From a virus, in the IMG/VR virus record IMGVR_UViG_3300017605_000342, positions 32,001-96,000 of that record: 64,000 nucleotides of DNA, one strand, 5' to 3'. A model generated the notes under the pieces. It had not been told where the DNA came from. It made no database searches and saw nothing but the letters and a program-made list of their open reading frames with translations. Shown here piece after piece: positions 1 to 64,000 of this stretch (positions are counted from its first letter, which is position 1; each line of letters opens with the position of its first letter). The position numbers and the translations under genes were made by a program.

Positions 1-2
1 AA

Positions 3-572
3 GCTATCGAGCCACTAGATATTAATCCTCGGTGTTTGTTAGCTACGTTACTGCTTGTGCGGGCCGACGACAAAGACACCATCGTGTGGCTGTGGGGTGA
101 CGGGTTATGCCGCATCTCTTATCAAGGTGGCACAACAGTTACACAAGAAGTGGAGTATGACTCCAACGCTCCGTTTTATCCATACTACAGCACCACTAGA
201 ACAGAGCGTGATTCTTACCTCAGTTCTTTTGATCTTGTCAAACGAGTGCGCCACTCAGATGTTTACCATGATGGCCGGGAGCGCGGTGGAGAAGAAATAC
301 TTAAAGGTCCCGAAGCAATGCTGGTATCAGGCTTGTGTGTTAATACAGCAGACATTAAAGCAGTGACGGTAATGTCAGATGGTATCAAGTCGTTTCAAGA
401 CGTGAATCAGGCTCCTGTGTCACAGCACACGACGATCAACGAAGCAACGATATTCAAAACCACAACCGGACAGTACATTGAACGCAGAATGCACGCCTTC
501 AAGCAACGCCTCTGTGTGGCTAATGGCTGGACACACTACGACGATCTTGGTATCGCGGGAGTAGCGCAATGA
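3..572 (+). CDS. PP2C-type protein phosphatase, 5'-truncated by window edge
   Basis: Frame is open from base 3. PP2C-like motifs ATLL, GDG, VMSDGI and C-terminal HYDDLG; a kinase gene lies just downstream. Confidence 0.7.
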   Translation, partial: AIEPLDINPRCLLATLLLVRADDKDTIVWLWGDGLCRISYQGGTTVTQEVEYDSNAPFYPYYSTTRTERDSYLSSFDLVKRVRHSDVYHDGRERGGEEILKGPEAMLVSGLCVNTADIKAVTVMSDGIKSFQDVNQAPVSQHTTINEATIFKTTTGQYIERRMHAFKQRLCVANGWTHYDDLGIAGVAQ

Positions 573-667
573 AAGACAGAATCTTTTGGTGGTTAGTTGA
601 ATACGCACAGATTATATCTTGGATAGTTTTGATTATCACATTGTTTCTTCTGAGATTTTGTCAATGA
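569..667 (+). CDS. 32-aa single-TM membrane protein (not in ORF track)
   Basis: MKDRIFWWLVEYAQIISWIVLIITLFLLRFCQ; ATGA overlaps with both neighbouring genes. Confidence 0.6.
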   Translation: MKDRIFWWLVEYAQIISWIVLIITLFLLRFCQ

Positions 668-1044
668 ACGCAATACAAGCAGCAAAGAAAACTAAGGCGG
701 CAATAGCAAGACAAAAGAAAGAAGAGCGGCTAAAGGAATTGCAGCAAGAAAGAGAATCCAAGAAACGGGTTGCTACGGCCCTAGCACAGCTTGATTGGTA
801 CATGCGGGAAGTTAATAAGAGAATCAGAGAAGCCATCAATGCGGGTGTACACAAGGCAAACTACGACTTTGGGGATGATGACACTGGTAGAGCACTCATG
901 CACGCGGTACGAAAAAGATTAGAGAAACGAAAGTTCATCGTTCATACAGGATACTACTCTGAAACACACGACTACGGAGATTTTAACGCGCCATGTGTAG
1001 TAGAGGAATCCGGTTTTAATATGACCATTTCGTGGGGTGCGTAA
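664..1044 (+). CDS. hypothetical protein, basic coiled-coil N-terminus
   Basis: ORF track 619..1044; the ATG at 664 overlaps the upstream stop. Confidence 0.6.
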   Translation: MNAIQAAKKTKAAIARQKKEERLKELQQERESKKRVATALAQLDWYMREVNKRIREAINAGVHKANYDFGDDDTGRALMHAVRKRLEKRKFIVHTGYYSETHDYGDFNAPCVVEESGFNMTISWGA

Positions 1045-1046
1045 GA

Positions 1047-2729
1047 ATGAAGAAGACACTCACAATTGCGGGGCACAACGAGGTAATTACCGACAAGAAT
1101 TATCTCGGTGCCGGCGGGGAGGCTGCGGTGTACACCAGCGCCAATGGGCTGTTGGTATACAAGCTTTACCACGACCCGCAAAAGGCGGTAGCAATCCTTA
1201 ACAAGATTGCAGAGTTAAAAGCAATTCAATCAAAGGACGTTCTGATTCCACGCGATGTTATCTACGAAGGCGGCAGCCCCGTAGGATACTCGATGGATTT
1301 TTTAAGTAAGACAGATCCTTTGTGTAAGTTTTTTACCAAAGCTTTTAAGAATTCTCAAAAGATAACTCCAGATCAAATAAAGGAATTGATAACAAACATA
1401 CAAAAGATCGTACCGCACATCCACAAAGCACGGTGCCTAATTGTGGATTTCAATGAGCTAAATGTGCTGGTAGAAGCTGACAGGATTACACCGCACATTA
1501 TAGACACAGATAGTTTTCAAACACCAAACTATCCTGCCACAGCAATCATGCCGTCGATCAGAGATCCTAAAGCAACGAAGTTCACAGAACTGTCTGACTG
1601 GTTTTCGTGGGGCATCCTAGCCTTTCAAGCTTACATTAACATCCACCCGTACAAGGGCAATCATCCAGACTACACGGCAATGGACTGGCCGCGTAGAATG
1701 CAGGATAATGTCAGTGTCTTTGACAAGAAAGTAACCCTGCCTCCGGTATGTAATCCGCTGTCTGTAATTCCAAAAAACCACCTACATTGGTTTGAGGCGG
1801 TATTCCAGAAAGGTGATAGAAGCGTGCCGCCGTTAGCCGACGCAGTGGCTATCCCTGTACCACAGGCAATACAGATCGTAAAGTCCTCTGGTAAGTTTAT
1901 TGTAGCTCCTGTACAACAGTATGACTCTAAGATACGCTTCCATATAACATATGGTGGGGCAAACTGGGTAGCAACCCAGACAGCTATCTACAAGCCGCGC
2001 AACATAGGTGCTACTGTATCAAACACAGGACGTACTCGGTTGGTCCCTACTCATGACGGTGAACTGGTCGTTGTAGAAGTCAGTGGCGATTACATTGCGT
2101 TCAAGGACGCGGCCATGCATGAGTTCGGCCACACTACGTCTAATGGCGGGCGGTGCTTTGTCAAGAACAACGCACTGTATACCACCATTGCAGGCAAGCT
2201 TATCGAAACTACCTTCATTACTATGGGCAAGAAGATCATACCCCGCACTGTAGACCTTGACAATGTTTCAGAAATATCTTCCAGAATGTGTGAAGGTATT
2301 ATTGTACAGGATCTATTGGGTGAGATTTTTATAACAGTACCATATGTTGTGGGTCGTAGCAAGACCACCAAGCTACCGGAAGTTAAAGGCTACAGGGTCT
2401 TGGAGGCCCGCTCAGAAAGAAACGTTGTTGTTCTTGTTACAGAGAAGGGTGGCGAGTACTGGAGATTTGTTTTAACCTTCGACAACACGTGGGGCGCACA
2501 TACTTTCCGCTTGACAAAAATGCAGCAGTATGGTAGCATTAATATGACGGTGAAACCAAATGGCGTTGGTATCCTTGTCTCTGACCTTGACGAGATCGAA
2601 GTCTTCAAGGAAGACAAGGTTGTGGTTTATAAGAACCCGCCCTTTGATGAATCCATGTGGCTCTTTAATGTCAATGACAATGTTTGTTTTATCTCAGGTA
2701 ATCAAATCTACCAAGTTAAAATAACATGA
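1047..2729 (+). CDS. Ser/Thr protein kinase (YegI/TerY-P-like) with C-terminal beta-rich domain
   Basis: LGAGGEAAVY glycine loop, VYKLY, catalytic IVDFNELNVLV, IIDTDSFQ and SDWFSWGILAFQ. Confidence 0.85.
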   Translation: MKKTLTIAGHNEVITDKNYLGAGGEAAVYTSANGLLVYKLYHDPQKAVAILNKIAELKAIQSKDVLIPRDVIYEGGSPVGYSMDFLSKTDPLCKFFTKAFKNSQKITPDQIKELITNIQKIVPHIHKARCLIVDFNELNVLVEADRITPHIIDTDSFQTPNYPATAIMPSIRDPKATKFTELSDWFSWGILAFQAYINIHPYKGNHPDYTAMDWPRRMQDNVSVFDKKVTLPPVCNPLSVIPKNHLHWFEAVFQKGDRSVPPLADAVAIPVPQAIQIVKSSGKFIVAPVQQYDSKIRFHITYGGANWVATQTAIYKPRNIGATVSNTGRTRLVPTHDGELVVVEVSGDYIAFKDAAMHEFGHTTSNGGRCFVKNNALYTTIAGKLIETTFITMGKKIIPRTVDLDNVSEISSRMCEGIIVQDLLGEIFITVPYVVGRSKTTKLPEVKGYRVLEARSERNVVVLVTEKGGEYWRFVLTFDNTWGAHTFRLTKMQQYGSINMTVKPNGVGILVSDLDEIEVFKEDKVVVYKNPPFDESMWLFNVNDNVCFISGNQIYQVKIT

Positions 2730-3025
2730 CCGATAATCAGACACCAGGTAACATCGTAAAGATAACATCTAACAACGTCATTTACTTTACTTGTATTGAT
2801 TGTCACGCGCTTAATAGGACGACGTTTTACCCAGCAGTATTAAAACCGTGTAAGAAGTGTAAACTGAGTAAAGAAACTGTAGTAGTTAAAAACAAAGTTG
2901 CATACTATCAATATCGATGTTCTTACTGTGGTGTGGCTTTCTGTAGTGAACAGCTTAAACGATCCTACTGCTCTAAGCAGTGTTACGCATTTGACAACAG
3001 GAGGAAAATTGATAACATACAATGA
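2726..3025 (+). CDS. zinc-finger protein
   Basis: Multiple CxxC pairs and YCSKQC. Confidence 0.55.
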   Translation: MTDNQTPGNIVKITSNNVIYFTCIDCHALNRTTFYPAVLKPCKKCKLSKETVVVKNKVAYYQYRCSYCGVAFCSEQLKRSYCSKQCYAFDNRRKIDNIQ

Positions 3026-3275
3026 CAACATCATAGGCACTTGCAGCATTTGCAGTGGACCTGTCACTGTACCTACTGTGTATTGGTCTACAACTCCACC
3101 AGTGCCACAATGTCAGCGTTGTGGTGCTTATGCTCAAGAGTCCTATGGAAAAGTAATACCCATGCGGCCAGCAGGTAAACGCTATCGCCCGGAAGATATA
3201 TTTGGGCCAAGAGATTCCGGCTTCAACGATAATGTGTTTGATGATGGTCACAAGGTTGATATAAAGTGGGGCTAA
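2991..3275 (+). CDS. zinc-ribbon hypothetical protein (start uncertain)
   Basis: CSIC...CQRC within ORF 2898..3275. Confidence 0.45.
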   Translation: MTTGGKLITYNDNIIGTCSICSGPVTVPTVYWSTTPPVPQCQRCGAYAQESYGKVIPMRPAGKRYRPEDIFGPRDSGFNDNVFDDGHKVDIKWG

Positions 3276-3279
3276 AACA

Positions 3280-3624
3280 ATGCGAGTCCGTTGGGCAACC
3301 AAGCAGAAAAAGACCCGCAAAGATTTAATGAGACATGCAAAACGTAGAGCCGCATCCCGGTATGATTCCTCGTTTACGAACAATGATATTAACACGATAT
3401 CAACTAGGATTCAACAGGGGTTAGCACTGTACTCGGAACGGATATCTAACACAAGATCGTTACATATCATACAGTACAATGATAAGTACATTCGGGTGGT
3501 GTACGATAAGATGAAAAAAGCACCCGCAACATTTTTACCTATATACGATAAAAGAGATTTACCACATGAACCAAGAAACAGCGTTAACCAAAGTACCACA
3601 GCAATTGCCGACAACGGGAATTGA
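3280..3624 (+). CDS. hypothetical protein, possible RelE/BECR-fold RNase-like
   Basis: HAKRRA-x2-RY helix followed by beta strands ending RVVYD...ATFLP. Confidence 0.4.
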   Translation: MRVRWATKQKKTRKDLMRHAKRRAASRYDSSFTNNDINTISTRIQQGLALYSERISNTRSLHIIQYNDKYIRVVYDKMKKAPATFLPIYDKRDLPHEPRNSVNQSTTAIADNGN

Positions 3625-4375
3625 AGACTACGCAACAAAGCCTACAGTAATTCAGCTTATCCAGTCTAACCATTTGAACACCTATCCTGACGCAGTTGTG
3701 GGTGCCTTCAGAGACGTGGCTGGCCAACGTAATTTCGTTGACGAAAAGAACAAACCACGACCTATCAGTATTGTACCACTGGCAGGTTTGAAGCAGCGCG
3801 TGTTGTTCCCATCACAAGAATTGGGAGTACCACCGCTATGTAGATCACTTGATGGGGAATATCCCATCATTGGAAAATTGGCCGAGAACTTTGGGTTAGT
3901 ACCGCAGCACACAGACTGCAAGACTTGCCCTAAGAATGACTGGTCAGAATACAACGATAACAAGTCTCCTAAATATCAAGTTGTTCCTCCATGCCGCGAA
4001 CGTCCACGGTTATTGTTCGTTGACTTGGAAGATGAAATGCCATACATTATTACGTTCACGTCTAAATCAATCTCTCCGTTTAGAAAATTGATGCAGACGA
4101 TTCAACGTAACATTACGTCAGAAGCAAACAAAAATAAAAGAAATCCTAATTACACTGCGTATAACCTGTACGACTATGTGATTAGCATGTCGTCACAACC
4201 CTCGGTAAATGCAAAAGGGAAGTTTCATGTTGTGTACTTCGAAGCCCCCGAACGTGTTGCTGAACCAGGTAAGTATTACGAGTTCTTTGAAAAGTATGTC
4301 ATAAAACCTCAGTCTAAATACGGACACAACTTCGTACCACAAGACGCGGGAGTCGAAGGCAAGGGAAATGAGTAA
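3566..4375 (+). CDS. conserved phage protein, putative Zn-binding ssDNA-binding/annealing protein
   Basis: CRSLDG...CKTCP..DW...PPC pattern; lies in the replication block. Function is inferred. Confidence 0.4.
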   Translation: MNQETALTKVPQQLPTTGIEDYATKPTVIQLIQSNHLNTYPDAVVGAFRDVAGQRNFVDEKNKPRPISIVPLAGLKQRVLFPSQELGVPPLCRSLDGEYPIIGKLAENFGLVPQHTDCKTCPKNDWSEYNDNKSPKYQVVPPCRERPRLLFVDLEDEMPYIITFTSKSISPFRKLMQTIQRNITSEANKNKRNPNYTAYNLYDYVISMSSQPSVNAKGKFHVVYFEAPERVAEPGKYYEFFEKYVIKPQSKYGHNFVPQDAGVEGKGNE

Positions 4376-4979
4376 CGAGCTAATTGTATATGGTAGTGTA
4401 ACAGCAGACCGACCTGCCCAAGTCCTTGAACGGATTGGGCAGGTTAAGAAAAAGTTTGTTGAGTACTTCTTGGAGCTATGCTTTCTACTTGGAGAAATAG
4501 TAGAGAACAAATACTATGAAGTATGGAAGTTCAACAGCTTTAAAGAGTATGTAGAAAACAGTGGGTTAGACATTCAGGTAGGAGCAGCATACCGGATGGT
4601 TAAGCTCTACGAAGGCGCAAAGAAACTAGGACTCACACATGAGCAACTAGCCGTCGCCAAACCCACGAAGCTGCTGGAAATTTTTTCTCTAGACCCTGTA
4701 CAGAATGAGCAAGCCATTCGAGGTCTGCTCGAAGAAGGCGATACGAACTCTGTTGAAGATGTTCGTAACAAAGTCAAAGCAGAGAAAGGGTTGTCGGAAG
4801 ATGTTTTCCTGAAGTTCAAAGTAGAAAAAGAAGTTCACGAAGATATCATCCTACCCGCACTGGAACGTTGCCGACAAATACACGGATCTGACAGGGACAA
4901 ACATGGAGAAGTCTACGACATATCAGATTCAAAATGTTTGATGCTGATATGCATGGACTTTTTGGGGTCATCTGAATGA
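4368..4979 (+). CDS. DUF3102-like helical DNA-binding protein
   Basis: YYEVWKFNSFKEYVE...AAYRMVKLYE pattern. Confidence 0.45.
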   Translation: MSNELIVYGSVTADRPAQVLERIGQVKKKFVEYFLELCFLLGEIVENKYYEVWKFNSFKEYVENSGLDIQVGAAYRMVKLYEGAKKLGLTHEQLAVAKPTKLLEIFSLDPVQNEQAIRGLLEEGDTNSVEDVRNKVKAEKGLSEDVFLKFKVEKEVHEDIILPALERCRQIHGSDRDKHGEVYDISDSKCLMLICMDFLGSSE

Positions 4980-5203
4980 TAGAAGCAGAAGTTGAACTGA
5001 TCAGAGAATCAAAAAGATTTTGGTCTTTCAGAATCAGGTATCCATCTAAGGATGCCAACAGAACTTGTTTACACTTCGGGCCTATCCGCTATACGAAGCG
5101 AAAGGCCACCAGAGAAGCAGCAATAGAATTTCTAGTTTACCTGTTTCCGAAAGACGAAATTCATATTACGGTTACGGAACTCAAAGTCATTAAGCACCAA
5201 TAG
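4976..5203 (+). CDS. hypothetical protein
   Basis: ATGA-coupled ORF; its stop codon lies inside tRNA-Thr. Confidence 0.55.
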   Translation: MIEAEVELIRESKRFWSFRIRYPSKDANRTCLHFGPIRYTKRKATREAAIEFLVYLFPKDEIHITVTELKVIKHQ

Positions 5204-5268
5204 CTCAACTGGCAGAGCGGCGGATTTGTAACCCGCTGACCGGGGTTCAAGTCCTCGTTGGTGCTCCA
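5194..5268 (+). tRNA. trnT: tRNA-Thr(UGU)
   Basis: GCACCAA/TTGGTGC acceptor, GCTC/GAGC D stem, loop TT-TGT-AA, TTCAAGT T loop, encoded CCA. Confidence 0.92.
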
Positions 5269-5275
5269 CTCAACC

Positions 5276-5452
5276 ATGACACCTGAAGAAAGACTACTTC
5301 AAACTATAACAAAGTTACAGTCACAGGTTTACGAAGACCAAGAAGAGATTAAGCAACTCTGTATAACAGCTATAAAAGAATATGGTAGTATGAAAAATAG
5401 TGAAGGCCACATGGAGGCCCATCTGCCGGATGGCATGTGGCACATGGACTAG
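5276..5452 (+). CDS. hypothetical protein
   Basis: ATG 7 nt after the tRNA CCA. Confidence 0.55.
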   Translation: MTPEERLLQTITKLQSQVYEDQEEIKQLCITAIKEYGSMKNSEGHMEAHLPDGMWHMD

Positions 5453-5503
5453 GGAGATGCTAAAATACAACCTGTAAAGCTATCTAAAGAACAATACCGA
5501 AAG

Positions 5504-5758
5504 TTGGCTTTAAGGATTATACTGCGAGACGGCAGTAAGTGCCGCAAGTGTGGCATACGTCAAGGATTAACTGTTCATCATATCATCAAGCGTAGCAAAC
5601 TGCGCTTGGACGTTGCTTGGAACTTGATCACGTTGTGTCAGTTTCCATGCCACGCTGCTGTTGAAGATCACACACTCGTCATAGAACAGGACAACCACCT
5701 GAAATTCGAGGATGAAATCGACGCCAATAACCACGTAAGTTTCGTGAGGATTCCATGA
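5504..5758 (+). CDS. HNH endonuclease (true start may be upstream)
   Basis: RDGSKCRKCG...VHHII...NLITLC..CH. Confidence 0.8.
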   Translation: MALRIILRDGSKCRKCGIRQGLTVHHIIKRSKLRLDVAWNLITLCQFPCHAAVEDHTLVIEQDNHLKFEDEIDANNHVSFVRIP

Positions 5759-5964
5759 AACCGCAATGTATGGGGTGCAAGCGTTTCCCCGATCAGATTT
5801 CTGAATACACAGACATGGTACTAGCGGGCGAAGCTGCCACTGCCGATGAATATGTTATGCAAGAGGAAGGTACGTACAACAAAGCCAACGGTCATTTCTT
5901 ATGCACGGCATGTTACGTTAAGGCAGGAATGCCATCCTCACCTAGAGGGTGGGTTTGTCCGTGA
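5755..5964 (+). CDS. small zinc-binding hypothetical protein
   Basis: CMGC...CTAC; ATGA coupling. Confidence 0.55.
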   Translation: MKPQCMGCKRFPDQISEYTDMVLAGEAATADEYVMQEEGTYNKANGHFLCTACYVKAGMPSSPRGWVCP

Positions 5965-6194
5965 TAAAGTTAACTGGACAGGACGCAAGTTTTTTGTCGC
6001 ACATTGCGGAGATAATGGTTTCTACCAAACTAACTTCCCGCAAACAAACTAAATACGCAAAGACATTTATGTCTTTGATAGTAGAAGAAGAAGCAAAACT
6101 AATTGCAGCCGCCATAATAAAACCAACCAAAAAGATGTTACCTAGACATCTTGATACGGCGGAAAAAATACTACACTGGGCAAAAACTAATTAA
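5961..6194 (+). CDS. hypothetical protein
   Basis: GTGA/TAATG coupling to its neighbours. Confidence 0.5.
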   Translation: MIKLTGQDASFLSHIAEIMVSTKLTSRKQTKYAKTFMSLIVEEEAKLIAAAIIKPTKKMLPRHLDTAEKILHWAKTN

Positions 6195-8026
6195 TGGAAC
6201 TTACAAGAGCAGAGCAGTATGTAATTCTAAAAGGCTGGGAGTACAAGCTCAACGGGGATGAAATTGAAATAACCAAATGTCCCTTCTGCGGTAAAGAAAA
6301 TCACTTCTCTTTAAATACAGAAACAGAGAAGTCAAATTGTTTTAGGTGTGGTAAGGGTAGTAAAACTCTAGCATCTTTAAAAAAGAAACTTGGAGATAAA
6401 ATTGATGGGGTGTTTGACACCAAGGGGCGTATCAGTCCTACAGTCATAGACCCTATAGACCCAAAAGAAATCGAAGCAAATCACCAAGCCCTGATGGAAG
6501 ACGACGATGCCATTGATTGGTTAGTGTCTACACGCGGCTTTACACTGAAAGTGATTGAGGCAAAGAAACTAGGCTTAACCGAAAAGTTCTTCAGAAAGTT
6601 AGGACGCAAGGCACGAGCATTAGCAATGCCGTATTACAGAAACGGTAAGCCAATCTTCATTAAGTACCGCACGCTGCCTCCAGACGAGAAAGACTTTGTG
6701 TCAACGACAATCGATGACTTGCCGTTGTACAACGAAGATGCATTGCTGCAAGGCCACACAGAAGCCTTTGCAGTCGAGGGAGAATCTGATACACTGGCCA
6801 TGCTGTCGGCTGGCCTACCTAATGTGGTGGGCATACCGGGCGCTGGTACCAAGAAGACAGAATGGGTTACGCAGATAGACGAGGCTAATCTGTCCAAGAT
6901 CTATCTATGTTATGACAACGACGAAGCAGGGCAAACAAACGTTGTCAAGATGGCAGAAAAGATCGGGCTTGACAAATGCTACCTTATTAAACTGCCAGAG
7001 TTTGAAACAGTCTTTGGGGAACCGGGCAAAGATCTTAACGACTTCTTAAGATTACCGGACGGACTTGAGAGATTTCAGAAGCTTAAGGAAAGAGCTAGAC
7101 TTGTCCAAATACCCGGAGTCATGCCTGTTGCTGACATCCTGATGGATCAGCAAGACAAGCTAGAACGTGGCGATGATGCTATCCCTGAGTTCGATACACC
7201 GTGGTCTGATCTTACTGCCATTACTGGTCGGTTTGATCGCGGCGACGTGATCGGCATTACGGCCCAAGCTAAGCAGGGCAAAACCACGGTAGCTATTAAC
7301 TGGCTAGACTACTACGCCAGAATAAAGAAGTATTCTGTGTTTATGTATTGCTTAGAAATGTCTCAAGAAAGATTAGTTAAGAAGTGGATGTCTTATTTGC
7401 TAGAGAAACCAGATATTGTCAGCACACTTGTAGATGATGGTGGGGTTTTGAAGGAAGTTCAAAAAACCAACTTTACAATCGACGATTACAAACGTATGCG
7501 GGAAATGGTAGCTCAGATGGAATCTGACTACTTGTTTGGATTTACGCGATTCAAAACTTCACAAGATATTTTCGAAACGATATATCAAACGAAGCGTAGG
7601 TACGGTATAGACGTTGTTTGCTTTGACAACCTACATTTGCTAGCCCGCGAAGTAGAACATCGGGCATCTGAGTTAGACAACTTGTCAAAGCAGTTCAAAC
7701 AAATAACGATGGAACTAAAGATATTAGACATCTTGCTGATGCAGCCAACAAAGCCACCTAAAGGCGGAAACCTTACATCGTTCGCCGATGCACGTGGTTC
7801 TGTTGCAATGACACAAGACGTTGACTGTGGTATCTCGTTGTCCCGACCTCCTAAGCAACAAGTAACTGCTAGAGATTTGAGATCTGGTGGCCGCATAGAA
7901 TTCGTGGATGCATTTGAACCACGCGTTGTGGCAATGGTTGAATTCGCTAGGAACGCACCTGGTGGTGCTTGCACCTTAAACTTTGAAGGTGCAATTTCCA
8001 AAGTAAGTGCGTTAGAAAGGGTTTAG
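6194..8026 (+). CDS. bifunctional DNA primase-helicase (T7 gp4/Twinkle-like)
   Basis: N-terminal CPFC..CFRC Zn finger, TOPRIM VEGESD and YDND, GKDLND, Walker A AQAKQGKT, DnaB-like LEMS and FDNLH. Confidence 0.92.
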   Translation: MELTRAEQYVILKGWEYKLNGDEIEITKCPFCGKENHFSLNTETEKSNCFRCGKGSKTLASLKKKLGDKIDGVFDTKGRISPTVIDPIDPKEIEANHQALMEDDDAIDWLVSTRGFTLKVIEAKKLGLTEKFFRKLGRKARALAMPYYRNGKPIFIKYRTLPPDEKDFVSTTIDDLPLYNEDALLQGHTEAFAVEGESDTLAMLSAGLPNVVGIPGAGTKKTEWVTQIDEANLSKIYLCYDNDEAGQTNVVKMAEKIGLDKCYLIKLPEFETVFGEPGKDLNDFLRLPDGLERFQKLKERARLVQIPGVMPVADILMDQQDKLERGDDAIPEFDTPWSDLTAITGRFDRGDVIGITAQAKQGKTTVAINWLDYYARIKKYSVFMYCLEMSQERLVKKWMSYLLEKPDIVSTLVDDGGVLKEVQKTNFTIDDYKRMREMVAQMESDYLFGFTRFKTSQDIFETIYQTKRRYGIDVVCFDNLHLLAREVEHRASELDNLSKQFKQITMELKILDILLMQPTKPPKGGNLTSFADARGSVAMTQDVDCGISLSRPPKQQVTARDLRSGGRIEFVDAFEPRVVAMVEFARNAPGGACTLNFEGAISKVSALERV

Positions 8027-8271
8027 TGCGCTGTTCTCATTGCAAGTCTCACGAAGTAAAGAAGGCACATATACTGTGCCGTCACTGTATAGATATTCTG
8101 TCAGTAGAAGTTAAACAACTACACCACACAGTAATTGAAGATGGGTCAGTGTGTGTAGCATGTAAGAAAAATCTTATAGTTGGTGGCGAATTCTTTATTA
8201 AACAAGGAAAGTGCTTTTGTAATGTGCACTGTGCTTCTAGATACTCTTGGAGAGAGCTTACCCTACCATGA
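8026..8271 (+). CDS. Cys-rich zinc-finger protein
   Basis: Four CxxC-type pairs. Confidence 0.55.
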   Translation: MRCSHCKSHEVKKAHILCRHCIDILSVEVKQLHHTVIEDGSVCVACKKNLIVGGEFFIKQGKCFCNVHCASRYSWRELTLP

Positions 8272-8495
8272 AAGTCTACATACTCTGGGAACAAACATTC
8301 TACGAAGAGTGGGCAGTACGAGCAGTAACAGCTAGCAAAGAAAGAGCAGAAAGTTGGTGTATACCACAACGAAGATACTATGATACACATGAAATTCAGG
8401 ATTGGCCGAGTGGCGTAACGGTAGCCGCAGCAGGCTCAAACCCTGCCGCCTTCGGGCGTGAAGGTTCAACTCCTTCCTCGGCCACCAAACCATGA
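8268..8495 (+). CDS. hypothetical protein whose 3' part runs through tRNA-Leu
   Basis: MKVYILWEQ... start; ATGA overlaps at both ends. Confidence 0.5.
   Translation: MKVYILWEQTFYEEWAVRAVTASKERAESWCIPQRRYYDTHEIQDWPSGVTVAAAGSNPAAFGREGSTPSSATKP
8404..8487 (+). tRNA. trnL: tRNA-Leu(CAA)
   Basis: GGCCGAG/CTCGGCC acceptor, GCAGG-CTCAAAC-CCTGC anticodon arm, long variable arm CGCC-TTCG-GGCG, CCA. Confidence 0.93.
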
Positions 8496-9082
8496 CATTC
8501 ATACAACAATTCCCCAATGCAAAGATAAATACACTACGCTATCTTACGGTGCATGATCCGTATGACCAGACACCAAACTGGTCTAGGCGCTATGAATGGA
8601 ACTACGCCATTAACGCCGTCATGTCCGAGTCTCCGTCTCCATTCTCTGTATTAAATGCGGCGTGTGGGTTTGCTGGCATACACGCAACGTTCTCTATGCG
8701 CCTAGAACCCCTGTGTGGCAGGGTATTTAACTGCGATATGCAGACACCGGACTTCGAAGATAACTTTAAGAACTTCTTTAAGCACGACATTTTCCAACCA
8801 TTCCCACAAATGTATGATGTCACATTATGCATTTCAACCTTAGAGGACTTCTTAGATCCTGTGCTGATTGAGCGGGCTTTATGCAACCTAGCGCAGTACA
8901 CAAGACGTAGGTTAATTATAACAGCAGACATATACGATAGAGTAAAGCCTGAATGGTTTACCCACATGGTCGGTCGTGACTCGGCACTCAACGACAACCA
9001 CGCACTGACGGGTGCTAACTCAAGCTATGCACAGCACGAGTTTGCACACCTTAAAATACTTGTACTGGACATATCGCTATGA
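8492..9082 (+). CDS. class I SAM-dependent methyltransferase
   Basis: VLNAACGFAG motif I; YDVTLCISTLED. Confidence 0.65.
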   Translation: MTFIQQFPNAKINTLRYLTVHDPYDQTPNWSRRYEWNYAINAVMSESPSPFSVLNAACGFAGIHATFSMRLEPLCGRVFNCDMQTPDFEDNFKNFFKHDIFQPFPQMYDVTLCISTLEDFLDPVLIERALCNLAQYTRRRLIITADIYDRVKPEWFTHMVGRDSALNDNHALTGANSSYAQHEFAHLKILVLDISL

Positions 9083-9276
9083 ATCCAAACAAAGAAGTAT
9101 TTAAGTACACAATGAACGGTAGAAGTCAGTGCACCCTCACACTATATGAATACCTTATAGTCGAGGTTGTTAAGTCTTTATCCAGAAAGAAAACTGTGTA
9201 CTCAACTACGGAAGCAGCTACCAATGCTGTAGCCATCGTAGATAAGATATTTGAGTTAACAAAACACAAATGCTAA
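9079..9276 (+). CDS. hypothetical protein
   Basis: Translationally coupled ORF. Confidence 0.5.
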   Translation: MNPNKEVFKYTMNGRSQCTLTLYEYLIVEVVKSLSRKKTVYSTTEAATNAVAIVDKIFELTKHKC

Positions 9277-10958
9277 GACCCTACCAGAAAGAATGCTTGG
9301 AAGCCATCAAACGTAATGCTGGGTTGATTAACAAACAGCTTGTTGTTATGCCCACAGGCACGGGCAAATCCCACGTCTTTGCTGAACTACGAAATTATCT
9401 AGGACTAAAGCGTAAGGTTCTAGTCCTAGCTCACCGTGAAGAACTGCTATCCCAAGCTGTCCGACACTTGAAGCGGGCTAACCCACACGTCAAAATTGGC
9501 CTAGAAAAAGCTGAGTCATACGCTGCATCTGACTGTGATATCGTAGTAGTTTCCAAGGACTCAATAGGGCGTGCTGACTCAGATAGAATTAAACGCTTTA
9601 ATCCCGCCGACTATTCAGCGCTAATCATTGACGAAGCGCACCATGCAACAAGTAAGTCATATGAAATGATCCTGAACCACTTCGGAGTATCGAAGCTAAG
9701 GAATCAAACTAGCGACATTTTATTGTTAGGTGTTACAGCCACACCTTTCAGATCCGACCGTGTAGGTCTGGACAACGTGTTTGATCAAATTGTGTTTGAA
9801 TATGGCATCAATGACGCTGTAGGTTCGGGCTGGTTAGTACAACCCGTAGGTAGATCGGTACGCACAGAGGTTAACTTGGATGAAATTCCTGTACATTCTG
9901 GGGACTTTACCAAGGAAGAGATAGAAGCTGCCATAAATGTTCACGCTAGAAACGAGCGCATCATTAAAGGATACTTAGAGTATGGGGAGGGCAGGTCTAC
10001 CATTGTCTTCTGTTCAAGTATTGCGCACTCCCGTAAGATAGCAGAGATGTTTGTAAAACGTGGAGTTAATGCAGAAGCTGTTTGGTTCGATGATCCTGGC
10101 CGCACAAATAAACTGAAACTGTTTAATGCTGGAAAGATTGCAGTGTTGTGTAATGCGTTCTTGTTAGGCGAGGGAGTAGACATTCCTAACATTTCCTGCG
10201 TCATTCAGGCACGTCCCACCAAGTCTCAGTTGGTATTCATACAACAGGCTGGCCGTGGGTTACGCTTACAGGACGGGACTGGCAACCTGCATGAAGAGGT
10301 TAGTAAAGGAACTACCCCACTTAAGGTCGATTGCTTGATAATCGATGTAGTGGATAACACAGAGAAGCACTCACTGGTCACTCTGGCATCCCTGCTGGGG
10401 CTACCATCTAAATTAAACCTAGATGGTATGACTATGGAAGAAGCTCTAGAAAAAGTTAAAAAGGTTAAGGAACAGCATCCTAACATTGACTTGTCAAAGT
10501 TAGAAAACATACGTGACTTAGACATCTACGTGCGGGATGTTAATCTCTTACAGGAAAAGTTTGATCCAGAAGTAGTCAAGCACTCTAAACTAGCTTGGAC
10601 TAAAGTAGGAGATAAGAAGTGGGTTCTGTCCCTGCCCACCAAAAGCAACATCGTTGTAGCAGAGAATGTTCTAGGTGAGTATGCAGCTTATGGTTCTGCC
10701 AAAGATAAAGCATTTAGAGAAGTCTTTAACACATTACGCGAGGCGCTTGTTTATTCAGAGCATTGGGCGGGTGCCATGCTTGGTAAATGGGTACTAAAAC
10801 CCCTCAAACGTGATGCAAAATGGCGTGCCGAACCTGCATCAGAACAGCAAAAGGATTTTATTAGAAAGCTAATGAGAAATCAGAACGTAGAAAGTATTGA
10901 CAAGTTATCTTCTGGTAGGGCATCTGACATTATAACTACCCTAAAAAATAAGGCTTGA
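9270..10958 (+). CDS. SF2 DEAH-box helicase (ResIII/Irc3-like)
   Basis: MLRPYQ, PTGTGKS, DEAHH, TATP, EGVDIP and QQAGRGLR. Confidence 0.93.
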   Translation: MLRPYQKECLEAIKRNAGLINKQLVVMPTGTGKSHVFAELRNYLGLKRKVLVLAHREELLSQAVRHLKRANPHVKIGLEKAESYAASDCDIVVVSKDSIGRADSDRIKRFNPADYSALIIDEAHHATSKSYEMILNHFGVSKLRNQTSDILLLGVTATPFRSDRVGLDNVFDQIVFEYGINDAVGSGWLVQPVGRSVRTEVNLDEIPVHSGDFTKEEIEAAINVHARNERIIKGYLEYGEGRSTIVFCSSIAHSRKIAEMFVKRGVNAEAVWFDDPGRTNKLKLFNAGKIAVLCNAFLLGEGVDIPNISCVIQARPTKSQLVFIQQAGRGLRLQDGTGNLHEEVSKGTTPLKVDCLIIDVVDNTEKHSLVTLASLLGLPSKLNLDGMTMEEALEKVKKVKEQHPNIDLSKLENIRDLDIYVRDVNLLQEKFDPEVVKHSKLAWTKVGDKKWVLSLPTKSNIVVAENVLGEYAAYGSAKDKAFREVFNTLREALVYSEHWAGAMLGKWVLKPLKRDAKWRAEPASEQQKDFIRKLMRNQNVESIDKLSSGRASDIITTLKNKA

Positions 10959-10983
10959 CTTGTTTTAAGCTTTATGGTAAGAT
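10955..10983 (+). promoter_or_regulatory. sigma70-type promoter, likely giving a leaderless transcript
   Basis: TTGACT-17 nt-TAAGAT with TG extended -10; the ATG starts 6 nt after the -10 box. Confidence 0.75.
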
Positions 10984-10989
10984 GCAGCC

Positions 10990-11403
10990 ATGAAGCTTAA
11001 AAGAAGTCGTCGTAGAAGACGCACGAAAACAGACTGGTATACATGGAAATCGAAATCACTGGCCGCATCTTTTAACAAAAGATTCAAGGATCTGGGTGAC
11101 TCGTCACGTCTATCCTCAAAGCAAATCAAGACATGGTTAGTAGATGTTCCACTGATATGCCATTACTGCACGATAAAACTAGATCAAAAGAACTTTGGAG
11201 TTGACCACGCAATAGCAATCGCACGCGGTGGAACTAATACCGTCAGCAACTTGCGACAATGTTGCAGGGGCTGTAATATAGCAAAGGGCGCATACTCCGA
11301 AGATCAATTTAAAGAATTGCTCGCACTCATTTCCAAGTGGGATGACGGAGGAAAAGCTCTTCTCGCTCAGTTAAAGCGCGGCTTTGCTTTTTACAGAAAA
11401 TAA
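10990..11403 (+). CDS. HNH endonuclease
   Basis: CHYC...VDHAIAIARGGTN..SNL..CC..CN..K. Confidence 0.88.
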   Translation: MKLKRSRRRRRTKTDWYTWKSKSLAASFNKRFKDLGDSSRLSSKQIKTWLVDVPLICHYCTIKLDQKNFGVDHAIAIARGGTNTVSNLRQCCRGCNIAKGAYSEDQFKELLALISKWDDGGKALLAQLKRGFAFYRK

Positions 11404-11405
11404 CG

Positions 11406-11801
11406 GTGTTTAAGTCTAAAGTGTACTATAATAAAATCTACGCCAATACGTTGTCCATGTACCGTGAGTTGAAGTCCATCAGCGGAACGGCAAGCTGTTC
11501 TACATTGTATGGAAGTACCCACGAAGTATCAATGTTCCCTCTCATTATTGAGTTCATTGCTGACGTAGAAAAGACACTTAAACGCATGGTGAACTTGCCC
11601 ACCTACAAGATAGGCATCGAGTTTGAACGCCTCCAGTTATACCCCTTCAATTCTTATACCAAAAAAATTAAAACCCCAATAACAGCAGCAAGTACAGTGA
11701 TTGATTATATAGCTCCAATAGAGAATATTCATGGCGAAAAAGACGACGGAACAGATTGCAAACTTCAACCACGTAATAGAAAAGATAAACAAAAAGTATA
11801 A
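11406..11801 (+). CDS. hypothetical protein
   Basis: ORF between the HNH gene and recA; overlaps the recA start. Confidence 0.45.
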   Translation: MFKSKVYYNKIYANTLSMYRELKSISGTASCSTLYGSTHEVSMFPLIIEFIADVEKTLKRMVNLPTYKIGIEFERLQLYPFNSYTKKIKTPITAASTVIDYIAPIENIHGEKDDGTDCKLQPRNRKDKQKV

Positions 11802-12777
11802 ATCAAACCCACTCATCTCATTGGCAGGCACGGAACGTCGTGCAATGCCACATATCCGCACCGGAATTTACTCCCTAGATAAAAATGTTTTTGGTATCGG
11901 AGGAATTGCCAGAGGCAGAGTTCAAGAATGGTTTGGCCCTGAGGGTGGGGGAAAGACAACATTACTCTACACTGCAATTGCAGCAGCCCAGCGCCAGTTC
12001 CCCGAAGAAGCTTGCGTCTTGATTGATGCAGAACACGCAACCGATCCTGCATGGCTTGCTAAGAATGACGTGGATCTAAACAAACTGCTTTTCTTTCAGC
12101 CCACCTGTGGCGAAGAGGGATTAGCACTTGCTGAAGATGTTATCAAAGAAACCCAATGTTCTTTAGTTGGTATTGACTCAGTTGCGGCGTTGGTCCCTAA
12201 GGCCGAACTTGAAGGGGACATGGGAGAAGCACACGTAGGGCGTCAGGGACGTATGATGGGACAAGCCCTGCGCAAGTTGATTGGGCTAACATCACAGAAG
12301 GGCACCGCACTTATCTTTATTAATCAGGTACGTGATGTTATCGGACAGTCAGGACCAGGCATGGGGCCTCGCACATCAACACCGGGCGGTCGTGCTTTGA
12401 AGTTTGCTGCCAGTGTTAGATTGAAAATCGCCCGCACCGCAACTGTTAAGGTTGAGGGCGAAGCACTACGTAACGCAGTAAACATTCGAGCAGAAAAGAA
12501 CAAGCTCTTTGCACCGTATCGAGAAGCGGACGTTGAATTGTCCTACGATTCTGGGTTCGATAAGCTAGGTAATGTTGTTGATGAATTGATCTGGGCTGGA
12601 GTTATCGAGAAAAAAGGTGCGTGGTATTCGTATAACGGTGAGAGTTTGGGTCAAGGAAAACAATCTTGTTACACAAGAGTACAAGATAGTTTTGAAAAGT
12701 TTATCATTACGTTAGATGAGCATTATAAAAACAATCTACCAAAAATAGGAGAAAGACCAACTGAGGAAGAAGAATGA
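11731..12777 (+). CDS. recA: recombinase RecA
   Basis: GPEGGGKTT, IDAEHA, IDSVAALVPKAELEGDMG, FINQVR, TPGGRALKFAASVRL and GAWYSY. Confidence 0.97.
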   Translation: MAKKTTEQIANFNHVIEKINKKYKSNPLISLAGTERRAMPHIRTGIYSLDKNVFGIGGIARGRVQEWFGPEGGGKTTLLYTAIAAAQRQFPEEACVLIDAEHATDPAWLAKNDVDLNKLLFFQPTCGEEGLALAEDVIKETQCSLVGIDSVAALVPKAELEGDMGEAHVGRQGRMMGQALRKLIGLTSQKGTALIFINQVRDVIGQSGPGMGPRTSTPGGRALKFAASVRLKIARTATVKVEGEALRNAVNIRAEKNKLFAPYREADVELSYDSGFDKLGNVVDELIWAGVIEKKGAWYSYNGESLGQGKQSCYTRVQDSFEKFIITLDEHYKNNLPKIGERPTEEEE

Positions 12778-12977
12778 ATTATAAAGTAAACATGGGCATA
12801 CATGAAGAAGTTTTGGTCGATTATTTATTAGTTAAGGTATTGTATAAAAAAGAAGCAGAATCCACCAAAGATATATCAGATACGGACTGGGCATACCACT
12901 TAGGACAAGCTTCTGTTGCCGAAGAACTATTAAAATCTTTGACCGTTCCTGACCAACATCGGTGGATTTTACAATGA
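12774..12977 (+). CDS. hypothetical protein
   Basis: Coupled ORF. Confidence 0.5.
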   Translation: MNYKVNMGIHEEVLVDYLLVKVLYKKEAESTKDISDTDWAYHLGQASVAEELLKSLTVPDQHRWILQ

Positions 12978-13507
12978 AAGATGCAGTTTTATTAAGCGCT
13001 ATCAAAGCAATAGCAGAACATCAATCTAGAATAGTTTTCTTGGACACCAAGCTAGACACTGGTCGGCACTGGCCATATGTGGGGTGTGATTTGGACCGTT
13101 TCTATGACACACTGACAGAGGTCGGAGAACGACTGGGGTGTTTGCCCAACACTGTTGAGTTCTTTAACATCACCCCGACAAAGAAATTCCTTGACATTGG
13201 GTGTGGTACTGGTCTAACATTACACATTGCGCGTGCCTTGGGGTTTGATGCTTACGGTTTGGAGACAGATCCAACAACCTTAAAGCTACTTGACGCAACA
13301 CATGGTAGAACAAAACACGTGTTGGTGGAAGATGCCCTGTCTTTTAAGAAGTATGGGGATTTTCAAGTGCTGTTCATGTACCGCCCGTTTAGAGATGAAC
13401 AAGTACAGCTTCAATTAGAACAGCGTGTGATGGCCAGCATGCAGAAAAATGCAATACTAATACCACAACATCTTATCTCTATAAAGCATTTATGGATAAA
13501 GATCTAA
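12974..13507 (+). CDS. class I SAM-dependent methyltransferase
   Basis: FLDIGCGTG, GLE, EDA and FMYRPF. Confidence 0.8.
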   Translation: MKDAVLLSAIKAIAEHQSRIVFLDTKLDTGRHWPYVGCDLDRFYDTLTEVGERLGCLPNTVEFFNITPTKKFLDIGCGTGLTLHIARALGFDAYGLETDPTTLKLLDATHGRTKHVLVEDALSFKKYGDFQVLFMYRPFRDEQVQLQLEQRVMASMQKNAILIPQHLISIKHLWIKI

Positions 13508-14175
13508 AAGATTGCAGCAAATGTGGGGCAACTCTACCTATAGATTGTTTTGATCGTAGGGGTGGTATTGATGCTCATAATAAACCACGGAGACGCTCTT
13601 GGTGCAAACCTTGTGGAAAGTCTTACAGAGATAGTCGAAAATCAAAAATATCAGAAAACCGAAGACAGCATTATCAAAATAACAAAGAGCGTGTGAATAC
13701 GGCGTGTAAGATATATTACGAAAAGAACAAAGTCAAAATTAAAAAATCTAGAACTAATTATTATAAAGCCAATAGAGATAAATGTCTTGAAAAGCAGAAG
13801 AAATATAATGCTAGATTAGAAACCAAGCTTAGAAAAAGAGAGACAAATAAACAACGACAAAAATTTGATATACCATACAAACTTGCAAGTAATCTCAGAC
13901 GCCGCGTACTTTGCGCAATCAAGTCTAACCTCAAATCAGGATCAGCCGTTAGAGACTTGGGGTGCTCCGTGCAGGAATTTAAAAACTACATAGAGCAGCA
14001 GTTTAAACATGGTATGAACTGGGGTAATTATGGACAATTTGGTTGGCATTTAGATCATATAGTACCACTATCTAAATTCGATTTGACTAATAGAAAAGAC
14101 TTTTTGAAAGCTGCCCACTTTACAAACTATCAACCACTATGGTGGAATGAAAACATTTCAAAGGGAGCCAAGTAA
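13492..14175 (+). CDS. HNH-type putative homing endonuclease
   Basis: N-terminal CSKC..CKPC, basic helical repeats, LGCS...MNWGNYG..WHLDHIVP...TNYQPLW..N..K; more AT-rich than its neighbours. Confidence 0.82.
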   Translation: MDKDLKDCSKCGATLPIDCFDRRGGIDAHNKPRRRSWCKPCGKSYRDSRKSKISENRRQHYQNNKERVNTACKIYYEKNKVKIKKSRTNYYKANRDKCLEKQKKYNARLETKLRKRETNKQRQKFDIPYKLASNLRRRVLCAIKSNLKSGSAVRDLGCSVQEFKNYIEQQFKHGMNWGNYGQFGWHLDHIVPLSKFDLTNRKDFLKAAHFTNYQPLWWNENISKGAK

Positions 14176-14184
14176 GATAAAACC

Positions 14185-14391
14185 ATGAAAGACTTAGGAA
14201 CAGGTTTTCTAGTAATCGTAGTATCCGTTATAGCCGGATTGCTTTTATTTCTAGTACCCATTAAAACGGAGCCTGCGGTATGGACCCAACCAATATGGTC
14301 ATCGTATACGTACAATGGTCATAGATACGTCATAGTTAAATTTGGCGAAAGTATAGCGGTTACACACGATGAAAGTTGCACAACACGTTAA
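14185..14391 (+). CDS. small membrane-anchored protein
   Basis: N-terminal hydrophobic helix. Confidence 0.55.
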   Translation: MKDLGTGFLVIVVSVIAGLLLFLVPIKTEPAVWTQPIWSSYTYNGHRYVIVKFGESIAVTHDESCTTR

Positions 14392-14608
14392 GCCATTTGT
14401 AATAGTTACAGAACATCCCGACGACGAATCTAAGGATGTTATACGACATTTTAAAGCTGCGGGTATTAACCTCAAATGCACGTGGGTCAACGGCTATGGC
14501 ATTACAGATTATGGCTGGGGATACCATCTCGTATTTGGTGCAAACAGCACGGAGATTAAGCCACTGTTAAAAGAGGTACAAAAACAGCTAGTAGAAGATG
14601 ACATTTAA
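14369..14608 (+). CDS. hypothetical protein
   Basis: ORF track. Confidence 0.5.
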   Translation: MKVAQHVKPFVIVTEHPDDESKDVIRHFKAAGINLKCTWVNGYGITDYGWGYHLVFGANSTEIKPLLKEVQKQLVEDDI

Positions 14609-14620
14609 TACAGGAGAGAG

Positions 14621-16492
14621 ATGGATCAGGCTCAAAAATTCATTTACACACGCACATATTCCAGATGGCTTGAAGAAGAATCTCGAAGGGAAGCATATGA
14701 AGAAACAGTAGACAGATACCTTAACTTTATCAAAGAAAAGTGGGCGGACACGGTACCCACAAAAGTGTTTAAAAAAATACGCGCTAGAATGCTAGAGCTA
14801 TCCGTGTTACCCTCTATGCGTGCGTTGTGGGCCGCCGGCCCCGCCGCCACTAACACCAACGTAGCAATGTACAACTGCGCATACGCTGATATTGACAGCG
14901 TAGATGCCTTTGCAGAAGCACTGTACATTTTAATGTGCGGGACTGGCTACGGGTTTTCCGTCCAGCATGAGTGCATTAAACACTTACCAGAAGTACCCAA
15001 GATTAACTGGGAAGACAAAGAACTTGTCACGATAGAAGACTCAAAAGAAGGTTGGGCATCGAGCATTAAGGTGCTGATGCGGGCGCTGTACAACGGTAAG
15101 ACCATAGACTTTGACTACTCGTTGTTGCGTACCAAAGGTAGCCGTCTTAAAACTTTCGGAGGCAGAGCATCAGGCCCCGAACCGTTGATTGTTTTACACT
15201 CGTTCATTAAGGAAGTTTTTCAAACTGCACAAGAGCGTAAACTAACTTCTTTAGAGTGCTTAGATATTTTAAACCAAATAGCCGAAGTAGTTGTTGTTGG
15301 TGGTGTGCGTAGGTCATCAGAAATCAGTCTGTCGGACTTGGCGGATGATCTAGTGCGTAACGCTAAAGTCTGGCCGTTTCCACAACGCCGCGCTATGTCC
15401 AATAATAGCGCGGTGTACATGGAAAAACCTACAGCTATTGAGTTCCTGAAAGAATGGGCAGCACTGGCAGATTCTGGTACAGGTGAGCGTGGCATTTTTA
15501 ATCTTGAAGGTGTGCGCAAGCACGCACCAGGCCGCAGGGACGTGGAGAAAATTCACGGAACAAACCCATGCGGTGAGATTATGTTGCGCTCCAACCAGTT
15601 CTGCAATCTCTCAGAAGTGGTTGTACGCTCTGGCGATGACTTGGACGATCTGCTAGAAAAGGTTGAGACAGCGACTTGGATCGGTGCTATTCAGAGTACT
15701 TACACAGACTTTCCATTTCTGTCAAAGAAGTGGCGCAAAAACTGTGAAGAAGAACGGTTGCTAGGAGTGTCCCTCACAGGACAGATGGACAATCCGGCAC
15801 TGCTAACGGCTGATGCGTTAAAGGCACTGAAGGCACGTGCAATTAGGGTAGCCAAGCACGCAGCAGGTATTCTAGGCATCAACGTACCTACAGCGATCAC
15901 TTGTGTTAAACCATCAGGGACTGTATCACAATTAGTTAACTCAGCGAGCGGATTACACCCACGTTACGCAGCTTATTACATCCGTCGCTACCGCATTGCA
16001 GCAACTGATCCGCTGTGCAAGCTGCTTAAGAGTCAGGGCATTGATTTGGTACCAGAAAACGGACAAGAGAAATACCCAGAAGATAAGGTTAACACATGGG
16101 TTGTATCCTTCCCGGTTAAGTCTCCAGACAAGGCTATTACTAGAGACAAGGTGGCTGCCCTAGCCCAATTGGATTGGTACAAGCGTATTCAAACTAACTG
16201 GTGTGAACACAATGCCAGTTGTACAGTGTATGTCAAAGACATTGAGTGGTTTGAAGTTGGTAATTGGGTCTATGCTAATTGGGAAATTGTAAACGGTATT
16301 TCATTCTTGCCATATGACGGCGGGCACTACAAAAACGCCCCATACGAGGAAATTACCGAGGCACAATACAAAGAATTCCTTGACAAATTCCCTGAAATAG
16401 ACTACAGTAGATTGTCTGAATTTGAACAGGAAGATCTGACAGAAGGAAACAAATCCTATTCATGTGTCGGGGATCGTTGTGAACTTAACTAA
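14621..16492 (+). CDS. nrdJ: class II (adenosylcobalamin-dependent) ribonucleotide reductase
   Basis: LPSMR, YNC, GGVRRS, TNPCGEI, FCNLSE, CVKPSGT and C-terminal CVGDRC; SD GGAG upstream. Confidence 0.93.
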   Translation: MDQAQKFIYTRTYSRWLEEESRREAYEETVDRYLNFIKEKWADTVPTKVFKKIRARMLELSVLPSMRALWAAGPAATNTNVAMYNCAYADIDSVDAFAEALYILMCGTGYGFSVQHECIKHLPEVPKINWEDKELVTIEDSKEGWASSIKVLMRALYNGKTIDFDYSLLRTKGSRLKTFGGRASGPEPLIVLHSFIKEVFQTAQERKLTSLECLDILNQIAEVVVVGGVRRSSEISLSDLADDLVRNAKVWPFPQRRAMSNNSAVYMEKPTAIEFLKEWAALADSGTGERGIFNLEGVRKHAPGRRDVEKIHGTNPCGEIMLRSNQFCNLSEVVVRSGDDLDDLLEKVETATWIGAIQSTYTDFPFLSKKWRKNCEEERLLGVSLTGQMDNPALLTADALKALKARAIRVAKHAAGILGINVPTAITCVKPSGTVSQLVNSASGLHPRYAAYYIRRYRIAATDPLCKLLKSQGIDLVPENGQEKYPEDKVNTWVVSFPVKSPDKAITRDKVAALAQLDWYKRIQTNWCEHNASCTVYVKDIEWFEVGNWVYANWEIVNGISFLPYDGGHYKNAPYEEITEAQYKEFLDKFPEIDYSRLSEFEQEDLTEGNKSYSCVGDRCELN

Positions 16493-16664
16493 CTCAATTG
16501 TCGCGCCGTTCAACTGGGAACTTGATAGACTAAATCAGCCTTGCGAAAAATGCCACGATGGTGTCTATGTAGAAACCAGTCTCTTTGATGATTGGGACGG
16601 TTTCTTACACTGTAATAAATGTGACCACAAGGTTATTAGACACGAGTCAATGAAGAAATACTAA
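16464..16664 (+). CDS. zinc-ribbon protein (start uncertain)
   Basis: CEKC...CNKC. Confidence 0.5.
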   Translation: MSGIVVNLTNSIVAPFNWELDRLNQPCEKCHDGVYVETSLFDDWDGFLHCNKCDHKVIRHESMKKY

Positions 16665-17080
16665 TGAGAATATTAACTCCAGGCAAAAGGTTAAAAGGTA
16701 GAGTATCTATATCCAGAGCACACGGACATGCAGATACTTATATTCATTTTGAAATCGTAGATGATTTGTCTGGGTGTATTGTAGCTGAGTTAGAAATGAC
16801 ACCAGAAGACTTCGGCAACGCGGTCACTGGAATGTCCATGCAACCCTGTGTGTTGGAGTATTACGCAGACTGTCCGGCTGGTAAGCGTAGAGAAGTTAAG
16901 CACGAAGTTGTACCAGTACCTTCAGCTTTTGATCGTAAAAACGCTAAGAAGTTTCTCAAGAACTTTGAGGTAGATGGTTGGATAGGTTCCGCTGACGACA
17001 TAGGAAACCATCACAGATACGTTGCAGGAAAAAAGGGATACAACGTAACGTTTGTAAGATTCGTTGACGCTACAGAATAA
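16664..17080 (+). CDS. hypothetical phage protein
   Basis: TAATG-coupled ORF. Confidence 0.6.
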   Translation: MRILTPGKRLKGRVSISRAHGHADTYIHFEIVDDLSGCIVAELEMTPEDFGNAVTGMSMQPCVLEYYADCPAGKRREVKHEVVPVPSAFDRKNAKKFLKNFEVDGWIGSADDIGNHHRYVAGKKGYNVTFVRFVDATE

Positions 17081-17083
17081 TAC

Positions 17084-17157
17084 TCTGGGATCTTCTAACG
17101 GCAGGAAAGGTGGCTTTGACCCACCGAATCGAGGTTCGAATCCTCGTCCCAGATCCA
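17084..17157 (+). tRNA. trnQ: tRNA-Gln(UUG)
   Basis: TCTGGGA/TCCCAGA acceptor, GGTGG-CTTTGAC-CCACC, TTCGAAT, CCA. Confidence 0.92.
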
Positions 17158-17159
17158 AC

Positions 17160-17234
17160 TCTAGGATCATACAATCGGCAGTATGCTTGGCTCTGAACCA
17201 AGTCATCGAGGTTCGAATCCTTGTCCTAGAACCA
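17160..17234 (+). tRNA. trnQ: tRNA-Gln(CUG)
   Basis: TCTAGGA/TCCTAGA acceptor, CTTGG-CTCTGAA-CCAAG, TTCGAAT, CCA. Confidence 0.92.
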
Positions 17235-17249
17235 AACTTTGGAGAACAC

Positions 17250-17396
17250 ATGGAAGACACAAGAAGAGAAGAGGAAAAAGAACAAGAACGCAGACGTAAA
17301 AAACTTTTAGAGGAAGAAGAGCGCGAACGCAAGAGGCAGCAAGACAACATTAACCAACTCAATGCTGTTATCTCAGCAGTCATTTCTACAATGTGA
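17250..17396 (+). CDS. small E/R-rich helical protein
   Basis: SD GGAG, then MEDTRREEEKEQERRRKK... Confidence 0.55.
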   Translation: MEDTRREEEKEQERRRKKLLEEEERERKRQQDNINQLNAVISAVISTM

Positions 17397-17405
17397 GAAG
17401 CAAAC

Positions 17406-17546
17406 ATGGCACAACAAAAAACAAAAAACGGTATCGATGAAGTGATAGACACAATATCAGATATCTTAGACATTGGCGCTGATGCGGCAGACGACGTAAT
17501 AGATTGCCTAGCAGATGTGCTAGACGACTTCGACTTTGGAGACTAA
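17406..17546 (+). CDS. 46-aa highly acidic protein (not in ORF track)
   Basis: MAQQKTKNGIDEVIDTISDILDIGADAADDVIDCLADVLDDFDFGD; TAATG overlap with the RNA ligase start. Confidence 0.6.
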   Translation: MAQQKTKNGIDEVIDTISDILDIGADAADDVIDCLADVLDDFDFGD

Positions 17547-18160
17547 TGAAATCATACCCTTCGATTCCCTCGTGGAAATCAGTCATCGGTGATTGGGCGG
17601 GCCTAGAATGCTTTGCCTTTGAGAAGATCGATGGTAGTAATATCAGGTGTGAATGGTCACGTAAAAGAGGTTGGTACAAATTTGGTAGTAGGACGCGGTT
17701 ATTGTCAGAGTCGGATACGACGCTAGGCAGAGCCATCCCAGTATTCAAACACAAGTATGGGGATGCTATCCATGACATACTTGTTAAAGGATTAAAGAAT
17801 CCAGAGTCTGCGATTGTGTACTGCGAGTTCTTCGGGCCAGGTAGCTTCGCGGGAAACCACCGCATGGTCGATAAACAGCACATGGACTTGGTGCTGTTTG
17901 ACGTTGACATTTACCGTAAAGGGCTACTACCACCTGACCAGTTTGTAGATCATTTTGGCGCTTTAGACATACCAGTGCTTTGTTACAGAGGTCCCCTTAC
18001 CACTGCTTACGTAGAGAATGTTAAGGCGGACTCAGAGGAACTGGAAGAAGGAGTAGTAGTTAAAACTGTATACAAAAAACAAGTTGATATGTGTAAGATC
18101 AAAACAAGATTTTGGCTTCAACGTCTTAAAACAAAGACCGGAGAAGTCGAAGATTGTTGA
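17546..18160 (+). CDS. ATP-dependent RNA ligase (nucleotidyltransferase domain)
   Basis: Motif I EKIDGSN, EFFG, LFDV, motif IV EGVVVK and motif V KIK. Confidence 0.8.
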   Translation: MKSYPSIPSWKSVIGDWAGLECFAFEKIDGSNIRCEWSRKRGWYKFGSRTRLLSESDTTLGRAIPVFKHKYGDAIHDILVKGLKNPESAIVYCEFFGPGSFAGNHRMVDKQHMDLVLFDVDIYRKGLLPPDQFVDHFGALDIPVLCYRGPLTTAYVENVKADSEELEEGVVVKTVYKKQVDMCKIKTRFWLQRLKTKTGEVEDC

Positions 18161-18164
18161 ATGT

Positions 18165-18242
18165 GGCCCCATCTTCTAAACGGACTAGGAAATCACCCTT
18201 TCAAGGTGCAAAATGAGAGTTCGAATCTCTCTGGGGCTACCA
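18165..18242 (+). tRNA. trnE: tRNA-Glu(UUC)
   Basis: GGCCCCA/TGGGGCT acceptor, loop CT-TTC-AA, GAGAG-TTCGAAT-CTCTC, CCA. Confidence 0.9.
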
Positions 18243-18258
18243 TATAAGAGGTTATATC

Positions 18259-18456
18259 ATGGATGACGGCAACGTATTTCAATGGAAGTTTTCTTTGTAC
18301 GCACAAGATCCTAGCAGCGGCGTACAAATGTTTTTAGGAAGTGCAATGTTTGGCAAAGATCATGACGCTGACAAAATCAAAGAATCTCTAATGAAAGCTT
18401 TTTGGACTGCTGACTTGGCAGGACAAGTCCCTGTTGTAAAAGAGGCAGACAAATAA
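18259..18456 (+). CDS. hypothetical protein
   Basis: SD GAGG upstream; lies between tRNAs. Confidence 0.55.
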   Translation: MDDGNVFQWKFSLYAQDPSSGVQMFLGSAMFGKDHDADKIKESLMKAFWTADLAGQVPVVKEADK

Positions 18457-18457
18457 C

Positions 18458-18535
18458 CCCTCGTGTAGCTCACCGGTAGAGCGGCTGGTTGAAGCCCAGC
18501 GCGATCATCAGGTTCAATTCCTGACCGAGGGACCA
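18458..18535 (+). tRNA. trnF: tRNA-Phe(GAA), copy 1
   Basis: GCTGG-TTGAAGC-CCAGC, TCAGG-TTCAATT-CCTGA, CCA; extra base in the 5' acceptor strand. Confidence 0.85.
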
Positions 18536-18539
18536 CAGA

Positions 18540-18615
18540 TCTCTGTGTAGCTCACCGGTAGAGCGGCTGCCTGAAGAGCAGCGCGTAGCGGGTTCGACTC
18601 CCGCCCAGAGAACCA
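18540..18615 (+). tRNA. trnF: tRNA-Phe(GAA), copy 2
   Basis: GCTGC-CTGAAGA-GCAGC, GCGGG-TTCGACT-CCCGC, CCA; same acceptor irregularity as copy 1. Confidence 0.87.
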
Positions 18616-18620
18616 AAACT

Positions 18621-18842
18621 ATGAGCGTATACAGCACACTAACTGTTAGTAAATCTAAAGCGATAGAAAAAATACTTCAAGGTATCATGCTATCTAGTAA
18701 TGAAGTGTTGGCTGACTTGCTGTTTGATATGTACGGCAGTGAGTATTTAAGTAACGGTTTTTTACACAATTTTAGAGTAACAAATAGTTCGCGTGAGCCT
18801 GACGATGACGTGTCATGGCCAACACCAGGAGAAAGCTTTTGA
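18621..18842 (+). CDS. hypothetical protein
   Basis: ORF exactly fills the gap between two tRNAs. Confidence 0.55.
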   Translation: MSVYSTLTVSKSKAIEKILQGIMLSSNEVLADLLFDMYGSEYLSNGFLHNFRVTNSSREPDDDVSWPTPGESF

Positions 18843-18845
18843 CAT

Positions 18846-18923
18846 AGCTTCGTGACGCCCAGCGGCTAAGGCATTTCCCTTACAAGGAAGAGATCGTGGG
18901 TTCGAGTCCCACCGAGGCTACCA
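18846..18923 (+). tRNA. trnV: tRNA-Val(UAC)
   Basis: AGCTTCG/CGAGGCT acceptor, loop CT-TAC-AA, GTGGG-TTCGAGT-CCCAC, CCA; atypical D arm. Confidence 0.85.
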
Positions 18924-18927
18924 CTAT

Positions 18928-19012
18928 CGGGGCGTGGCGGAATGTAGACGCAGCGGTCTTAAGAACCGCCGAGTTAGTTCTCGTGAAGGTTCAAATCCTT
19001 CCGCCCCGACCA
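18928..19012 (+). tRNA. trnL: tRNA-Leu(UAA)
   Basis: CGGGGCG/CGCCCCG acceptor, GCGGT-CTTAAGA-ACCGC, long variable arm, CCA. Confidence 0.92.
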
Positions 19013-19062
19013 ACATTCACAGTAGCAGTGAATATACCACTTGCAGTGAATAACAAACTTAT

Positions 19063-19146
19063 GGCTAGGTGGCGTAATGGCAGCCGCAGTGCGCTTAGAA
19101 CGCACCGCCTTCGGGCGTGGGGGTTCAAGTCCCTCCCTAGCTACCA
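19063..19146 (+). tRNA. trnL: tRNA-Leu(UAG)
   Basis: GGCTAGG/CCTAGCT acceptor, GTGCG-CTTAGAA-CGCAC, variable arm CGCC-TTCG-GGCG, CCA. Confidence 0.93.
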
Positions 19147-19150
19147 AACT

Positions 19151-19717
19151 ATGGAAAGTATAATCAAAACATACTCAGGCAATTTTATAGATCTTTTAAA
19201 TCTAGATGTACGTAAAATAACGTTACAAGATATTGCACAAGGGTGTTCTCAAACTTGTAGGTATGGTGGGCAATGTAACAAATTCTATTCCACTGCCGAG
19301 CATACCTGCCTAGTTGTAGGCTTAGCTAAACGCGCAGACGAGCCGCTAGCAATACAACAATTAAGTATGGGCCATGATACCTCTGAAGGAATTGGCATGG
19401 GGGACATGGTACGCCCACTCAAGCAGGTTGTTTCCAAGTACAGGGCTATCGAAGACGTTACCCTGACTAGAATGCTCCGAGCATTTAATATTAAAGAAAC
19501 AGCTAAGCTATGGAAAACTGTTAAAGTCTACGATCATGCAGCGTATATGATTGAAAGACAACTATTGTTCGACGACATTCCTGCAAAAGACCGTCAGGAA
19601 GCCATGTTTTTATTTAAGTCGGCGACACACTGGAAGTTTGCATTACCGCCTAAAGCGGCTAAATCTCTGTTCTTGGAGACATGGCATGACCTCGGTATCC
19701 CTACTACCCCGAAGTAG
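19151..19717 (+). CDS. HD-family phosphohydrolase (YfdR/YfbR-like deoxynucleotidase)
   Basis: TYSG..IDLLN, DIAQ..S..CRYGG, FYSTAEH, HDTSE and GDM..PLK. Confidence 0.82.
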   Translation: MESIIKTYSGNFIDLLNLDVRKITLQDIAQGCSQTCRYGGQCNKFYSTAEHTCLVVGLAKRADEPLAIQQLSMGHDTSEGIGMGDMVRPLKQVVSKYRAIEDVTLTRMLRAFNIKETAKLWKTVKVYDHAAYMIERQLLFDDIPAKDRQEAMFLFKSATHWKFALPPKAAKSLFLETWHDLGIPTTPK

Positions 19718-19901
19718 TATTGAAGTAGAGAAGCTAGCTATTTTCGTCCACGGTATGTTGGCCGGTGGACACCTGTTAGGAGTTGTATACAACGCAAAAC
19801 ATGGTAATACTGGTGATGTAATAGCGCACAGTCTAGCGTTTGTCTATGATATTTATGCAACATCAAAACACCTGAAGAAATCTAATGCGTCCCATACTTG
19901 A
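19686..19901 (+). CDS. small hydrophobic hypothetical protein
   Basis: 3' part of ORF 19551..19901. Confidence 0.45.
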   Translation: MTSVSLLPRSSIEVEKLAIFVHGMLAGGHLLGVVYNAKHGNTGDVIAHSLAFVYDIYATSKHLKKSNASHT

Positions 19902-20250
19902 GTTTGAAATCTCAGACCATCCAGAGCATAGAACTATTGCAATAGTACCAGACGGACGAGAATATCACATTTTGCTTAATGGCAAGGTGCATTACGGTGG
20001 TACCAAGTTTTCCCTGAATGATGCAAAAGATAAAATAGATTTCTTAAAAAAGTATTTAAACATAAAAGAACCTGTAGCACGAACACAAGACGGGCAAGTG
20101 CTTAAGCCAAAACGTAAACGTCGCACTAAAGCTGAGATGCAAGAAGCCCGAAGGGAGATGGAACATGCCAAGCGAAAAAGGGTCCGAGTTAATAGAGCTG
20201 TCACAAAAAAACCTCGTGGGCGTCCACCCGCGCCTAAAAGAAATCGCTGA
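19885..20250 (+). CDS. basic putative nucleic-acid-binding protein
   Basis: KRKRRTKAEM and AT-hook-like KKPRGRPP. Confidence 0.5.
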   Translation: MRPILEFEISDHPEHRTIAIVPDGREYHILLNGKVHYGGTKFSLNDAKDKIDFLKKYLNIKEPVARTQDGQVLKPKRKRRTKAEMQEARREMEHAKRKRVRVNRAVTKKPRGRPPAPKRNR

Positions 20251-20761
20251 GATTATCATTGACAACCTGGCACTGAATGGTGTATATTTTGGTGTTCATA
20301 TGGGACTACGCTCGTGGGCAGTGCAACATGCGTTGTATTCTCAGGGCCGAGAAACCCTAGCAAACGTTAACTTGTACAGAAAGGCTGCGGGATTGCCACC
20401 CATACCAGCATCCGAGAACGAACACAGAGTTACAAAAGCCCCAGCAGGAAGCTCGTGGCATAACTTTGGGTTAGCCGTAGACTTAGTAGAAGATGGTGAC
20501 CCGAATAAAGCAGGTATTCAGTGGTCGTGGGCATCAACTGTAAACTATCTTAAGATAGGCACAGAATCTAAAAACTTTCCTGAACTAGAGTATGGTGGAT
20601 TTTGGAAATCGTTGAAAGATTACCCACATATTGAGATGCATGGCACACTTACACTTGCTACGGCAAGGGTGCTACTTTCAAGGGGTGATGTACAAGCTGT
20701 GTGGGATGTTGTTGATGAAGAAACTAGATTACGGAGGATAACTGGTGCCAACCGAAATTAA
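20165..20761 (+). CDS. endolysin, peptidase M15C (L-Ala-D-Glu peptidase-like)
   Basis: GLRS..Q..LYSQGR, VTKA, SWHNFGLAVD and DYPHIE. Confidence 0.88.
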   Translation: MPSEKGSELIELSQKNLVGVHPRLKEIAEIIIDNLALNGVYFGVHMGLRSWAVQHALYSQGRETLANVNLYRKAAGLPPIPASENEHRVTKAPAGSSWHNFGLAVDLVEDGDPNKAGIQWSWASTVNYLKIGTESKNFPELEYGGFWKSLKDYPHIEMHGTLTLATARVLLSRGDVQAVWDVVDEETRLRRITGANRN

Positions 20762-21053
20762 AGTTGATGGTGGAGAACAACACGCGTTGTACACCCACGC
20801 TTATGTAACATGGGAAACAGCGGTCGAAGTTGTATGCAAGCTTGCAGCACAATACGGACGAGACAATGTATTTTCAACGTATGACGCTGAACGGTTGTTG
20901 CAGGCGGCTGGTAACATCATTAAGGGAAAAACTGCTTTGGGTAAAGAAGAGATCGGATGGCAGAACGCTAACCCAGCAACGGGCATGACACCTAACATCT
21001 GGGTTGAGCAAGACCCACGAGACAAGGCGAAGAACTTACTAAAAAGACTATGA
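20745..21053 (+). CDS. hypothetical protein
   Basis: SD GGAGG upstream of a GTG start. Confidence 0.55.
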   Translation: MPTEIKVDGGEQHALYTHAYVTWETAVEVVCKLAAQYGRDNVFSTYDAERLLQAAGNIIKGKTALGKEEIGWQNANPATGMTPNIWVEQDPRDKAKNLLKRL

Positions 21054-21232
21054 CACTTATGGATGAAGTCATTGAAGAAACACGTAAGAAAGCTGTAATG
21101 TTACTACAAGAAAAAATAGATAGCATAGTCACTGTGGATCACTATAACTTAGCTGAGTTTATAGTAACTGAAGACTTCTTGAAAAAATTCAGGGAGCTAT
21201 TTCTAGATGACACGTATAGAAGTCATACCTAA
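21050..21232 (+). CDS. hypothetical protein
   Basis: Coupled ORF. Confidence 0.5.
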   Translation: MTLMDEVIEETRKKAVMLLQEKIDSIVTVDHYNLAEFIVTEDFLKKFRELFLDDTYRSHT

Positions 21233-21512
21233 CTTTGAAACGATGCTATGGACAGTCCACATAGACGGAGTAGAAGTTGGTAGATCAAATTCTAGCCTAG
21301 ACTGTGACGTGTGGGCTGCCCACATTGCTAAAGCATACACAGAAGTGGTTGTAGATAAGCATCGGACGGATCGTGGTTTTCTTATGGGGCAACTGGAGAA
21401 TGCTAGAAAAGAAAAAGCAGCGACAGATAAAAAGTCTAGGGCTAAAGGTACGACAGAGAGTAAAGAGCCTCAACAGCAAAGTTTTACGTGGGGAGCTATG
21501 TTGGAACTTTAA
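21207..21512 (+). CDS. hypothetical protein
   Basis: SD GGAG upstream. Confidence 0.5.
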   Translation: MTRIEVIPNFETMLWTVHIDGVEVGRSNSSLDCDVWAAHIAKAYTEVVVDKHRTDRGFLMGQLENARKEKAATDKKSRAKGTTESKEPQQQSFTWGAMLEL

Positions 21513-21819
21513 CATGGCAGGTGGTTGCCTGATGGCCTCATACATGCTAAACCGAGTTTTGACAAAACACGGTATTCCCTCAAAACTCATTAAAGGCAAC
21601 TACAACGGGATGTACCACTGGTGGGTTGTTGTAGACAACTTTGTTGTAGATATCACAGCAACTCAGTTTGGAATGAAAGATAGAGTTTACATAACACGCG
21701 CATCAAACAAGAAGTATGTCGGCAAAGAACATCAAGCAAAGACATTTGCACAATGGCCCAAAAGATTGTGGCCAACAAAATTTGTTTCTTACTTTAGGGG
21801 TATTAGCATAAAAGAGTAG
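21373..21819 (+). CDS. transglutaminase-like (Cys-His-Asp) protein, start uncertain
   Basis: GGCLMAS...HWWVVVD..VVDITATQF triad pattern. Confidence 0.55.
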   Translation: MVFLWGNWRMLEKKKQRQIKSLGLKVRQRVKSLNSKVLRGELCWNFNMAGGCLMASYMLNRVLTKHGIPSKLIKGNYNGMYHWWVVVDNFVVDITATQFGMKDRVYITRASNKKYVGKEHQAKTFAQWPKRLWPTKFVSYFRGISIKE

Positions 21820-21873
21820 TGCGCTTCCCCGTCACGGAAGAAGGTGCCGGTTCAAGCCCGGTATGCCCCGCCA
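21797..21873 (+). tRNA. trnD: tRNA-Asp(GUC)
   Basis: GGGGTAT/ATGCCCC acceptor, CTTCC-CCGTCAC-GGAAG, G73, CCA; C33 and no GG in the D loop. Confidence 0.82.
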
Positions 21874-21880
21874 ACACACC

Positions 21881-22438
21881 ATGAAAACAACAATATTTAA
21901 CCTGTACGGTGGACCAGGTACAGGTAAGTCTACAAGCGCAGCATTCATGTACTTCGTACTTAAAAGCCTTGGAAAAAATTCTGAGCTAGTACGTGAGTAT
22001 GTTAAAGAGTGGGCATGGGAAGGACGACAGTTTGGGATCTTCGACCAGATTTACTTTTTGGGTAAGCAGGTCAGAAAAGAATCCATGCTGTACGGGAAGG
22101 TTGATTTCATTATCACAGATTCTCCCATCATGCTTAATGCGTACTACGGCACAAAGCACTGTAGCACGTCAATAGGTACAAGCATAGCAACACTAGTCTC
22201 CAGCTTCTACAGACAAGCTGAGGTAGAAGGTCACAAACACGTGCATGTAATGTTGCAGCGATCAAAGGATTACAACCCAGCAGGTAGGTACCAAACAGAG
22301 GCTGAAGCTAGGCACATTGACATAGACATGCGTGATTTTTTAAATCAGTACAACATACCATATCAAATGTCTAGAACTGACAACGACAGTTTAACTAGCG
22401 TATTAAAAACCACACTATGTACGGATATACTCTTGTAG
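21881..22438 (+). CDS. P-loop nucleotide kinase (AAA_28/NadR-like)
   Basis: NLYGGPGTGKST, EYVK, ITDSP and GRYQ. Confidence 0.8.
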   Translation: MKTTIFNLYGGPGTGKSTSAAFMYFVLKSLGKNSELVREYVKEWAWEGRQFGIFDQIYFLGKQVRKESMLYGKVDFIITDSPIMLNAYYGTKHCSTSIGTSIATLVSSFYRQAEVEGHKHVHVMLQRSKDYNPAGRYQTEAEARHIDIDMRDFLNQYNIPYQMSRTDNDSLTSVLKTTLCTDILL

Positions 22439-22608
22439 GCGACAAAGCGTACATATTTGGAAAAGACGAGCAGGGTGTATATCTTTCTCTCGTGGCAAAG
22501 ATAATATGCAAAACCGATATTAAGTCTCCATTTGTAAACATTGTCACTAGAGAAGCAACTGAGAAAGATCTGGAAGAGTTACAGGAGAGTACACATGGAA
22601 GATACTAA
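22417..22608 (+). CDS. hypothetical protein
   Basis: ORF track. Confidence 0.45.
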   Translation: MYGYTLVGDKAYIFGKDEQGVYLSLVAKIICKTDIKSPFVNIVTREATEKDLEELQESTHGRY

Positions 22609-22831
22609 TGTAGTATTTATTATTAAAGGATTAGTTGATGGTGACAGAAAGCTGGTTGTGTCTAAAGAAAATGTAGCAGCGGTGTCAATGGGCGCTGAGA
22701 TTGTAGACTCCAGTAATACATACAAAGTTATCCGAATAGTTAGCTATTTGTCTATCACATCAAGTAACGTCTACCTAAACGCAACTCCAGTAGTTGAAGT
22801 GGAACTAATTACCAAGGCACCCGTCGTCTAA
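22595..22831 (+). CDS. hypothetical protein; stop codon inside tRNA-Arg
   Basis: SD AGGAG upstream of MEDTNVV. Confidence 0.5.
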   Translation: MEDTNVVFIIKGLVDGDRKLVVSKENVAAVSMGAEIVDSSNTYKVIRIVSYLSITSSNVYLNATPVVEVELITKAPVV

Positions 22832-22892
22832 TCGGAAAGGCCCTGCGCTACGAACGCAGTGATTGAAGGTTCAAGTCCTTCCGGGTGTTCCA
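22817..22892 (+). tRNA. trnR: tRNA-Arg(ACG)
   Basis: GCACCCG/CGGGTGT acceptor, CTGCG-CTACGAA-CGCAG, TTCAAGT, CCA. Confidence 0.92.
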
Positions 22893-22896
22893 ACAC

Positions 22897-23397
22897 ATGA
22901 TTACAATTAAACTTACAGAGACAGAAATAGAAATAGCAAAGTTAATCGCTGAACACCGTTATAGCACAAATCGTGCGGACGGGGTACCAAACGCAAAGAT
23001 GGGCAACCAGGCAAACGACTTCACAGACCTTAACGGATTTTGTGGAGAACTGGCGTTCTGTAAAGCCATGAACTTGTACCCAGACTTTAGGATTGTACCC
23101 GGTGGTGCTGGACTAACAGATGCTGTATTACACGATGGCAAAAGCGTTGACGTTAAAACGTCCAAGCATCCTAAAGCAAACCTGATCGCCCGCAAGATAC
23201 CAGATGATGTTGACCTCTTTGTGTTAGTGCGGGGAGAAATACCAGAGTTTGATATTCTAGGATACGCATCGCGTGCGGAATTACTAGCTCTTCCAAAGAA
23301 GGACTTAGGTTATGGCCTCACACACTTCATGTCAGCCGATGACTTGCACCCAATAGAAGATCTGCTGTGGGCCAACGCGATTGAGGCGTTGCTGTGA
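22897..23397 (+). CDS. putative PD-(D/E)XK nuclease-fold protein
   Basis: GELAF...DAVL.DG.SVDVKT. Confidence 0.5.
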   Translation: MITIKLTETEIEIAKLIAEHRYSTNRADGVPNAKMGNQANDFTDLNGFCGELAFCKAMNLYPDFRIVPGGAGLTDAVLHDGKSVDVKTSKHPKANLIARKIPDDVDLFVLVRGEIPEFDILGYASRAELLALPKKDLGYGLTHFMSADDLHPIEDLLWANAIEALL

Positions 23398-24056
23398 CTG
23401 CGAACGAGTACTTTACAAAAGTCTTCTACGTGAATTTGACGAGACGCTCCGACAGGCGCGATGCCATAGAACGTCAGCTAGTTGCCAACAACATAGAAGC
23501 AGAACGCTGGGAAGCCCAAGACGGTAACCCTTGGGGCTACTCCAAAGGGTTGTTACGTCAGGAAGTTGGTTGCCTGATTTCCCACTTGAAGCTGATTAAG
23601 CATTGTCGAATACAGGGCTATGCCAAGGTATTAATCTTGGAAGATGACGCTGAATTCTTGCCGAAGTTTGAGTATAACTTTAGCGAGCGGGTACGTGGGG
23701 TACCGGATAAATGGACGATGCTTTACTTTGGTGGAAATCATAACCTGACGGACCCAGATGCCCGCAGAGCACACCCCATACCAGGTTCAAAGTATGTAAT
23801 TAAGTGTTGTTATACTTTGACAACACATGCTTATGGTTTAAAACAGGAAGCGTACACACCCATAATAGAAGCTCTAGAGCCGCCAGACAAAGTATTCAAT
23901 GACTCTCTGAGACAGTCCTTGGACTTGTACTACGCAGAGTTACAGTGGCGCAAGCAGGTTACAGCCTATGCATTTCATCCGGCATTGATAACACAGTCTG
24001 ATGGATTCTCTGACATTCAACAAAAGCACGTTTCTTACAAAGGAATGATTACGTGA
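23394..24056 (+). CDS. glycosyltransferase family 25-like
   Basis: YVNL.RR.DRR, GCLISH, LILEDDA, W.MLYFG and TTHAY. Confidence 0.88.
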   Translation: MTANEYFTKVFYVNLTRRSDRRDAIERQLVANNIEAERWEAQDGNPWGYSKGLLRQEVGCLISHLKLIKHCRIQGYAKVLILEDDAEFLPKFEYNFSERVRGVPDKWTMLYFGGNHNLTDPDARRAHPIPGSKYVIKCCYTLTTHAYGLKQEAYTPIIEALEPPDKVFNDSLRQSLDLYYAELQWRKQVTAYAFHPALITQSDGFSDIQQKHVSYKGMIT

Positions 24057-24763
24057 AACACAAGTGGGGCAAATGGACTTATACCGATCTAGAGATAGAG
24101 GCCCAAATTACCACAGCAATCAAGAGAGGTCGCAAAGGCCCAAAGCTACTAGACTTGTTCTGTGGTGCTGGTGGGGCGGCTATGGGGTACCACCAAGCCG
24201 GGTTTGATAACATCTTAGGTGTTGACATTAACCCCCAACCGCGCTACCCTTTTAAGTTCGTGCAAGCGGACGCTATAGAGTTTGCCATTGCAAATATCTA
24301 TGACTTTGATTACGTACATGCCAGTCCTCCATGCCAGCATTACACGCGCATGTTGAACCACGGCCTGACAGATAGAGGCAATCATCCTGACCTTATTAGG
24401 CTTGTGCGAAACATAGTAAAGATCAGACCGTATGTGATCGAGAATGTAGTAGGGGCACCGTTGCTTGTGCCCACTGTATTATGTGGTGAGATGTTCGGTT
24501 TGCGCGTAACACGTCACAGACTGTTTGAATCTAACATGTTTATTGCTCAACCCAGACATATACCACACCGCAAAGAAGGCGGGATACGCAAACAGAATGA
24601 CGGTGGGTATTACTACCGTGTCTACGGCCACGAAACTGGTAAGGCATCTTGGGGCAAGGCAATGGGGATCGATTGGATGAAGTCATGGGAACTGGCTCAA
24701 GCAATACCACCAGCATTTACGAAATACATCGGAAAGGAAATACTACATGGCAGTCGTAACTAA
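24053..24763 (+). CDS. DNA cytosine-5 methyltransferase (short phage type)
   Basis: LLDLFCGAGG, HASPPCQ, VIENV, RHRLFE and QAIPP. Confidence 0.88.
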   Translation: MKHKWGKWTYTDLEIEAQITTAIKRGRKGPKLLDLFCGAGGAAMGYHQAGFDNILGVDINPQPRYPFKFVQADAIEFAIANIYDFDYVHASPPCQHYTRMLNHGLTDRGNHPDLIRLVRNIVKIRPYVIENVVGAPLLVPTVLCGEMFGLRVTRHRLFESNMFIAQPRHIPHRKEGGIRKQNDGGYYYRVYGHETGKASWGKAMGIDWMKSWELAQAIPPAFTKYIGKEILHGSRN

Positions 24764-25292
24764 CAAGGGGGTACCGCACAGACCATCACCAGCTCATTTC
24801 TGCGATAGGTGCCATACAAGATACGTTAGAAAGTGGAAAGATAAACATATAGCTTTATGCACTCTAGAAGAATTAAACGAAGCTATCGAACACCTTGAAA
24901 AACGAAGATATGATTGGGAAGAACGGCTAGATATCGGTGCAATGTCGGAGTTAGTATCTTTACGAGATCAACTTCTAGGTGCCCACGAAAAATACGCACC
25001 AGAAATAGTTCAATTTGCAATTAAAGAAGATTGTATACTAGTTATATTTCATGGTGAGCGCACGTTCATCTCTAAGGATGAAATACCAGAAGGTGCTACA
25101 AAACTGTTCATCGAATACAAATGGGAAAAAGACAGCCGTGAGCAAGAACACACCAAAATTGCTTGGTTTACAGACATAGATCATGGACCAGCAGTTATGC
25201 CGTGGCGAGTAATTGGTAAATTGGAGTTAACAAATGAAACATTCAAACTGGTATGTGTCGAAGAAACACCAAGCACACCAGAAAGAAATTAA
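24747..25292 (+). CDS. hypothetical protein
   Basis: ORF track; SD AAGGA upstream. Confidence 0.55.
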   Translation: MAVVTNKGVPHRPSPAHFCDRCHTRYVRKWKDKHIALCTLEELNEAIEHLEKRRYDWEERLDIGAMSELVSLRDQLLGAHEKYAPEIVQFAIKEDCILVIFHGERTFISKDEIPEGATKLFIEYKWEKDSREQEHTKIAWFTDIDHGPAVMPWRVIGKLELTNETFKLVCVEETPSTPERN

Positions 25293-25470
25293 TATAGTAG
25301 TACCAGATACAACAAAAGTAGACATACATGCAGTGATAAACTGTAAGGCATGTTATGGTCGTGGGTATATAGGCAAGAACCTGACCACTGGAGAAATTGT
25401 ACCATGTAAGTGCCTAACGCTGAAAGCAAAGATTGAACATCAGGAGCCAGATGAGCGACCCGTTACCTAA
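25234..25470 (+). CDS. small zinc-finger protein
   Basis: CKACYGRG...PCKC. Confidence 0.5.
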   Translation: MKHSNWYVSKKHQAHQKEINIVVPDTTKVDIHAVINCKACYGRGYIGKNLTTGEIVPCKCLTLKAKIEHQEPDERPVT

Positions 25471-25930
25471 GTTAGAGAAGTTAGCAAAGCACATCCATCA
25501 TGTTCAAGAGTCTGCAACTATTTTGGCCGAACGCTGTATACAGACAGGAAATACAAACTTGGGGATAGCCTTGATGCAGAACGCAGCACGCCACGACAAC
25601 AGTAAGTACAGTGGTATAGAACTACGTTACCTTGTTCTGGACGAAACAGACAATGGTGAACTAATACGTTTAGCAGTTGACCACCACAACAAAACAAATT
25701 TACACCACCCCGAAGCGTGGGTTGGGGGCATTAAAGAAATGTCCGATCTATACATGATGGAAATGGTGTGCGACTGGCGAGCTAGATCTACTGAGTTTGG
25801 TACTGACTTGCGTGAGTGGATAGCAGAGTGCGCTACTGAAAAATTTAGCTTTAGAAAGAACGACAGGGTGTTCAAAGACATTCAAAAATATTTAAGAATC
25901 ATTTTGGACATGCCATTCAAAAAACTATGA
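25451..25930 (+). CDS. DUF5662-like HD-related protein
   Basis: H..HV, HDNSK, HH..N.HHPE and EMVCDW.AR. Confidence 0.7.
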   Translation: MSDPLPKLEKLAKHIHHVQESATILAERCIQTGNTNLGIALMQNAARHDNSKYSGIELRYLVLDETDNGELIRLAVDHHNKTNLHHPEAWVGGIKEMSDLYMMEMVCDWRARSTEFGTDLREWIAECATEKFSFRKNDRVFKDIQKYLRIILDMPFKKL

Positions 25931-26124
25931 GCAAATTTATAATCCTAACCCAACCTAACGACAACAAACTTGCCGTACGCAAAGAGCATGTAAAAAGATT
26001 CTACGAATTATCTAATGCTTCCTTGGGCAAACAAACTGCCGTGGATACCGGCGATTATACGTGGAATGTCAAAGAATCTGTCGATGAAATACATAAATTG
26101 CTTTACAAAAAGGGGAAAAAATGA
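25927..26124 (+). CDS. FlbD/SwrD-like small beta protein
   Basis: FIILT...LAV...V...VKESVDEI..LL. Confidence 0.5.
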   Translation: MSKFIILTQPNDNKLAVRKEHVKRFYELSNASLGKQTAVDTGDYTWNVKESVDEIHKLLYKKGKK

Positions 26125-26300
26125 TAGGATTGTTGCTAGGTATTTACTTTGGCGGGTTTTTTGTATCACTGTGCTGGTCGATCTCTGAGGCTGCAAACTT
26201 TGGCGTTAGCACAAGCCCTGTAGCACACGTGACAGCCACAGCAATATGGCCTCTAGTCATGGCTTGGTTGGTAGTTGAGTTTATTAGGAGGCTAGCTTAA
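26121..26300 (+). CDS. 59-aa two-TM membrane protein (not in ORF track)
   Basis: MIGLLLGIYFGGFFVSLCW...AIWPLVMAWLVVEFIRRLA; coupled to both neighbours. Confidence 0.65.
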   Translation: MIGLLLGIYFGGFFVSLCWSISEAANFGVSTSPVAHVTATAIWPLVMAWLVVEFIRRLA

Positions 26301-26467
26301 TGTCAACTCTTTTGGGAATCTATATTGGTGGTTTGTTTGTTTGCATAATGTGGCGCATAACAGATCTTGAGTATGCAGACTTCGAATACGAAGACGTACC
26401 AATGATTCTACTATGGCCTTTGACAATGTTGTGGATGTTGTACAATTTAGTGCGGCATAACTTATAA
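26300..26467 (+). CDS. 55-aa two-TM membrane protein, paralog of the preceding gene (not in ORF track)
   Basis: MSTLLGIYIGGLFVCIMW...LLWPLTMLWMLYNLVRHNL; SD AGGAGG. Confidence 0.65.
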   Translation: MSTLLGIYIGGLFVCIMWRITDLEYADFEYEDVPMILLWPLTMLWMLYNLVRHNL

Positions 26468-26474
26468 AGTATGT

Positions 26475-26551
26475 TCCAGAGTGGCGGAATAGGTAAGCGC
26501 GTCTGACTGTTAATCAGAAATATGCAGGTTCGATTCCTGCCTCTGGAGCCA
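26475..26551 (+). tRNA. trnN: tRNA-Asn(GUU)
   Basis: TCCAGAG/CTCTGGA acceptor, TCTGA-CTGTTAA-TCAGA, G73, CCA. Confidence 0.92.
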
Positions 26552-26553
26552 TC

Positions 26554-26628
26554 GCGGGCTTGGTGTAGCGGCAACATCTACGCCTTCCAAGCGTTAAGAC
26601 GAGGGTTCGAGTCCCTCAGCCCGCTCCA
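26554..26628 (+). tRNA. trnG: tRNA-Gly(UCC)
   Basis: GCGGGCT/AGCCCGC acceptor, loop CT-TCC-AA, U73, CCA. Confidence 0.93.
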
Positions 26629-26634
26629 AACAAA

Positions 26635-26925
26635 ATGTTCTCTAACGTACGAAAGCAAGAAATTTATTGCCATGCCTGTGACGGGCACGTACAGTTTGAA
26701 TTAGATTTAGACTTAGATGGTAACTATGAACTTAACTGCCCCAACTGTGGGCACACACATTATAGACTAGTACGCAAAGGACGAATCACAGACCAGCGTT
26801 GGCGATCTTCTAGTATGATGTACACTACCATCACCAGCGCGACGTTTACATGGACGGCCACAGCCACCACCTGTACTGGCACTGGGGCCTTCCACCTGTA
26901 TTATTGCAACTCTTCTACGACATGA
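26635..26925 (+). CDS. zinc-ribbon protein with Thr-rich tail
   Basis: CHAC...CPNCGH. Confidence 0.6.
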   Translation: MFSNVRKQEIYCHACDGHVQFELDLDLDGNYELNCPNCGHTHYRLVRKGRITDQRWRSSSMMYTTITSATFTWTATATTCTGTGAFHLYYCNSSTT

Positions 26926-27293
26926 AAATTCTCTTCTTAGACGACGACCATTCTCGGATCAAACTAGCAAAACGACAATGTATAGGCCACGATTTAATCG
27001 TTGCAGAAACCGCTAAACAAGCCATCTATGCTCTCGGTACTGGCGCTGTCTTTGACGTTGTGTCTTTAGACCATGACTTAGGCGGCGAAACTATGGTTAA
27101 ATCCGGTGATGGTACTGGCTATGAAGTAGCTGTGTTCATTAGTCAAATGGATCTCCCGCCACAGCGCGTTATCTTACACACGTTCAATCCAGCCGGTGCC
27201 AGAACCATGTGGTACAAACTGGCACAGGTACCAGAATTAGTACAAGAATTTTTTGGAAGCCCTGCATATTTTAGAATACTAACAACACCATGA
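26922..27293 (+). CDS. cyclic-phosphate-processing receiver-domain protein
   Basis: ILFLDDD, SLDHDLG, TGYEVA and HTFNPAG. Confidence 0.8.
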   Translation: MKILFLDDDHSRIKLAKRQCIGHDLIVAETAKQAIYALGTGAVFDVVSLDHDLGGETMVKSGDGTGYEVAVFISQMDLPPQRVILHTFNPAGARTMWYKLAQVPELVQEFFGSPAYFRILTTP

Positions 27294-27631
27294 AACTAAA
27301 TCCATGTACAAAATGTGGTTGTGCTATGGTGCTAAAGCACTATAAACAACCAGACAGTGACGGCCCGTTCAATTCTCATAACCCACAACATGAATGGGAT
27401 TACATAGAGTGTATTGAGTGCCACGCTCAGTGGATATATGTCACGCCTCTAAGCGAAGTTGTTAACCCCGAAGATTTAGCAGATGCTATTGCTGAAAAAT
27501 TCGCAGCCAGCTTGGTACTGGGTGGAGGCAAACCGCGAAAGAAAGAAACACCTATACCTAACATTGTTACAGCGTGGAATACAGGAGATGACATACACTG
27601 CTCCTGTAATGGAGGAACGAGGTTCGGATGA
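27290..27631 (+). CDS. zinc-binding hypothetical protein (Lar-like pattern)
   Basis: LNPCTKCG...IECIEC...AWN. Confidence 0.45.
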   Translation: MKLNPCTKCGCAMVLKHYKQPDSDGPFNSHNPQHEWDYIECIECHAQWIYVTPLSEVVNPEDLADAIAEKFAASLVLGGGKPRKKETPIPNIVTAWNTGDDIHCSCNGGTRFG

Positions 27632-28089
27632 TTACAGAATTTAGGGGCAAATACGCTAAGTTCTCAAACTTCTACGATTGCCCTGTAGAGTGGGAAGGCA
27701 GACACTACCCCACCACAGAGCACGCATTCGCGGCTGCCAAGACAACGGACTTGATCGAAGAAGAGGCTATCCGTACAGCACCCACACCGGGAGAAGCCAA
27801 AAAGCTTGGACGTTTGGTGGTACACAAGCGTACAGACTGGGGCAAAATAAAACCCGTCATTATGTTAGGGCTATTGCGCATCAAGTTCTCTAAAGAGCCA
27901 TTCAAATCGTTACTGCTATCTACAGGTGACGAAGAGATCTGTGAAGGCAACTGGTGGCACGATAACTATTGGGGCAACTGTACTTGTGACGGATGTAGTC
28001 ACATAGACGGACATAACACACTAGGCAAAACACTAATGCTAATTAGGAAAGAGTTACAACTTACATCATGGATGAAATCTCTCAGCTAA
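27628..28089 (+). CDS. NADAR family protein (YbiA/DUF1768)
   Basis: FSNFY, YPTTEHAF.A.K, P.EAKKLGR, KF, LLSTG, E, D.YWG and G.N.LG..LM..R. Confidence 0.92.
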   Translation: MITEFRGKYAKFSNFYDCPVEWEGRHYPTTEHAFAAAKTTDLIEEEAIRTAPTPGEAKKLGRLVVHKRTDWGKIKPVIMLGLLRIKFSKEPFKSLLLSTGDEEICEGNWWHDNYWGNCTCDGCSHIDGHNTLGKTLMLIRKELQLTSWMKSLS

Positions 28090-28241
28090 CACAACGCAAT
28101 GCTTTTAGATCAGCAAAGTGGTGGGAAATGTTTTATAGATACTACCCTTATATGAGGAATCAAACATCAGTACAAAACAGTGCGGTAAATGCAAAAAAGT
28201 CTTATCAGAAAAAAAGTTCTACAAAAAAGGTAAAGGGTTAA
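28068..28241 (+). CDS. 57-aa hypothetical protein (not in ORF track)
   Basis: MDEISQLTQRNAFRSAKWWEMFYRYYPY... fills the gap after the NADAR gene. Confidence 0.35.
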   Translation: MDEISQLTQRNAFRSAKWWEMFYRYYPYMRNQTSVQNSAVNAKKSYQKKSSTKKVKG

Positions 28242-28324
28242 CCTCTAAGTGTCAGGTATGTTCTCGGTCATATCAGAATACATACTATGATCGTACAAAG
28301 ACTAGTCATATTATCTTACAAGAA

Positions 28325-29158
28325 TTGCATGTGTTAAACTTAGGTGCCGGCGTGCAGTCAACTACGCTGTACTTGATGAATCTTCAAGGACTATTCCAGC
28401 CTCGATTTGATTGTGCGATATTCGCAGACACACAAGAAGAACCGGAAGAAGTGTATCATCACCTACAATGGTTACAGCAGCACCCAATCCCGGTGCTAGT
28501 AGGCACGTTCGGTAAGCTAGGAGACGACCTGATCCACGGTAAAGCTACCACAGTTGGCACCAGACGCTGGGCATCTATTCCTGCATTTGTGGTGTCACAG
28601 GATGGTAAGATAGGACGCATTAAGCGCCAGTGTACTGCAACCTATAAGATTGATGTAGTAGAAAACGTGCTACGGCAAGAGGTTCTTAAGCTACCGGCGG
28701 GCAAACATATACGTGGTACCCGCACAAAGATACACCAATACTATGGCATATCTGTTGATGAAAAGAGTAGGGCCTCCCGTATCTACGAAAACAACTTGGA
28801 CAAACCGTGGTCTGAAGCACACTTTCCGCTGTTGGATTTAGGAATGACTCGTACTGATTGTGTACAGTGGTTAAGCACTCAAAACATCCCCCACACTGTG
28901 CCTAGATCAGCCTGTACGTTCTGCCCTTTCCACACTAACGCAGAGTGGCTACGTATCAAGACAGAAGATTCTGCGGCATGGAATAGGTCAGTGCAAATAG
29001 ATCGAGCATTGCGGGAAACTACAACACAATGTAATCAAGGACTATATGGAGAAATGTATTTACACAGTTCTTGTAAACCATTAGAAGAAGTAGAATTTAC
29101 TAAGAAAGGTCCAGAGGTAAGCTTTGAATCTGAATGCACTGGAATGTGTGGCAACTAG
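28325..29158 (+). CDS. PP-loop / PAPS-reductase-like (adenine nucleotide alpha-hydrolase) protein; frame is open further upstream
   Basis: LGAGVQST, IFADTQ.E, RQCT..YKI, GISVDE..R, FPL, PRSACTFCPFH and C-terminal ECTGMC. Confidence 0.78.
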   Translation: MHVLNLGAGVQSTTLYLMNLQGLFQPRFDCAIFADTQEEPEEVYHHLQWLQQHPIPVLVGTFGKLGDDLIHGKATTVGTRRWASIPAFVVSQDGKIGRIKRQCTATYKIDVVENVLRQEVLKLPAGKHIRGTRTKIHQYYGISVDEKSRASRIYENNLDKPWSEAHFPLLDLGMTRTDCVQWLSTQNIPHTVPRSACTFCPFHTNAEWLRIKTEDSAAWNRSVQIDRALRETTTQCNQGLYGEMYLHSSCKPLEEVEFTKKGPEVSFESECTGMCGN

Positions 29159-30052
29159 ATGATAGCATTTAAAAAATTAGGTCAAATGGGGCGGCTAGGC
29201 AATCAGATGTTTCAGATTGCTTCTACCATAGGTATAGCCAAAACACTCAAGCAGGATTACGCATTTCCCAAATGGGAATACCAATCTTTTTTTGAAAAAC
29301 CGCTGCCCTCTTTGGACGGCCCCTATGCGCTAAGCTCTGGTATTCTCACGATAGATTCTACCCCACCCACAATAGAACGTGGGTATCACTTTAAATCTTA
29401 TGCAGAAACGGTTGTGGAGAACTTGGTATTGGAAGGATACCTGCAATCCCCTAAGTATTGGGAAGGCCATGAAGACGAGGTACTATCGTACCTCAAACTC
29501 AACGAAAAAACCTTCCGCAAAGTCTTTGAAAACTTTGTCAGTCTCGCACAAAAGTTCCCTCCCAGATTAAAACTAGAACTGGTAGGAATACATGTACGCA
29601 GGGGAGATTACGCAGGTAACGACCTGTATCACACCAACCTAGCTAATACAAAGTACTATCAATTAGCTTTAATGAAACTAGCCCTTTTAGTAAAACACTA
29701 TCAACTTAACGCTGTAGTTTTTTCTGACGATATTGAGTTCTGTAAACAGTACTTTGATCAACCCCCATATTCTTGGGAGCACCTGTCGTCACCTGGAGTA
29801 CACAATGTTAACTTTGTATACAGTGACACACAAGATCCTATCGTAGATATGTTTACCATGTCCTTGATGGATCACCAAATCATTGCCAATTCAAGCTTTA
29901 GTTGGTGGGCGGCATACCTATCTGGCAGGAGAAAGAAAGTACCCGGTCATGTAATTAGCCCCGGAGATATGATACCGTGGTTCGGCCCCAAGTACGATCA
30001 GCAAGAATACAACACTGAAGATTTAATCCCGAAAGAGTGGCATCAAATATGA
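29159..30052 (+). CDS. alpha-1,2-fucosyltransferase-like (GT11)
   Basis: GRLGNQMFQ, GYLQS, IHVRRGDY, FSDD and IIANSSFSWWAAYL. Confidence 0.93.
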   Translation: MIAFKKLGQMGRLGNQMFQIASTIGIAKTLKQDYAFPKWEYQSFFEKPLPSLDGPYALSSGILTIDSTPPTIERGYHFKSYAETVVENLVLEGYLQSPKYWEGHEDEVLSYLKLNEKTFRKVFENFVSLAQKFPPRLKLELVGIHVRRGDYAGNDLYHTNLANTKYYQLALMKLALLVKHYQLNAVVFSDDIEFCKQYFDQPPYSWEHLSSPGVHNVNFVYSDTQDPIVDMFTMSLMDHQIIANSSFSWWAAYLSGRRKKVPGHVISPGDMIPWFGPKYDQQEYNTEDLIPKEWHQI

Positions 30053-30444
30053 AAGCCAAGCTAGCGAAGGTTTACTACGAATACGAAGAATGTTGCGATG
30101 ATTATACGAAGAGGATGTACATCTCTACTATCTCTGACTGGGAAGAATTAGACGTAAAGCAGTTAGCAGCTCTGCACAAGTTCGTGCGGGAGTTTAATTA
30201 CCGCAGATCCCACGACACTGGAAAATACATTGTATTAGAAGAGATCCCAAACGCCATGATCTTTGAGTGTATAGAAAAACAAATGCTTAAAGAGAAAGCT
30301 GCCCTAGAACGTGCAGCCAAGCTTGACAAGCTGCGAGAACTAGACAAAAAGAAAAAAGAGATGGATCGTAAGCTCAAAAAAGAATTACGTGAACAAGCTA
30401 TGTTTGCAAAACTCTCTAAAAAATACGCGGGAGCCACAACATGA
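30049..30444 (+). CDS. hypothetical protein with coiled-coil C-terminus
   Basis: ATGA-coupled ORF. Confidence 0.55.
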   Translation: MKAKLAKVYYEYEECCDDYTKRMYISTISDWEELDVKQLAALHKFVREFNYRRSHDTGKYIVLEEIPNAMIFECIEKQMLKEKAALERAAKLDKLRELDKKKKEMDRKLKKELREQAMFAKLSKKYAGATT

Positions 30445-30803
30445 AAAAATTATTTTTGTTACTGCTGTTAGTATTACCCAAAAATTCATTTAGTCAATGC
30501 AATTTGATGGCTGATGGTGGTATTCAAGCATTTGTAAAGTGGAACACTGCATTGACGTTTAGCTGGGTCCCTCCCGAAAATACGTCAGGACTACTGTATT
30601 ACAGGATACGCAGGGCAAGCACAATCTCTGGAACTTACACCGTTATAGCGACAATCCCATTTGACAGAAACAGCTACAACATAGTATGGAAGGGTGGAGA
30701 TTACCACTACTTTGTCACGTCATGGTATTCAATCATGGAAAATGGTGTCTCTGTTATCAGAGAATCTGTCGGTTCTAACCAAGTACGCGTAAGGACACGG
30801 TAA
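30441..30803 (+). CDS. exported FN3-like protein
   Basis: Signal-peptide-like MKKLFLLLLLVL; LTFSW.PP...YRIRR...Y.YFVTS...ES..SN. Confidence 0.6.
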   Translation: MKKLFLLLLLVLPKNSFSQCNLMADGGIQAFVKWNTALTFSWVPPENTSGLLYYRIRRASTISGTYTVIATIPFDRNSYNIVWKGGDYHYFVTSWYSIMENGVSVIRESVGSNQVRVRTR

Positions 30804-31249
30804 TGATCACAGTCATTCAAGGTAATATCTGGGATTACCATGCACAAGGGCATTACATTACAGTTACTACAAACTGCAATCGGAAAGCCAACGGTCACGT
30901 AGTTATGGGTAAGGGTATTGCGTTGGAGGCCAAACAGCGCTTTCCAGATATCCCTCGAAAGCTGGGAGAGGTCGCAGACCTACGCTCTGTCGTGGTGTTC
31001 CCCGATGAACGGATTATCACGTTCCCAACCAAGATGAACTGGTATGAGAATTCAACCATAGAGCTAATATCATCCAGCTTCGCACAACTTATCATAGCGG
31101 CTGAACGGCTGTTACCCTTACGCAAGAAGCCTATATACTGTGTAAAATTTGGCTGTGCTAACGGACGACTCTCATGGGAAAAAGATGTACGTCCCTTCCT
31201 AGAGCCGTTCATAGATGAAAAGGAATTTGTATTTGTAGACCGCTCATGA
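30803..31249 (+). CDS. macrodomain ADP-ribose hydrolase (DarG/TARG1-like)
   Basis: GNIW, TTNC, VMGKGIA...K.RFP, IITFPTK..W and GCANG.L.W. Confidence 0.85.
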   Translation: MITVIQGNIWDYHAQGHYITVTTNCNRKANGHVVMGKGIALEAKQRFPDIPRKLGEVADLRSVVVFPDERIITFPTKMNWYENSTIELISSSFAQLIIAAERLLPLRKKPIYCVKFGCANGRLSWEKDVRPFLEPFIDEKEFVFVDRS

Positions 31250-32049
31250 TACATGTATATACCATAGTCTACGACAATGCATCATTTTTGGAATTACAGT
31301 TTCATTCTTTCAGGAAACACTTTCCATTACAAAGGTTCATTGTTATAGATAATGCCCCAAACCCAGAAGTCAGCAATGACATTAAGAACTTTGTAACTAC
31401 CCACCAGAAGTGTTACTCAATACGAGTAGCTAATCCACGCTTCGACAATGGCGGGTTGTCTCATCAGCGAGCCTTACAGACTGCCCTAGACCACATGGAA
31501 GGTATATCGATTATCTGCGATCCAGACGTGTTTGTTCTTAAGCCATTCATGGAAAGTATGGATGACTATGAGTTTGCGGGGCTAATGCAGGGAACTCCTG
31601 ACGTGCGTTATCTGTGGCCAGGATTCATGATCGTTGCAACATATGCGCTCAAAGATAAACTTGATTTACGCGGGGCGCTGGTTAACCCCAACGATCTAAA
31701 TGACTTCATCGTACCAGACCCAGCAGCGGGCTGGACATGGGAACAATATCCATATCAAATACAAACACGTATAAGCACGGATAGCGGTGGTTTACTGTGC
31801 CGCTACATTCAAAAACATAACCCAAAAATTAGAGAGTTATCTCTTGACTTTTGTACAGAAATATGCGACAATACCGGAATAATTCCAGTAGGTTTGCAAC
31901 ACAAATACTCAGACCTATATCATTTTTGGGTCATAGGCGGTGGGGTGCTGCACTCTGGAAGGTTGTCTAATTGGGACAACCGCCCTTCTAATGAAGTTGC
32001 CGCAAAGTCTGAGCTAGTCAGGGAAATAATAGAGCATTACCTTAGATGA
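31246..32049 (+). CDS. GT-A-fold glycosyltransferase-like protein
   Basis: FIVIDN, H..AL and DxD motif ICDPDVF; paralog of 41650..42471. Confidence 0.6.
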   Translation: MIHVYTIVYDNASFLELQFHSFRKHFPLQRFIVIDNAPNPEVSNDIKNFVTTHQKCYSIRVANPRFDNGGLSHQRALQTALDHMEGISIICDPDVFVLKPFMESMDDYEFAGLMQGTPDVRYLWPGFMIVATYALKDKLDLRGALVNPNDLNDFIVPDPAAGWTWEQYPYQIQTRISTDSGGLLCRYIQKHNPKIRELSLDFCTEICDNTGIIPVGLQHKYSDLYHFWVIGGGVLHSGRLSNWDNRPSNEVAAKSELVREIIEHYLR

Positions 32050-32831
32050 CAACAACGTTAATACAAGGTAGGCATGGTAAATTTCTGGTGCCGGTCAATG
32101 ACCAATACGTAGGTCAGTCTCTCTTAGCTTACGGAGAATTTTCCTACCTAGAATTTGAATTGTTTGAAGACCTCATAGAATCAGCGTTCGTAGTAGTAGA
32201 GGTTGGGGCAAACATCGGAGCACACACAGTTGGTTTATCCGCTCTTGTCCCTGAGGGATCGGTACTTGCATTCGAGCCTCAGTCGTTTTGTTATGAGTTT
32301 CTAGAAACCAATATCAACATCAACTCTATAAGAAACGTAACTACATTCGACGTTGCGTTGGGCAAGTACGCACAACAAATGTACGCACCAACATACTCAC
32401 GGGATGCATTTGTTAATTGGGGTGGTATCAGCTTAGGTGCTAGGACTCGTAATAGCGAGGCAGTGTCGGTAGTTCGTGGAAGCAGCTTGGTGCCTTGGGT
32501 AGATTTTTTAAAAGTAGATGTGGAGGGGATGGAGCAGGAAGTCCTAGAAGGACTAGAAGAAACTGTTATTAAGGCCAAACCCATTCTTTATATAGAAAAT
32601 GATAGACCAGAAAAATCAGCATCGTTAGTAAAATACTGTTGGTCATTAGGATATGGGTTATACTGGCACATACCCCCGTTGTACAACCCAGATAATTTCA
32701 ACAAAAATACCTTTAACATGTTTCCAAACATACACTCATTTAATATGGTAGGATTGCCCGTAGGCAAAACAATTAATCTACCGCCCATTACTACCTTGGA
32801 GCACCCACTTGAAGCACGCAACCGTCATTAG
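32046..32831 (+). CDS. FkbM-family methyltransferase
   Basis: VEVGANIGAH, AFEPQ, FLKVDVEGME and P.LYIEND. Confidence 0.92.
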   Translation: MTTTLIQGRHGKFLVPVNDQYVGQSLLAYGEFSYLEFELFEDLIESAFVVVEVGANIGAHTVGLSALVPEGSVLAFEPQSFCYEFLETNININSIRNVTTFDVALGKYAQQMYAPTYSRDAFVNWGGISLGARTRNSEAVSVVRGSSLVPWVDFLKVDVEGMEQEVLEGLEETVIKAKPILYIENDRPEKSASLVKYCWSLGYGLYWHIPPLYNPDNFNKNTFNMFPNIHSFNMVGLPVGKTINLPPITTLEHPLEARNRH

Positions 32832-33807
32832 ATTGGGAGCTATAGGAGACGCCGTGTGGACACTTCCCGTTATCCGTGAATTACACGCTGACGGCTATGA
32901 AATCAGTGTACACTGTAAACAAATGTCCGCGCCCGTTTATAAGAACAATCCTTATATCAAGGATGTGTACTTATACCCAAATGAACCTGGTACAAAGGTT
33001 GATATAAGAGTTCCAAACGGAAGTAGGGTAATAGAGTTAGACAACACAGTCGAAGGAAAACTACTTTCTGACACGTTACCTGTAGGATGTACCACCCACG
33101 TACAGGCGTATTCTTTGCAATGCCCAAACTGTGCCGCAGCAAAGAAAAATCGTAGCACTACAGTGAACTACACAGAAGAACAGTTACGAGTTGCTGGTTA
33201 TCCGGGAAGCGACCCAAGTACCTTAGGAGAAATACGATTAGCTCAGGAAGACATGGAAGAAGTCAAAGATATTATCTCTTCTTGGGGTATCAGTTATGTA
33301 GTATTGTGGTCATTAGCCAACGTACGCCATAAACAATACCGCGAGTGGTTTAGCTTAATGCTAGAGTTTTGTGCCCAACACCCAGACGTGCTTGTTTATA
33401 CGATGGGTGTACCAGAATGTTCTGTGTACGAAGCTACAGCACACCGTATATGTTCTGGGCATTGGCCGCTGTCACAAAGTATTACACTGATAGCTCACGC
33501 TAATCTAGTAATCGGCGGCGAAACTGGCCCCATGAACATCGCCAGTTGTTTTGACAATGACAAGTTATTATTCCTGTCGCACTCATCTAGAGAGAATTTA
33601 TGTAAACACTGGACTAATACGGTCACCGTAACACCTAACTCAGAATGCCATCCATGCTATCAGTTACACCGCACTTTGGACAGTTGCCCTACTAGGCGCA
33701 TTAAAACTGGAACTGCCGACTATCTCCCTAAAGTACCTATTTGTACAACAGATTACGACCAGCACGAGTTACTTAACATACTTAATAGGATCAAATCGAG
33801 GATATAA
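32809..33807 (+). CDS. glycosyltransferase family 9-like (GT-B)
   Basis: IRLGAIGD...LP, IGGETGPMNIA and C.PCY...C Cys cluster. Confidence 0.82.
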   Translation: MKHATVIRLGAIGDAVWTLPVIRELHADGYEISVHCKQMSAPVYKNNPYIKDVYLYPNEPGTKVDIRVPNGSRVIELDNTVEGKLLSDTLPVGCTTHVQAYSLQCPNCAAAKKNRSTTVNYTEEQLRVAGYPGSDPSTLGEIRLAQEDMEEVKDIISSWGISYVVLWSLANVRHKQYREWFSLMLEFCAQHPDVLVYTMGVPECSVYEATAHRICSGHWPLSQSITLIAHANLVIGGETGPMNIASCFDNDKLLFLSHSSRENLCKHWTNTVTVTPNSECHPCYQLHRTLDSCPTRRIKTGTADYLPKVPICTTDYDQHELLNILNRIKSRI

Positions 33808-34095
33808 ATGACGCGTAAAGAAATTGCAGTACAGATTCTATGTTCACTAACTTCTACCCAAGACAGTATGCGGGCCATCGGAGCTAGCGCTGACGATGCT
33901 GGTATTGATCCGTTTGTGTTTGCGGCTAGAAGTGCCGTGCAGTTCGCAGACGCATTACTGGCAGAGCTAGTAGAAGACACTCAAGAAGTAGCTACAGGTA
34001 TTGATAAAATACTTATGAAAGAAGTAGCTTCTCTACCAACACCAGTAAAAGCAAAAAGACCAAGAAGAAAGAAGATTGTAAAGAATGACGACTAA
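33808..34095 (+). CDS. hypothetical phage protein
   Basis: MTRKE.A...L...AVQFADALLAEL pattern. Confidence 0.55.
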   Translation: MTRKEIAVQILCSLTSTQDSMRAIGASADDAGIDPFVFAARSAVQFADALLAELVEDTQEVATGIDKILMKEVASLPTPVKAKRPRRKKIVKNDD

Positions 34096-34822
34096 TTTAG
34101 TCTGTATAGCTACGCGGAAGTACATTCAGTACGTACCACAATTCATAGAGTCTGCATTAAAGTTCTTCTTCAATACCGAAGAGGGGTTTCGGCACATTAC
34201 TATCTTCACGGATGCCTCCGAAGAAACTATGCGCTCTTGGGAAAGTTCTGTAGTTACGTGCGTTACCATCCCATCATATGGTTTTCCTCACGCCACCATG
34301 TTACGCTATAGCATTTTTAGTGAACACGCAGAATATCTACGCCCTTACGACTATACTTTCTATGCCGACGTTGACAGTAAATTTGTTAGTCACGTAGGCA
34401 ACGGAGATATGCTCGCCGAAGTCATAACACATTCACAATGTAAGTACTACGTTGTAGCCCACCCCGGCTTTTGGGATAGTGGAAAAGGATCGTGGGAATC
34501 TAGACCAGCATCCTTATGCCATGTACCGGATGGCCGCAAGCTACCCTACGTGGCTGGTGGATTTTTGGGGGCACCTACCACAGACTTCTTAAACCTATCT
34601 GAAGTATGTTCTGCGCTGATCAACGGAGATTTGCGTAAAGGTATCACACCTACTTGGCATGACGAATCGGCACTTAATAAGTTCGTGTCTTGTATAGACG
34701 ACCATTGTATAATTCTACCGCCGGCATACGTTTACCCAGAAGAACGTCCTGCTTGGTTTACATGGACAGGCACGGCAAAAATACTAGCCCTAAAAAAGAA
34801 TCACGAGGAAATGAGATCATGA
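34085..34822 (+). CDS. glycosyltransferase family 6 (alpha-1,3-Gal/GalNAc transferase-like)
   Basis: IATRKY...F..SA.KFF, IFTD, DVD, AHPGF, Y.AGGF.G, WHDESALNKF and KILALKKNH..MR. Confidence 0.9.
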   Translation: MTTNLVCIATRKYIQYVPQFIESALKFFFNTEEGFRHITIFTDASEETMRSWESSVVTCVTIPSYGFPHATMLRYSIFSEHAEYLRPYDYTFYADVDSKFVSHVGNGDMLAEVITHSQCKYYVVAHPGFWDSGKGSWESRPASLCHVPDGRKLPYVAGGFLGAPTTDFLNLSEVCSALINGDLRKGITPTWHDESALNKFVSCIDDHCIILPPAYVYPEERPAWFTWTGTAKILALKKNHEEMRS

Positions 34823-35754
34823 CCTATAAAGTTTCTGTAGCAATACCTATTGCATACCCAGAAGAGATTACGTTTCTTCGGGGAAATATTGCACACATAG
34901 AAAAACACAACCATCCCAGTGTCGATTCCGAGGTTCTTATTATGGATCAAACGGGGACTGGCGACGTTCGTTCCGAGTTTGGGTCCAAGTACAAAGTCAT
35001 TGAAACACAGCGTATAGACGCCGGATGGCCCCTTGACCTAGCTTGTAGAGCTGCCGAAGGTGAGTACTTCGTATCCTTTGACGTAGACTGTGCGCCGATG
35101 CATAATGCGTGGTTATATGCTCCTACTAGGGTCCTAGCAGAATACCCTGACGTGTGTATGGTAGGCAAGGCAACGGGGTTGCACCTACACCACGATTACG
35201 CAAAGTGGGGTACGTTCTTCCACATAAACAACTACTACAGGTTCATGCGCACAGAACAAGCTAAGTATGTGTCACAGCAAGTAGGTTTCTTGCGGCCAGA
35301 GAACAGACCTAAAGCCAACTTTTACCCAAGCTCTACTTTCGCATTTGAAGCAAACGCTGATAATGGTGTACGAGCTAATAGCTTCACTGACAGAACTGGG
35401 ATGGGTAAGAAGTTCAGTATTGCCATGAATAAGGTGTTAGGTAACACCCAGCAAATGGGTGTTTATGGCATGGTGCTAGATGGCTTAGTGTTCCACATGG
35501 TGTTCTCTTCAAGCAAGGACTGGATCACCAACAAAGCCGTCACTTTGGGGGATGAGTACCTTGGCTGGTATGACCGCATCAACTCTGAAGGGTTTGTTAA
35601 CGTGTGGCCGGACATACAAGCCGCCCTTAAACCTAAGTATGAAATCCTGTATGATCGTCATCTGTGGGACGGTACCCAAGAATTAAAGCTAACACCCCAA
35701 GATGACTTGTTTAGAAATTTTTCTGCATGGAAATCTGAATCAAATGAAATCTAA
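34819..35754 (+). CDS. GT2/GT-A-fold glycosyltransferase-like protein
   Basis: VSVAIP, EVLIMD and A.GEYFVSFDVD. Confidence 0.7.
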   Translation: MTYKVSVAIPIAYPEEITFLRGNIAHIEKHNHPSVDSEVLIMDQTGTGDVRSEFGSKYKVIETQRIDAGWPLDLACRAAEGEYFVSFDVDCAPMHNAWLYAPTRVLAEYPDVCMVGKATGLHLHHDYAKWGTFFHINNYYRFMRTEQAKYVSQQVGFLRPENRPKANFYPSSTFAFEANADNGVRANSFTDRTGMGKKFSIAMNKVLGNTQQMGVYGMVLDGLVFHMVFSSSKDWITNKAVTLGDEYLGWYDRINSEGFVNVWPDIQAALKPKYEILYDRHLWDGTQELKLTPQDDLFRNFSAWKSESNEI

Positions 35755-36388
35755 CCATTTTAACTGGTCATATCTTTTTGAAGATTCTTCCGTAGATTCA
35801 TTCTTGAAGGAAGAAAGACATTGGGGTCAAGGACAAGGCCCAGACAATCCCGGTAGACAGGCATGGTTAAACCGCGTTAAAGCATTGTCGCGTCCAGCAA
35901 TCATTGGTGAGCTTGGACCAGGTATTGGTGTTGATTATGGACTATTGCAAGACAGTGGACTCCTCTCTGGTATTACTTACCACGCACTAGATGTAACCCC
36001 AGAGTTCTGTGTTCACTTAGCCAAGACATATCCAGATCTTAAAGTAACCAATATCAACGGGTATGACATTCCATTCACTGACTGCTATTTCGATGTATTC
36101 TACATGCGGCACGTCCTAGAACACCAAGAGAATTACCGCTGGCAATTGCGTGAGATATTTAGAGTAACCCGCAACGAAATTTTTATCAACTTTTTCTTAC
36201 CACTCACAGAGTCTCCCGCAGACAATATTAAGTTTGATAATATTTTTTATCATAATCAATACTCTAAAACGTTGTTTGAAAAGTTCTGTAGCAAGTATGG
36301 ATGGGTTATTAATTCTGATACTACCAATACCACAATCATCGATGACGTAGAATACTCTGATGAAATCGTAGTACTATATAAGGTGTAA
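35744..36388 (+). CDS. class I SAM-dependent methyltransferase
   Basis: ELGPGIG, LDVT, IPF.D..FDV...HVLEH and REIFRV. Confidence 0.85.
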   Translation: MKSNHFNWSYLFEDSSVDSFLKEERHWGQGQGPDNPGRQAWLNRVKALSRPAIIGELGPGIGVDYGLLQDSGLLSGITYHALDVTPEFCVHLAKTYPDLKVTNINGYDIPFTDCYFDVFYMRHVLEHQENYRWQLREIFRVTRNEIFINFFLPLTESPADNIKFDNIFYHNQYSKTLFEKFCSKYGWVINSDTTNTTIIDDVEYSDEIVVLYKV

Positions 36389-36392
36389 TCTT

Positions 36393-37049
36393 ATGAGAGT
36401 TGGAGTAATCCTCTACCATAAAAATATAGAAAAATACAAAAAGCACTGGATAGATAAATGTGTGTCTTCTATAGAACTACAAACATACCAAAACTTCGAT
36501 GTATGCGAGTTGTGTTATGGAGACACTGTAGTGACGGTAGCAGACCATATAGAACGTGTCCCAGAATTTCCAAACTACAAATTCCATTCATTACCACTGC
36601 CCAACCATGTTCATGCTCAAAATAGCCTGTTAGATGCCTGCTTCAAACACAACGATTATGACTATGTTTTTAATATTAACGTTGACGACTACTACGACAG
36701 ACGCCGTTTCGAGTGCCAACTAACAATGATAGAACAAGGTTATGATCTTGTAGCATCTAATTTCCAGCACGTTGAGGAAGGCCCTAACGGGTATGACGTT
36801 GTAGGCTACACATTTCCCGCGTCCAAGTACAGTGTGGGCGAGGAACTCATGCGGGATCATAATGTTATAGGGCATTCGTCAGTGTGTTATTCTCGAAATT
36901 TTTGGTTGACATATGGACCTTATCCTGATAGTATCCCCACTGAGGATTTGCTGCTGTGGAAGTTAGCCGTGTCTCGCGGAGCCGTCATTGGTATTTACCC
37001 AGAGGTTCTGATGTACTACCGCAGACATAACCAGCAAATATGTAAATGA
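36393..37049 (+). CDS. GT2-family glycosyltransferase
   Basis: CVSSI..QTYQNF, NVDDYY...RF..Q, HSSV, EDLLLW and YYRRH..Q. Confidence 0.8.
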   Translation: MRVGVILYHKNIEKYKKHWIDKCVSSIELQTYQNFDVCELCYGDTVVTVADHIERVPEFPNYKFHSLPLPNHVHAQNSLLDACFKHNDYDYVFNINVDDYYDRRRFECQLTMIEQGYDLVASNFQHVEEGPNGYDVVGYTFPASKYSVGEELMRDHNVIGHSSVCYSRNFWLTYGPYPDSIPTEDLLLWKLAVSRGAVIGIYPEVLMYYRRHNQQICK

Positions 37050-37255
37050 AAATAAAAACTGACTTCACCACAGAATACGGTGTTCAATACAAAGAAACTT
37101 TAGGCTACCCATCTTTGTTTCATTGGTGCTGTGGTTTTAGAATGTACAGAATTATTTCTATATACAAATCAGACACCAAAGGCATCCATCGAGGCGGGTT
37201 AGTTGGTTGGATTTGTAGAGCATGTGGCACACGGAAAGACACATCATATGATTAA
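37046..37255 (+). CDS. small zinc-ribbon protein
   Basis: CCG...CRACG. Confidence 0.45.
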   Translation: MKIKTDFTTEYGVQYKETLGYPSLFHWCCGFRMYRIISIYKSDTKGIHRGGLVGWICRACGTRKDTSYD

Positions 37256-37925
37256 CTTGATTATTCCCGACATCCATAACAAGATCAACATTGCGGAAAC
37301 GATCTTAAAAAATTACCTGTACGATCATGCTTGGTTTTTAGGTGACTACTTCGATGACTTTCACGACAGTGCTGAAGAGATTGTTGCCGTCGCTAGTTGG
37401 ATAAAAAAGAAACTACAAGACCCCAAGGTTACGTTGTTGTTGGGTAACCACGACTATCACTATTGGAAGCCGTTCTTACAGAAATGCAGCGGCTACACAG
37501 AAAGAAAGTACGGTGCTATAAGAACCATACTGTCTGAGGTAGACTTTGAGAGTATGCATACTCACGCTTGGGTAGATGGCTGGCTATTGTCTCATGCTGG
37601 CTACTCTAAGTATTACGCAGACCCGATTGAAGGTTTAACGCCCAAAATTACGGCTAAGCTAGATCAAAAAATGCGTGATAGCCACGCTGCCAGAAAATTA
37701 CCAGAACTTTTTTGGTGCGGACAAGATCGTTACGGTGTCAACCACCACTCCGGTATTATCTGGCAAGATTGGTTTACTGCTAGGAAAGTGCCGGGGGTTA
37801 ATCAGATCATGGGACATACTCCCCAACGCAACTGGAGAGAGCATGAAGGTGACTACTGCCTAGACACTGGCTTACATTGTGTTGGGCTACTTGAAGACGG
37901 TAAACTAACAGTAGAGTATCTATAA
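37248..37925 (+). CDS. calcineurin-like metallophosphoesterase
   Basis: PDIH, LGDYFD, GNHD, SHAG and GHT. Confidence 0.88.
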   Translation: MINLIIPDIHNKINIAETILKNYLYDHAWFLGDYFDDFHDSAEEIVAVASWIKKKLQDPKVTLLLGNHDYHYWKPFLQKCSGYTERKYGAIRTILSEVDFESMHTHAWVDGWLLSHAGYSKYYADPIEGLTPKITAKLDQKMRDSHAARKLPELFWCGQDRYGVNHHSGIIWQDWFTARKVPGVNQIMGHTPQRNWREHEGDYCLDTGLHCVGLLEDGKLTVEYL

Positions 37926-37938
37926 CCGGAGACACACT

Positions 37939-38268
37939 ATGAATCTAAACGACCCAAAGACAATATTTGCAGTAAGAACTTTCCTGAAAGATCTACATCA
38001 CACCGATTGGGAAAACCAATGGATAGCAGTGCGTGTGCAGGAACCACATAGATACCACAACGATCAGCCGTATTATGTGGCAGGTCAGTTAGATATTTCA
38101 GACGGTTCCCACACAGCTAGTTTCCATGTGGATTTCAAATCAAAAGATGAAGCAGATAAAATTCTAGAATCACTCAAAATACTTTCTAACACTTTAGTAG
38201 TATTGATTGACAAGATAGAAGAAAGTGGTGACAAACTTTCACAACTTAACGCTGGTCATAGAATCTGA
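37939..38268 (+). CDS. hypothetical protein
   Basis: SD GGAG upstream. Confidence 0.55.
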   Translation: MNLNDPKTIFAVRTFLKDLHHTDWENQWIAVRVQEPHRYHNDQPYYVAGQLDISDGSHTASFHVDFKSKDEADKILESLKILSNTLVVLIDKIEESGDKLSQLNAGHRI

Positions 38269-38900
38269 TGTCTAACACGTGGTTTTCTGCTGACCTACAC
38301 TTGGGTCACTTTAACATCAATAAATATTGCAATCGACCTTTTCTTACTAAAGAACTTTCAGAAGAGCTTGCTATACTAGAAGCGTCCAAACCCAGTGTAA
38401 CTGGTATTGGCCGTATGCACGATATTAAACGAAAAGTTACTTGGACGATGGACGAAACCATTATAGGTAACTGGAACAATGTCATCAAAGATGACGATGT
38501 TGTTTACCTTTTGGGTGATCTATGTTTTGCAGATGTAGATAAAGCACGGGAGTATATCAAAAGACTTAAAGGTAAAATTCATTTCATAGAAGGCAACCAC
38601 GACAAGCCTCTGGCAAACCTGAAGCACCTGTTTGTGTCCTATCGCAAATACAGTGAAATAACAATGGATAATGTCCCTGTAACATTATGTCATTATGCGT
38701 TGCGGGTTTGGAACAAGTCTCACCGGGGAGCCTACAGCCTTTATGGGCACTCCCACGGATCATTGCCTGACGATCCTATGGCTCTTTCGTTTGACTGTGG
38801 AGTAGATACCAACAATTTCTGTCCTTACAGTTGGGAAGATGTTACTAAGAAGATGGCTACAAAGACATGGAAACCCATAGATCATCATGGTCTACACTAG
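38268..38900 (+). CDS. calcineurin-like phosphoesterase (phage type)
   Basis: ADLHLGH, LGD, GNHD, CHY, GHSH and DCGVD. Confidence 0.9.
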   Translation: MSNTWFSADLHLGHFNINKYCNRPFLTKELSEELAILEASKPSVTGIGRMHDIKRKVTWTMDETIIGNWNNVIKDDDVVYLLGDLCFADVDKAREYIKRLKGKIHFIEGNHDKPLANLKHLFVSYRKYSEITMDNVPVTLCHYALRVWNKSHRGAYSLYGHSHGSLPDDPMALSFDCGVDTNNFCPYSWEDVTKKMATKTWKPIDHHGLH

Positions 38901-38917
38901 TATAAAGGAAGTACTTA

Positions 38918-40015
38918 ATGAAAGTTTGTATAGTTCTGGGAACAAGACCGGAAGTAATAAAGTTCACTCCAATAATAGAAGCACTCAAGAAGAACCCAAC
39001 GATTGACTTGAGTGTTATAAGTACCGGGCAGCATACCACATTGCTGGACGTGCTGCCCTTGGATTGCACAGAGACGCTTGTATGGCAAGCACAAGAAGGC
39101 CACACCCTGTCAGGGACCTTGGCCGCAATGCTGTCGCGGTTGGACGTGGCTATACAACGTGTTGCCCCAGACATGATACTTGTTCAAGGTGATACCACTT
39201 CAGCTTTGTGCGGGGCGCTGGCGGCTGCTAATTACCAAATCCCTCTAGGACACGTTGAAGCTGGCTTACGCACATACGACAAGTCCAGCCCCTTCCCTGA
39301 AGAGAACATACGTCGCATCATATCGTCTGTGGCTGACCATCACTTTTGCATCTCCGGTACATCGATGGACAACCTCATAAAAGAGAATGTTGGTGGTAAA
39401 AAATATCTTACAGGGTCTACTGCTATCGACATGGTACACAGAATTAAACACATACATATCCCTAGTCCTAAAAAAACTATCTTACTAACTTTACATCGAA
39501 GAGAGAATTTAGATACTGACCGTGCAGCTAACTACCTGAAACAAATCATACGCTTTTTGAATGAGCATAATGAGGTCGGAAACGACCGAATAACTTGTCT
39601 GTGGGTAACACACCCCAACCCCAAAGTAAAAGCGTTGATCGACAGTTTAGATATTCCTACCAACATGGGGATCGTTGAGGCTGCCGACTACAATCACTTC
39701 ATTCAGTGGTGTAAATGGTCATGGGTTATATGCTCTGACTCTGGCGGAATCCAAGAAGAGAACACTGTATTACAGCGACCGCTGTTTATTCTCAGGGATA
39801 CCACAGAGCGACCGGAAGTCCTAGACTCACCCAACGTAGTGCTGGTGACTCACCCAGAAGCACTGTGGGTATGGCTACAAGACCTGTGGATCAGACCGGA
39901 ACGTTACCACAACAACGGTGTACGCAATGAGTTTAACTCTGTCATACCAGAATCTGAAATCTTTGGTGCGGGCACTGCTGGCGAACGCATCGCAGATATC
40001 ATTGGGACACTATGA
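38918..40015 (+). CDS. wecB: UDP-N-acetylhexosamine 2-epimerase (non-hydrolysing, WecB/WbjD family)
   Basis: GTRPEVIK, TGQH, VQGDT, HVEAGLRT, PEE, TLHRREN, DSGGIQEE and TERPE. Confidence 0.92.
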   Translation: MKVCIVLGTRPEVIKFTPIIEALKKNPTIDLSVISTGQHTTLLDVLPLDCTETLVWQAQEGHTLSGTLAAMLSRLDVAIQRVAPDMILVQGDTTSALCGALAAANYQIPLGHVEAGLRTYDKSSPFPEENIRRIISSVADHHFCISGTSMDNLIKENVGGKKYLTGSTAIDMVHRIKHIHIPSPKKTILLTLHRRENLDTDRAANYLKQIIRFLNEHNEVGNDRITCLWVTHPNPKVKALIDSLDIPTNMGIVEAADYNHFIQWCKWSWVICSDSGGIQEENTVLQRPLFILRDTTERPEVLDSPNVVLVTHPEALWVWLQDLWIRPERYHNNGVRNEFNSVIPESEIFGAGTAGERIADIIGTL

Positions 40016-40251
40016 ACGTAAAGAACACCCTACAAAAGTTATTGCCCTTGGAAGATTTAATTTGGGAACATGAACGTGAATTCCTCAGAGAGTTTTGCCA
40101 CAATGGTGACGACTTGATTGGATTGTATTTCTCAAGCGAGTGTTGTAGATTTGTTTACTTGCTACCTGAAGGACAGCACGTAATTGATACGATAAGTGCT
40201 AATAAACTAGACTGGTGGTTACACTCCATCGGTTTGTACGGGAGAGTTTAA
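40012..40251 (+). CDS. hypothetical protein
   Basis: Coupled ORF. Confidence 0.5.
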   Translation: MNVKNTLQKLLPLEDLIWEHEREFLREFCHNGDDLIGLYFSSECCRFVYLLPEGQHVIDTISANKLDWWLHSIGLYGRV

Positions 40252-40490
40252 TGCCAATATTGGAATTCAAGTGTAAAAAACATGGGCCATTTGAAATGAT
40301 TATTCTTAGCTGGGATAAAGCAGCGGAGTGTAGGCGGGCACCGTGTCCTACGTGCAAACACCACGCCCCTAAGGTAGAGTTTTCAACACCAGCTAGATTT
40401 ATGGGGTGCTTTGGAGAAAACAACGCAACTCCACCCGCACCCTCAAAAAGACATTCAACAAAGAAGATGGACAAAAAAGGAAACACATAA
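40251..40490 (+). CDS. FmdB-like zinc-ribbon protein
   Basis: MPILEFKC..HG.FE...CPTC. Confidence 0.65.
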   Translation: MPILEFKCKKHGPFEMIILSWDKAAECRRAPCPTCKHHAPKVEFSTPARFMGCFGENNATPPAPSKRHSTKKMDKKGNT

Positions 40491-40843
40491 TGAAAACTAA
40501 GAAAACCAAAATTAAGAAGCCAGCTATCAAGAAAGCAACTACCGTAGAATTGCGAGAAGAGAACAAGTCTCTAAAAGAAACGTTAGCGATGGCTGACCGC
40601 ATCATTTTCAATTTGGTACAACAGCATCACGATGATGAATTCAAAGACGGTTATCGTGAATGTTACAGAATTAGCGCACCTGGTTTAGACCTGACGGACC
40701 CTAATGAATACAAGTGGGAAATCGATAGAGATATCCTAAAACAGCAGAACGTAATAGCCGTTGCTAAGTTCTCATTGATTAAACAGATATACCCATTCGA
40801 AAGACCAGAAGATCATGTCTCCCCTGTCTACGGGAAAGGCTAA
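40490..40843 (+). CDS. hypothetical protein
   Basis: TAATG-coupled ORF. Confidence 0.5.
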   Translation: MKTKKTKIKKPAIKKATTVELREENKSLKETLAMADRIIFNLVQQHHDDEFKDGYRECYRISAPGLDLTDPNEYKWEIDRDILKQQNVIAVAKFSLIKQIYPFERPEDHVSPVYGKG

Positions 40844-40846
40844 TTC

Positions 40847-41659
40847 ATGCGGGTGTTCGTTCTTGGTAGTAAAGGCATGTTGGGTCACGTTGTATCAAGA
40901 TATCTCAAAGAACAATCTTATGAAGTCGTAGATGTTCCTAGAGAAAAGCTTGATGCAGCGCAGCACTTAGACCTTATAGACTGGAAGATACGTCCTTGGT
41001 GTTTACAACCCTCAGATGTCGTTATCAACTGTATAGGAATCGTGCCGCAAATAGAATCCGATCTTAAAACAGAACATCAAGTAAATGCGGTGTTCCCACA
41101 CAGTCTAGTAAGATGCGTAGACACACGTGTGATACACATAAGCACCAACTGCGTGTTCTCTGGGATAGAACGTAGAGCTTACACACACGCTGGATATACA
41201 GAGCATGATTTACCAAGACCCAGTAAAAGCTATGGTATAACAAAACTTCAAGGTGAGGTACCCCTGCACTCGATGGTGCTACGCACGTCTGTCATTGGCC
41301 CTCAAATAAAAGGTATGTACGGATTTCATGCTAAGGCACGATTGGGTATGATTACTGACGGTTACGTCGATCATTACTGGAACGGGGTAACCACACTACA
41401 ATTGGCAAAAACCATTGAGTGGATTATCAAAAAGCATCTGTTCAACTTTGGCGTGTACCACATACACTCTCCTAACATAATGTCAAAGTATGACCTTATA
41501 AAAGAGATACTACATGTCAATACCTCACACTGGAACATTAATCCAAAGCTAGCTGGTGGAGAAAATCTTACTCTGTGGTCCTTCCACCAAAATATCAACC
41601 ATCCTAACATAGACTGCACAATTCAGAGGCAACTAAGGGAACTTCATAAATGGTACTAA
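40847..41659 (+). CDS. RmlD-like NDP-4-keto-6-deoxysugar reductase (SDR)
   Basis: VLGSKGMLG, VINCIG, VNAVFPH, HISTNCVFSG, YGITK..GE, LRTSVIG and WNGVTT. Confidence 0.88.
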   Translation: MRVFVLGSKGMLGHVVSRYLKEQSYEVVDVPREKLDAAQHLDLIDWKIRPWCLQPSDVVINCIGIVPQIESDLKTEHQVNAVFPHSLVRCVDTRVIHISTNCVFSGIERRAYTHAGYTEHDLPRPSKSYGITKLQGEVPLHSMVLRTSVIGPQIKGMYGFHAKARLGMITDGYVDHYWNGVTTLQLAKTIEWIIKKHLFNFGVYHIHSPNIMSKYDLIKEILHVNTSHWNINPKLAGGENLTLWSFHQNINHPNIDCTIQRQLRELHKWY

Positions 41660-42471
41660 CACGCATATACGCTGTCCATTACAATCGTTCAGATTTTATT
41701 GAACTACAAAAGCAGTGCTTGGATAGATGGTTTCGTACGCCCTTCGAATACATCGTAATCAACAATGGGCGTGATCCAGATACACGCTCACAGCTAGCAT
41801 ATGCTGCTGCTAAGATCGGCTCTGATATTATTTACACCCATTCAGACACAGGCTTTGACAAAGCAGGTAAGCACCATGCAGACGCCCTCAACCAAGCTTG
41901 GAAAGAGCATATAACCAAGCACAACGACTTGGCTATGGTTCTAGACGGCGATGTGTTCTTGTTGGACAACTTCACTATCACAGATATACTATCTCAAACA
42001 AAACCAATCTTCGGAGTACCACAACATCGCAAGGTGTTCAACTATATTTCACCCACGCTGGTAGGAATGGATCTAGCAAAGATAACATTACTAGAAGAAA
42101 TAGATTGGGAAGGAAAAGAGATAGTACCTAAGGTACACTTGGACACTGGTGGAGGGTTGCATCCGTGGTGTCATGCTGGCGTTGTACGCCCCATCTCGAA
42201 TACATGGCATATCAAAGCAGACAACAACAATCTACACACGCTGCCGGACGCTGTAATGACTACGTATAGAGAAGGATTCGATGTTGAACTATACGGTGAC
42301 AAGTGGCTGCACTACTGTAGATCGTCCGGTTGGGACTGGCCCACAGAAGACTACGTACATCTAAAGTCAGTTTGGCTACGGAATTTCCTTGACATGCGGC
42401 TAGCGTGTGATATACAATTGAAGTACACTGGCTTCAATATCGGAGTCAATGACTATTTGGGTTGGGTATAA
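41650..42471 (+). CDS. GT-A-fold glycosyltransferase-like protein
   Basis: FIELQ, YIVINN, HADAL, LDGDVF and DTGG; paralog of 31246..32049. Confidence 0.6.
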   Translation: MVLTRIYAVHYNRSDFIELQKQCLDRWFRTPFEYIVINNGRDPDTRSQLAYAAAKIGSDIIYTHSDTGFDKAGKHHADALNQAWKEHITKHNDLAMVLDGDVFLLDNFTITDILSQTKPIFGVPQHRKVFNYISPTLVGMDLAKITLLEEIDWEGKEIVPKVHLDTGGGLHPWCHAGVVRPISNTWHIKADNNNLHTLPDAVMTTYREGFDVELYGDKWLHYCRSSGWDWPTEDYVHLKSVWLRNFLDMRLACDIQLKYTGFNIGVNDYLGWV

Positions 42472-42561
42472 GGAAGTATGGGAGAACCAGGCAATCCACT
42501 GCCCCGCTAAGGCAAGGTCGCCCCACCGGGCGTGCATGTTCGAATCGTGCTACTTCCGCCA
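42472..42561 (+). tRNA. trnS: tRNA-Ser(GCU)
   Basis: GGAAGTA/TACTTCC acceptor, TGCC-CCGCTAA-GGCA, long variable arm CGCCC/GGGCG, G73, CCA; C33. Confidence 0.87.
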
Positions 42562-42566
42562 CATAT

Positions 42567-42896
42567 ATGAAAATGTTCGAAGACGAATTTCCCTGCATGG
42601 GACTATCACCACGTAGCTGGTCAGAAACCTCAGATACGACTATAGCTGTAACTAACTACAAAAAACAACTACTAGAAAAACCATCAATGATTCCCTTTGC
42701 AAAATTTACTAGATCAAACGGCGCTACTATATACGTCAATGCTAACAACATAGCTTACCTAGTATCAGTAGGAGAGACTCAGGTACGACTTGTCTTCGTG
42801 GGCGGTCCAGAGCCTGCCAACGATACAGTTATCGTACAAGGAAGTATTAGCCAAGTTGCCGACAGCCTTAGGTCCATAGGAGAAAAACATGTGTAA
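42567..42896 (+). CDS. hypothetical protein with FlbD-like C-terminal half (alternative start 42687)
   Basis: FTRSNGATIYVNANNI...IVQGSISQV. Confidence 0.5.
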   Translation: MKMFEDEFPCMGLSPRSWSETSDTTIAVTNYKKQLLEKPSMIPFAKFTRSNGATIYVNANNIAYLVSVGETQVRLVFVGGPEPANDTVIVQGSISQVADSLRSIGEKHV

Positions 42897-42922
42897 ATGC
42901 GGCCACACTCTTCTAGAACATA

Positions 42923-43228
42923 ATGAGTTATCACACATTCTTTCATGCCCAAGGCTGGGGTGTAGTCAGTGTTCCTGTGAAGAATACTCCCCAAAGGATA
43001 CTAATGAGTAAGTTCTTCTGGCAGTTTATGGGAGACTTTACAGATATCCTAGATAAAGCTTTTAACTTCACAAGCGAAGTCTTTACGACCGTGCTTCAAA
43101 TAATTGGCATAGCTGTGTTGGGTATTTGTGCCGCAGCAATGTTAGCTATACCATTTGCGTTATATTGTGTGTACAGAGGAATAAAATGGCTGTTCGTTGG
43201 ATCGGTGGCTGGTCAAAACCAAGATTAG
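42923..43228 (+). CDS. membrane protein (start uncertain)
   Basis: Long hydrophobic segment VLQIIGIAVLGICAAAMLAIPFALY. Confidence 0.5.
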   Translation: MSYHTFFHAQGWGVVSVPVKNTPQRILMSKFFWQFMGDFTDILDKAFNFTSEVFTTVLQIIGIAVLGICAAAMLAIPFALYCVYRGIKWLFVGSVAGQNQD

Positions 43229-43245
43229 CCACCAACAAAAATCAG

Positions 43246-44232
43246 ATGAAAGTACTTATCACAGGTGGGGCTGGGTTCTTAGGTACTCAGCTAACTAAGC
43301 ACTTCCTAGCACAAGACAACGAAGTAGTTGTAGCTAGTCGTGACGAAGCTAAGCACTGGAAGCTTAAACACTCGGTAGATAACGACCCACGCTTAACTAC
43401 CTTTGTCTGGAATGCCGCCGACCAGCATTACCTGAACGTCACTGGTATACTTCACTCCGTAGAGCCTGACGTTATCATCATGACTCACGCACTGAAACGT
43501 ATTGACGTGTGTGAAGCACAACCGGACGAGGCTTTAGAAATCAACACAGTTGCAGTACAACGGTTGCTGGAATACGTCATGTATTTCAAACCCAAGAATC
43601 TAAAAAACGTTGTGCTGATAAGTACAGACAAGGCAGCAAACCCGATATCCACATACGGCACCACAAAACTTCTGGCAGAACAGTTTATGCGCCACGCCCA
43701 ATCCGCGATGGGCAACCAAACAAAGTTTGTTGTAGTACGCTATGGCAATGTACTAGACAGCACTGGTAGCGTCATACCATACATCAAGAACCGTATTGGC
43801 TTTGGGCAACCCTTACAGATCACAGACCCAACCATGACTCGGTTTATCTTCTCATCCAGAGATGCTGTGGATATGGTTGTGCATATGATTACGAACAATG
43901 AATCCGGCCTGTGGATTCCCGGTAGGATACCGTCAATGAACATAGGCCATCTGTTTGAGCTATATTCTGAAAAGTATAGCCGAGCCGTTGAGCACGGCCC
44001 TCAAAGAGCATTCCCAGAAAAACCACATGAAGTCCTCAATACGGAGCACGAACAAATACAGTGGCTCCCGTACAAATGCCCTGTACCCATACGGGGTGTC
44101 TCACGGCAAGATTTTACTTGCCCCTATCAAGAGCTAAAGGTAGGTCGTGCTCAACAAATCATTTCTTCAGAAGACGTGCAAATAACAAAACAAGAACTCA
44201 AACTTCTACTAGAAAGAGAAAACTTACTGTGA
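43246..44232 (+). CDS. UDP-GlcNAc 4,6-dehydratase (PseB/WbjB/CapD-like, soluble)
   Basis: VLITGGAGFLG, SRDEAK, ALK, ISTDKA, YGTTK, VRYGNV..S.GSVIP, TDPTMTRF and EKPHE. Confidence 0.9.
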   Translation: MKVLITGGAGFLGTQLTKHFLAQDNEVVVASRDEAKHWKLKHSVDNDPRLTTFVWNAADQHYLNVTGILHSVEPDVIIMTHALKRIDVCEAQPDEALEINTVAVQRLLEYVMYFKPKNLKNVVLISTDKAANPISTYGTTKLLAEQFMRHAQSAMGNQTKFVVVRYGNVLDSTGSVIPYIKNRIGFGQPLQITDPTMTRFIFSSRDAVDMVVHMITNNESGLWIPGRIPSMNIGHLFELYSEKYSRAVEHGPQRAFPEKPHEVLNTEHEQIQWLPYKCPVPIRGVSRQDFTCPYQELKVGRAQQIISSEDVQITKQELKLLLERENLL

Positions 44233-45020
44233 TTGAAAAAGGCCACACCATACCGTGTTTAGACCACGGCTTTGTTAGACTAATAGATTATTTAGGCACT
44301 GAACAACGCATCGTTGAAGCAGCTAGGGTATCCTATAAATCTCCGTCTAAGGGAGATGACGCTGATAAAAAACTTATAGCTTATCTGTACAAGAATAGGC
44401 ACACTAGTCCCTTTGAGCAATGCAATATCACCTACAACATAAAATTACCTTTGTTTGTTCAAGGACAGCTAGTCAGACACAGAACACAGAGACTTAACCA
44501 AATGTCTGCACGTTACACAGAAATGCCGGATGAGTTTTATATTCCATCAGAATGGCGTCCACAAGACACCAAGAATAAACAAGGAAGTACCGAACAAGTT
44601 GGGTGGAATCCATCCGTAAAGGTCATGATGCCAAACCCACAGGTGTTAGGATCTGGCAATATACCAAATGGTCCGCTATGCGGTGACAAGCTTGGTGAAG
44701 AACCCTACCTATACACATACGAAGCTACTGCAATGGTTAATCACCACTGTAAGATCTCATATCAAAAATACGAATCCCTGCTACACGCCGGTGTAGCCAA
44801 GGAAATGTCACGCATGATCTTACCCCAGAACTTATACACAGAAATATACTCCAACTGGGATTTACACAATCTTATGCACATGTTTACATTGCGACTAGAT
44901 GCACACGCCCAACTAGAAATTAGGGTATTTGCACAAGCAATGTTTGACATCTTCGAGGCATTATATCCGTGGGTTTCGGAAGCTTACAAAAAATACACAT
45001 GGGTGGTTAAAGAACAGTGA
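44229..45020 (+). CDS. thyX: flavin-dependent thymidylate synthase
   Basis: AARVSY, HTSPFEQ, QLVRHR...NQMSARY, KEMSRMILP and LRLDAHAQLEIR. Confidence 0.95.
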   Translation: MIEKGHTIPCLDHGFVRLIDYLGTEQRIVEAARVSYKSPSKGDDADKKLIAYLYKNRHTSPFEQCNITYNIKLPLFVQGQLVRHRTQRLNQMSARYTEMPDEFYIPSEWRPQDTKNKQGSTEQVGWNPSVKVMMPNPQVLGSGNIPNGPLCGDKLGEEPYLYTYEATAMVNHHCKISYQKYESLLHAGVAKEMSRMILPQNLYTEIYSNWDLHNLMHMFTLRLDAHAQLEIRVFAQAMFDIFEALYPWVSEAYKKYTWVVKEQ

Positions 45021-45586
45021 TTGACTATAGTAAATGTATAAGAAAAGAAGCACGACCCCCACGCAAGAGAATTAGAGGCAGTGGTTCTATTTACTACGAT
45101 CCAAACTACGTTTATATTTTTCAGTGTAGTTCGTGCAGCAAAGAAATGCCTCTGCAACCGAACAAGTGGAAGACCCACTCAGGATACTGTGTGCGATGTG
45201 TTAAACGTAAGAATAAACCTTATCACACACTGTACGCAAGGCTGCTCACTTCCGCAAAGAAGGAAGGTAGGGAAGTGGAACTAACCTACGAAGAGTTTGA
45301 GTTCTTAACACAAATAGGCGTGTGTAACTACTGCAACTCAGAAATTAAATGGAATGAATTTAAGGCTGGGCCATACAATCTAGATAGGAAAGATAATACT
45401 AAAGGATATTCTTTTGAAAATGTAGTAGTTAGTTGTAAGGAATGTAACTTCATGAAAAATAGATTTTATAGCTTTGAAGAGTTCAAGGCTATATCAGAAG
45501 TTTTAAAAATCATGCGTGGAAATAGTAAAGAGAGAAAAACTGACTTAATTAGCTCACTTTGCTATACTCCACATACCAGTCTCTAA
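45017..45586 (+). CDS. HNH-like putative homing endonuclease
   Basis: CSSC..CVRC, CNYC and LDRKDN.KGY...NVV.SC..CN.MK. Confidence 0.8.
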   Translation: MIDYSKCIRKEARPPRKRIRGSGSIYYDPNYVYIFQCSSCSKEMPLQPNKWKTHSGYCVRCVKRKNKPYHTLYARLLTSAKKEGREVELTYEEFEFLTQIGVCNYCNSEIKWNEFKAGPYNLDRKDNTKGYSFENVVVSCKECNFMKNRFYSFEEFKAISEVLKIMRGNSKERKTDLISSLCYTPHTSL

Positions 45587-46248
45587 TAGTTAATTTCTTT
45601 TTGTTTGTAATACTCTATAGCGCTCTTGATTTCAATAGCGACCTCGCGCCCAGACAGTTCATTGCGCATCCCCATAGATTCAATGTGCGGGGCGTTATTG
45701 AAGTCAATAGCATACACCGTACCCTTAAACACAACGTAGTCTATTGAATACAGTGCATACGGAATTTTGTCGTTGTAAGAATCATACGCTGAAATACATC
45801 GCAGAGATATCTCTCGATCTCTCGAATAGTCCGCCTTCCAAGAACTTCCCGTCACTATAAAGCCAAACGCCTTAGATCCCACCTTAACAAACTTGTACAC
45901 CGAATACTTCCTAGCATTAACATTCCCCAGAAAGTGGGTAACAAACACACTAGGAAACTTCTCTAAGCAAGACTTGGCATCCAACAGGACCTTACCCTCC
46001 CCTCCATTGGCGCGAGTGTCCATGTGTGCTATGAAGTGCAGGTTGTCGGTTTGGTAAGCGTCCACAGCCTTCGGTATAACGGTCGCAGCCATACCATGAG
46101 TAGGTACCTTAAAGCCCCACTCAAGCAGACGTGACATCATGACGGGCCTGTCCATGTTAGGCTCTGCGTGCCTCTCCCAGACATACCCGTCCTTATCAAA
46201 CCACGTATCGTAGTAGTCAGACCAAAAACAAGAAAGTTTTACTTTCAC
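45583..46248 (-). CDS. hypothetical protein, possible ATP-grasp fold
   Basis: GGEGKVL loop; C-terminal SIDYV...YAIDFNNAP. Confidence 0.45.
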   Translation of the reverse strand: MKVKLSCFWSDYYDTWFDKDGYVWERHAEPNMDRPVMMSRLLEWGFKVPTHGMAATVIPKAVDAYQTDNLHFIAHMDTRANGGEGKVLLDAKSCLEKFPSVFVTHFLGNVNARKYSVYKFVKVGSKAFGFIVTGSSWKADYSRDREISLRCISAYDSYNDKIPYALYSIDYVVFKGTVYAIDFNNAPHIESMGMRNELSGREVAIEIKSAIEYYKQKEINY

Positions 46249-46608
46249 TTATTTAATTAGGTTGATGATTGCATCTGCCTTAGTGATAATCCACTTGGTA
46301 ACAAATGGTGCAACCAACTCCGTAGTAACACCCAAGAACAACGCAATGGATGCGTGATGGTGTAACGGCCCCAGCAGTTCGAACAGTAGCGGAAAAGGAA
46401 CTTTGTCTATGTACACAGCACTACCCAGCCAACTCGCACTTAAAGTAGCTAGCCAGCTAGCAGCATTTAACAAACTCGGTTCAAAAAACCAATCGAATGT
46501 AGCACGTTTAATTTTAGTTCTAGGCTTCTTTCCGTACGTAATGTACGAGATATACTTGTACAGCAGTACACTAAGTGTACCCGTAAACCACAATATGTAT
46601 AGATACAT
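46249..46608 (-). CDS. three-TM membrane protein (holin candidate)
   Basis: Three hydrophobic segments in 119 aa. Confidence 0.45.
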   Translation of the reverse strand: MYLYILWFTGTLSVLLYKYISYITYGKKPRTKIKRATFDWFFEPSLLNAASWLATLSASWLGSAVYIDKVPFPLLFELLGPLHHHASIALFLGVTTELVAPFVTKWIITKADAIINLIK

Positions 46609-46618
46609 TTACCTTACC

Positions 46619-46948
46619 TTAAGGTCTATTTGTATAGAACCTTGATGTAGCAGATTCTGGTCCTTCCTTCCCGTCCACGATGTACACACGCACAAAGTAC
46701 CAGTAGTTAGTTTTGCGTGCCGCAGACGTGTCGTAGAATATCAACTTATCAGTCCAACCGATCTTAACGGCGTCAGACATGTCACTACGCTGCGCACGGT
46801 AAATCGAGTACTTCAGCGCCACACCAGGTTCAATCTGCGAGCCGTCAACGTATTTAGTGGGCGCAAACCAACTACACGAGACAGTGGCTGCACTCAGGCA
46901 ACCACCGCTCAGTACCAGTAACAATAAAGCACAAATTATACTCTTCAT
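46619..46948 (-). CDS. exported FN3-like protein
   Basis: Signal-like N-terminus; SW.AP...DG...YSIYR...FYD...YWYFV...EGPES. Confidence 0.65.
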   Translation of the reverse strand: MKSIICALLLLVLSGGCLSAATVSCSWFAPTKYVDGSQIEPGVALKYSIYRAQRSDMSDAVKIGWTDKLIFYDTSAARKTNYWYFVRVYIVDGKEGPESATSRFYTNRP

Positions 46949-46949
46949 G

Positions 46950-47321
46950 TTATTTTACAGTGAAACCTGTTGCTGCTCCGGGGATCTTGTCAGAGAAATT
47001 GAAACGAACGATGACAGACTTTGCCCCTTCGACGCCATCAGTACTCACTCCCGAAACCTGATAATAATAAGTAGTCGTACCCGCCAGAGTCGTGTCCACA
47101 TAAGTCAATGCCGTAATAGCGGAGGCATTTAATTTAGTAGCGGCGGACCCGTCAGCGTTAACACTACGATAAACGTTGTATGTCACTCCGGTAACTGGGG
47201 TGCCATTAGTGCTTGTAGTGATTGCATTCCACGATGCTGTTGCCTTAGGTGTAGTCTGCGCAAACGCCGACCCTATTAACAACATTACCACAAACAGTAC
47301 TACAGTTAGCTTTTTATACAT
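46950..47321 (-). CDS. exported FN3-like protein
   Basis: Signal peptide ending AFA; SWNA...YNVYRS...YVD...YYYQVSGV..DG.EG.KS. Confidence 0.72.
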   Translation of the reverse strand: MYKKLTVVLFVVMLLIGSAFAQTTPKATASWNAITTSTNGTPVTGVTYNVYRSVNADGSAATKLNASAITALTYVDTTLAGTTTYYYQVSGVSTDGVEGAKSVIVRFNFSDKIPGAATGFTVK

Positions 47322-47334
47322 TGTTTAAACCCTT

Positions 47335-48114
47335 TCACTTCACAGCCGCACTAACTACGACAGCGGTTACGGCTATCTCCACTGCCTTCCATCCAAAGTC
47401 CTTCACCTTCTGCCACTTCGACTTTTTGGCTGCGGTCTTGTATTTTTCCAAAGCAGCTTTATAGTCTTCCATGACTAGCTTGTAATCCTCTAACAACTTC
47501 TTGCTTTCGGCCAACACCGTTTGTGTTTGCCCCAGTAATTCAGTAAGCTGTTGAGTCTTACCCTGCTCCAGCTCTAGTTCTTGCTGTAGCGCTTTAAGAT
47601 CAGCCTCTAGCCTAGTTAGCTGAATGCTTTGGGCTACTACCTTCTGTGTATCTTCTTTAGTAAATTCGATGCCAGTTGCGGTCGGGGTAACCACCATGTT
47701 CGTGTACTTCGCCACGTCCTTGACAACTTCGGGGACTTGGCGAGTCGGGGCAGTGACTTCTTCGACCTTCTTCGTGGTTTCAACGGCTCGTGCCGATCTG
47801 AGTTTACGCAACTCACTCTGCTGAACCGATAACTGTTTGATTAATTCTTCGCGCTTTGCTGTTTCTTCGTTAAGTGCTGCTATTAGCTTTTGATTAACTG
47901 CACTATGTTCTAATACCAGTTTTTCTTTTTCTTTGGCTTCCGCTTCTTTAATCTCTGCAACTGCAATTGCTGCTTTGTAGTCTGCATACCCTGTAACAAA
48001 CTTATACCCTCCGTAAAGCAACACCAGTCCAACAATTCCAACCACCAAGAAGTTTGTAGTGAAAGAACGATTCTTCAATCCAACAACTACTTCATTGATC
48101 TTTTGGGTATCCAT
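47335..48114 (-). CDS. membrane-anchored long coiled-coil protein (spanin-like candidate)
   Basis: N-terminal TM, about 200 aa of heptad-rich helix, hydrophobic C-terminal helix. Confidence 0.5.
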   Translation of the reverse strand: MDTQKINEVVVGLKNRSFTTNFLVVGIVGLVLLYGGYKFVTGYADYKAAIAVAEIKEAEAKEKEKLVLEHSAVNQKLIAALNEETAKREELIKQLSVQQSELRKLRSARAVETTKKVEEVTAPTRQVPEVVKDVAKYTNMVVTPTATGIEFTKEDTQKVVAQSIQLTRLEADLKALQQELELEQGKTQQLTELLGQTQTVLAESKKLLEDYKLVMEDYKAALEKYKTAAKKSKWQKVKDFGWKAVEIAVTAVVVSAAVK

Positions 48115-48373
48115 TGTTTATCTTCTTCCAGACGATCCTAGAGTTATTCTTAGGATGACTCAGCACGTGCACACGAAAGAACGCGTCAAACGACATATAT
48201 ACACCGATTGACGAATCCCCATGAGCGGCGGCATCAACATCAGTCCGCCAGCACACGGCAACAAGGCCATTATGAAACACAATACCATCTAGTACACGGC
48301 CTGTAGAACTAACTCCAGAAGAATCAAATTCGCGGTACAAGGTAAACATTCTTGGTTCTGGAATTTTAGACAC
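48092..48373 (-). CDS. conserved phage hypothetical protein
   Basis: F.L.R..D.SGVS.TG.V.DG..F..G.V...W pattern. Confidence 0.6.
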   Translation of the reverse strand: MSKIPEPRMFTLYREFDSSGVSSTGRVLDGIVFHNGLVAVCWRTDVDAAAHGDSSIGVYMSFDAFFRVHVLSHPKNNSRIVWKKINNGYPKDQ

Positions 48374-48385
48374 ATTTAACCTTTC

Positions 48386-49018
48386 TTACTGTAAAGTCTC
48401 TGGTTGGTTCTGCTGTCTTAACTGGTCTATGAACTGCCCCACTACGTCTAAGTCCCGAACTATCAAACTAAAACACTCTTCCGCACTTCTACGTAAATCT
48501 TCAAGCTCACCGTCATTGCAACGTATCTCAGCGAAATGCCCTGCGTAATGCTCTAGTTCCGTTTCAGACGGATGGCTGTGGTCTATCCCAGAAGCCATGT
48601 AGCGTTCCTGGTTCTTGTATCGCTCTACTTTTACGTAGTATCCTTCTCGATCTTTAATCCATTCTGCTTCATTCCTAAAACGAACATCTGAAACCAATGC
48701 TATCTGTGGTAGTTCAATATCTAACCTGCCTGATAATTTCTTAACCCAGTACTCTGAGTCTTGCACTCTACGAAACTCAGTGCCCCACCATTGTAACAAT
48801 TCCCTACATTTTCCCTCTTTGTCCGGCCTGTAAGGGATTCCGTATTCCTCACACAACTGGCGTTCTCGCCCACGGACTTCAGCTTTAAGTTCATCTGCAA
48901 ACGCATACCGTTTAATCTCGTATGGCCCGCCGTTTTCTTTGTGGAATTTGTCAATAATAAACTGACATACGGTGTCTTTACCGCAGCGAGCGCGGTGACC
49001 GAACCCGATGATAATCAT
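48386..49018 (-). CDS. deoxynucleoside monophosphate kinase
   Basis: IIGFG.RARCGKDT, AFADELK, RELLQWWGTE, SDVRF.NE and HPSE. Confidence 0.88.
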   Translation of the reverse strand: MIIIGFGHRARCGKDTVCQFIIDKFHKENGGPYEIKRYAFADELKAEVRGRERQLCEEYGIPYRPDKEGKCRELLQWWGTEFRRVQDSEYWVKKLSGRLDIELPQIALVSDVRFRNEAEWIKDREGYYVKVERYKNQERYMASGIDHSHPSETELEHYAGHFAEIRCNDGELEDLRRSAEECFSLIVRDLDVVGQFIDQLRQQNQPETLQ

Positions 49019-49019
49019 G

Positions 49020-49226
49020 TTAAACCTTTCTTATCCAGTGGATTAGTACCGATGCACCGCAAACGATGGCCGATACTTTCAACGCAGTGCTTAATGCCAG
49101 TACGTCTGTAGCTATCACAGGCGACAACAACAACGCAACCCAGCCTGCCGCTAGGTAGACTAAACTACCTAGCAAGCAAGCCGCAACTGCCCAAGCTGCA
49201 AATTCTGTAGCGATCTTAATAATCAT
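49020..49226 (-). CDS. two-TM membrane protein
   Basis: Hydrophobic 68-aa ORF. Confidence 0.55.
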   Translation of the reverse strand: MIIKIATEFAAWAVAACLLGSLVYLAAGWVALLLSPVIATDVLALSTALKVSAIVCGASVLIHWIRKV

Positions 49227-50347
49227 CTTCCGTGCTTTTTTAAGAACTCCTTGGTGTACCTAGAATATTGATTTTCTGGTTTCTCTGATCTTATAGAACC
49301 AACATCTAAATTATACAGCCAAGTTTTCGGATGCCGCGCCGAAATGCCAAACATAGTCTGGGAAGCTTCGACCAGCGGATGTAGCTTCCACGCTAATCCC
49401 AACTCAGACTGTCCGCCCAAGCAGGAATTTACAATTAGCTTTTCTCTAATAATTGAATGGTGGAAGTGGCCGCACAAAATGATATCGAATGAATTACCCG
49501 TATCTTTAGAAAACTCTCGATAAATCTTTGAATCGAACATCGCCATAACAGCGTCTTCTAAAGATTCTAGGCGGTTCATCTTTGCATCGGTTCCATGCAT
49601 CAAGATGTACTTGTGCCCAAACTGCTTTACGGGAACAACGTACCCCGGATGTATTCTAATTGTAACACTTGGGTCATCTTCAAAATAATATGCCAACATC
49701 TCGAAGATCACATAATCCCACGTGTCGTATGCCATTCTCTTGGAAAATAGCTTTGCTGAAAATCTGCCGTGATTTCCAGCCAGACAATCTATCTCGATAG
49801 GGATACCCAGTTCCTTCAGGTCTAATATTGCCATGTGTAACAGTCGCGCCGTGAGGATGGCTGCCGAACTGTCATTCATGTCATTAGTAAGTTCAAGGTC
49901 TGAAACATGTGACCCTGAAATCATATCTCCCAAAATAGAAATCCAAATCTTGTCAAAGTTATACGCTGTACGGTGAAACCCAACAATCTGTTTAGTAGAC
50001 TTGACTATTTCCGCTATTCTATTTGCGGCAATCACACTATTAAACTTGTTAGCATTATTAGTTTCTTTATCTGATATAACTTCTGTTACGTGCCAGTCAC
50101 TCCATACTAGTGCTGCAACTTCAGAGTGTCCGAAAGCAAGGTCCTTCTCAACCTTGGTGGGGCTAACCACAAAAGGCTGCGACTTCTCCCGCTTAAGAAC
50201 ACCCGTAAGTTCGTCGATAACTTGCTCGAAGTCGAAACCGCCTCGCCTTAACAATTTCTTATTCAAGCTACGCAAATCGGCGTTTTCCGAAGTCAGGCGC
50301 TCCAACACTCGGAGGCGTTTTTCTTCGGCTGATAAAGGTTTGGTCAT
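49223..50347 (-). CDS. calcineurin-like metallophosphoesterase/nuclease with N-terminal coiled coil
   Basis: SDWH, LGDMISG, AGNHGR, MHG and CGHFH. Confidence 0.85.
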   Translation of the reverse strand: MTKPLSAEEKRLRVLERLTSENADLRSLNKKLLRRGGFDFEQVIDELTGVLKREKSQPFVVSPTKVEKDLAFGHSEVAALVWSDWHVTEVISDKETNNANKFNSVIAANRIAEIVKSTKQIVGFHRTAYNFDKIWISILGDMISGSHVSDLELTNDMNDSSAAILTARLLHMAILDLKELGIPIEIDCLAGNHGRFSAKLFSKRMAYDTWDYVIFEMLAYYFEDDPSVTIRIHPGYVVPVKQFGHKYILMHGTDAKMNRLESLEDAVMAMFDSKIYREFSKDTGNSFDIILCGHFHHSIIREKLIVNSCLGGQSELGLAWKLHPLVEASQTMFGISARHPKTWLYNLDVGSIRSEKPENQYSRYTKEFLKKHGR

Positions 50348-50380
50348 TGACCCTCTCTTTCGTCCTTCTATTGGTGAGAG

Positions 50381-50409
50381 ATGGTAGCACTTGAACCGTC
50401 AAAAGTCAA
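50381..50409 (-). promoter_or_regulatory. sigma70-type promoter
   Basis: Minus strand TTGACT-17 nt-TACCAT with TG extended -10, followed by an SD-containing leader for 49223..50347. Confidence 0.7.
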
Positions 50410-50410
50410 G

Positions 50411-50713
50411 CTAAATCTTGAATAGAAATCTCAAGACTAGTTCGCCTGCAATGACTAAGCCCATACCGATTGCCCCCAATCGTTCACAACGGGACAGCCG
50501 CCTGTCTTGCGCCATAACTTCTTCTTGGCTCGCCTTATCCTGCTCTAATCTCAGTAGGCGTACTTCGTGTTTCACAAACTCTTCTTTTTCCACCTTGTCT
50601 CTCTCCAGTGTTGTCAGACGATAATTGGTACCATCCTTCAACTCCTTGAGATCTTTATACATCTCTGTCTGAATTGTGCGTACTTCAATTAAAATATCGT
50701 GATCTTCAGTCAT
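50411..50713 (-). CDS. coiled-coil protein with C-terminal TM (holin/XhlA-like candidate)
   Basis: RL..LE repeats, then a hydrophobic C-terminus; follows the tail genes. Confidence 0.5.
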   Translation of the reverse strand: MTEDHDILIEVRTIQTEMYKDLKELKDGTNYRLTTLERDKVEKEEFVKHEVRLLRLEQDKASQEEVMAQDRRLSRCERLGAIGMGLVIAGELVLRFLFKI

Positions 50714-50724
50714 CCAAATCTCCG

Positions 50725-51624
50725 CTATGAAGTTCGTGTAATTCCAGTTGGATCTGTCGGCGTACCACTCAATGTAAATGTGGCTGCCGTCGTGGTACCG
50801 TCTAACTTCTTCATTGTAATAGTCAGAGACGACTTGTCAAACTCGTTCTGACGCTGCATAATCATCAACAAAAACTGCCCCAAGTTGGGTATTACGCCGT
50901 CTGCGGCATATGTCTCAGAGGCGGGAGACGACAGCCAAAACGCTGATGTGATAGCACTTAGCGCTGACGCTGCTAATGTGCCAGACGTGATTGAATTACT
51001 ACCCAAAGTTCCGACTGACACAAGCCCACTGGACAAACTAATTTCGTTAGAACCCGTGCCTGATCTTAGCTTTACGGAGTTATTTGCATCGACTGTAGGC
51101 AACCCCCCGTTAGCTGCCGCTGCTACGTTTGGAATTGCTCCTGCCGCAACAGCAGACCCACCACACTGAGTCACGTTAACAGCAGCAATACCAGAGGTTA
51201 AAGACACCTGTCCTGCACTCGTACCTGACTGTATCTGTATGCGTCCAGATGAGTCTACTACAAAAACGTCTAACGGGTAAGTGATGTTTACTTCGTCACA
51301 ACCGGATGAACGCATGTTCAAATGTACCCAATCAGAGCCAGTAGCCCAAAACGCGTCCGTCACATCAAAGCGATATACTCCGGGCATGTTGGTAGAATCA
51401 ACCTCTCGCCACCCTCCATCAGCGTGAGCAGTGTTGTTCGCAGCAAGTGTTGAACTAGGCGAGAAATTAACCGCTGTGGAAGCTCCCTGCCGATAGTAAT
51501 ACGCAGTGACACTACCAAAAGCAACACCCGTTTTACCGACCCCTGTGGAACTGTCATATAGGGTAACTTCCAAGGAAAGATCTACTCCACCTGGAGGAAT
51601 GCCACCCCTCATTTTATTAGACAT
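50725..51624 (-). CDS. putative virion structural/tail-associated protein
   Basis: G/S/T/A-rich; WREVDSTNMPGVYRFD; internal repeats; tail-gene context. Confidence 0.6.
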   Translation of the reverse strand: MSNKMRGGIPPGGVDLSLEVTLYDSSTGVGKTGVAFGSVTAYYYRQGASTAVNFSPSSTLAANNTAHADGGWREVDSTNMPGVYRFDVTDAFWATGSDWVHLNMRSSGCDEVNITYPLDVFVVDSSGRIQIQSGTSAGQVSLTSGIAAVNVTQCGGSAVAAGAIPNVAAAANGGLPTVDANNSVKLRSGTGSNEISLSSGLVSVGTLGSNSITSGTLAASALSAITSAFWLSSPASETYAADGVIPNLGQFLLMIMQRQNEFDKSSLTITMKKLDGTTTAATFTLSGTPTDPTGITRTS

Positions 51625-51636
51625 CTATATACCTCA

Positions 51637-52116
51637 CTATGAAGTTGGTGGAGTAAACTGCAAGTAAAAAGCAGTCAATCTCACCACACCGGCTGACGGT
51701 GTACCACCATTCGCCGTAATTCTAATCTTTGCTGTTGAGCTTTGAGTTGGTCCGGCAGCATCCGTAGTTACAGCCCCTTTCATGTGATTCAACCCCACAC
51801 CAGTTGTTCCAGATGAAAGTGCCATGCCGGTAATAAACCTAGCCGCAGTAGTTGGGTCACCTATATCGATTGAAGTTACACCACCACCACTGATGGTGGT
51901 TGTTACTCTAGCCACCACTGCTTCTAATAAAGCATTTGCAGGTAAGTCAATGGTAGTATCAGAAGTCGTTCCAATAGTACTTAGGGTTTTTAATTCGGTA
52001 ACATAACCCTGAGTGACCTTGGCACCATTAGCCGTAGTTTCCTGAGCTTGAGTACCAAACCATGTGTTGTTCGCAGTGAAGAAATTCAGCGAACGTCTAA
52101 TCCAATTAACTGTCAT
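51637..52116 (-). CDS. putative virion structural protein
   Basis: T/G/A-rich beta protein in the tail operon. Confidence 0.55.
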   Translation of the reverse strand: MTVNWIRRSLNFFTANNTWFGTQAQETTANGAKVTQGYVTELKTLSTIGTTSDTTIDLPANALLEAVVARVTTTISGGGVTSIDIGDPTTAARFITGMALSSGTTGVGLNHMKGAVTTDAAGPTQSSTAKIRITANGGTPSAGVVRLTAFYLQFTPPTS

Positions 52117-52124
52117 TTCTTCTC

Positions 52125-53306
52125 CTAGTTGTCATAAATCGTTACGCCTCTGCGTATATAGATGTTCTCCGTTCCAGGATTGTCAATCGTTATATAAGGG
52201 ATTAAATAAATGTCGGCGCTCATACTAGCTTTACCACTATTACCGATTTGATTATCCCTGATTACGCCACCTTGTGACGGGTTTAAACCACCAGTAGCAA
52301 TACCATAACCAGCGGCGGTTGCTTCTGGATTGTCCTCTCCAACACCAACAGTTCTTGTAGAGCTATATGGAGAATACTGTGTATCAGAACTTCTGTACGC
52401 TCTAATTCTATACGAGTAAATACCGCCGGTCACCACGTTAGTATCTGTAAAGGTTTGAACATCAGCCGCAGTAACAAATAAAGTTTCGAAAGTTCCACTG
52501 GACCCTATTTTACGTTCAATAATATAAGCGGTTTCTGTAGTTGCATTATCAACCCAAATCAATTTTACTTGCGGGTTACCCGACACAAACTCAGCCACGG
52601 CTGATGAGAAAGTCGGAGAAGTGAGATTTGACACCACCAAACTATCGGTGGTTATAGCACCGGAAGCTGCATAAGTAGACTCTCCGTATTGATTGACTGC
52701 TTTAACTCGGTACAAGTAAGAAACATCGTATGACAGCCCAGTATCAGAATATGAAACAGAATCTGCTGGCAGACTAGTTACTGTTCTCCACGTAGCATCA
52801 ACGTTGCTAGATCTCTGTAAAATGAAGTTACTCTCATTGTTAGAATTATCATTCCACAAAAGATCAATAGTGTTTGCAGTCGAGGCCCCAGTCAGGTTAG
52901 ACGGTGGCAACGGTGGTGCCGTATCAGTACCTGGATCTGGCACAGGATCGGGCGTAAAAGCTGGCAATGTAATTTCCGCAATATTAGAATAAGTACTATA
53001 TCCGCCAGCATGTTGATTTCTGACTCGGTATCTATAGACAGTGGAAGGGGTAAGCGTACGGTCATACCCATCCAAAAAATAAGCAAGTCCAGTGCTTGTC
53101 AAAACATACGGGTCCACAAGGTCCGTGGCAAACTCCGTAAAGCCACTACACGCAGCACCTGTACAGAACTCCAAACTGAAGAACACGCTGTTAGCCGTAG
53201 CTCCAGGTTCCCAGACTAAATAAACCACAAGTCTCTGACCAATAGTAAACTGTTTAACAGTGTAGCTTGCTTCTAAATTATTAGGTGGAAAATCTAATAT
53301 ACCCAT
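52125..53306 (-). CDS. tail-associated protein with three FN3-like repeats and a C-terminal beta-helix-like segment
   Basis: PSNL..W.DNS.NE..F...R...Y.D..L....Y.YRVKA.N..G.S repeats; ends GYGIATGG...GGVIRDNQIGNSG. Confidence 0.75.
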   Translation of the reverse strand: MGILDFPPNNLEASYTVKQFTIGQRLVVYLVWEPGATANSVFFSLEFCTGAACSGFTEFATDLVDPYVLTSTGLAYFLDGYDRTLTPSTVYRYRVRNQHAGGYSTYSNIAEITLPAFTPDPVPDPGTDTAPPLPPSNLTGASTANTIDLLWNDNSNNESNFILQRSSNVDATWRTVTSLPADSVSYSDTGLSYDVSYLYRVKAVNQYGESTYAASGAITTDSLVVSNLTSPTFSSAVAEFVSGNPQVKLIWVDNATTETAYIIERKIGSSGTFETLFVTAADVQTFTDTNVVTGGIYSYRIRAYRSSDTQYSPYSSTRTVGVGEDNPEATAAGYGIATGGLNPSQGGVIRDNQIGNSGKASMSADIYLIPYITIDNPGTENIYIRRGVTIYDN

Positions 53307-53311
53307 ATCAC

Positions 53312-55756
53312 TTAGTCAAATTGTAGAGGATAACCATGTCCATTATTTTTAATCTGATTATCACTAATAATGAAGTCTTTCAAACCATCAATCAAAATAC
53401 CGCTAGCTCCGTTACTGCAAACAACATTGTCTTGTATTGTGACACCCTCAGTAAGCGCTCCTTGTTGAGCCGCTCCCAAAATTCTAATACCATCAGAACC
53501 ATTACGACAGAATATGTTATCCGTGATTGTTAGACGTGCATCCAACCCCGCCGCTAAATCATAGATGTCTTGGTCAAAGGCCATGTCTTTTTCAACGAAC
53601 TCCATGCCATAGTCTGTGAACCAAACAGCGTTACCCATACCAGGTGTAACTAAATCGTCGAGGTTGCCGCACAAACCATCATCAGTTGGTAAAGTACCAA
53701 CAACAGTTCCGGGGATAGACGTTCCGTAGTTATTCGGTTCTGGAGAGGCACCAGTAATCTCCAAAAAGAATCTAGTAACAGCGACGTTTGTATCTGGAGG
53801 AAGTGCACCACAAGCTGCAAAGGCTCTTATTTCGGATGCTGTAAGAGCACGAGCAATCACTGCAACTCTTGCAATCTTACCGTTAAAGGCATGCTGTGGA
53901 GTCAAGCCGTACATGTTTATCCCGATACCACACGCAACTGAGCCGTTAGGTGCTATAGCATGACCACCACTTCTAGTACCAACCAGTTGCACGCTGCCTG
54001 GAGTAAACCCAGCATAAAAATCAGCAATAACAGGAGCACCAGAAAAAGTAATATTAATACAAACAAACAACGGCGTACCAGCCACCAAAAAGTTTGACGG
54101 TGCACCACCAGCAGTTGTAAGTGGAACCTTCAGAGAATAGTCTGTCCAGTTACCTGCCACTAGTGGCTCTGTTGACCAAAATAATTCTAGTTCATTTGAA
54201 GCAGTTATTCGCATAGAATAACCAGAGTCATATCTATTTCCAAGAATCGTCCCTAATACTCCTATACTGGCAGGTTCAATCCACGCGCACTGACAAGAAG
54301 GGTTATTGAATAGTCCCTGCCCAGTTAGTTTAATGTAGTTAGATACAGACCCATCCCACACCCTAGATAACCCAACATCCGCCGGCTCATCCGCTTCAGC
54401 ACCAGTTGCCCCAGTTAGGTCTGAAATATTGTTACCGTCAATAGTAACTTCAGTACTTGCCCAACATGCCGCACCTCTAAAGACACTGCAATTTTTACTG
54501 TAACAGCCAGTAACGTGCACACCGCGACACACATCCAAGTTAATCAAAGCTGTGTCTCTGTCGTTGCTGACGGCGTATTTCAGCGCGGTGTCAAATTTAA
54601 CGTTATCAAAGTTAACATAAGATGAAAAACCTATTTGAAACTTTTCACCAATTCCATGAGCAATTGTTAAATCTTTAACTGTAAGTTTACTTACTTTATA
54701 TGCCCGCAATGCCCACAAAGACTTGGCTTGCTTCGCCGCATCTTCTGTCTCGTCCTCTGTAAATTCTCCGTTAGTGTCATAGATACCTTCTAGGTCGATA
54801 GTACCTGTACCGTCAATGACAATATCATGATCACCAGAATCTATGTCTCCAACAAAAGAGTTTCGTGCTTCCAAAACAGTTATCTGTCCGTTAGGATAGT
54901 TCTGGATTGACGCAAATAATACCCGCAAAGTGCCGTTAACTCTAAAATGTACGCCACTGTCTATCCACAAACAAACCCCAACTGGTCCGTAATATGTTCC
55001 ATCACACAGATCGTCTTCAACAGGTGCAATATTGGCTATCACGCTACTTGGAACAAGAACGCGGGTTCTTCCCGATCCTGCTAAAACGTTTGCTCTCGCT
55101 TGATCCAGTGCTTGTTGGATTTTGGCGGTTTCATCACCAACTCCAGTAACTCCTAAATCTCGTACCACATCAATCCAGTCATCTGTAAAAGGAACAACAT
55201 CTGGGTCACTTTCACTAGGAAAAACAGACTGTGCAATAAACGTAGAAAATTCTCCGAGCGTGTTATAAAACAATGCGCCCAAAGGAATAGGCTCTATTAC
55301 AATAACCGCTTGTGGCACAACAATGGGTGGCGGCGTCGGTGTCGGTGGTATATCCGGTGGTGCAGGAGTGCTGTTTAACACCGTAACAGTTATAGTACTT
55401 GTTGTAAATGTATTACCAGCAAAGTCTGTAACTACCGCAGAAATTGTATGGGGGCCGTTAGTAGTTGTTGCTGTATTCCACGGCAACGAAAAGCTCGATG
55501 AAATCGAAGTTATAGGCCCACCAAGAGGAGCTGAATCTAGATAAAGTTGCACATTGGCCACTCCAACATCGTCGGTGGCAGTACACGTTACTGTAACACT
55601 GCCAGCTAGAGTAGCTCCGTTACTTGGTGCACTGATGGACCCAGTAGGCGCAGTAGTATCAGGAGTGCCACCGCCACCATACTCGTAGGCACCGATATCC
55701 CACGTTGACCCCTGAGGTCTTACAACTCCATCAAAATCTGTAGTAAATAAAGGCAT
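53312..55756 (-). CDS. tailspike/adhesin: anchor-Q half motif + Ig-like (Big_7) + pectin-lyase-like beta-helix with LamG-like insert
   Basis: DFDGVVRPQG..WDIGAYEY; DTTAPT..I.AP.NGAT..G; DETAKIQQALD; FNGKIARVAVI.RALT..EI; I.DN....NG..GI rungs. Confidence 0.75.
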   Translation of the reverse strand: MPLFTTDFDGVVRPQGSTWDIGAYEYGGGGTPDTTAPTGSISAPSNGATLAGSVTVTCTATDDVGVANVQLYLDSAPLGGPITSISSSFSLPWNTATTTNGPHTISAVVTDFAGNTFTTSTITVTVLNSTPAPPDIPPTPTPPPIVVPQAVIVIEPIPLGALFYNTLGEFSTFIAQSVFPSESDPDVVPFTDDWIDVVRDLGVTGVGDETAKIQQALDQARANVLAGSGRTRVLVPSSVIANIAPVEDDLCDGTYYGPVGVCLWIDSGVHFRVNGTLRVLFASIQNYPNGQITVLEARNSFVGDIDSGDHDIVIDGTGTIDLEGIYDTNGEFTEDETEDAAKQAKSLWALRAYKVSKLTVKDLTIAHGIGEKFQIGFSSYVNFDNVKFDTALKYAVSNDRDTALINLDVCRGVHVTGCYSKNCSVFRGAACWASTEVTIDGNNISDLTGATGAEADEPADVGLSRVWDGSVSNYIKLTGQGLFNNPSCQCAWIEPASIGVLGTILGNRYDSGYSMRITASNELELFWSTEPLVAGNWTDYSLKVPLTTAGGAPSNFLVAGTPLFVCINITFSGAPVIADFYAGFTPGSVQLVGTRSGGHAIAPNGSVACGIGINMYGLTPQHAFNGKIARVAVIARALTASEIRAFAACGALPPDTNVAVTRFFLEITGASPEPNNYGTSIPGTVVGTLPTDDGLCGNLDDLVTPGMGNAVWFTDYGMEFVEKDMAFDQDIYDLAAGLDARLTITDNIFCRNGSDGIRILGAAQQGALTEGVTIQDNVVCSNGASGILIDGLKDFIISDNQIKNNGHGYPLQFD

Positions 55757-56149
55757 CTATTACATCACTCTAAATGTACGATCACTAACATCAAACACAT
55801 CTGGATATTCTACACTACTTAGTTTAAGAATACATGTGCTAGATGATGGTCCTACTACCCACCAGTTTGCACTACCTGAGTTAAAAGTGTTAAATAGAAA
55901 CTGATAACTTGAACCATTATTTCTAGATAATTCAATCTTGATTGTAGAACTTTCTGGTAAGTTTGTAGAATTCCAGTAGAAACTTTTCCAACGTCCAGTC
56001 TTCAAACGTTCTCCACCATTTGGAGAAATAATAGAAATCGTAGGAGTTACAGGTTGCGGGTTATCGAAGATAAATTCTAACGCACCGATGTCCCAAGCAA
56101 CTCCCTGCGGCCTTAAAACACCATCGAAGTCTGTATTGAATAAAGGCAT
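55679..56149 (-). repeat. diverged direct repeat: 78-nt 5' ends of two adjacent genes (56072..56149 and 55679..55756)
   Basis: Hand alignment gives 58/78 nt and 20/26 aa identical. Confidence 0.9.
55760..56149 (-). CDS. small protein: anchor-Q half motif + Ig-like domain
   Basis: DFDGVLRPQG..WDIGALEF, then I.IISPNGGE...W...IKIELS..NG...D.SD..F. Confidence 0.7.
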   Translation of the reverse strand: MPLFNTDFDGVLRPQGVAWDIGALEFIFDNPQPVTPTISIISPNGGERLKTGRWKSFYWNSTNLPESSTIKIELSRNNGSSYQFLFNTFNSGSANWWVVGPSSSTCILKLSSVEYPDVFDVSDRTFRVM

Positions 56150-56163
56150 AAGTTTTCCCTCCG

Positions 56164-57162
56164 TTAGTTAATCACAACCCCTTGGTCGATTGCGTTTGTG
56201 CTTGCGGCAGTCAGGTGGAAATCCCCACCAGCAGCGTTTACAAAGTGTGGGTCTGTGGTCAAGTTATTCGATAAAACCGTTCCTGATCCGTTGTTGGTAA
56301 TACCGCCACTTTGGTACACGATGTTGTTCTTTACCCTAGCTCCTGCACTATCTGCGTTCATGACTATTCCAGTAGGATTGTTGTAGATTGTGTTATTATA
56401 TATCATAGCGTTAGTCGGATTGTTCCAAGCTACTTCTATTCCGCGTGAATTGCCGTAGATCAAGTTGTTATAAACTAAAATGCTATCGCCAGAAGTTACG
56501 ACCACAGCAGCCGCATTACCTCCAGTGCCATTGCTATAGATCCTATTGTTCCTTATAATGTTTCCATCCGTCCGCTCACCATAGCCATTGTAAGTCTGTA
56601 CACCACAGCCAAAGTTAGAGTAGATCGTACATCCATCAACGATGTTGTGTTGACTGCCTAAGTAAAAGCCGTGATCTTGTGGGGTATTGCTTATAGTATT
56701 GTGCCCATTATGGTGTACGATGCAGTCGATAAACTCATTATAACCGTCAGCGGCGTGCGTGCAATGAACCCCTTGACGCTGAGCGTTCTTTATCTCACAC
56801 CCAATAACACGGATATGGTTCACACCACTGTTAATGGCAACAACTTCATCAGATGTGTTTTGACCATCCAGACTTAGGTTCTGAAAAATCACATACTTTA
56901 TATAAGAAGCCGTCATGTTCAGCACGCGCATATTGACTGTTTCTCCAGAATAGGCGGAAATCAGTGGTGCGTTGCTCCAAGACGTTCCGGTAGGAATTGT
57001 TTGAGAGTTGGCATCAATGCTCTCGTTATATGTGCCAGAGCGAATATAGAGCGTATCCCCAGCAACCATTACGCTGATGCCTTTGGCTATAGTTTGGAAA
57101 GGTGATCCGATAGTTCCTGGGTTACTATTATTACCTGTTGTTGCTACGTAGTATATTGCCAT
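56164..57162 (-). CDS. right-handed parallel beta-helix protein (DUF1565/NosD-like; possible glycan lyase/depolymerase)
   Basis: YYVATTGN..NPGT..SPF.TI, GDTLYIRSGTY and NN.IY.N rungs; ends DPHFV...GDFHL...AIDQG. Confidence 0.8.
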   Translation of the reverse strand: MAIYYVATTGNNSNPGTIGSPFQTIAKGISVMVAGDTLYIRSGTYNESIDANSQTIPTGTSWSNAPLISAYSGETVNMRVLNMTASYIKYVIFQNLSLDGQNTSDEVVAINSGVNHIRVIGCEIKNAQRQGVHCTHAADGYNEFIDCIVHHNGHNTISNTPQDHGFYLGSQHNIVDGCTIYSNFGCGVQTYNGYGERTDGNIIRNNRIYSNGTGGNAAAVVVTSGDSILVYNNLIYGNSRGIEVAWNNPTNAMIYNNTIYNNPTGIVMNADSAGARVKNNIVYQSGGITNNGSGTVLSNNLTTDPHFVNAAGGDFHLTAASTNAIDQGVVIN

Positions 57163-60100
57163 TATTCAGTTTCTCCTACGTTATCGTAAGTAAAATTTAG
57201 TCCTGGGCCATCCTCACTGGCACCTAGAACAATGTCTGAATGATTATAAAAACTCGTACCTACAAACGGAAGACACACTCTCAAGTTCAAATCTACTGTA
57301 TTGATGTTGTGTACTACCAAATTGTAATTAAGAATTGTTGCGGCTGAGACAGCAGCAGGCACTCTTGGAAGATCTACTACCGTAGCAAGAGGCTGCCAAT
57401 CTCCAGTCAACAAATAGTCTTGACGCGAGTAAAAACCATACGGCTGAATAGACTCTCCGGGGGCCGCGTCATCTTTGATGTTCAAACGAACATACAAACC
57501 GTCGTCTGCTGTAACATCAATAGCCCGTATCCAAATAAAGAAAACCGAAACGCCCTTTTGCATAGGAATTTCTGTTTCAAAATTGATAAACCCGCTGTCG
57601 AATATTGTTGCCCCACCTGGTAAAAAAACAGTGGCCCCTTCATACTGGAATCCATCGTTCGTTGGAGTAATGTTATAAGGTCCTGGGTTATCCACACCGA
57701 TTGGTATATACGGAGAAATAGCTGTGCCCACACCACGACTATCAGTGAAGACATTGGAACTCAACGATAGTAAGTTGTTGAATGTTGCAACTAGACCGTA
57801 TACATCACTACTTAGTAAAATTGTTCCGGCAGTAGTGATAGGTAAGTTAGCCTTAAACACTGGGTGTTTAATAGTACCGCCCTTTGCAACAATGCTAGAC
57901 GGGTTACCAGGAATTTCTGGGAATACAATACGGATTCCAGATGAGAACCTAGAATAATTTCCGGCTGCATCATACGCTCGAACAAAACAAATTGTTTCGC
58001 GGCGGCGGGCAATCTTAAATTCGGAGGCAGTTGTTTGTCCGTTTGTAATCGTGTCATAGACTAGGTAGTTGGTGTTGTTCGCATCTCCCCAACCTTGGTC
58101 TGCATACCTAAGCTCGAAGCCACCACCAACAGGTGGTGCTTGACCGATAGAAATTACGAAGTAGTTTGGGTCATCCTCGTCTACAGTAAGACCAGACACA
58201 AAAGTATCTGACGGTACAGAAGTCCATGCTTTTAGACGTAAGTCAACTAGAACATCTATAGCAGTCGCTGGCAACAACTCAGACGTACCACCATATGTCA
58301 GCGTTAGTGTAATTGAATTAAACAGCAATGACAGTGCATTCGTTGTTTCTATGATTTCAGCAAGATCGGCGGCGGTTGGTAACTCTGCCGTATCCGTTGG
58401 AGCAAATGGATTTGGTGGAACTTTCAGGCTAGCCAAGAATTTCTTAACTTGGTCGATCTTACCAAAAGTAACTGTGTGCTTAACAATGTCTTTTGATTTT
58501 GAATCAATCAAAGACTCTACTGAAGTAATAACTTCAGACTGAGACACAGGCAACCCAGCAGGCAAATTTGCAAACCTCAAAATAGTACCAGGACGAGGCA
58601 CACCCGTAAACTCTACAGTACTAAACTGCTCGTAGGTACCCGCATAGTGCTGGTATGAACCTTCGGCAACCAATGCAGCCGCTGCCATTTCGCACTCCAC
58701 AGATGTTCGTGGTAAAGGACTCAAATCTTTTTTGGTAATAGTACGCAACCCGTTGTCACCCCACACTGCTGCTTCTGATGTTATCAAATCAGCATTCTGG
58801 GCACGTCCTATGGCAATGCCGGCACGACGGTAGCGCAACCGCATGATTTGACCTGGTGTGGGTGTGTTGGCAGATAGCTTTGTACTGTCCTTAAAGAATG
58901 TTAGTGTTGCATCTCCTGCGTTATACAGGGTTGATCCTAGAATATTTCCAGAATCTATACGCCCTTGACGTGATGTAATAATGGTAGCAACAGGCCCCAT
59001 ACCATCGTAAGAATCTATTTCATTAGGTCCAACCTGTTTTGGCGTCCATGTTATAGAAGTAAAATCTTCTTCAATAGGAGCACCAGTACCAATATCAAAT
59101 TTGTTACGTTCAGGATACCACAGATCCTTGTCAACAGTTGACAATGACACTTGCATTGGCACACTGATTGTAATGTTTGATAGTGTTATATGCAAGTTGT
59201 TAGAAACTACAGGAACATACGCGGCAAAAAATTGTCCAGCACCTACTCCCGTGTTTGACCCCGCATGTGTCCAAATAGTTTGATTAGTTGTGGGCCTTCC
59301 GGTAGTTGCATCAATCTCTGTAATGATCGTTCTATATACCGGAATATCGGCAACAGTATTACCACCAAAACTACCCAAGGTTCCAGTGATAGTACGAAAC
59401 AGGTATTCCCTGTCGTGCCTGTTTATATTCTGAAAGGTTACTAGTGTGCGTAAAATGTATCTTTTGTTATCAGCTAACGTGCTGACCGTATAGGTATCCG
59501 ACTGCACTACCCCGTTAATGATTGGATGTAAGTCAGTGCCAACTACCTGAATACCAAACACACACCCCGCCATCGAAGAGCTTGGAGTACTTGTCCACAA
59601 TGACGCAATAATACCAGAACCACTATCTGTCACAAAGTCAAACTCTCCGTGAGTTAGACGTAAATTACCTTGCAAAGGAATCAATGCCTTAGATTGTAGG
59701 TACACTCCGTAAGCATCTGCCGCGTTGCCAATAATGTTTAGATACCCGTTGTCCACTCGGATAACGTTGTTAACGGAATCTACTTCAGTCCAAATGTTAC
59801 TATCAACTGCTGCCCCAGAAAAAATGTCATCTAACAACAAGGCACTGTCAACGCCATACACGGAAGAGGCCATCGGAAATGCATTAGTTAAACCGTCACC
59901 TACCCAAAATTCATTCATCAATCCTTGCGGTTCAACGTCTCCCAGCACAATGGCGTCATTAATAACTGGGTCTGTTATTGGACCGATAGACAAACGCCCC
60001 GGCGTGAAGTGTGGATTATGTTTACCTGCCCAGCCTGTGGCAGTACCTGTACCATTGCCCACAGAGTCTGTTAGCGTGAAATTGGACGCACCCACACTTT

Positions 60101-60860
60101 CAATAAACCAATTGCCAACGGCAGCGCTTTTAGTCCCATCAGCAAGTACGTGGTCAGATATGGAAATACAGTCTCCGTTGGCCCGTCCATGTGGTGTCAT
60201 TGTTGTCACAACAATTGGGGTACCACCAGTACTTGAAGCTATTCGCACACGACTACTCTGATCCGAATGCCCATTAATAATTAGTGTTGCGGGCGTTACG
60301 TCTTGTCGCTCGTAGTACAACTTAAAGTCATTTGTCCAGAAACGATAGTACGCGGCTGCTGCAAAGTCTTTGACAATCTGTCCAAAGGTTGTTGTAGGGT
60401 CAACGAAATAATAAGGTACCAACTGCCCGTCTTCGACAGCAGTAACATCAAACTTTCCCGGTGCAATACGGTTAGCCAAGTCTTTAATAATCGCGCCTTG
60501 TGTTTGGTTGATGTACACAGGCAGAATACCTAATGGAGCAAGATTCAAAATATAGCTATCGTCTGTTCCGGTAAAATGCCATGACCAGGTAGGTTGATCG
60601 GTAGGTGAATATTTCCCCACGTACTCTAACTGCGGCGCGTTTGTAACGAAGCCAGTCCAGTAAGTAGGATCTGAGTCAGTACCTAAAACAAAGTAACTAC
60701 CACGACGCGGTAGGACAAATCCACTACCCCACGCAGCCATATCCAAGTCAATCGTTGTAGGTTCGTTGACTGATTGCTTTATGACAGGTGACCCTGTTAA
60801 ATATTTGATGTAATCAATACCGGCCAACGTGGGGTCGGTAGAAGTTAATGTTAGTACCAT
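57162..60860 (-). CDS. large tail protein (hub/central fibre-like, multi-domain)
   Basis: 1232 aa downstream of the tape measure gene; beta-rich; internal VVTT..PHG..NGD.I.I (FCCH-like) insert; FN3-like VRAYD..GNYS. Confidence 0.7.
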   Translation of the reverse strand: MVLTLTSTDPTLAGIDYIKYLTGSPVIKQSVNEPTTIDLDMAAWGSGFVLPRRGSYFVLGTDSDPTYWTGFVTNAPQLEYVGKYSPTDQPTWSWHFTGTDDSYILNLAPLGILPVYINQTQGAIIKDLANRIAPGKFDVTAVEDGQLVPYYFVDPTTTFGQIVKDFAAAAYYRFWTNDFKLYYERQDVTPATLIINGHSDQSSRVRIASSTGGTPIVVTTMTPHGRANGDCISISDHVLADGTKSAAVGNWFIESVGASNFTLTDSVGNGTGTATGWAGKHNPHFTPGRLSIGPITDPVINDAIVLGDVEPQGLMNEFWVGDGLTNAFPMASSVYGVDSALLLDDIFSGAAVDSNIWTEVDSVNNVIRVDNGYLNIIGNAADAYGVYLQSKALIPLQGNLRLTHGEFDFVTDSGSGIIASLWTSTPSSSMAGCVFGIQVVGTDLHPIINGVVQSDTYTVSTLADNKRYILRTLVTFQNINRHDREYLFRTITGTLGSFGGNTVADIPVYRTIITEIDATTGRPTTNQTIWTHAGSNTGVGAGQFFAAYVPVVSNNLHITLSNITISVPMQVSLSTVDKDLWYPERNKFDIGTGAPIEEDFTSITWTPKQVGPNEIDSYDGMGPVATIITSRQGRIDSGNILGSTLYNAGDATLTFFKDSTKLSANTPTPGQIMRLRYRRAGIAIGRAQNADLITSEAAVWGDNGLRTITKKDLSPLPRTSVECEMAAAALVAEGSYQHYAGTYEQFSTVEFTGVPRPGTILRFANLPAGLPVSQSEVITSVESLIDSKSKDIVKHTVTFGKIDQVKKFLASLKVPPNPFAPTDTAELPTAADLAEIIETTNALSLLFNSITLTLTYGGTSELLPATAIDVLVDLRLKAWTSVPSDTFVSGLTVDEDDPNYFVISIGQAPPVGGGFELRYADQGWGDANNTNYLVYDTITNGQTTASEFKIARRRETICFVRAYDAAGNYSRFSSGIRIVFPEIPGNPSSIVAKGGTIKHPVFKANLPITTAGTILLSSDVYGLVATFNNLLSLSSNVFTDSRGVGTAISPYIPIGVDNPGPYNITPTNDGFQYEGATVFLPGGATIFDSGFINFETEIPMQKGVSVFFIWIRAIDVTADDGLYVRLNIKDDAAPGESIQPYGFYSRQDYLLTGDWQPLATVVDLPRVPAAVSAATILNYNLVVHNINTVDLNLRVCLPFVGTSFYNHSDIVLGASEDGPGLNFTYDNVGETE

Positions 60861-61675
60861 TACTTATACGTATATCTTGTAGGTAAATTAAAGACTCTAG
60901 GTTTAAAATTTAAACCATACTTATTCTGCCACTCCCACACTGCACTGACGTGGCGATAAACTTTGTAAAATTCATCGATCTCTCCACGAGAGATGTAGTG
61001 TGTTGCAAACCCTTCAATGCCCTTGCGGTTTTGTGATCCAGTGTGCAAGACTAGCGCACCAACCAAGTCCTTGTACAATCCCATTTCTTCCAGCATTTTT
61101 ACATACGCCGACATCTGCAAAAACGCCGTGTCAGATACGGACTTACCAGACTTAATGTCTACAACGTACAAACCTTCAGGTAAGCTTAGTGGTTTACTGC
61201 CGTTGACTTCGTAAGTACCACTCTTAATACTCACCACTCCGTCAGTAGTACCAGCTTCTCGGTACTTCAGGGAATAAACCATACGCTCGGATTCTAGAAT
61301 AGTAGGTTTTACAACCTTCACAAACTGCACCAGTCTCCAGAATGCTAGCGCCTCGTCTTGGTCTTCTATGAAATATCTAGGCTTGGTGTCTACGACATTT
61401 GGTTCGTTATCATACTGCCCGTCTAGGTTAACAAAGACCTCGCCACCTTTGACGTATGTTTCAAACGCTTTGTGTATACTTGACCCCTTTTGCTGAGACT
61501 CTTTCAGGCGTTTGTCAGCCAACTCGTTACCAATATCACCGCGCCATTTGGCAAGATACGGTGCACCAACAGCGGATAATTTGGTTGTAACTGAGGGTAA
61601 GTAAACCTGACCTTCGCTATCTAAATCAATACGGTAGTAATGCTCGTTATACCATGAAACTTGTTTTACAGTCAA
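60860..61675 (-). CDS. PD-(D/E)XK exonuclease (phage Cas4/RecB-like)
   Basis: LPSVTT, L.KWR, GS.IH, E, AGTTDG, VDIKSG and QMSAY. Confidence 0.85.
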   Translation of the reverse strand: MTVKQVSWYNEHYYRIDLDSEGQVYLPSVTTKLSAVGAPYLAKWRGDIGNELADKRLKESQQKGSSIHKAFETYVKGGEVFVNLDGQYDNEPNVVDTKPRYFIEDQDEALAFWRLVQFVKVVKPTILESERMVYSLKYREAGTTDGVVSIKSGTYEVNGSKPLSLPEGLYVVDIKSGKSVSDTAFLQMSAYVKMLEEMGLYKDLVGALVLHTGSQNRKGIEGFATHYISRGEIDEFYKVYRHVSAVWEWQNKYGLNFKPRVFNLPTRYTYK

Positions 61676-61682
61676 TGGGCCT

Positions 61683-62042
61683 CTATTCCAGCAATTCTAG
61701 CTGTTTCAATAAAGCTTCTGCTTTTTCTTTCCCTATTACTTCCAACAACTTACGTCGCTTTGTATCATTGCCTTTTGTCTTAAATAGCAGCAACAGCAAC
61801 ATGTCAAAGATAGTCTCTGATAAGCGGACGTTTTGGAACGAATTGCAATCCAACGTGAGGGTGAATCCTAACAGATCCTCGATACGGTCTGTCAGGAATT
61901 CACTATAATTGAGATCGCAGTTTTTGAAGGTAAGTCCACGTAGGTTCTTGAATTTACAGTTAACCAACAGAGCATTGTCAAAGTCTCTATTTACAGCAGT
62001 TAGATCTTCATCAATATGTTGTTCAGTGAACACACGTAACAT
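61683..62042 (-). CDS. short pentapeptide-repeat-like protein
   Basis: DFDNALLVNCKF.NLRGLTFKNCDLNYSEF periodicity. Confidence 0.45.
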   Translation of the reverse strand: MLRVFTEQHIDEDLTAVNRDFDNALLVNCKFKNLRGLTFKNCDLNYSEFLTDRIEDLLGFTLTLDCNSFQNVRLSETIFDMLLLLLFKTKGNDTKRRKLLEVIGKEKAEALLKQLELLE

Positions 62043-62048
62043 TGTGAA

Positions 62049-62077
62049 AGCTTACCACATTTGCGGGTCTATGTCAA
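62049..62077 (-). promoter_or_regulatory. sigma70-type promoter, likely giving a leaderless transcript
   Basis: Minus strand TTGACA-17 nt-TAAGCT with TG extended -10; the ATG of 61683..62042 begins 6 nt after the -10 box. Confidence 0.75.
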
Positions 62078-62084
62078 GCATTAC

Positions 62085-64000
62085 TTACGAGTTGTTAAAT
62101 CCAAAACGCGACTGGTCTGCAAAGAACGCAGTCATAGGGTCAATGATCTGGTTTGGAGTGATAGGGGCACCGCCCGTATTAATGTCAATCTTAATTTGTG
62201 GTGCCCCAACGGTTACATTAGTAATGCGTGGGCTGATCTGGCTTTGTAAAGCCGGATCTAGAGAGAAGTTCCCGGTAACCGGATCTCGCTTAATACCATT
62301 GATGATAGCTTGAATGTCCTTCCATTTTTGAATCTGACGATCTAGAGACTGCTCGTCTAACTGGTTCTGACGATCTTTTAGTTTTCCAGTATCTAGTGTA
62401 AGATTAAATATCGATTTTGTTTTTTCAAAAACCTTTTGCTTTGCAGCAATCTCTAGGTTTAACAATCGTATCTGTTCTTGAGTTTCTTTCTGCTTATCTG
62501 CAAAATCTTCACGTAATTTAACTAGAGCATTACCACGTTGAACAACGCCAGCAACACGGGCCTCGATAGCATCAGCAGTTAGTAGTTCAAACTGAGCTTT
62601 GTTAAACTCTTCCTGATCTTTGACCATCTGCTTGATCAGGTCGGAACGTTGTTTGAATAGGTCGTTCAATTCAAGCGCATTTGAAATAGCTTCCTTTTCT
62701 GCATCAACTAGGTCGTCTAGTAGGTCACCCTGAAGCTTCTCCAAAGAACGTGACAAGAACTCTACAGCGTTTTGTTGTTTTTCTAGAGTGAATTCCCCTT
62801 CACGGAATGAGTCAACATATGCCTGAACTTTTTTATTAACATCGTCCCAAGCACTACTAAAATTACGCAGAGCATCATTGCCTAGACGAAGCGCCCCTAG
62901 CTCATCTTCGAAAGAATCTTGGACTTCTTGTTGTTGCTTAATTAAGTCTTTGATAGATCTATCAAATTCAGGTAGTAGCTCTTCTAACTGCTTCTTACCA
63001 CCCTTTTTACCACTCAGACGTTCAATTGCCTGTAGTCGCTGTCTTTCCAACTCCCCGATGGTTCGACCCAAAGTTTCAGACTGATCGCGGAAATTTTCTA
63101 AAGTTTTGTCAAAAGCTTTTTTAATTTTCTCAGCAAGCCGTTTAGCCGCTGCTGTAAACGCTGACGCAATCAAAGACACTACAGCTCCAGCCGCCTGAAC
63201 GATAGGACCACCGGCTCCTAGTGCTTTTTGAAATATGGTTCCTACCTGAGATAATCCGGCACCTACTGCACCACCTATGCCAGCACTTTGGAAACCTTGT
63301 ATGACAGCACTAATTGCGCCTTCTAGTTTATTAACTACAGACAACACTGAGTTACCGAATTTAGATAAACCACTTTCTCTAAGGTGTTCAAAGTCAGATG
63401 TTAGCTTAGCTAGTTCTTCTCTAAGAGGATCTATAACTTCAGGCCCTAACTTAAGCTTACTAGCTTGTTCTATGCTACTCTGGACCTGCGCGATGCGTTC
63501 TCGTAGTACTTCACGTGCCGCATCAACAGCGGTTAGATCCAACCCAGTAACATCTTCTAAAGCACGCTTACCTCTACTTGCCGTTTTTCTACGCTCAGCA
63601 ATACGCTGGTCAATTGCAGCCCGTAGCTCTGCTTGACGCAAAGCCTCAACCGCATTTTTCTGCCGTTCCAATGCCGCAATGTTTCTTAACGCGGGTTCTA
63701 ATGCAGCCTGTTGCTGTTGTAGTCTTTGAAGTTCTACTTCAGCAAGACGCAGCTCTCCGTCAGCAACTAGGTGTGCCCCTTTAGCAAGTTCTACTTGATT
63801 TTTTAATCGCTGATCGTTTGACAGCGTGCCCTGCTCTTGTACGGCTATTAGTTGCTCTAATCCCTGTTGTTCTATTTTAACAAGGTCAATAGAAATAGCT
63901 AGTAGTTCTTGAGCTTCCTTACGACGCTGAATAACTCTGCTTGCAGAGTTAGCATTCATTGCCCTAGTAAAATCTTCGTCCAATTCCTGTTGCTTTCGTT
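62085..64000 (-). CDS. tail tape measure protein, C-terminal part (truncated by window edge)
   Basis: Frame is open to the window end; long coiled coil with a G/A-rich hydrophobic segment; upstream of the tail genes. Confidence 0.75.
   Translation of the reverse strand, partial: RKQQELDEDFTRAMNANSASRVIQRRKEAQELLAISIDLVKIEQQGLEQLIAVQEQGTLSNDQRLKNQVELAKGAHLVADGELRLAEVELQRLQQQQAALEPALRNIAALERQKNAVEALRQAELRAAIDQRIAERRKTASRGKRALEDVTGLDLTAVDAAREVLRERIAQVQSSIEQASKLKLGPEVIDPLREELAKLTSDFEHLRESGLSKFGNSVLSVVNKLEGAISAVIQGFQSAGIGGAVGAGLSQVGTIFQKALGAGGPIVQAAGAVVSLIASAFTAAAKRLAEKIKKAFDKTLENFRDQSETLGRTIGELERQRLQAIERLSGKKGGKKQLEELLPEFDRSIKDLIKQQQEVQDSFEDELGALRLGNDALRNFSSAWDDVNKKVQAYVDSFREGEFTLEKQQNAVEFLSRSLEKLQGDLLDDLVDAEKEAISNALELNDLFKQRSDLIKQMVKDQEEFNKAQFELLTADAIEARVAGVVQRGNALVKLREDFADKQKETQEQIRLLNLEIAAKQKVFEKTKSIFNLTLDTGKLKDRQNQLDEQSLDRQIQKWKDIQAIINGIKRDPVTGNFSLDPALQSQISPRITNVTVGAPQIKIDINTGGAPITPNQIIDPMTAFFADQSRFGFNNS

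Follow-up and report, generated by a model that had tools for sequence, protein, structure and literature searches.

A choice-of-anchor Q module split between tail genes of a soil phage: a probable fold-complementation joint for a beta-helix head

A split module in a tail gene block

Why would a phage carry one conserved motif as two halves on separate tail genes, with the second half present twice? We analysed a 64,000-nucleotide stretch of a virus (IMG/VR record IMGVR_UViG_3300017605_000342, positions 32,001 to 96,000; the window). This soil phage encodes one module as two halves on separate tail proteins, and related phages cut the same chain elsewhere; most likely the halves join and thereby mount on the virus a head that binds or cuts sugars.

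The head gene A matches PF13229 (E 3.6e-16), is leaderless and begins at a YYV motif (the N-terminus is longer in 92 of 104 homologues); the proteins P0003 and P0018 end at the same point as gene A (Table 1). A first-pass annotation of the window had claimed that gene A stops inside a motif whose second half opens both following genes, and these gene ends and starts were confirmed on the sequence, B1 and B2 both starting with MPLF[N/T]TDFDG. The stop, ribosome-binding site and start cassette that it described exists before B1 (GGAGG) and is missing before B2, which lies directly behind TAA TAG, so that only B1 has a clear ribosome-binding site. Promoter counts did not exceed chance, and the junctions contain no terminator-like site. 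One short, shallow contig spans the B1-B2 junction without gaps. Loose contig ends at 56257 and 57156, each a weak signal from a single contig, may come from a strain in which a different head allele is followed by the same Q tail.

The proteins of the joint are encoded in a tail gene block, have no leader and show weak tail PHROG matches, the only kind of match returned for the putative role of B2 as a trimeric tailspike. A LamG-like domain is inserted within the B2 beta-helix, in the middle of which the reading frame stops; the conserved 24-aa motif of B2 comprises residues 157-180. The tail of gene C resembles the remaining rungs of this beta-helix and possibly forms a further joint; Pfam had no match to the last 66 aa of the gene C product. 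The K domain of B1 had no Pfam match and is probably Ig-like, its fold being read from the sequence pattern; it terminates many accessory proteins of the clade and also one secreted cellular-type protein. The gene of the 1232-aa probable hub protein follows a 2467-aa tape-measure-like gene and stands immediately upstream of A or B2 in every relative compared. Profile searches returned no family match for this protein, a candidate virion anchor of B2; a profile of the hub's FN3 end hairpin and the B2 motif at residues 157-180 matched in neither direction.

Table 1. Features of the split locus in the window (position 1 is the first letter of the window).
Feature	Position	Strand	Description
Tail-tip hub protein (probable)	57162..60860	(-)	1232 aa; coupled translationally to A via TAATG
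Gene A, beta-helix head	57162-56164	(-)	332 aa; ends ...AIDQGVVIN-stop in Q first half
Q first half and stop codon	56164..56253	(-)	residues 304-332 of A
Spacer	56150..56163	(-)	14 nt; GGAGG ribosome-binding site; out of frame
Gene B1	56149-55760	(-)	129 aa; Q second half (56149-56072) and ~95-aa K domain
Gene B2	55756-53312	(-)	814 aa; Q second half, Big_7, 24-aa motif, beta-helix
Q second half on B2	55679..55756	(-)	residues 1-26; 29.8 bits
Big_7 Ig domain of B2	55379..55651	(-)	approximate limits; intact in window
Gene C	52125..53306	(-)	393 aa; three FN3 repeats and conserved ~65-aa tail

The rejoined halves and their conservation

The annotation had held that the pieces belong to one choice-of-anchor Q motif, and the profile search that it proposed bears this out. 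The joined 59-aa peptide scored 36.4 bits on the model NF041518 (profile positions 17-57; curated cut-off 25 bits); alone, the first half had no match on this model and the second halves scored 24.0 (B1, just under the cut-off) and 29.8 bits (B2) over positions 35/36-57. In the window, and likewise in the relatives L001 and L007, the motif breaks at profile position ~34; in L013 and most homologues it is continuous. The annotation had claimed that removing 23 nt restores typical spacing, and the removal does give the G-to-D distance of exactly 8 residues seen in 67 of 72 intact homologues. Because these 23 nt include an Asn and a Met codon that are translated, the split product is two residues longer. 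No relative of the Q module was found by PDB sequence searches.

The first 26 residues of B1 and B2 share 20 residues, 10 of which differ synonymously in their codons, a count that we reproduced. Their halves are 76% identical as protein and share 55 of 75 bases, with a longest shared DNA run of 11 nt. Across 28 pairs of second halves, pS was 0.56-0.98 and pN 0.05-0.22 (pN/pS 0.06-0.29), and among the strain differences listed for the first 31 codons of B2, 12 of 12 were synonymous. Every second half is conserved at the level of protein rather than DNA, in agreement with the suggestion that both copies in the window are maintained as protein. Such selection proves function, not a partner, and it would also fit simple gene fission, after which the halves would be independent, A functioning with an incomplete cap and the second half serving a purpose of its own (e.g., as calcium-binding loop or N-terminal stabiliser) with no binding through it.

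Structural models of head and cap

Pel9A (PDB 1ru4; PL9) is the best structural match of head and cap, at 18-25% identity. The model of homologue P0009 matched 1ru4 in Foldseek with an E value of 2.3e-12 and a TM score of 0.68, and the Q module model superposed on the C-terminal part of Pel9A (VIA) with Z 15.3 and an rmsd of 1.8 over 128 residues. In intact P0009 the Q module was modelled with pLDDT 94-98. Read through its natural in-frame spacer, L001 gave a Q module with pLDDT 77-93, in a model that leans on intact homologues and shows compatibility of the halves with one fold, not binding. By these models the Q motif caps a Pel9A-like right-handed beta-helix at its C-terminal end, and structurally 'anchor' is a misnomer for it. 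The homologue models have the beta-helix with Pel9A-type ends of polysaccharide lyase family 9, and gene A stays below the family cut-offs (PelN, 22.5 against 740; PF22842, 23.5 against 25.2). The modelled cap consists mostly of loops and bridges with few strands, which makes the affinity of a 26-residue piece uncertain.

Fused, moved and double cuts in related phages

The comparison set was small, about ten uncultured phage loci. Among them, the chain of beta-helix, Q, Big_7 and cargo occurs as one gene or cut in Q, in Big_7 or in both. The annotation had named related phages with the same split as a check, and L001 and L007, assembled independently, stop at the same Q residue with differing spacer sequences. 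The spacer measures 14 nt in the window (out of frame), 12 nt in L001 (in frame) and 14 nt in L007. Among the contig pieces listed, none bridged positions 56150-56163, which would fit an assembly or sequencing artefact; the recurrence of the cut with different spacers and the clean stop, ribosome-binding site and start contradict this explanation and leave it a negligible chance. In L001 and L007/L008, three genes each begin with the Q second half. The uncut form exists as well: L013 has A, Q and B2 fused in a two-headed 811-aa polypeptide, and the secreted protein P0196 runs from A and Q through Big_7 to FN3 and K without interruption.

In L003, L005, L008 and L011 Big_7 is cut between strands C' and E (junctions TAATG, TAGTATG and ATGA). 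Q is whole in L003, L005 and L011, each with one or two Big_7 first halves and two second halves; in L011 a different enzyme carries the first half, and in L003 and L005 another head gene comes after a first half. The orphan Big_7 half was predicted to be unstructured by a model whose alignment is shallow there. L008 combines both cuts, with an 83-aa adaptor made of just two half domains. In the window, the Big_7 loop has 13 residues instead of the usual 11, a length shared by 9 of 235 other copies; re-fusion was considered as a possible origin of the intact domain.

The order is permuted in L018. Its hub is a different one and ends with the first FN3 strand; the remaining part of this FN3 (58% identical to the intact copy in the hub) is provided by a 138-aa adaptor that closes with the Q remainder (27.9 bits). 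Gene A comes after the adaptor and stops in Q ~20 residues earlier, so that each Q piece stands at a C-terminus. The same early stop is seen in five leaderless homologues, and the gene context of this cut comes from the L018 contig only.

Cut type did not follow the head tree, and cut types did not form clades on the B2 tree. B2 is present without any A or Q in L012 and L017, and L002 has a B1 gene on a 3-kb contig, remote from all tail genes. There are more second halves than first halves; with the L002 copy, this suggests that some second-half copies may have another role. Searching viral contigs with A alone revealed no related loci, annotated phage records contained no match, and in the representative search the adaptor profile retrieved nothing but multi-repeat Big_7 proteins. 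The single GTDB pattern match (L016) was rejected as a chance antisense match; the pattern is too clade-specific to exclude cellular splits.

How the halves may be joined

We consider it probable that the Q halves are a non-covalent fold-complementation joint that attaches a host-derived beta-helix head to tail proteins. Gene A would be made with an unfinished C-terminal cap, which the ~26 N-terminal residues of B2 or B1 would complete, tethering the head to its partner. With B2, itself conserved and probably hub-anchored, A would rebuild the two-headed protein that is one polypeptide in L013; with B1, it would rebuild a shortened protein of beta-helix, Q and K, as in secreted cellular source proteins. 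Heads and cargos could then be exchanged as separate genes, provided that the halves match. We infer binding, virion display, glycan activity and partner choice for A, B1 and B2. An incomplete domain with its complementary piece on another protein is found for Q and, in relatives, for Big_7 and FN3; a donated piece that completes an Ig-like sandwich sheet is found for the relatives' Big_7 and FN3 cuts only, not for Q. The docking tag that the first-pass annotation had proposed gains comparative support from the conserved cut, selection, the fused form, alternative cuts, the adaptor and the reversed order.

Gene fission as described above is helped by the orphan second half of L002, and by L012 and L017, whose B2 without A or Q makes the head dispensable in the clade. 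Against it, B2 has a second half only where the genome has a matching first half, the half type always matching; half Ig domains and a two-half adaptor can hardly fold alone; and at each of three different cut points the resulting pieces complement each other exactly. We regard fission as unlikely.

The annotation's own alternative, translational bypass, and likewise read-through or a frameshift, would make one chain of the reading frames. The L001 spacer is in frame behind TAG, and frameshift-added Ig domains in phages, reportedly described by Fraser et al. in 2006, would count in the same direction. The Q-cut spacers and Big_7 junctions listed above have no common frame, however, most second halves are not next to a first half, and in L003 and L005 a head gene intervenes, all of which speaks against such joining and renders it very improbable. 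The reversed order of L018, with both halves C-terminal, means that neither bypass nor splicing nor ligation can give a linear chain there.

Covalent joining by a split intein, ligase or trans-splicing could draw on the Asn at which A ends in all three late-cut phages; at the other cuts the last residue is Thr, Val or Ser, and between the halves, which abut stop and start, there is no intein sequence or Hint match. Unlike in fractured genes with split inteins (PMC2677866), no intein halves flank the break here. DNA recombination between the repeated halves would have at most 11 consecutive identical bases to work on, no shufflon-like DNA repeats lie at the crossover point, and the contigs examined, at low depth, contained no joints. 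Covalent or recombinational joining is accordingly given very little chance.

A version of the complementation joint, rather than an alternative to it, is that the pairing is fixed: in the virion B2 alone would receive A, and B1 would be a cap-completing chaperone or a carrier of free, non-virion A. B1 is adjacent to A behind a strong ribosome-binding site, no virion anchor is known for it, and K ends a secreted cellular-type protein. However, the B1 and B2 halves are 76% identical, and the combination of a long tail protein with K-ending proteins that have the same half recurs for both joint types; we see this version as possible without favouring it. Still bolder, and somewhat doubtful, is the idea that one glycan-active head could go onto several carriers per infection, among them the tail protein, K-domain proteins and lectin-bearing stalks, a protein-level alternative assembly giving mixed virions, with joints invented repeatedly by cutting captured domains (Q at two points, Big_7, FN3).

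If the complementation joint is correct, gene fission would have turned into a means of docking, with related phages holding the chain fused, cut once, cut twice or permuted, and the origin of modular receptor-binding assemblies would be directly testable. The models would give 'choice-of-anchor Q' a structural meaning as a Pel9A-like beta-helix cap. Short half-domain ORFs in phage tail loci should probably be read as adaptors rather than debris, and protein engineering might use the 26-residue half and the split Ig domain, both candidates for natural tag-and-catcher pairs.

Comparison with known systems

Searches of mostly open-access papers for the Q domain and for split-domain docking in phage tails gave no direct report, and we found no earlier split Q module; the principle itself is already known. 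Chaperone-usher pili use fold completion as glue in donor-strand complementation, polymerising Ig subunits with a chaperone. Branched tailspikes (CBA120 TSP1-4, G7C gp66/gp63.1) carry several glycan-active beta-helices on one anchor, and there whole domains dock. Secreted beta-helix proteins with choice-of-anchor Q (NF041518), e.g., of Nitrospira sp. (HQY58799.1) and Bacteroidota (TAL56740.1), have the same motif, spacing and beta-helix family; non-phage Q homologues are continuous and mostly leader-bearing, whereas those of these phages are split and leaderless.

In the Pseudomonas podophage A1002, one ancestral tail protein is encoded by two genes as the split nozzle gp39/gp42, with mutually complemented strands (PMC13730344); unlike the present locus, this is a core structural, fixed 1:1 pair with no repeated half and no exchangeable cargo. 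BppU-BppA of Lactococcus phage Tuc2009 is a solved precedent for the fold-complementation principle in a phage baseplate: an accessory carbohydrate-binding protein has one domain completed by a ~25-residue segment of a baseplate protein and is thereby hung on the tail (PMC4742702). There, a beta-hairpin completes an Ig-like sandwich sheet with one partner; here, the cut lies in a beta-helix cap, the same half is found on two or three genes, and relatives have the cut at other places (late Q, early Q, Big_7, both) or the chain fused.

Genome setting and the split Q module

The phage genome holding the window is a single contig of 160,874 bp without a match among annotated phage records, and the few sequencing runs that have words in common with it come from metagenomes of soil or rhizosphere. 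In the tail block, the probable hub gene is followed by A (beta-helix head, 332 aa), B1 (129 aa), B2 (814 aa) and C (393 aa). All split-motif features described in the first-pass annotation were found in the window sequence: A ends with the first half of a choice-of-anchor Q module, and B1 and B2 both open with the second. The HMM search proposed there gave the joined peptide 36.4 bits on NF041518 (curated cut-off, 25 bits). The loop at the cut has 8 residues in 67 of 72 intact homologues of A; the window's two halves cover all 8 and carry an extra Asn and Met. The second halves of B1 and B2 do share 20 of 26 residues, 10 of these with different codons, and their longest identical base run is 11.

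The split is real and conserved. In related phages, A homologues P0018 (locus L001) and P0003 (L007) end at the same residue as A. Each of these loci has three genes starting with the second half, including a 1031–1046-aa LamG/FN3 stalk that the window lacks. Across 28 pairs of second halves, pS was 0.56–0.98 and pN 0.05–0.22. A strain ~95% identical to the window has 12 listed differences from it within B2 codons 1–31, every one of them synonymous. Sequence comparison thus indicates that the cut is conserved and the second half is under selection.

Two tail-block genes between the tape-measure-like gene and the hub encode a conserved 119-aa protein and, on reading the sequence, a putative PD-(D/E)XK nuclease (271 aa) that is absent in L003 and L012. 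A long ORF run similarly reads as putative glycosyltransferases, methyltransferases and nucleotide-sugar epimerases.

Coordinates of features in the window and in related contigs
Feature	Location	Strand
Tail block, in order: tape-measure-like gene (2467 aa), probable hub (1232 aa), A, B1, B2, C		minus
271-aa and 119-aa genes	window 60860-62042	
Hub FN3-like domain, end hairpin	57162-57260	
Domain K	window 55760-56050	
B2 motif, residues 157-180	window 55217-55288	
LamG-like insert in B2	window ~53620-54390	
B2 end, mid beta-helix	window 53312-53400	
Gene C end	52125-52325	
Long ORF run	window ~28300-44200	
LamG-like, hub and gene C	L001:2-700 and 9585-11522	
LamG-like, gene C	L003:13359-15290	
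~340-aa paralogue	L001:6419-7441, L008:7309-8331, L011:6581-7594	
Lone B1 homologue	L002:167-550	
Beta-helix end with intact Q	L019:540-2165	minus

Fold of Q and the beta-helix head

The Q region of the modelled intact homologue P0009 has a pLDDT of 94–98, and the structure nearest to this model is pectate lyase Pel9A. The L001 spacer is in frame by chance, and the modelled junction folds across it, its beta-helix end and Q superposing on Pel9A residues 268–425 (Z 15.3). Because both models match Pel9A, Q can be identified as the cap that closes the C-terminal end in this family of beta-helices. A scores under the PL9 cut-offs and is a candidate enzyme only. Most A homologues have a longer N-terminus, with the phage versions beginning right at the beta-helix; named homologues are from Nitrospira and Bacteroidota. 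An 1817-aa secreted-type protein runs unbroken from beta-helix through Q, Big_7 repeats (an Ig domain) and FN3 to K, an unnamed ~95-aa probable Ig-like domain.

Relatives with fused or relocated cuts

In L013, A, intact Q and the B2 core form a single 811-aa protein, and in L012 and L017 the B2 core stands without head or Q. In L003, L005 and L011, Q is whole or missing, the first-half gene stops mid-Big_7 and two later genes open with the remainder. Modelling places this cut between strands C' and E, which, with sheets assigned as is general for the Ig fold, leaves either side with strands from both sheets. L003 and L005 each have two heads and two acceptors; in L011 a different enzyme, a pectate-lyase-like protein, bears the first half. 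On the B2 tree the nearest relative is L008, where both cuts occur together with an 83-aa gene consisting solely of Q second half and Big_7 first half. In every locus, the half type on B2 is that of the first half present. Another viral contig, L019, fuses intact Q to a different cargo domain, and a ~340-aa paralogue in L001, L008 and L011, absent from the window, combines a shortened beta-helix start, intact Big_7 and K.

Five leaderless A homologues, including the closest (P0002, 71%), end ~20 residues earlier in Q; their gene context comes from one contig, L018. Its hub, of a different type (weak PF09931 match), breaks off once strand one of an FN3 is complete. The remainder of this FN3, which shares 58% identity with the intact copy in the hub, is encoded by the following 138-aa gene, whose product has the Q remainder at its C-terminal end (27.9 bits). 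A comes next. The two Q pieces thus each occupy a C-terminus, with their order reversed, and only by association of finished proteins can the module be rebuilt. Late-cut, early-cut, Big_7-cut and intact forms interleave, with modest support, on the tree of heads, which fits repeated exchange of heads with cellular genes as well as across joint types.

A putative split-domain joint

Translational bypass, the alternative raised in the first-pass annotation, or frameshifting would join the ORFs into one chain, but fails on variable spacer frames, non-adjacent partners and the reversed gene order of L018. Sequences defining inteins or, for DNA cassettes, the defining repeats are missing. The best explanation is a probable non-covalent split-domain joint, its main rival being that the halves function independently. 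Fold complementation as glue is the simplest account of such a joint: A is predicted to bind any protein that provides the absent part of its cap, and so to be held there.

Since B2 is found in all clade members and adjoins the hub, it is a likely candidate for the virion anchor. Its 24-aa motif, kept in 10 of 10 homologues and N-terminal in minimal forms, resembles by eye the hairpin that ends the FN3-like domain of the hub, where it may anchor B2. In a profile comparison neither element hit the other. K, found at the end of two or three accessory proteins in each phage (window, L001, L003, L005, L007 and L011) and also of the secreted cellular-type protein P0196, could serve as a second anchor or bind the host surface. 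B1 may be a second virion carrier, a chaperone or the partner of a free A form; an orphan B1 gene in L002, amid unrelated small genes and with no tail gene nearby on the 3-kb contig, keeps all three roles in play.

In B2 the beta-helix is broken off midway, at a conserved point. The last ~65 aa of gene C, likewise conserved, look like additional rungs and had no match in a Pfam search; B2 and C possibly form an additional joint in all relatives (L001, L003, L012 and L013, for example). The LamG-like domain acts as a mobile insert, lying in the B2 beta-helix in the window and L008; in L001 it sits within both the hub and gene C, and in L003 within gene C.

Comparison with known systems

The principle of fold complementation is already known, as seen in Tuc2009, where a 25-residue BppU hairpin fills in a BppA sheet (PMC4742702), and in the nozzle of A1002, which the products of two genes rebuild (PMC13730344). 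A literature search on the Q domain or such a split found no paper. New in comparison with Tuc2009 and A1002 are the beta-helix cap as joint, several acceptors per donor, a single chain cut independently at three or more points, with intermediates that are fused or cut twice, and reuse of the same Q module by a phage whose tail differs (L018).
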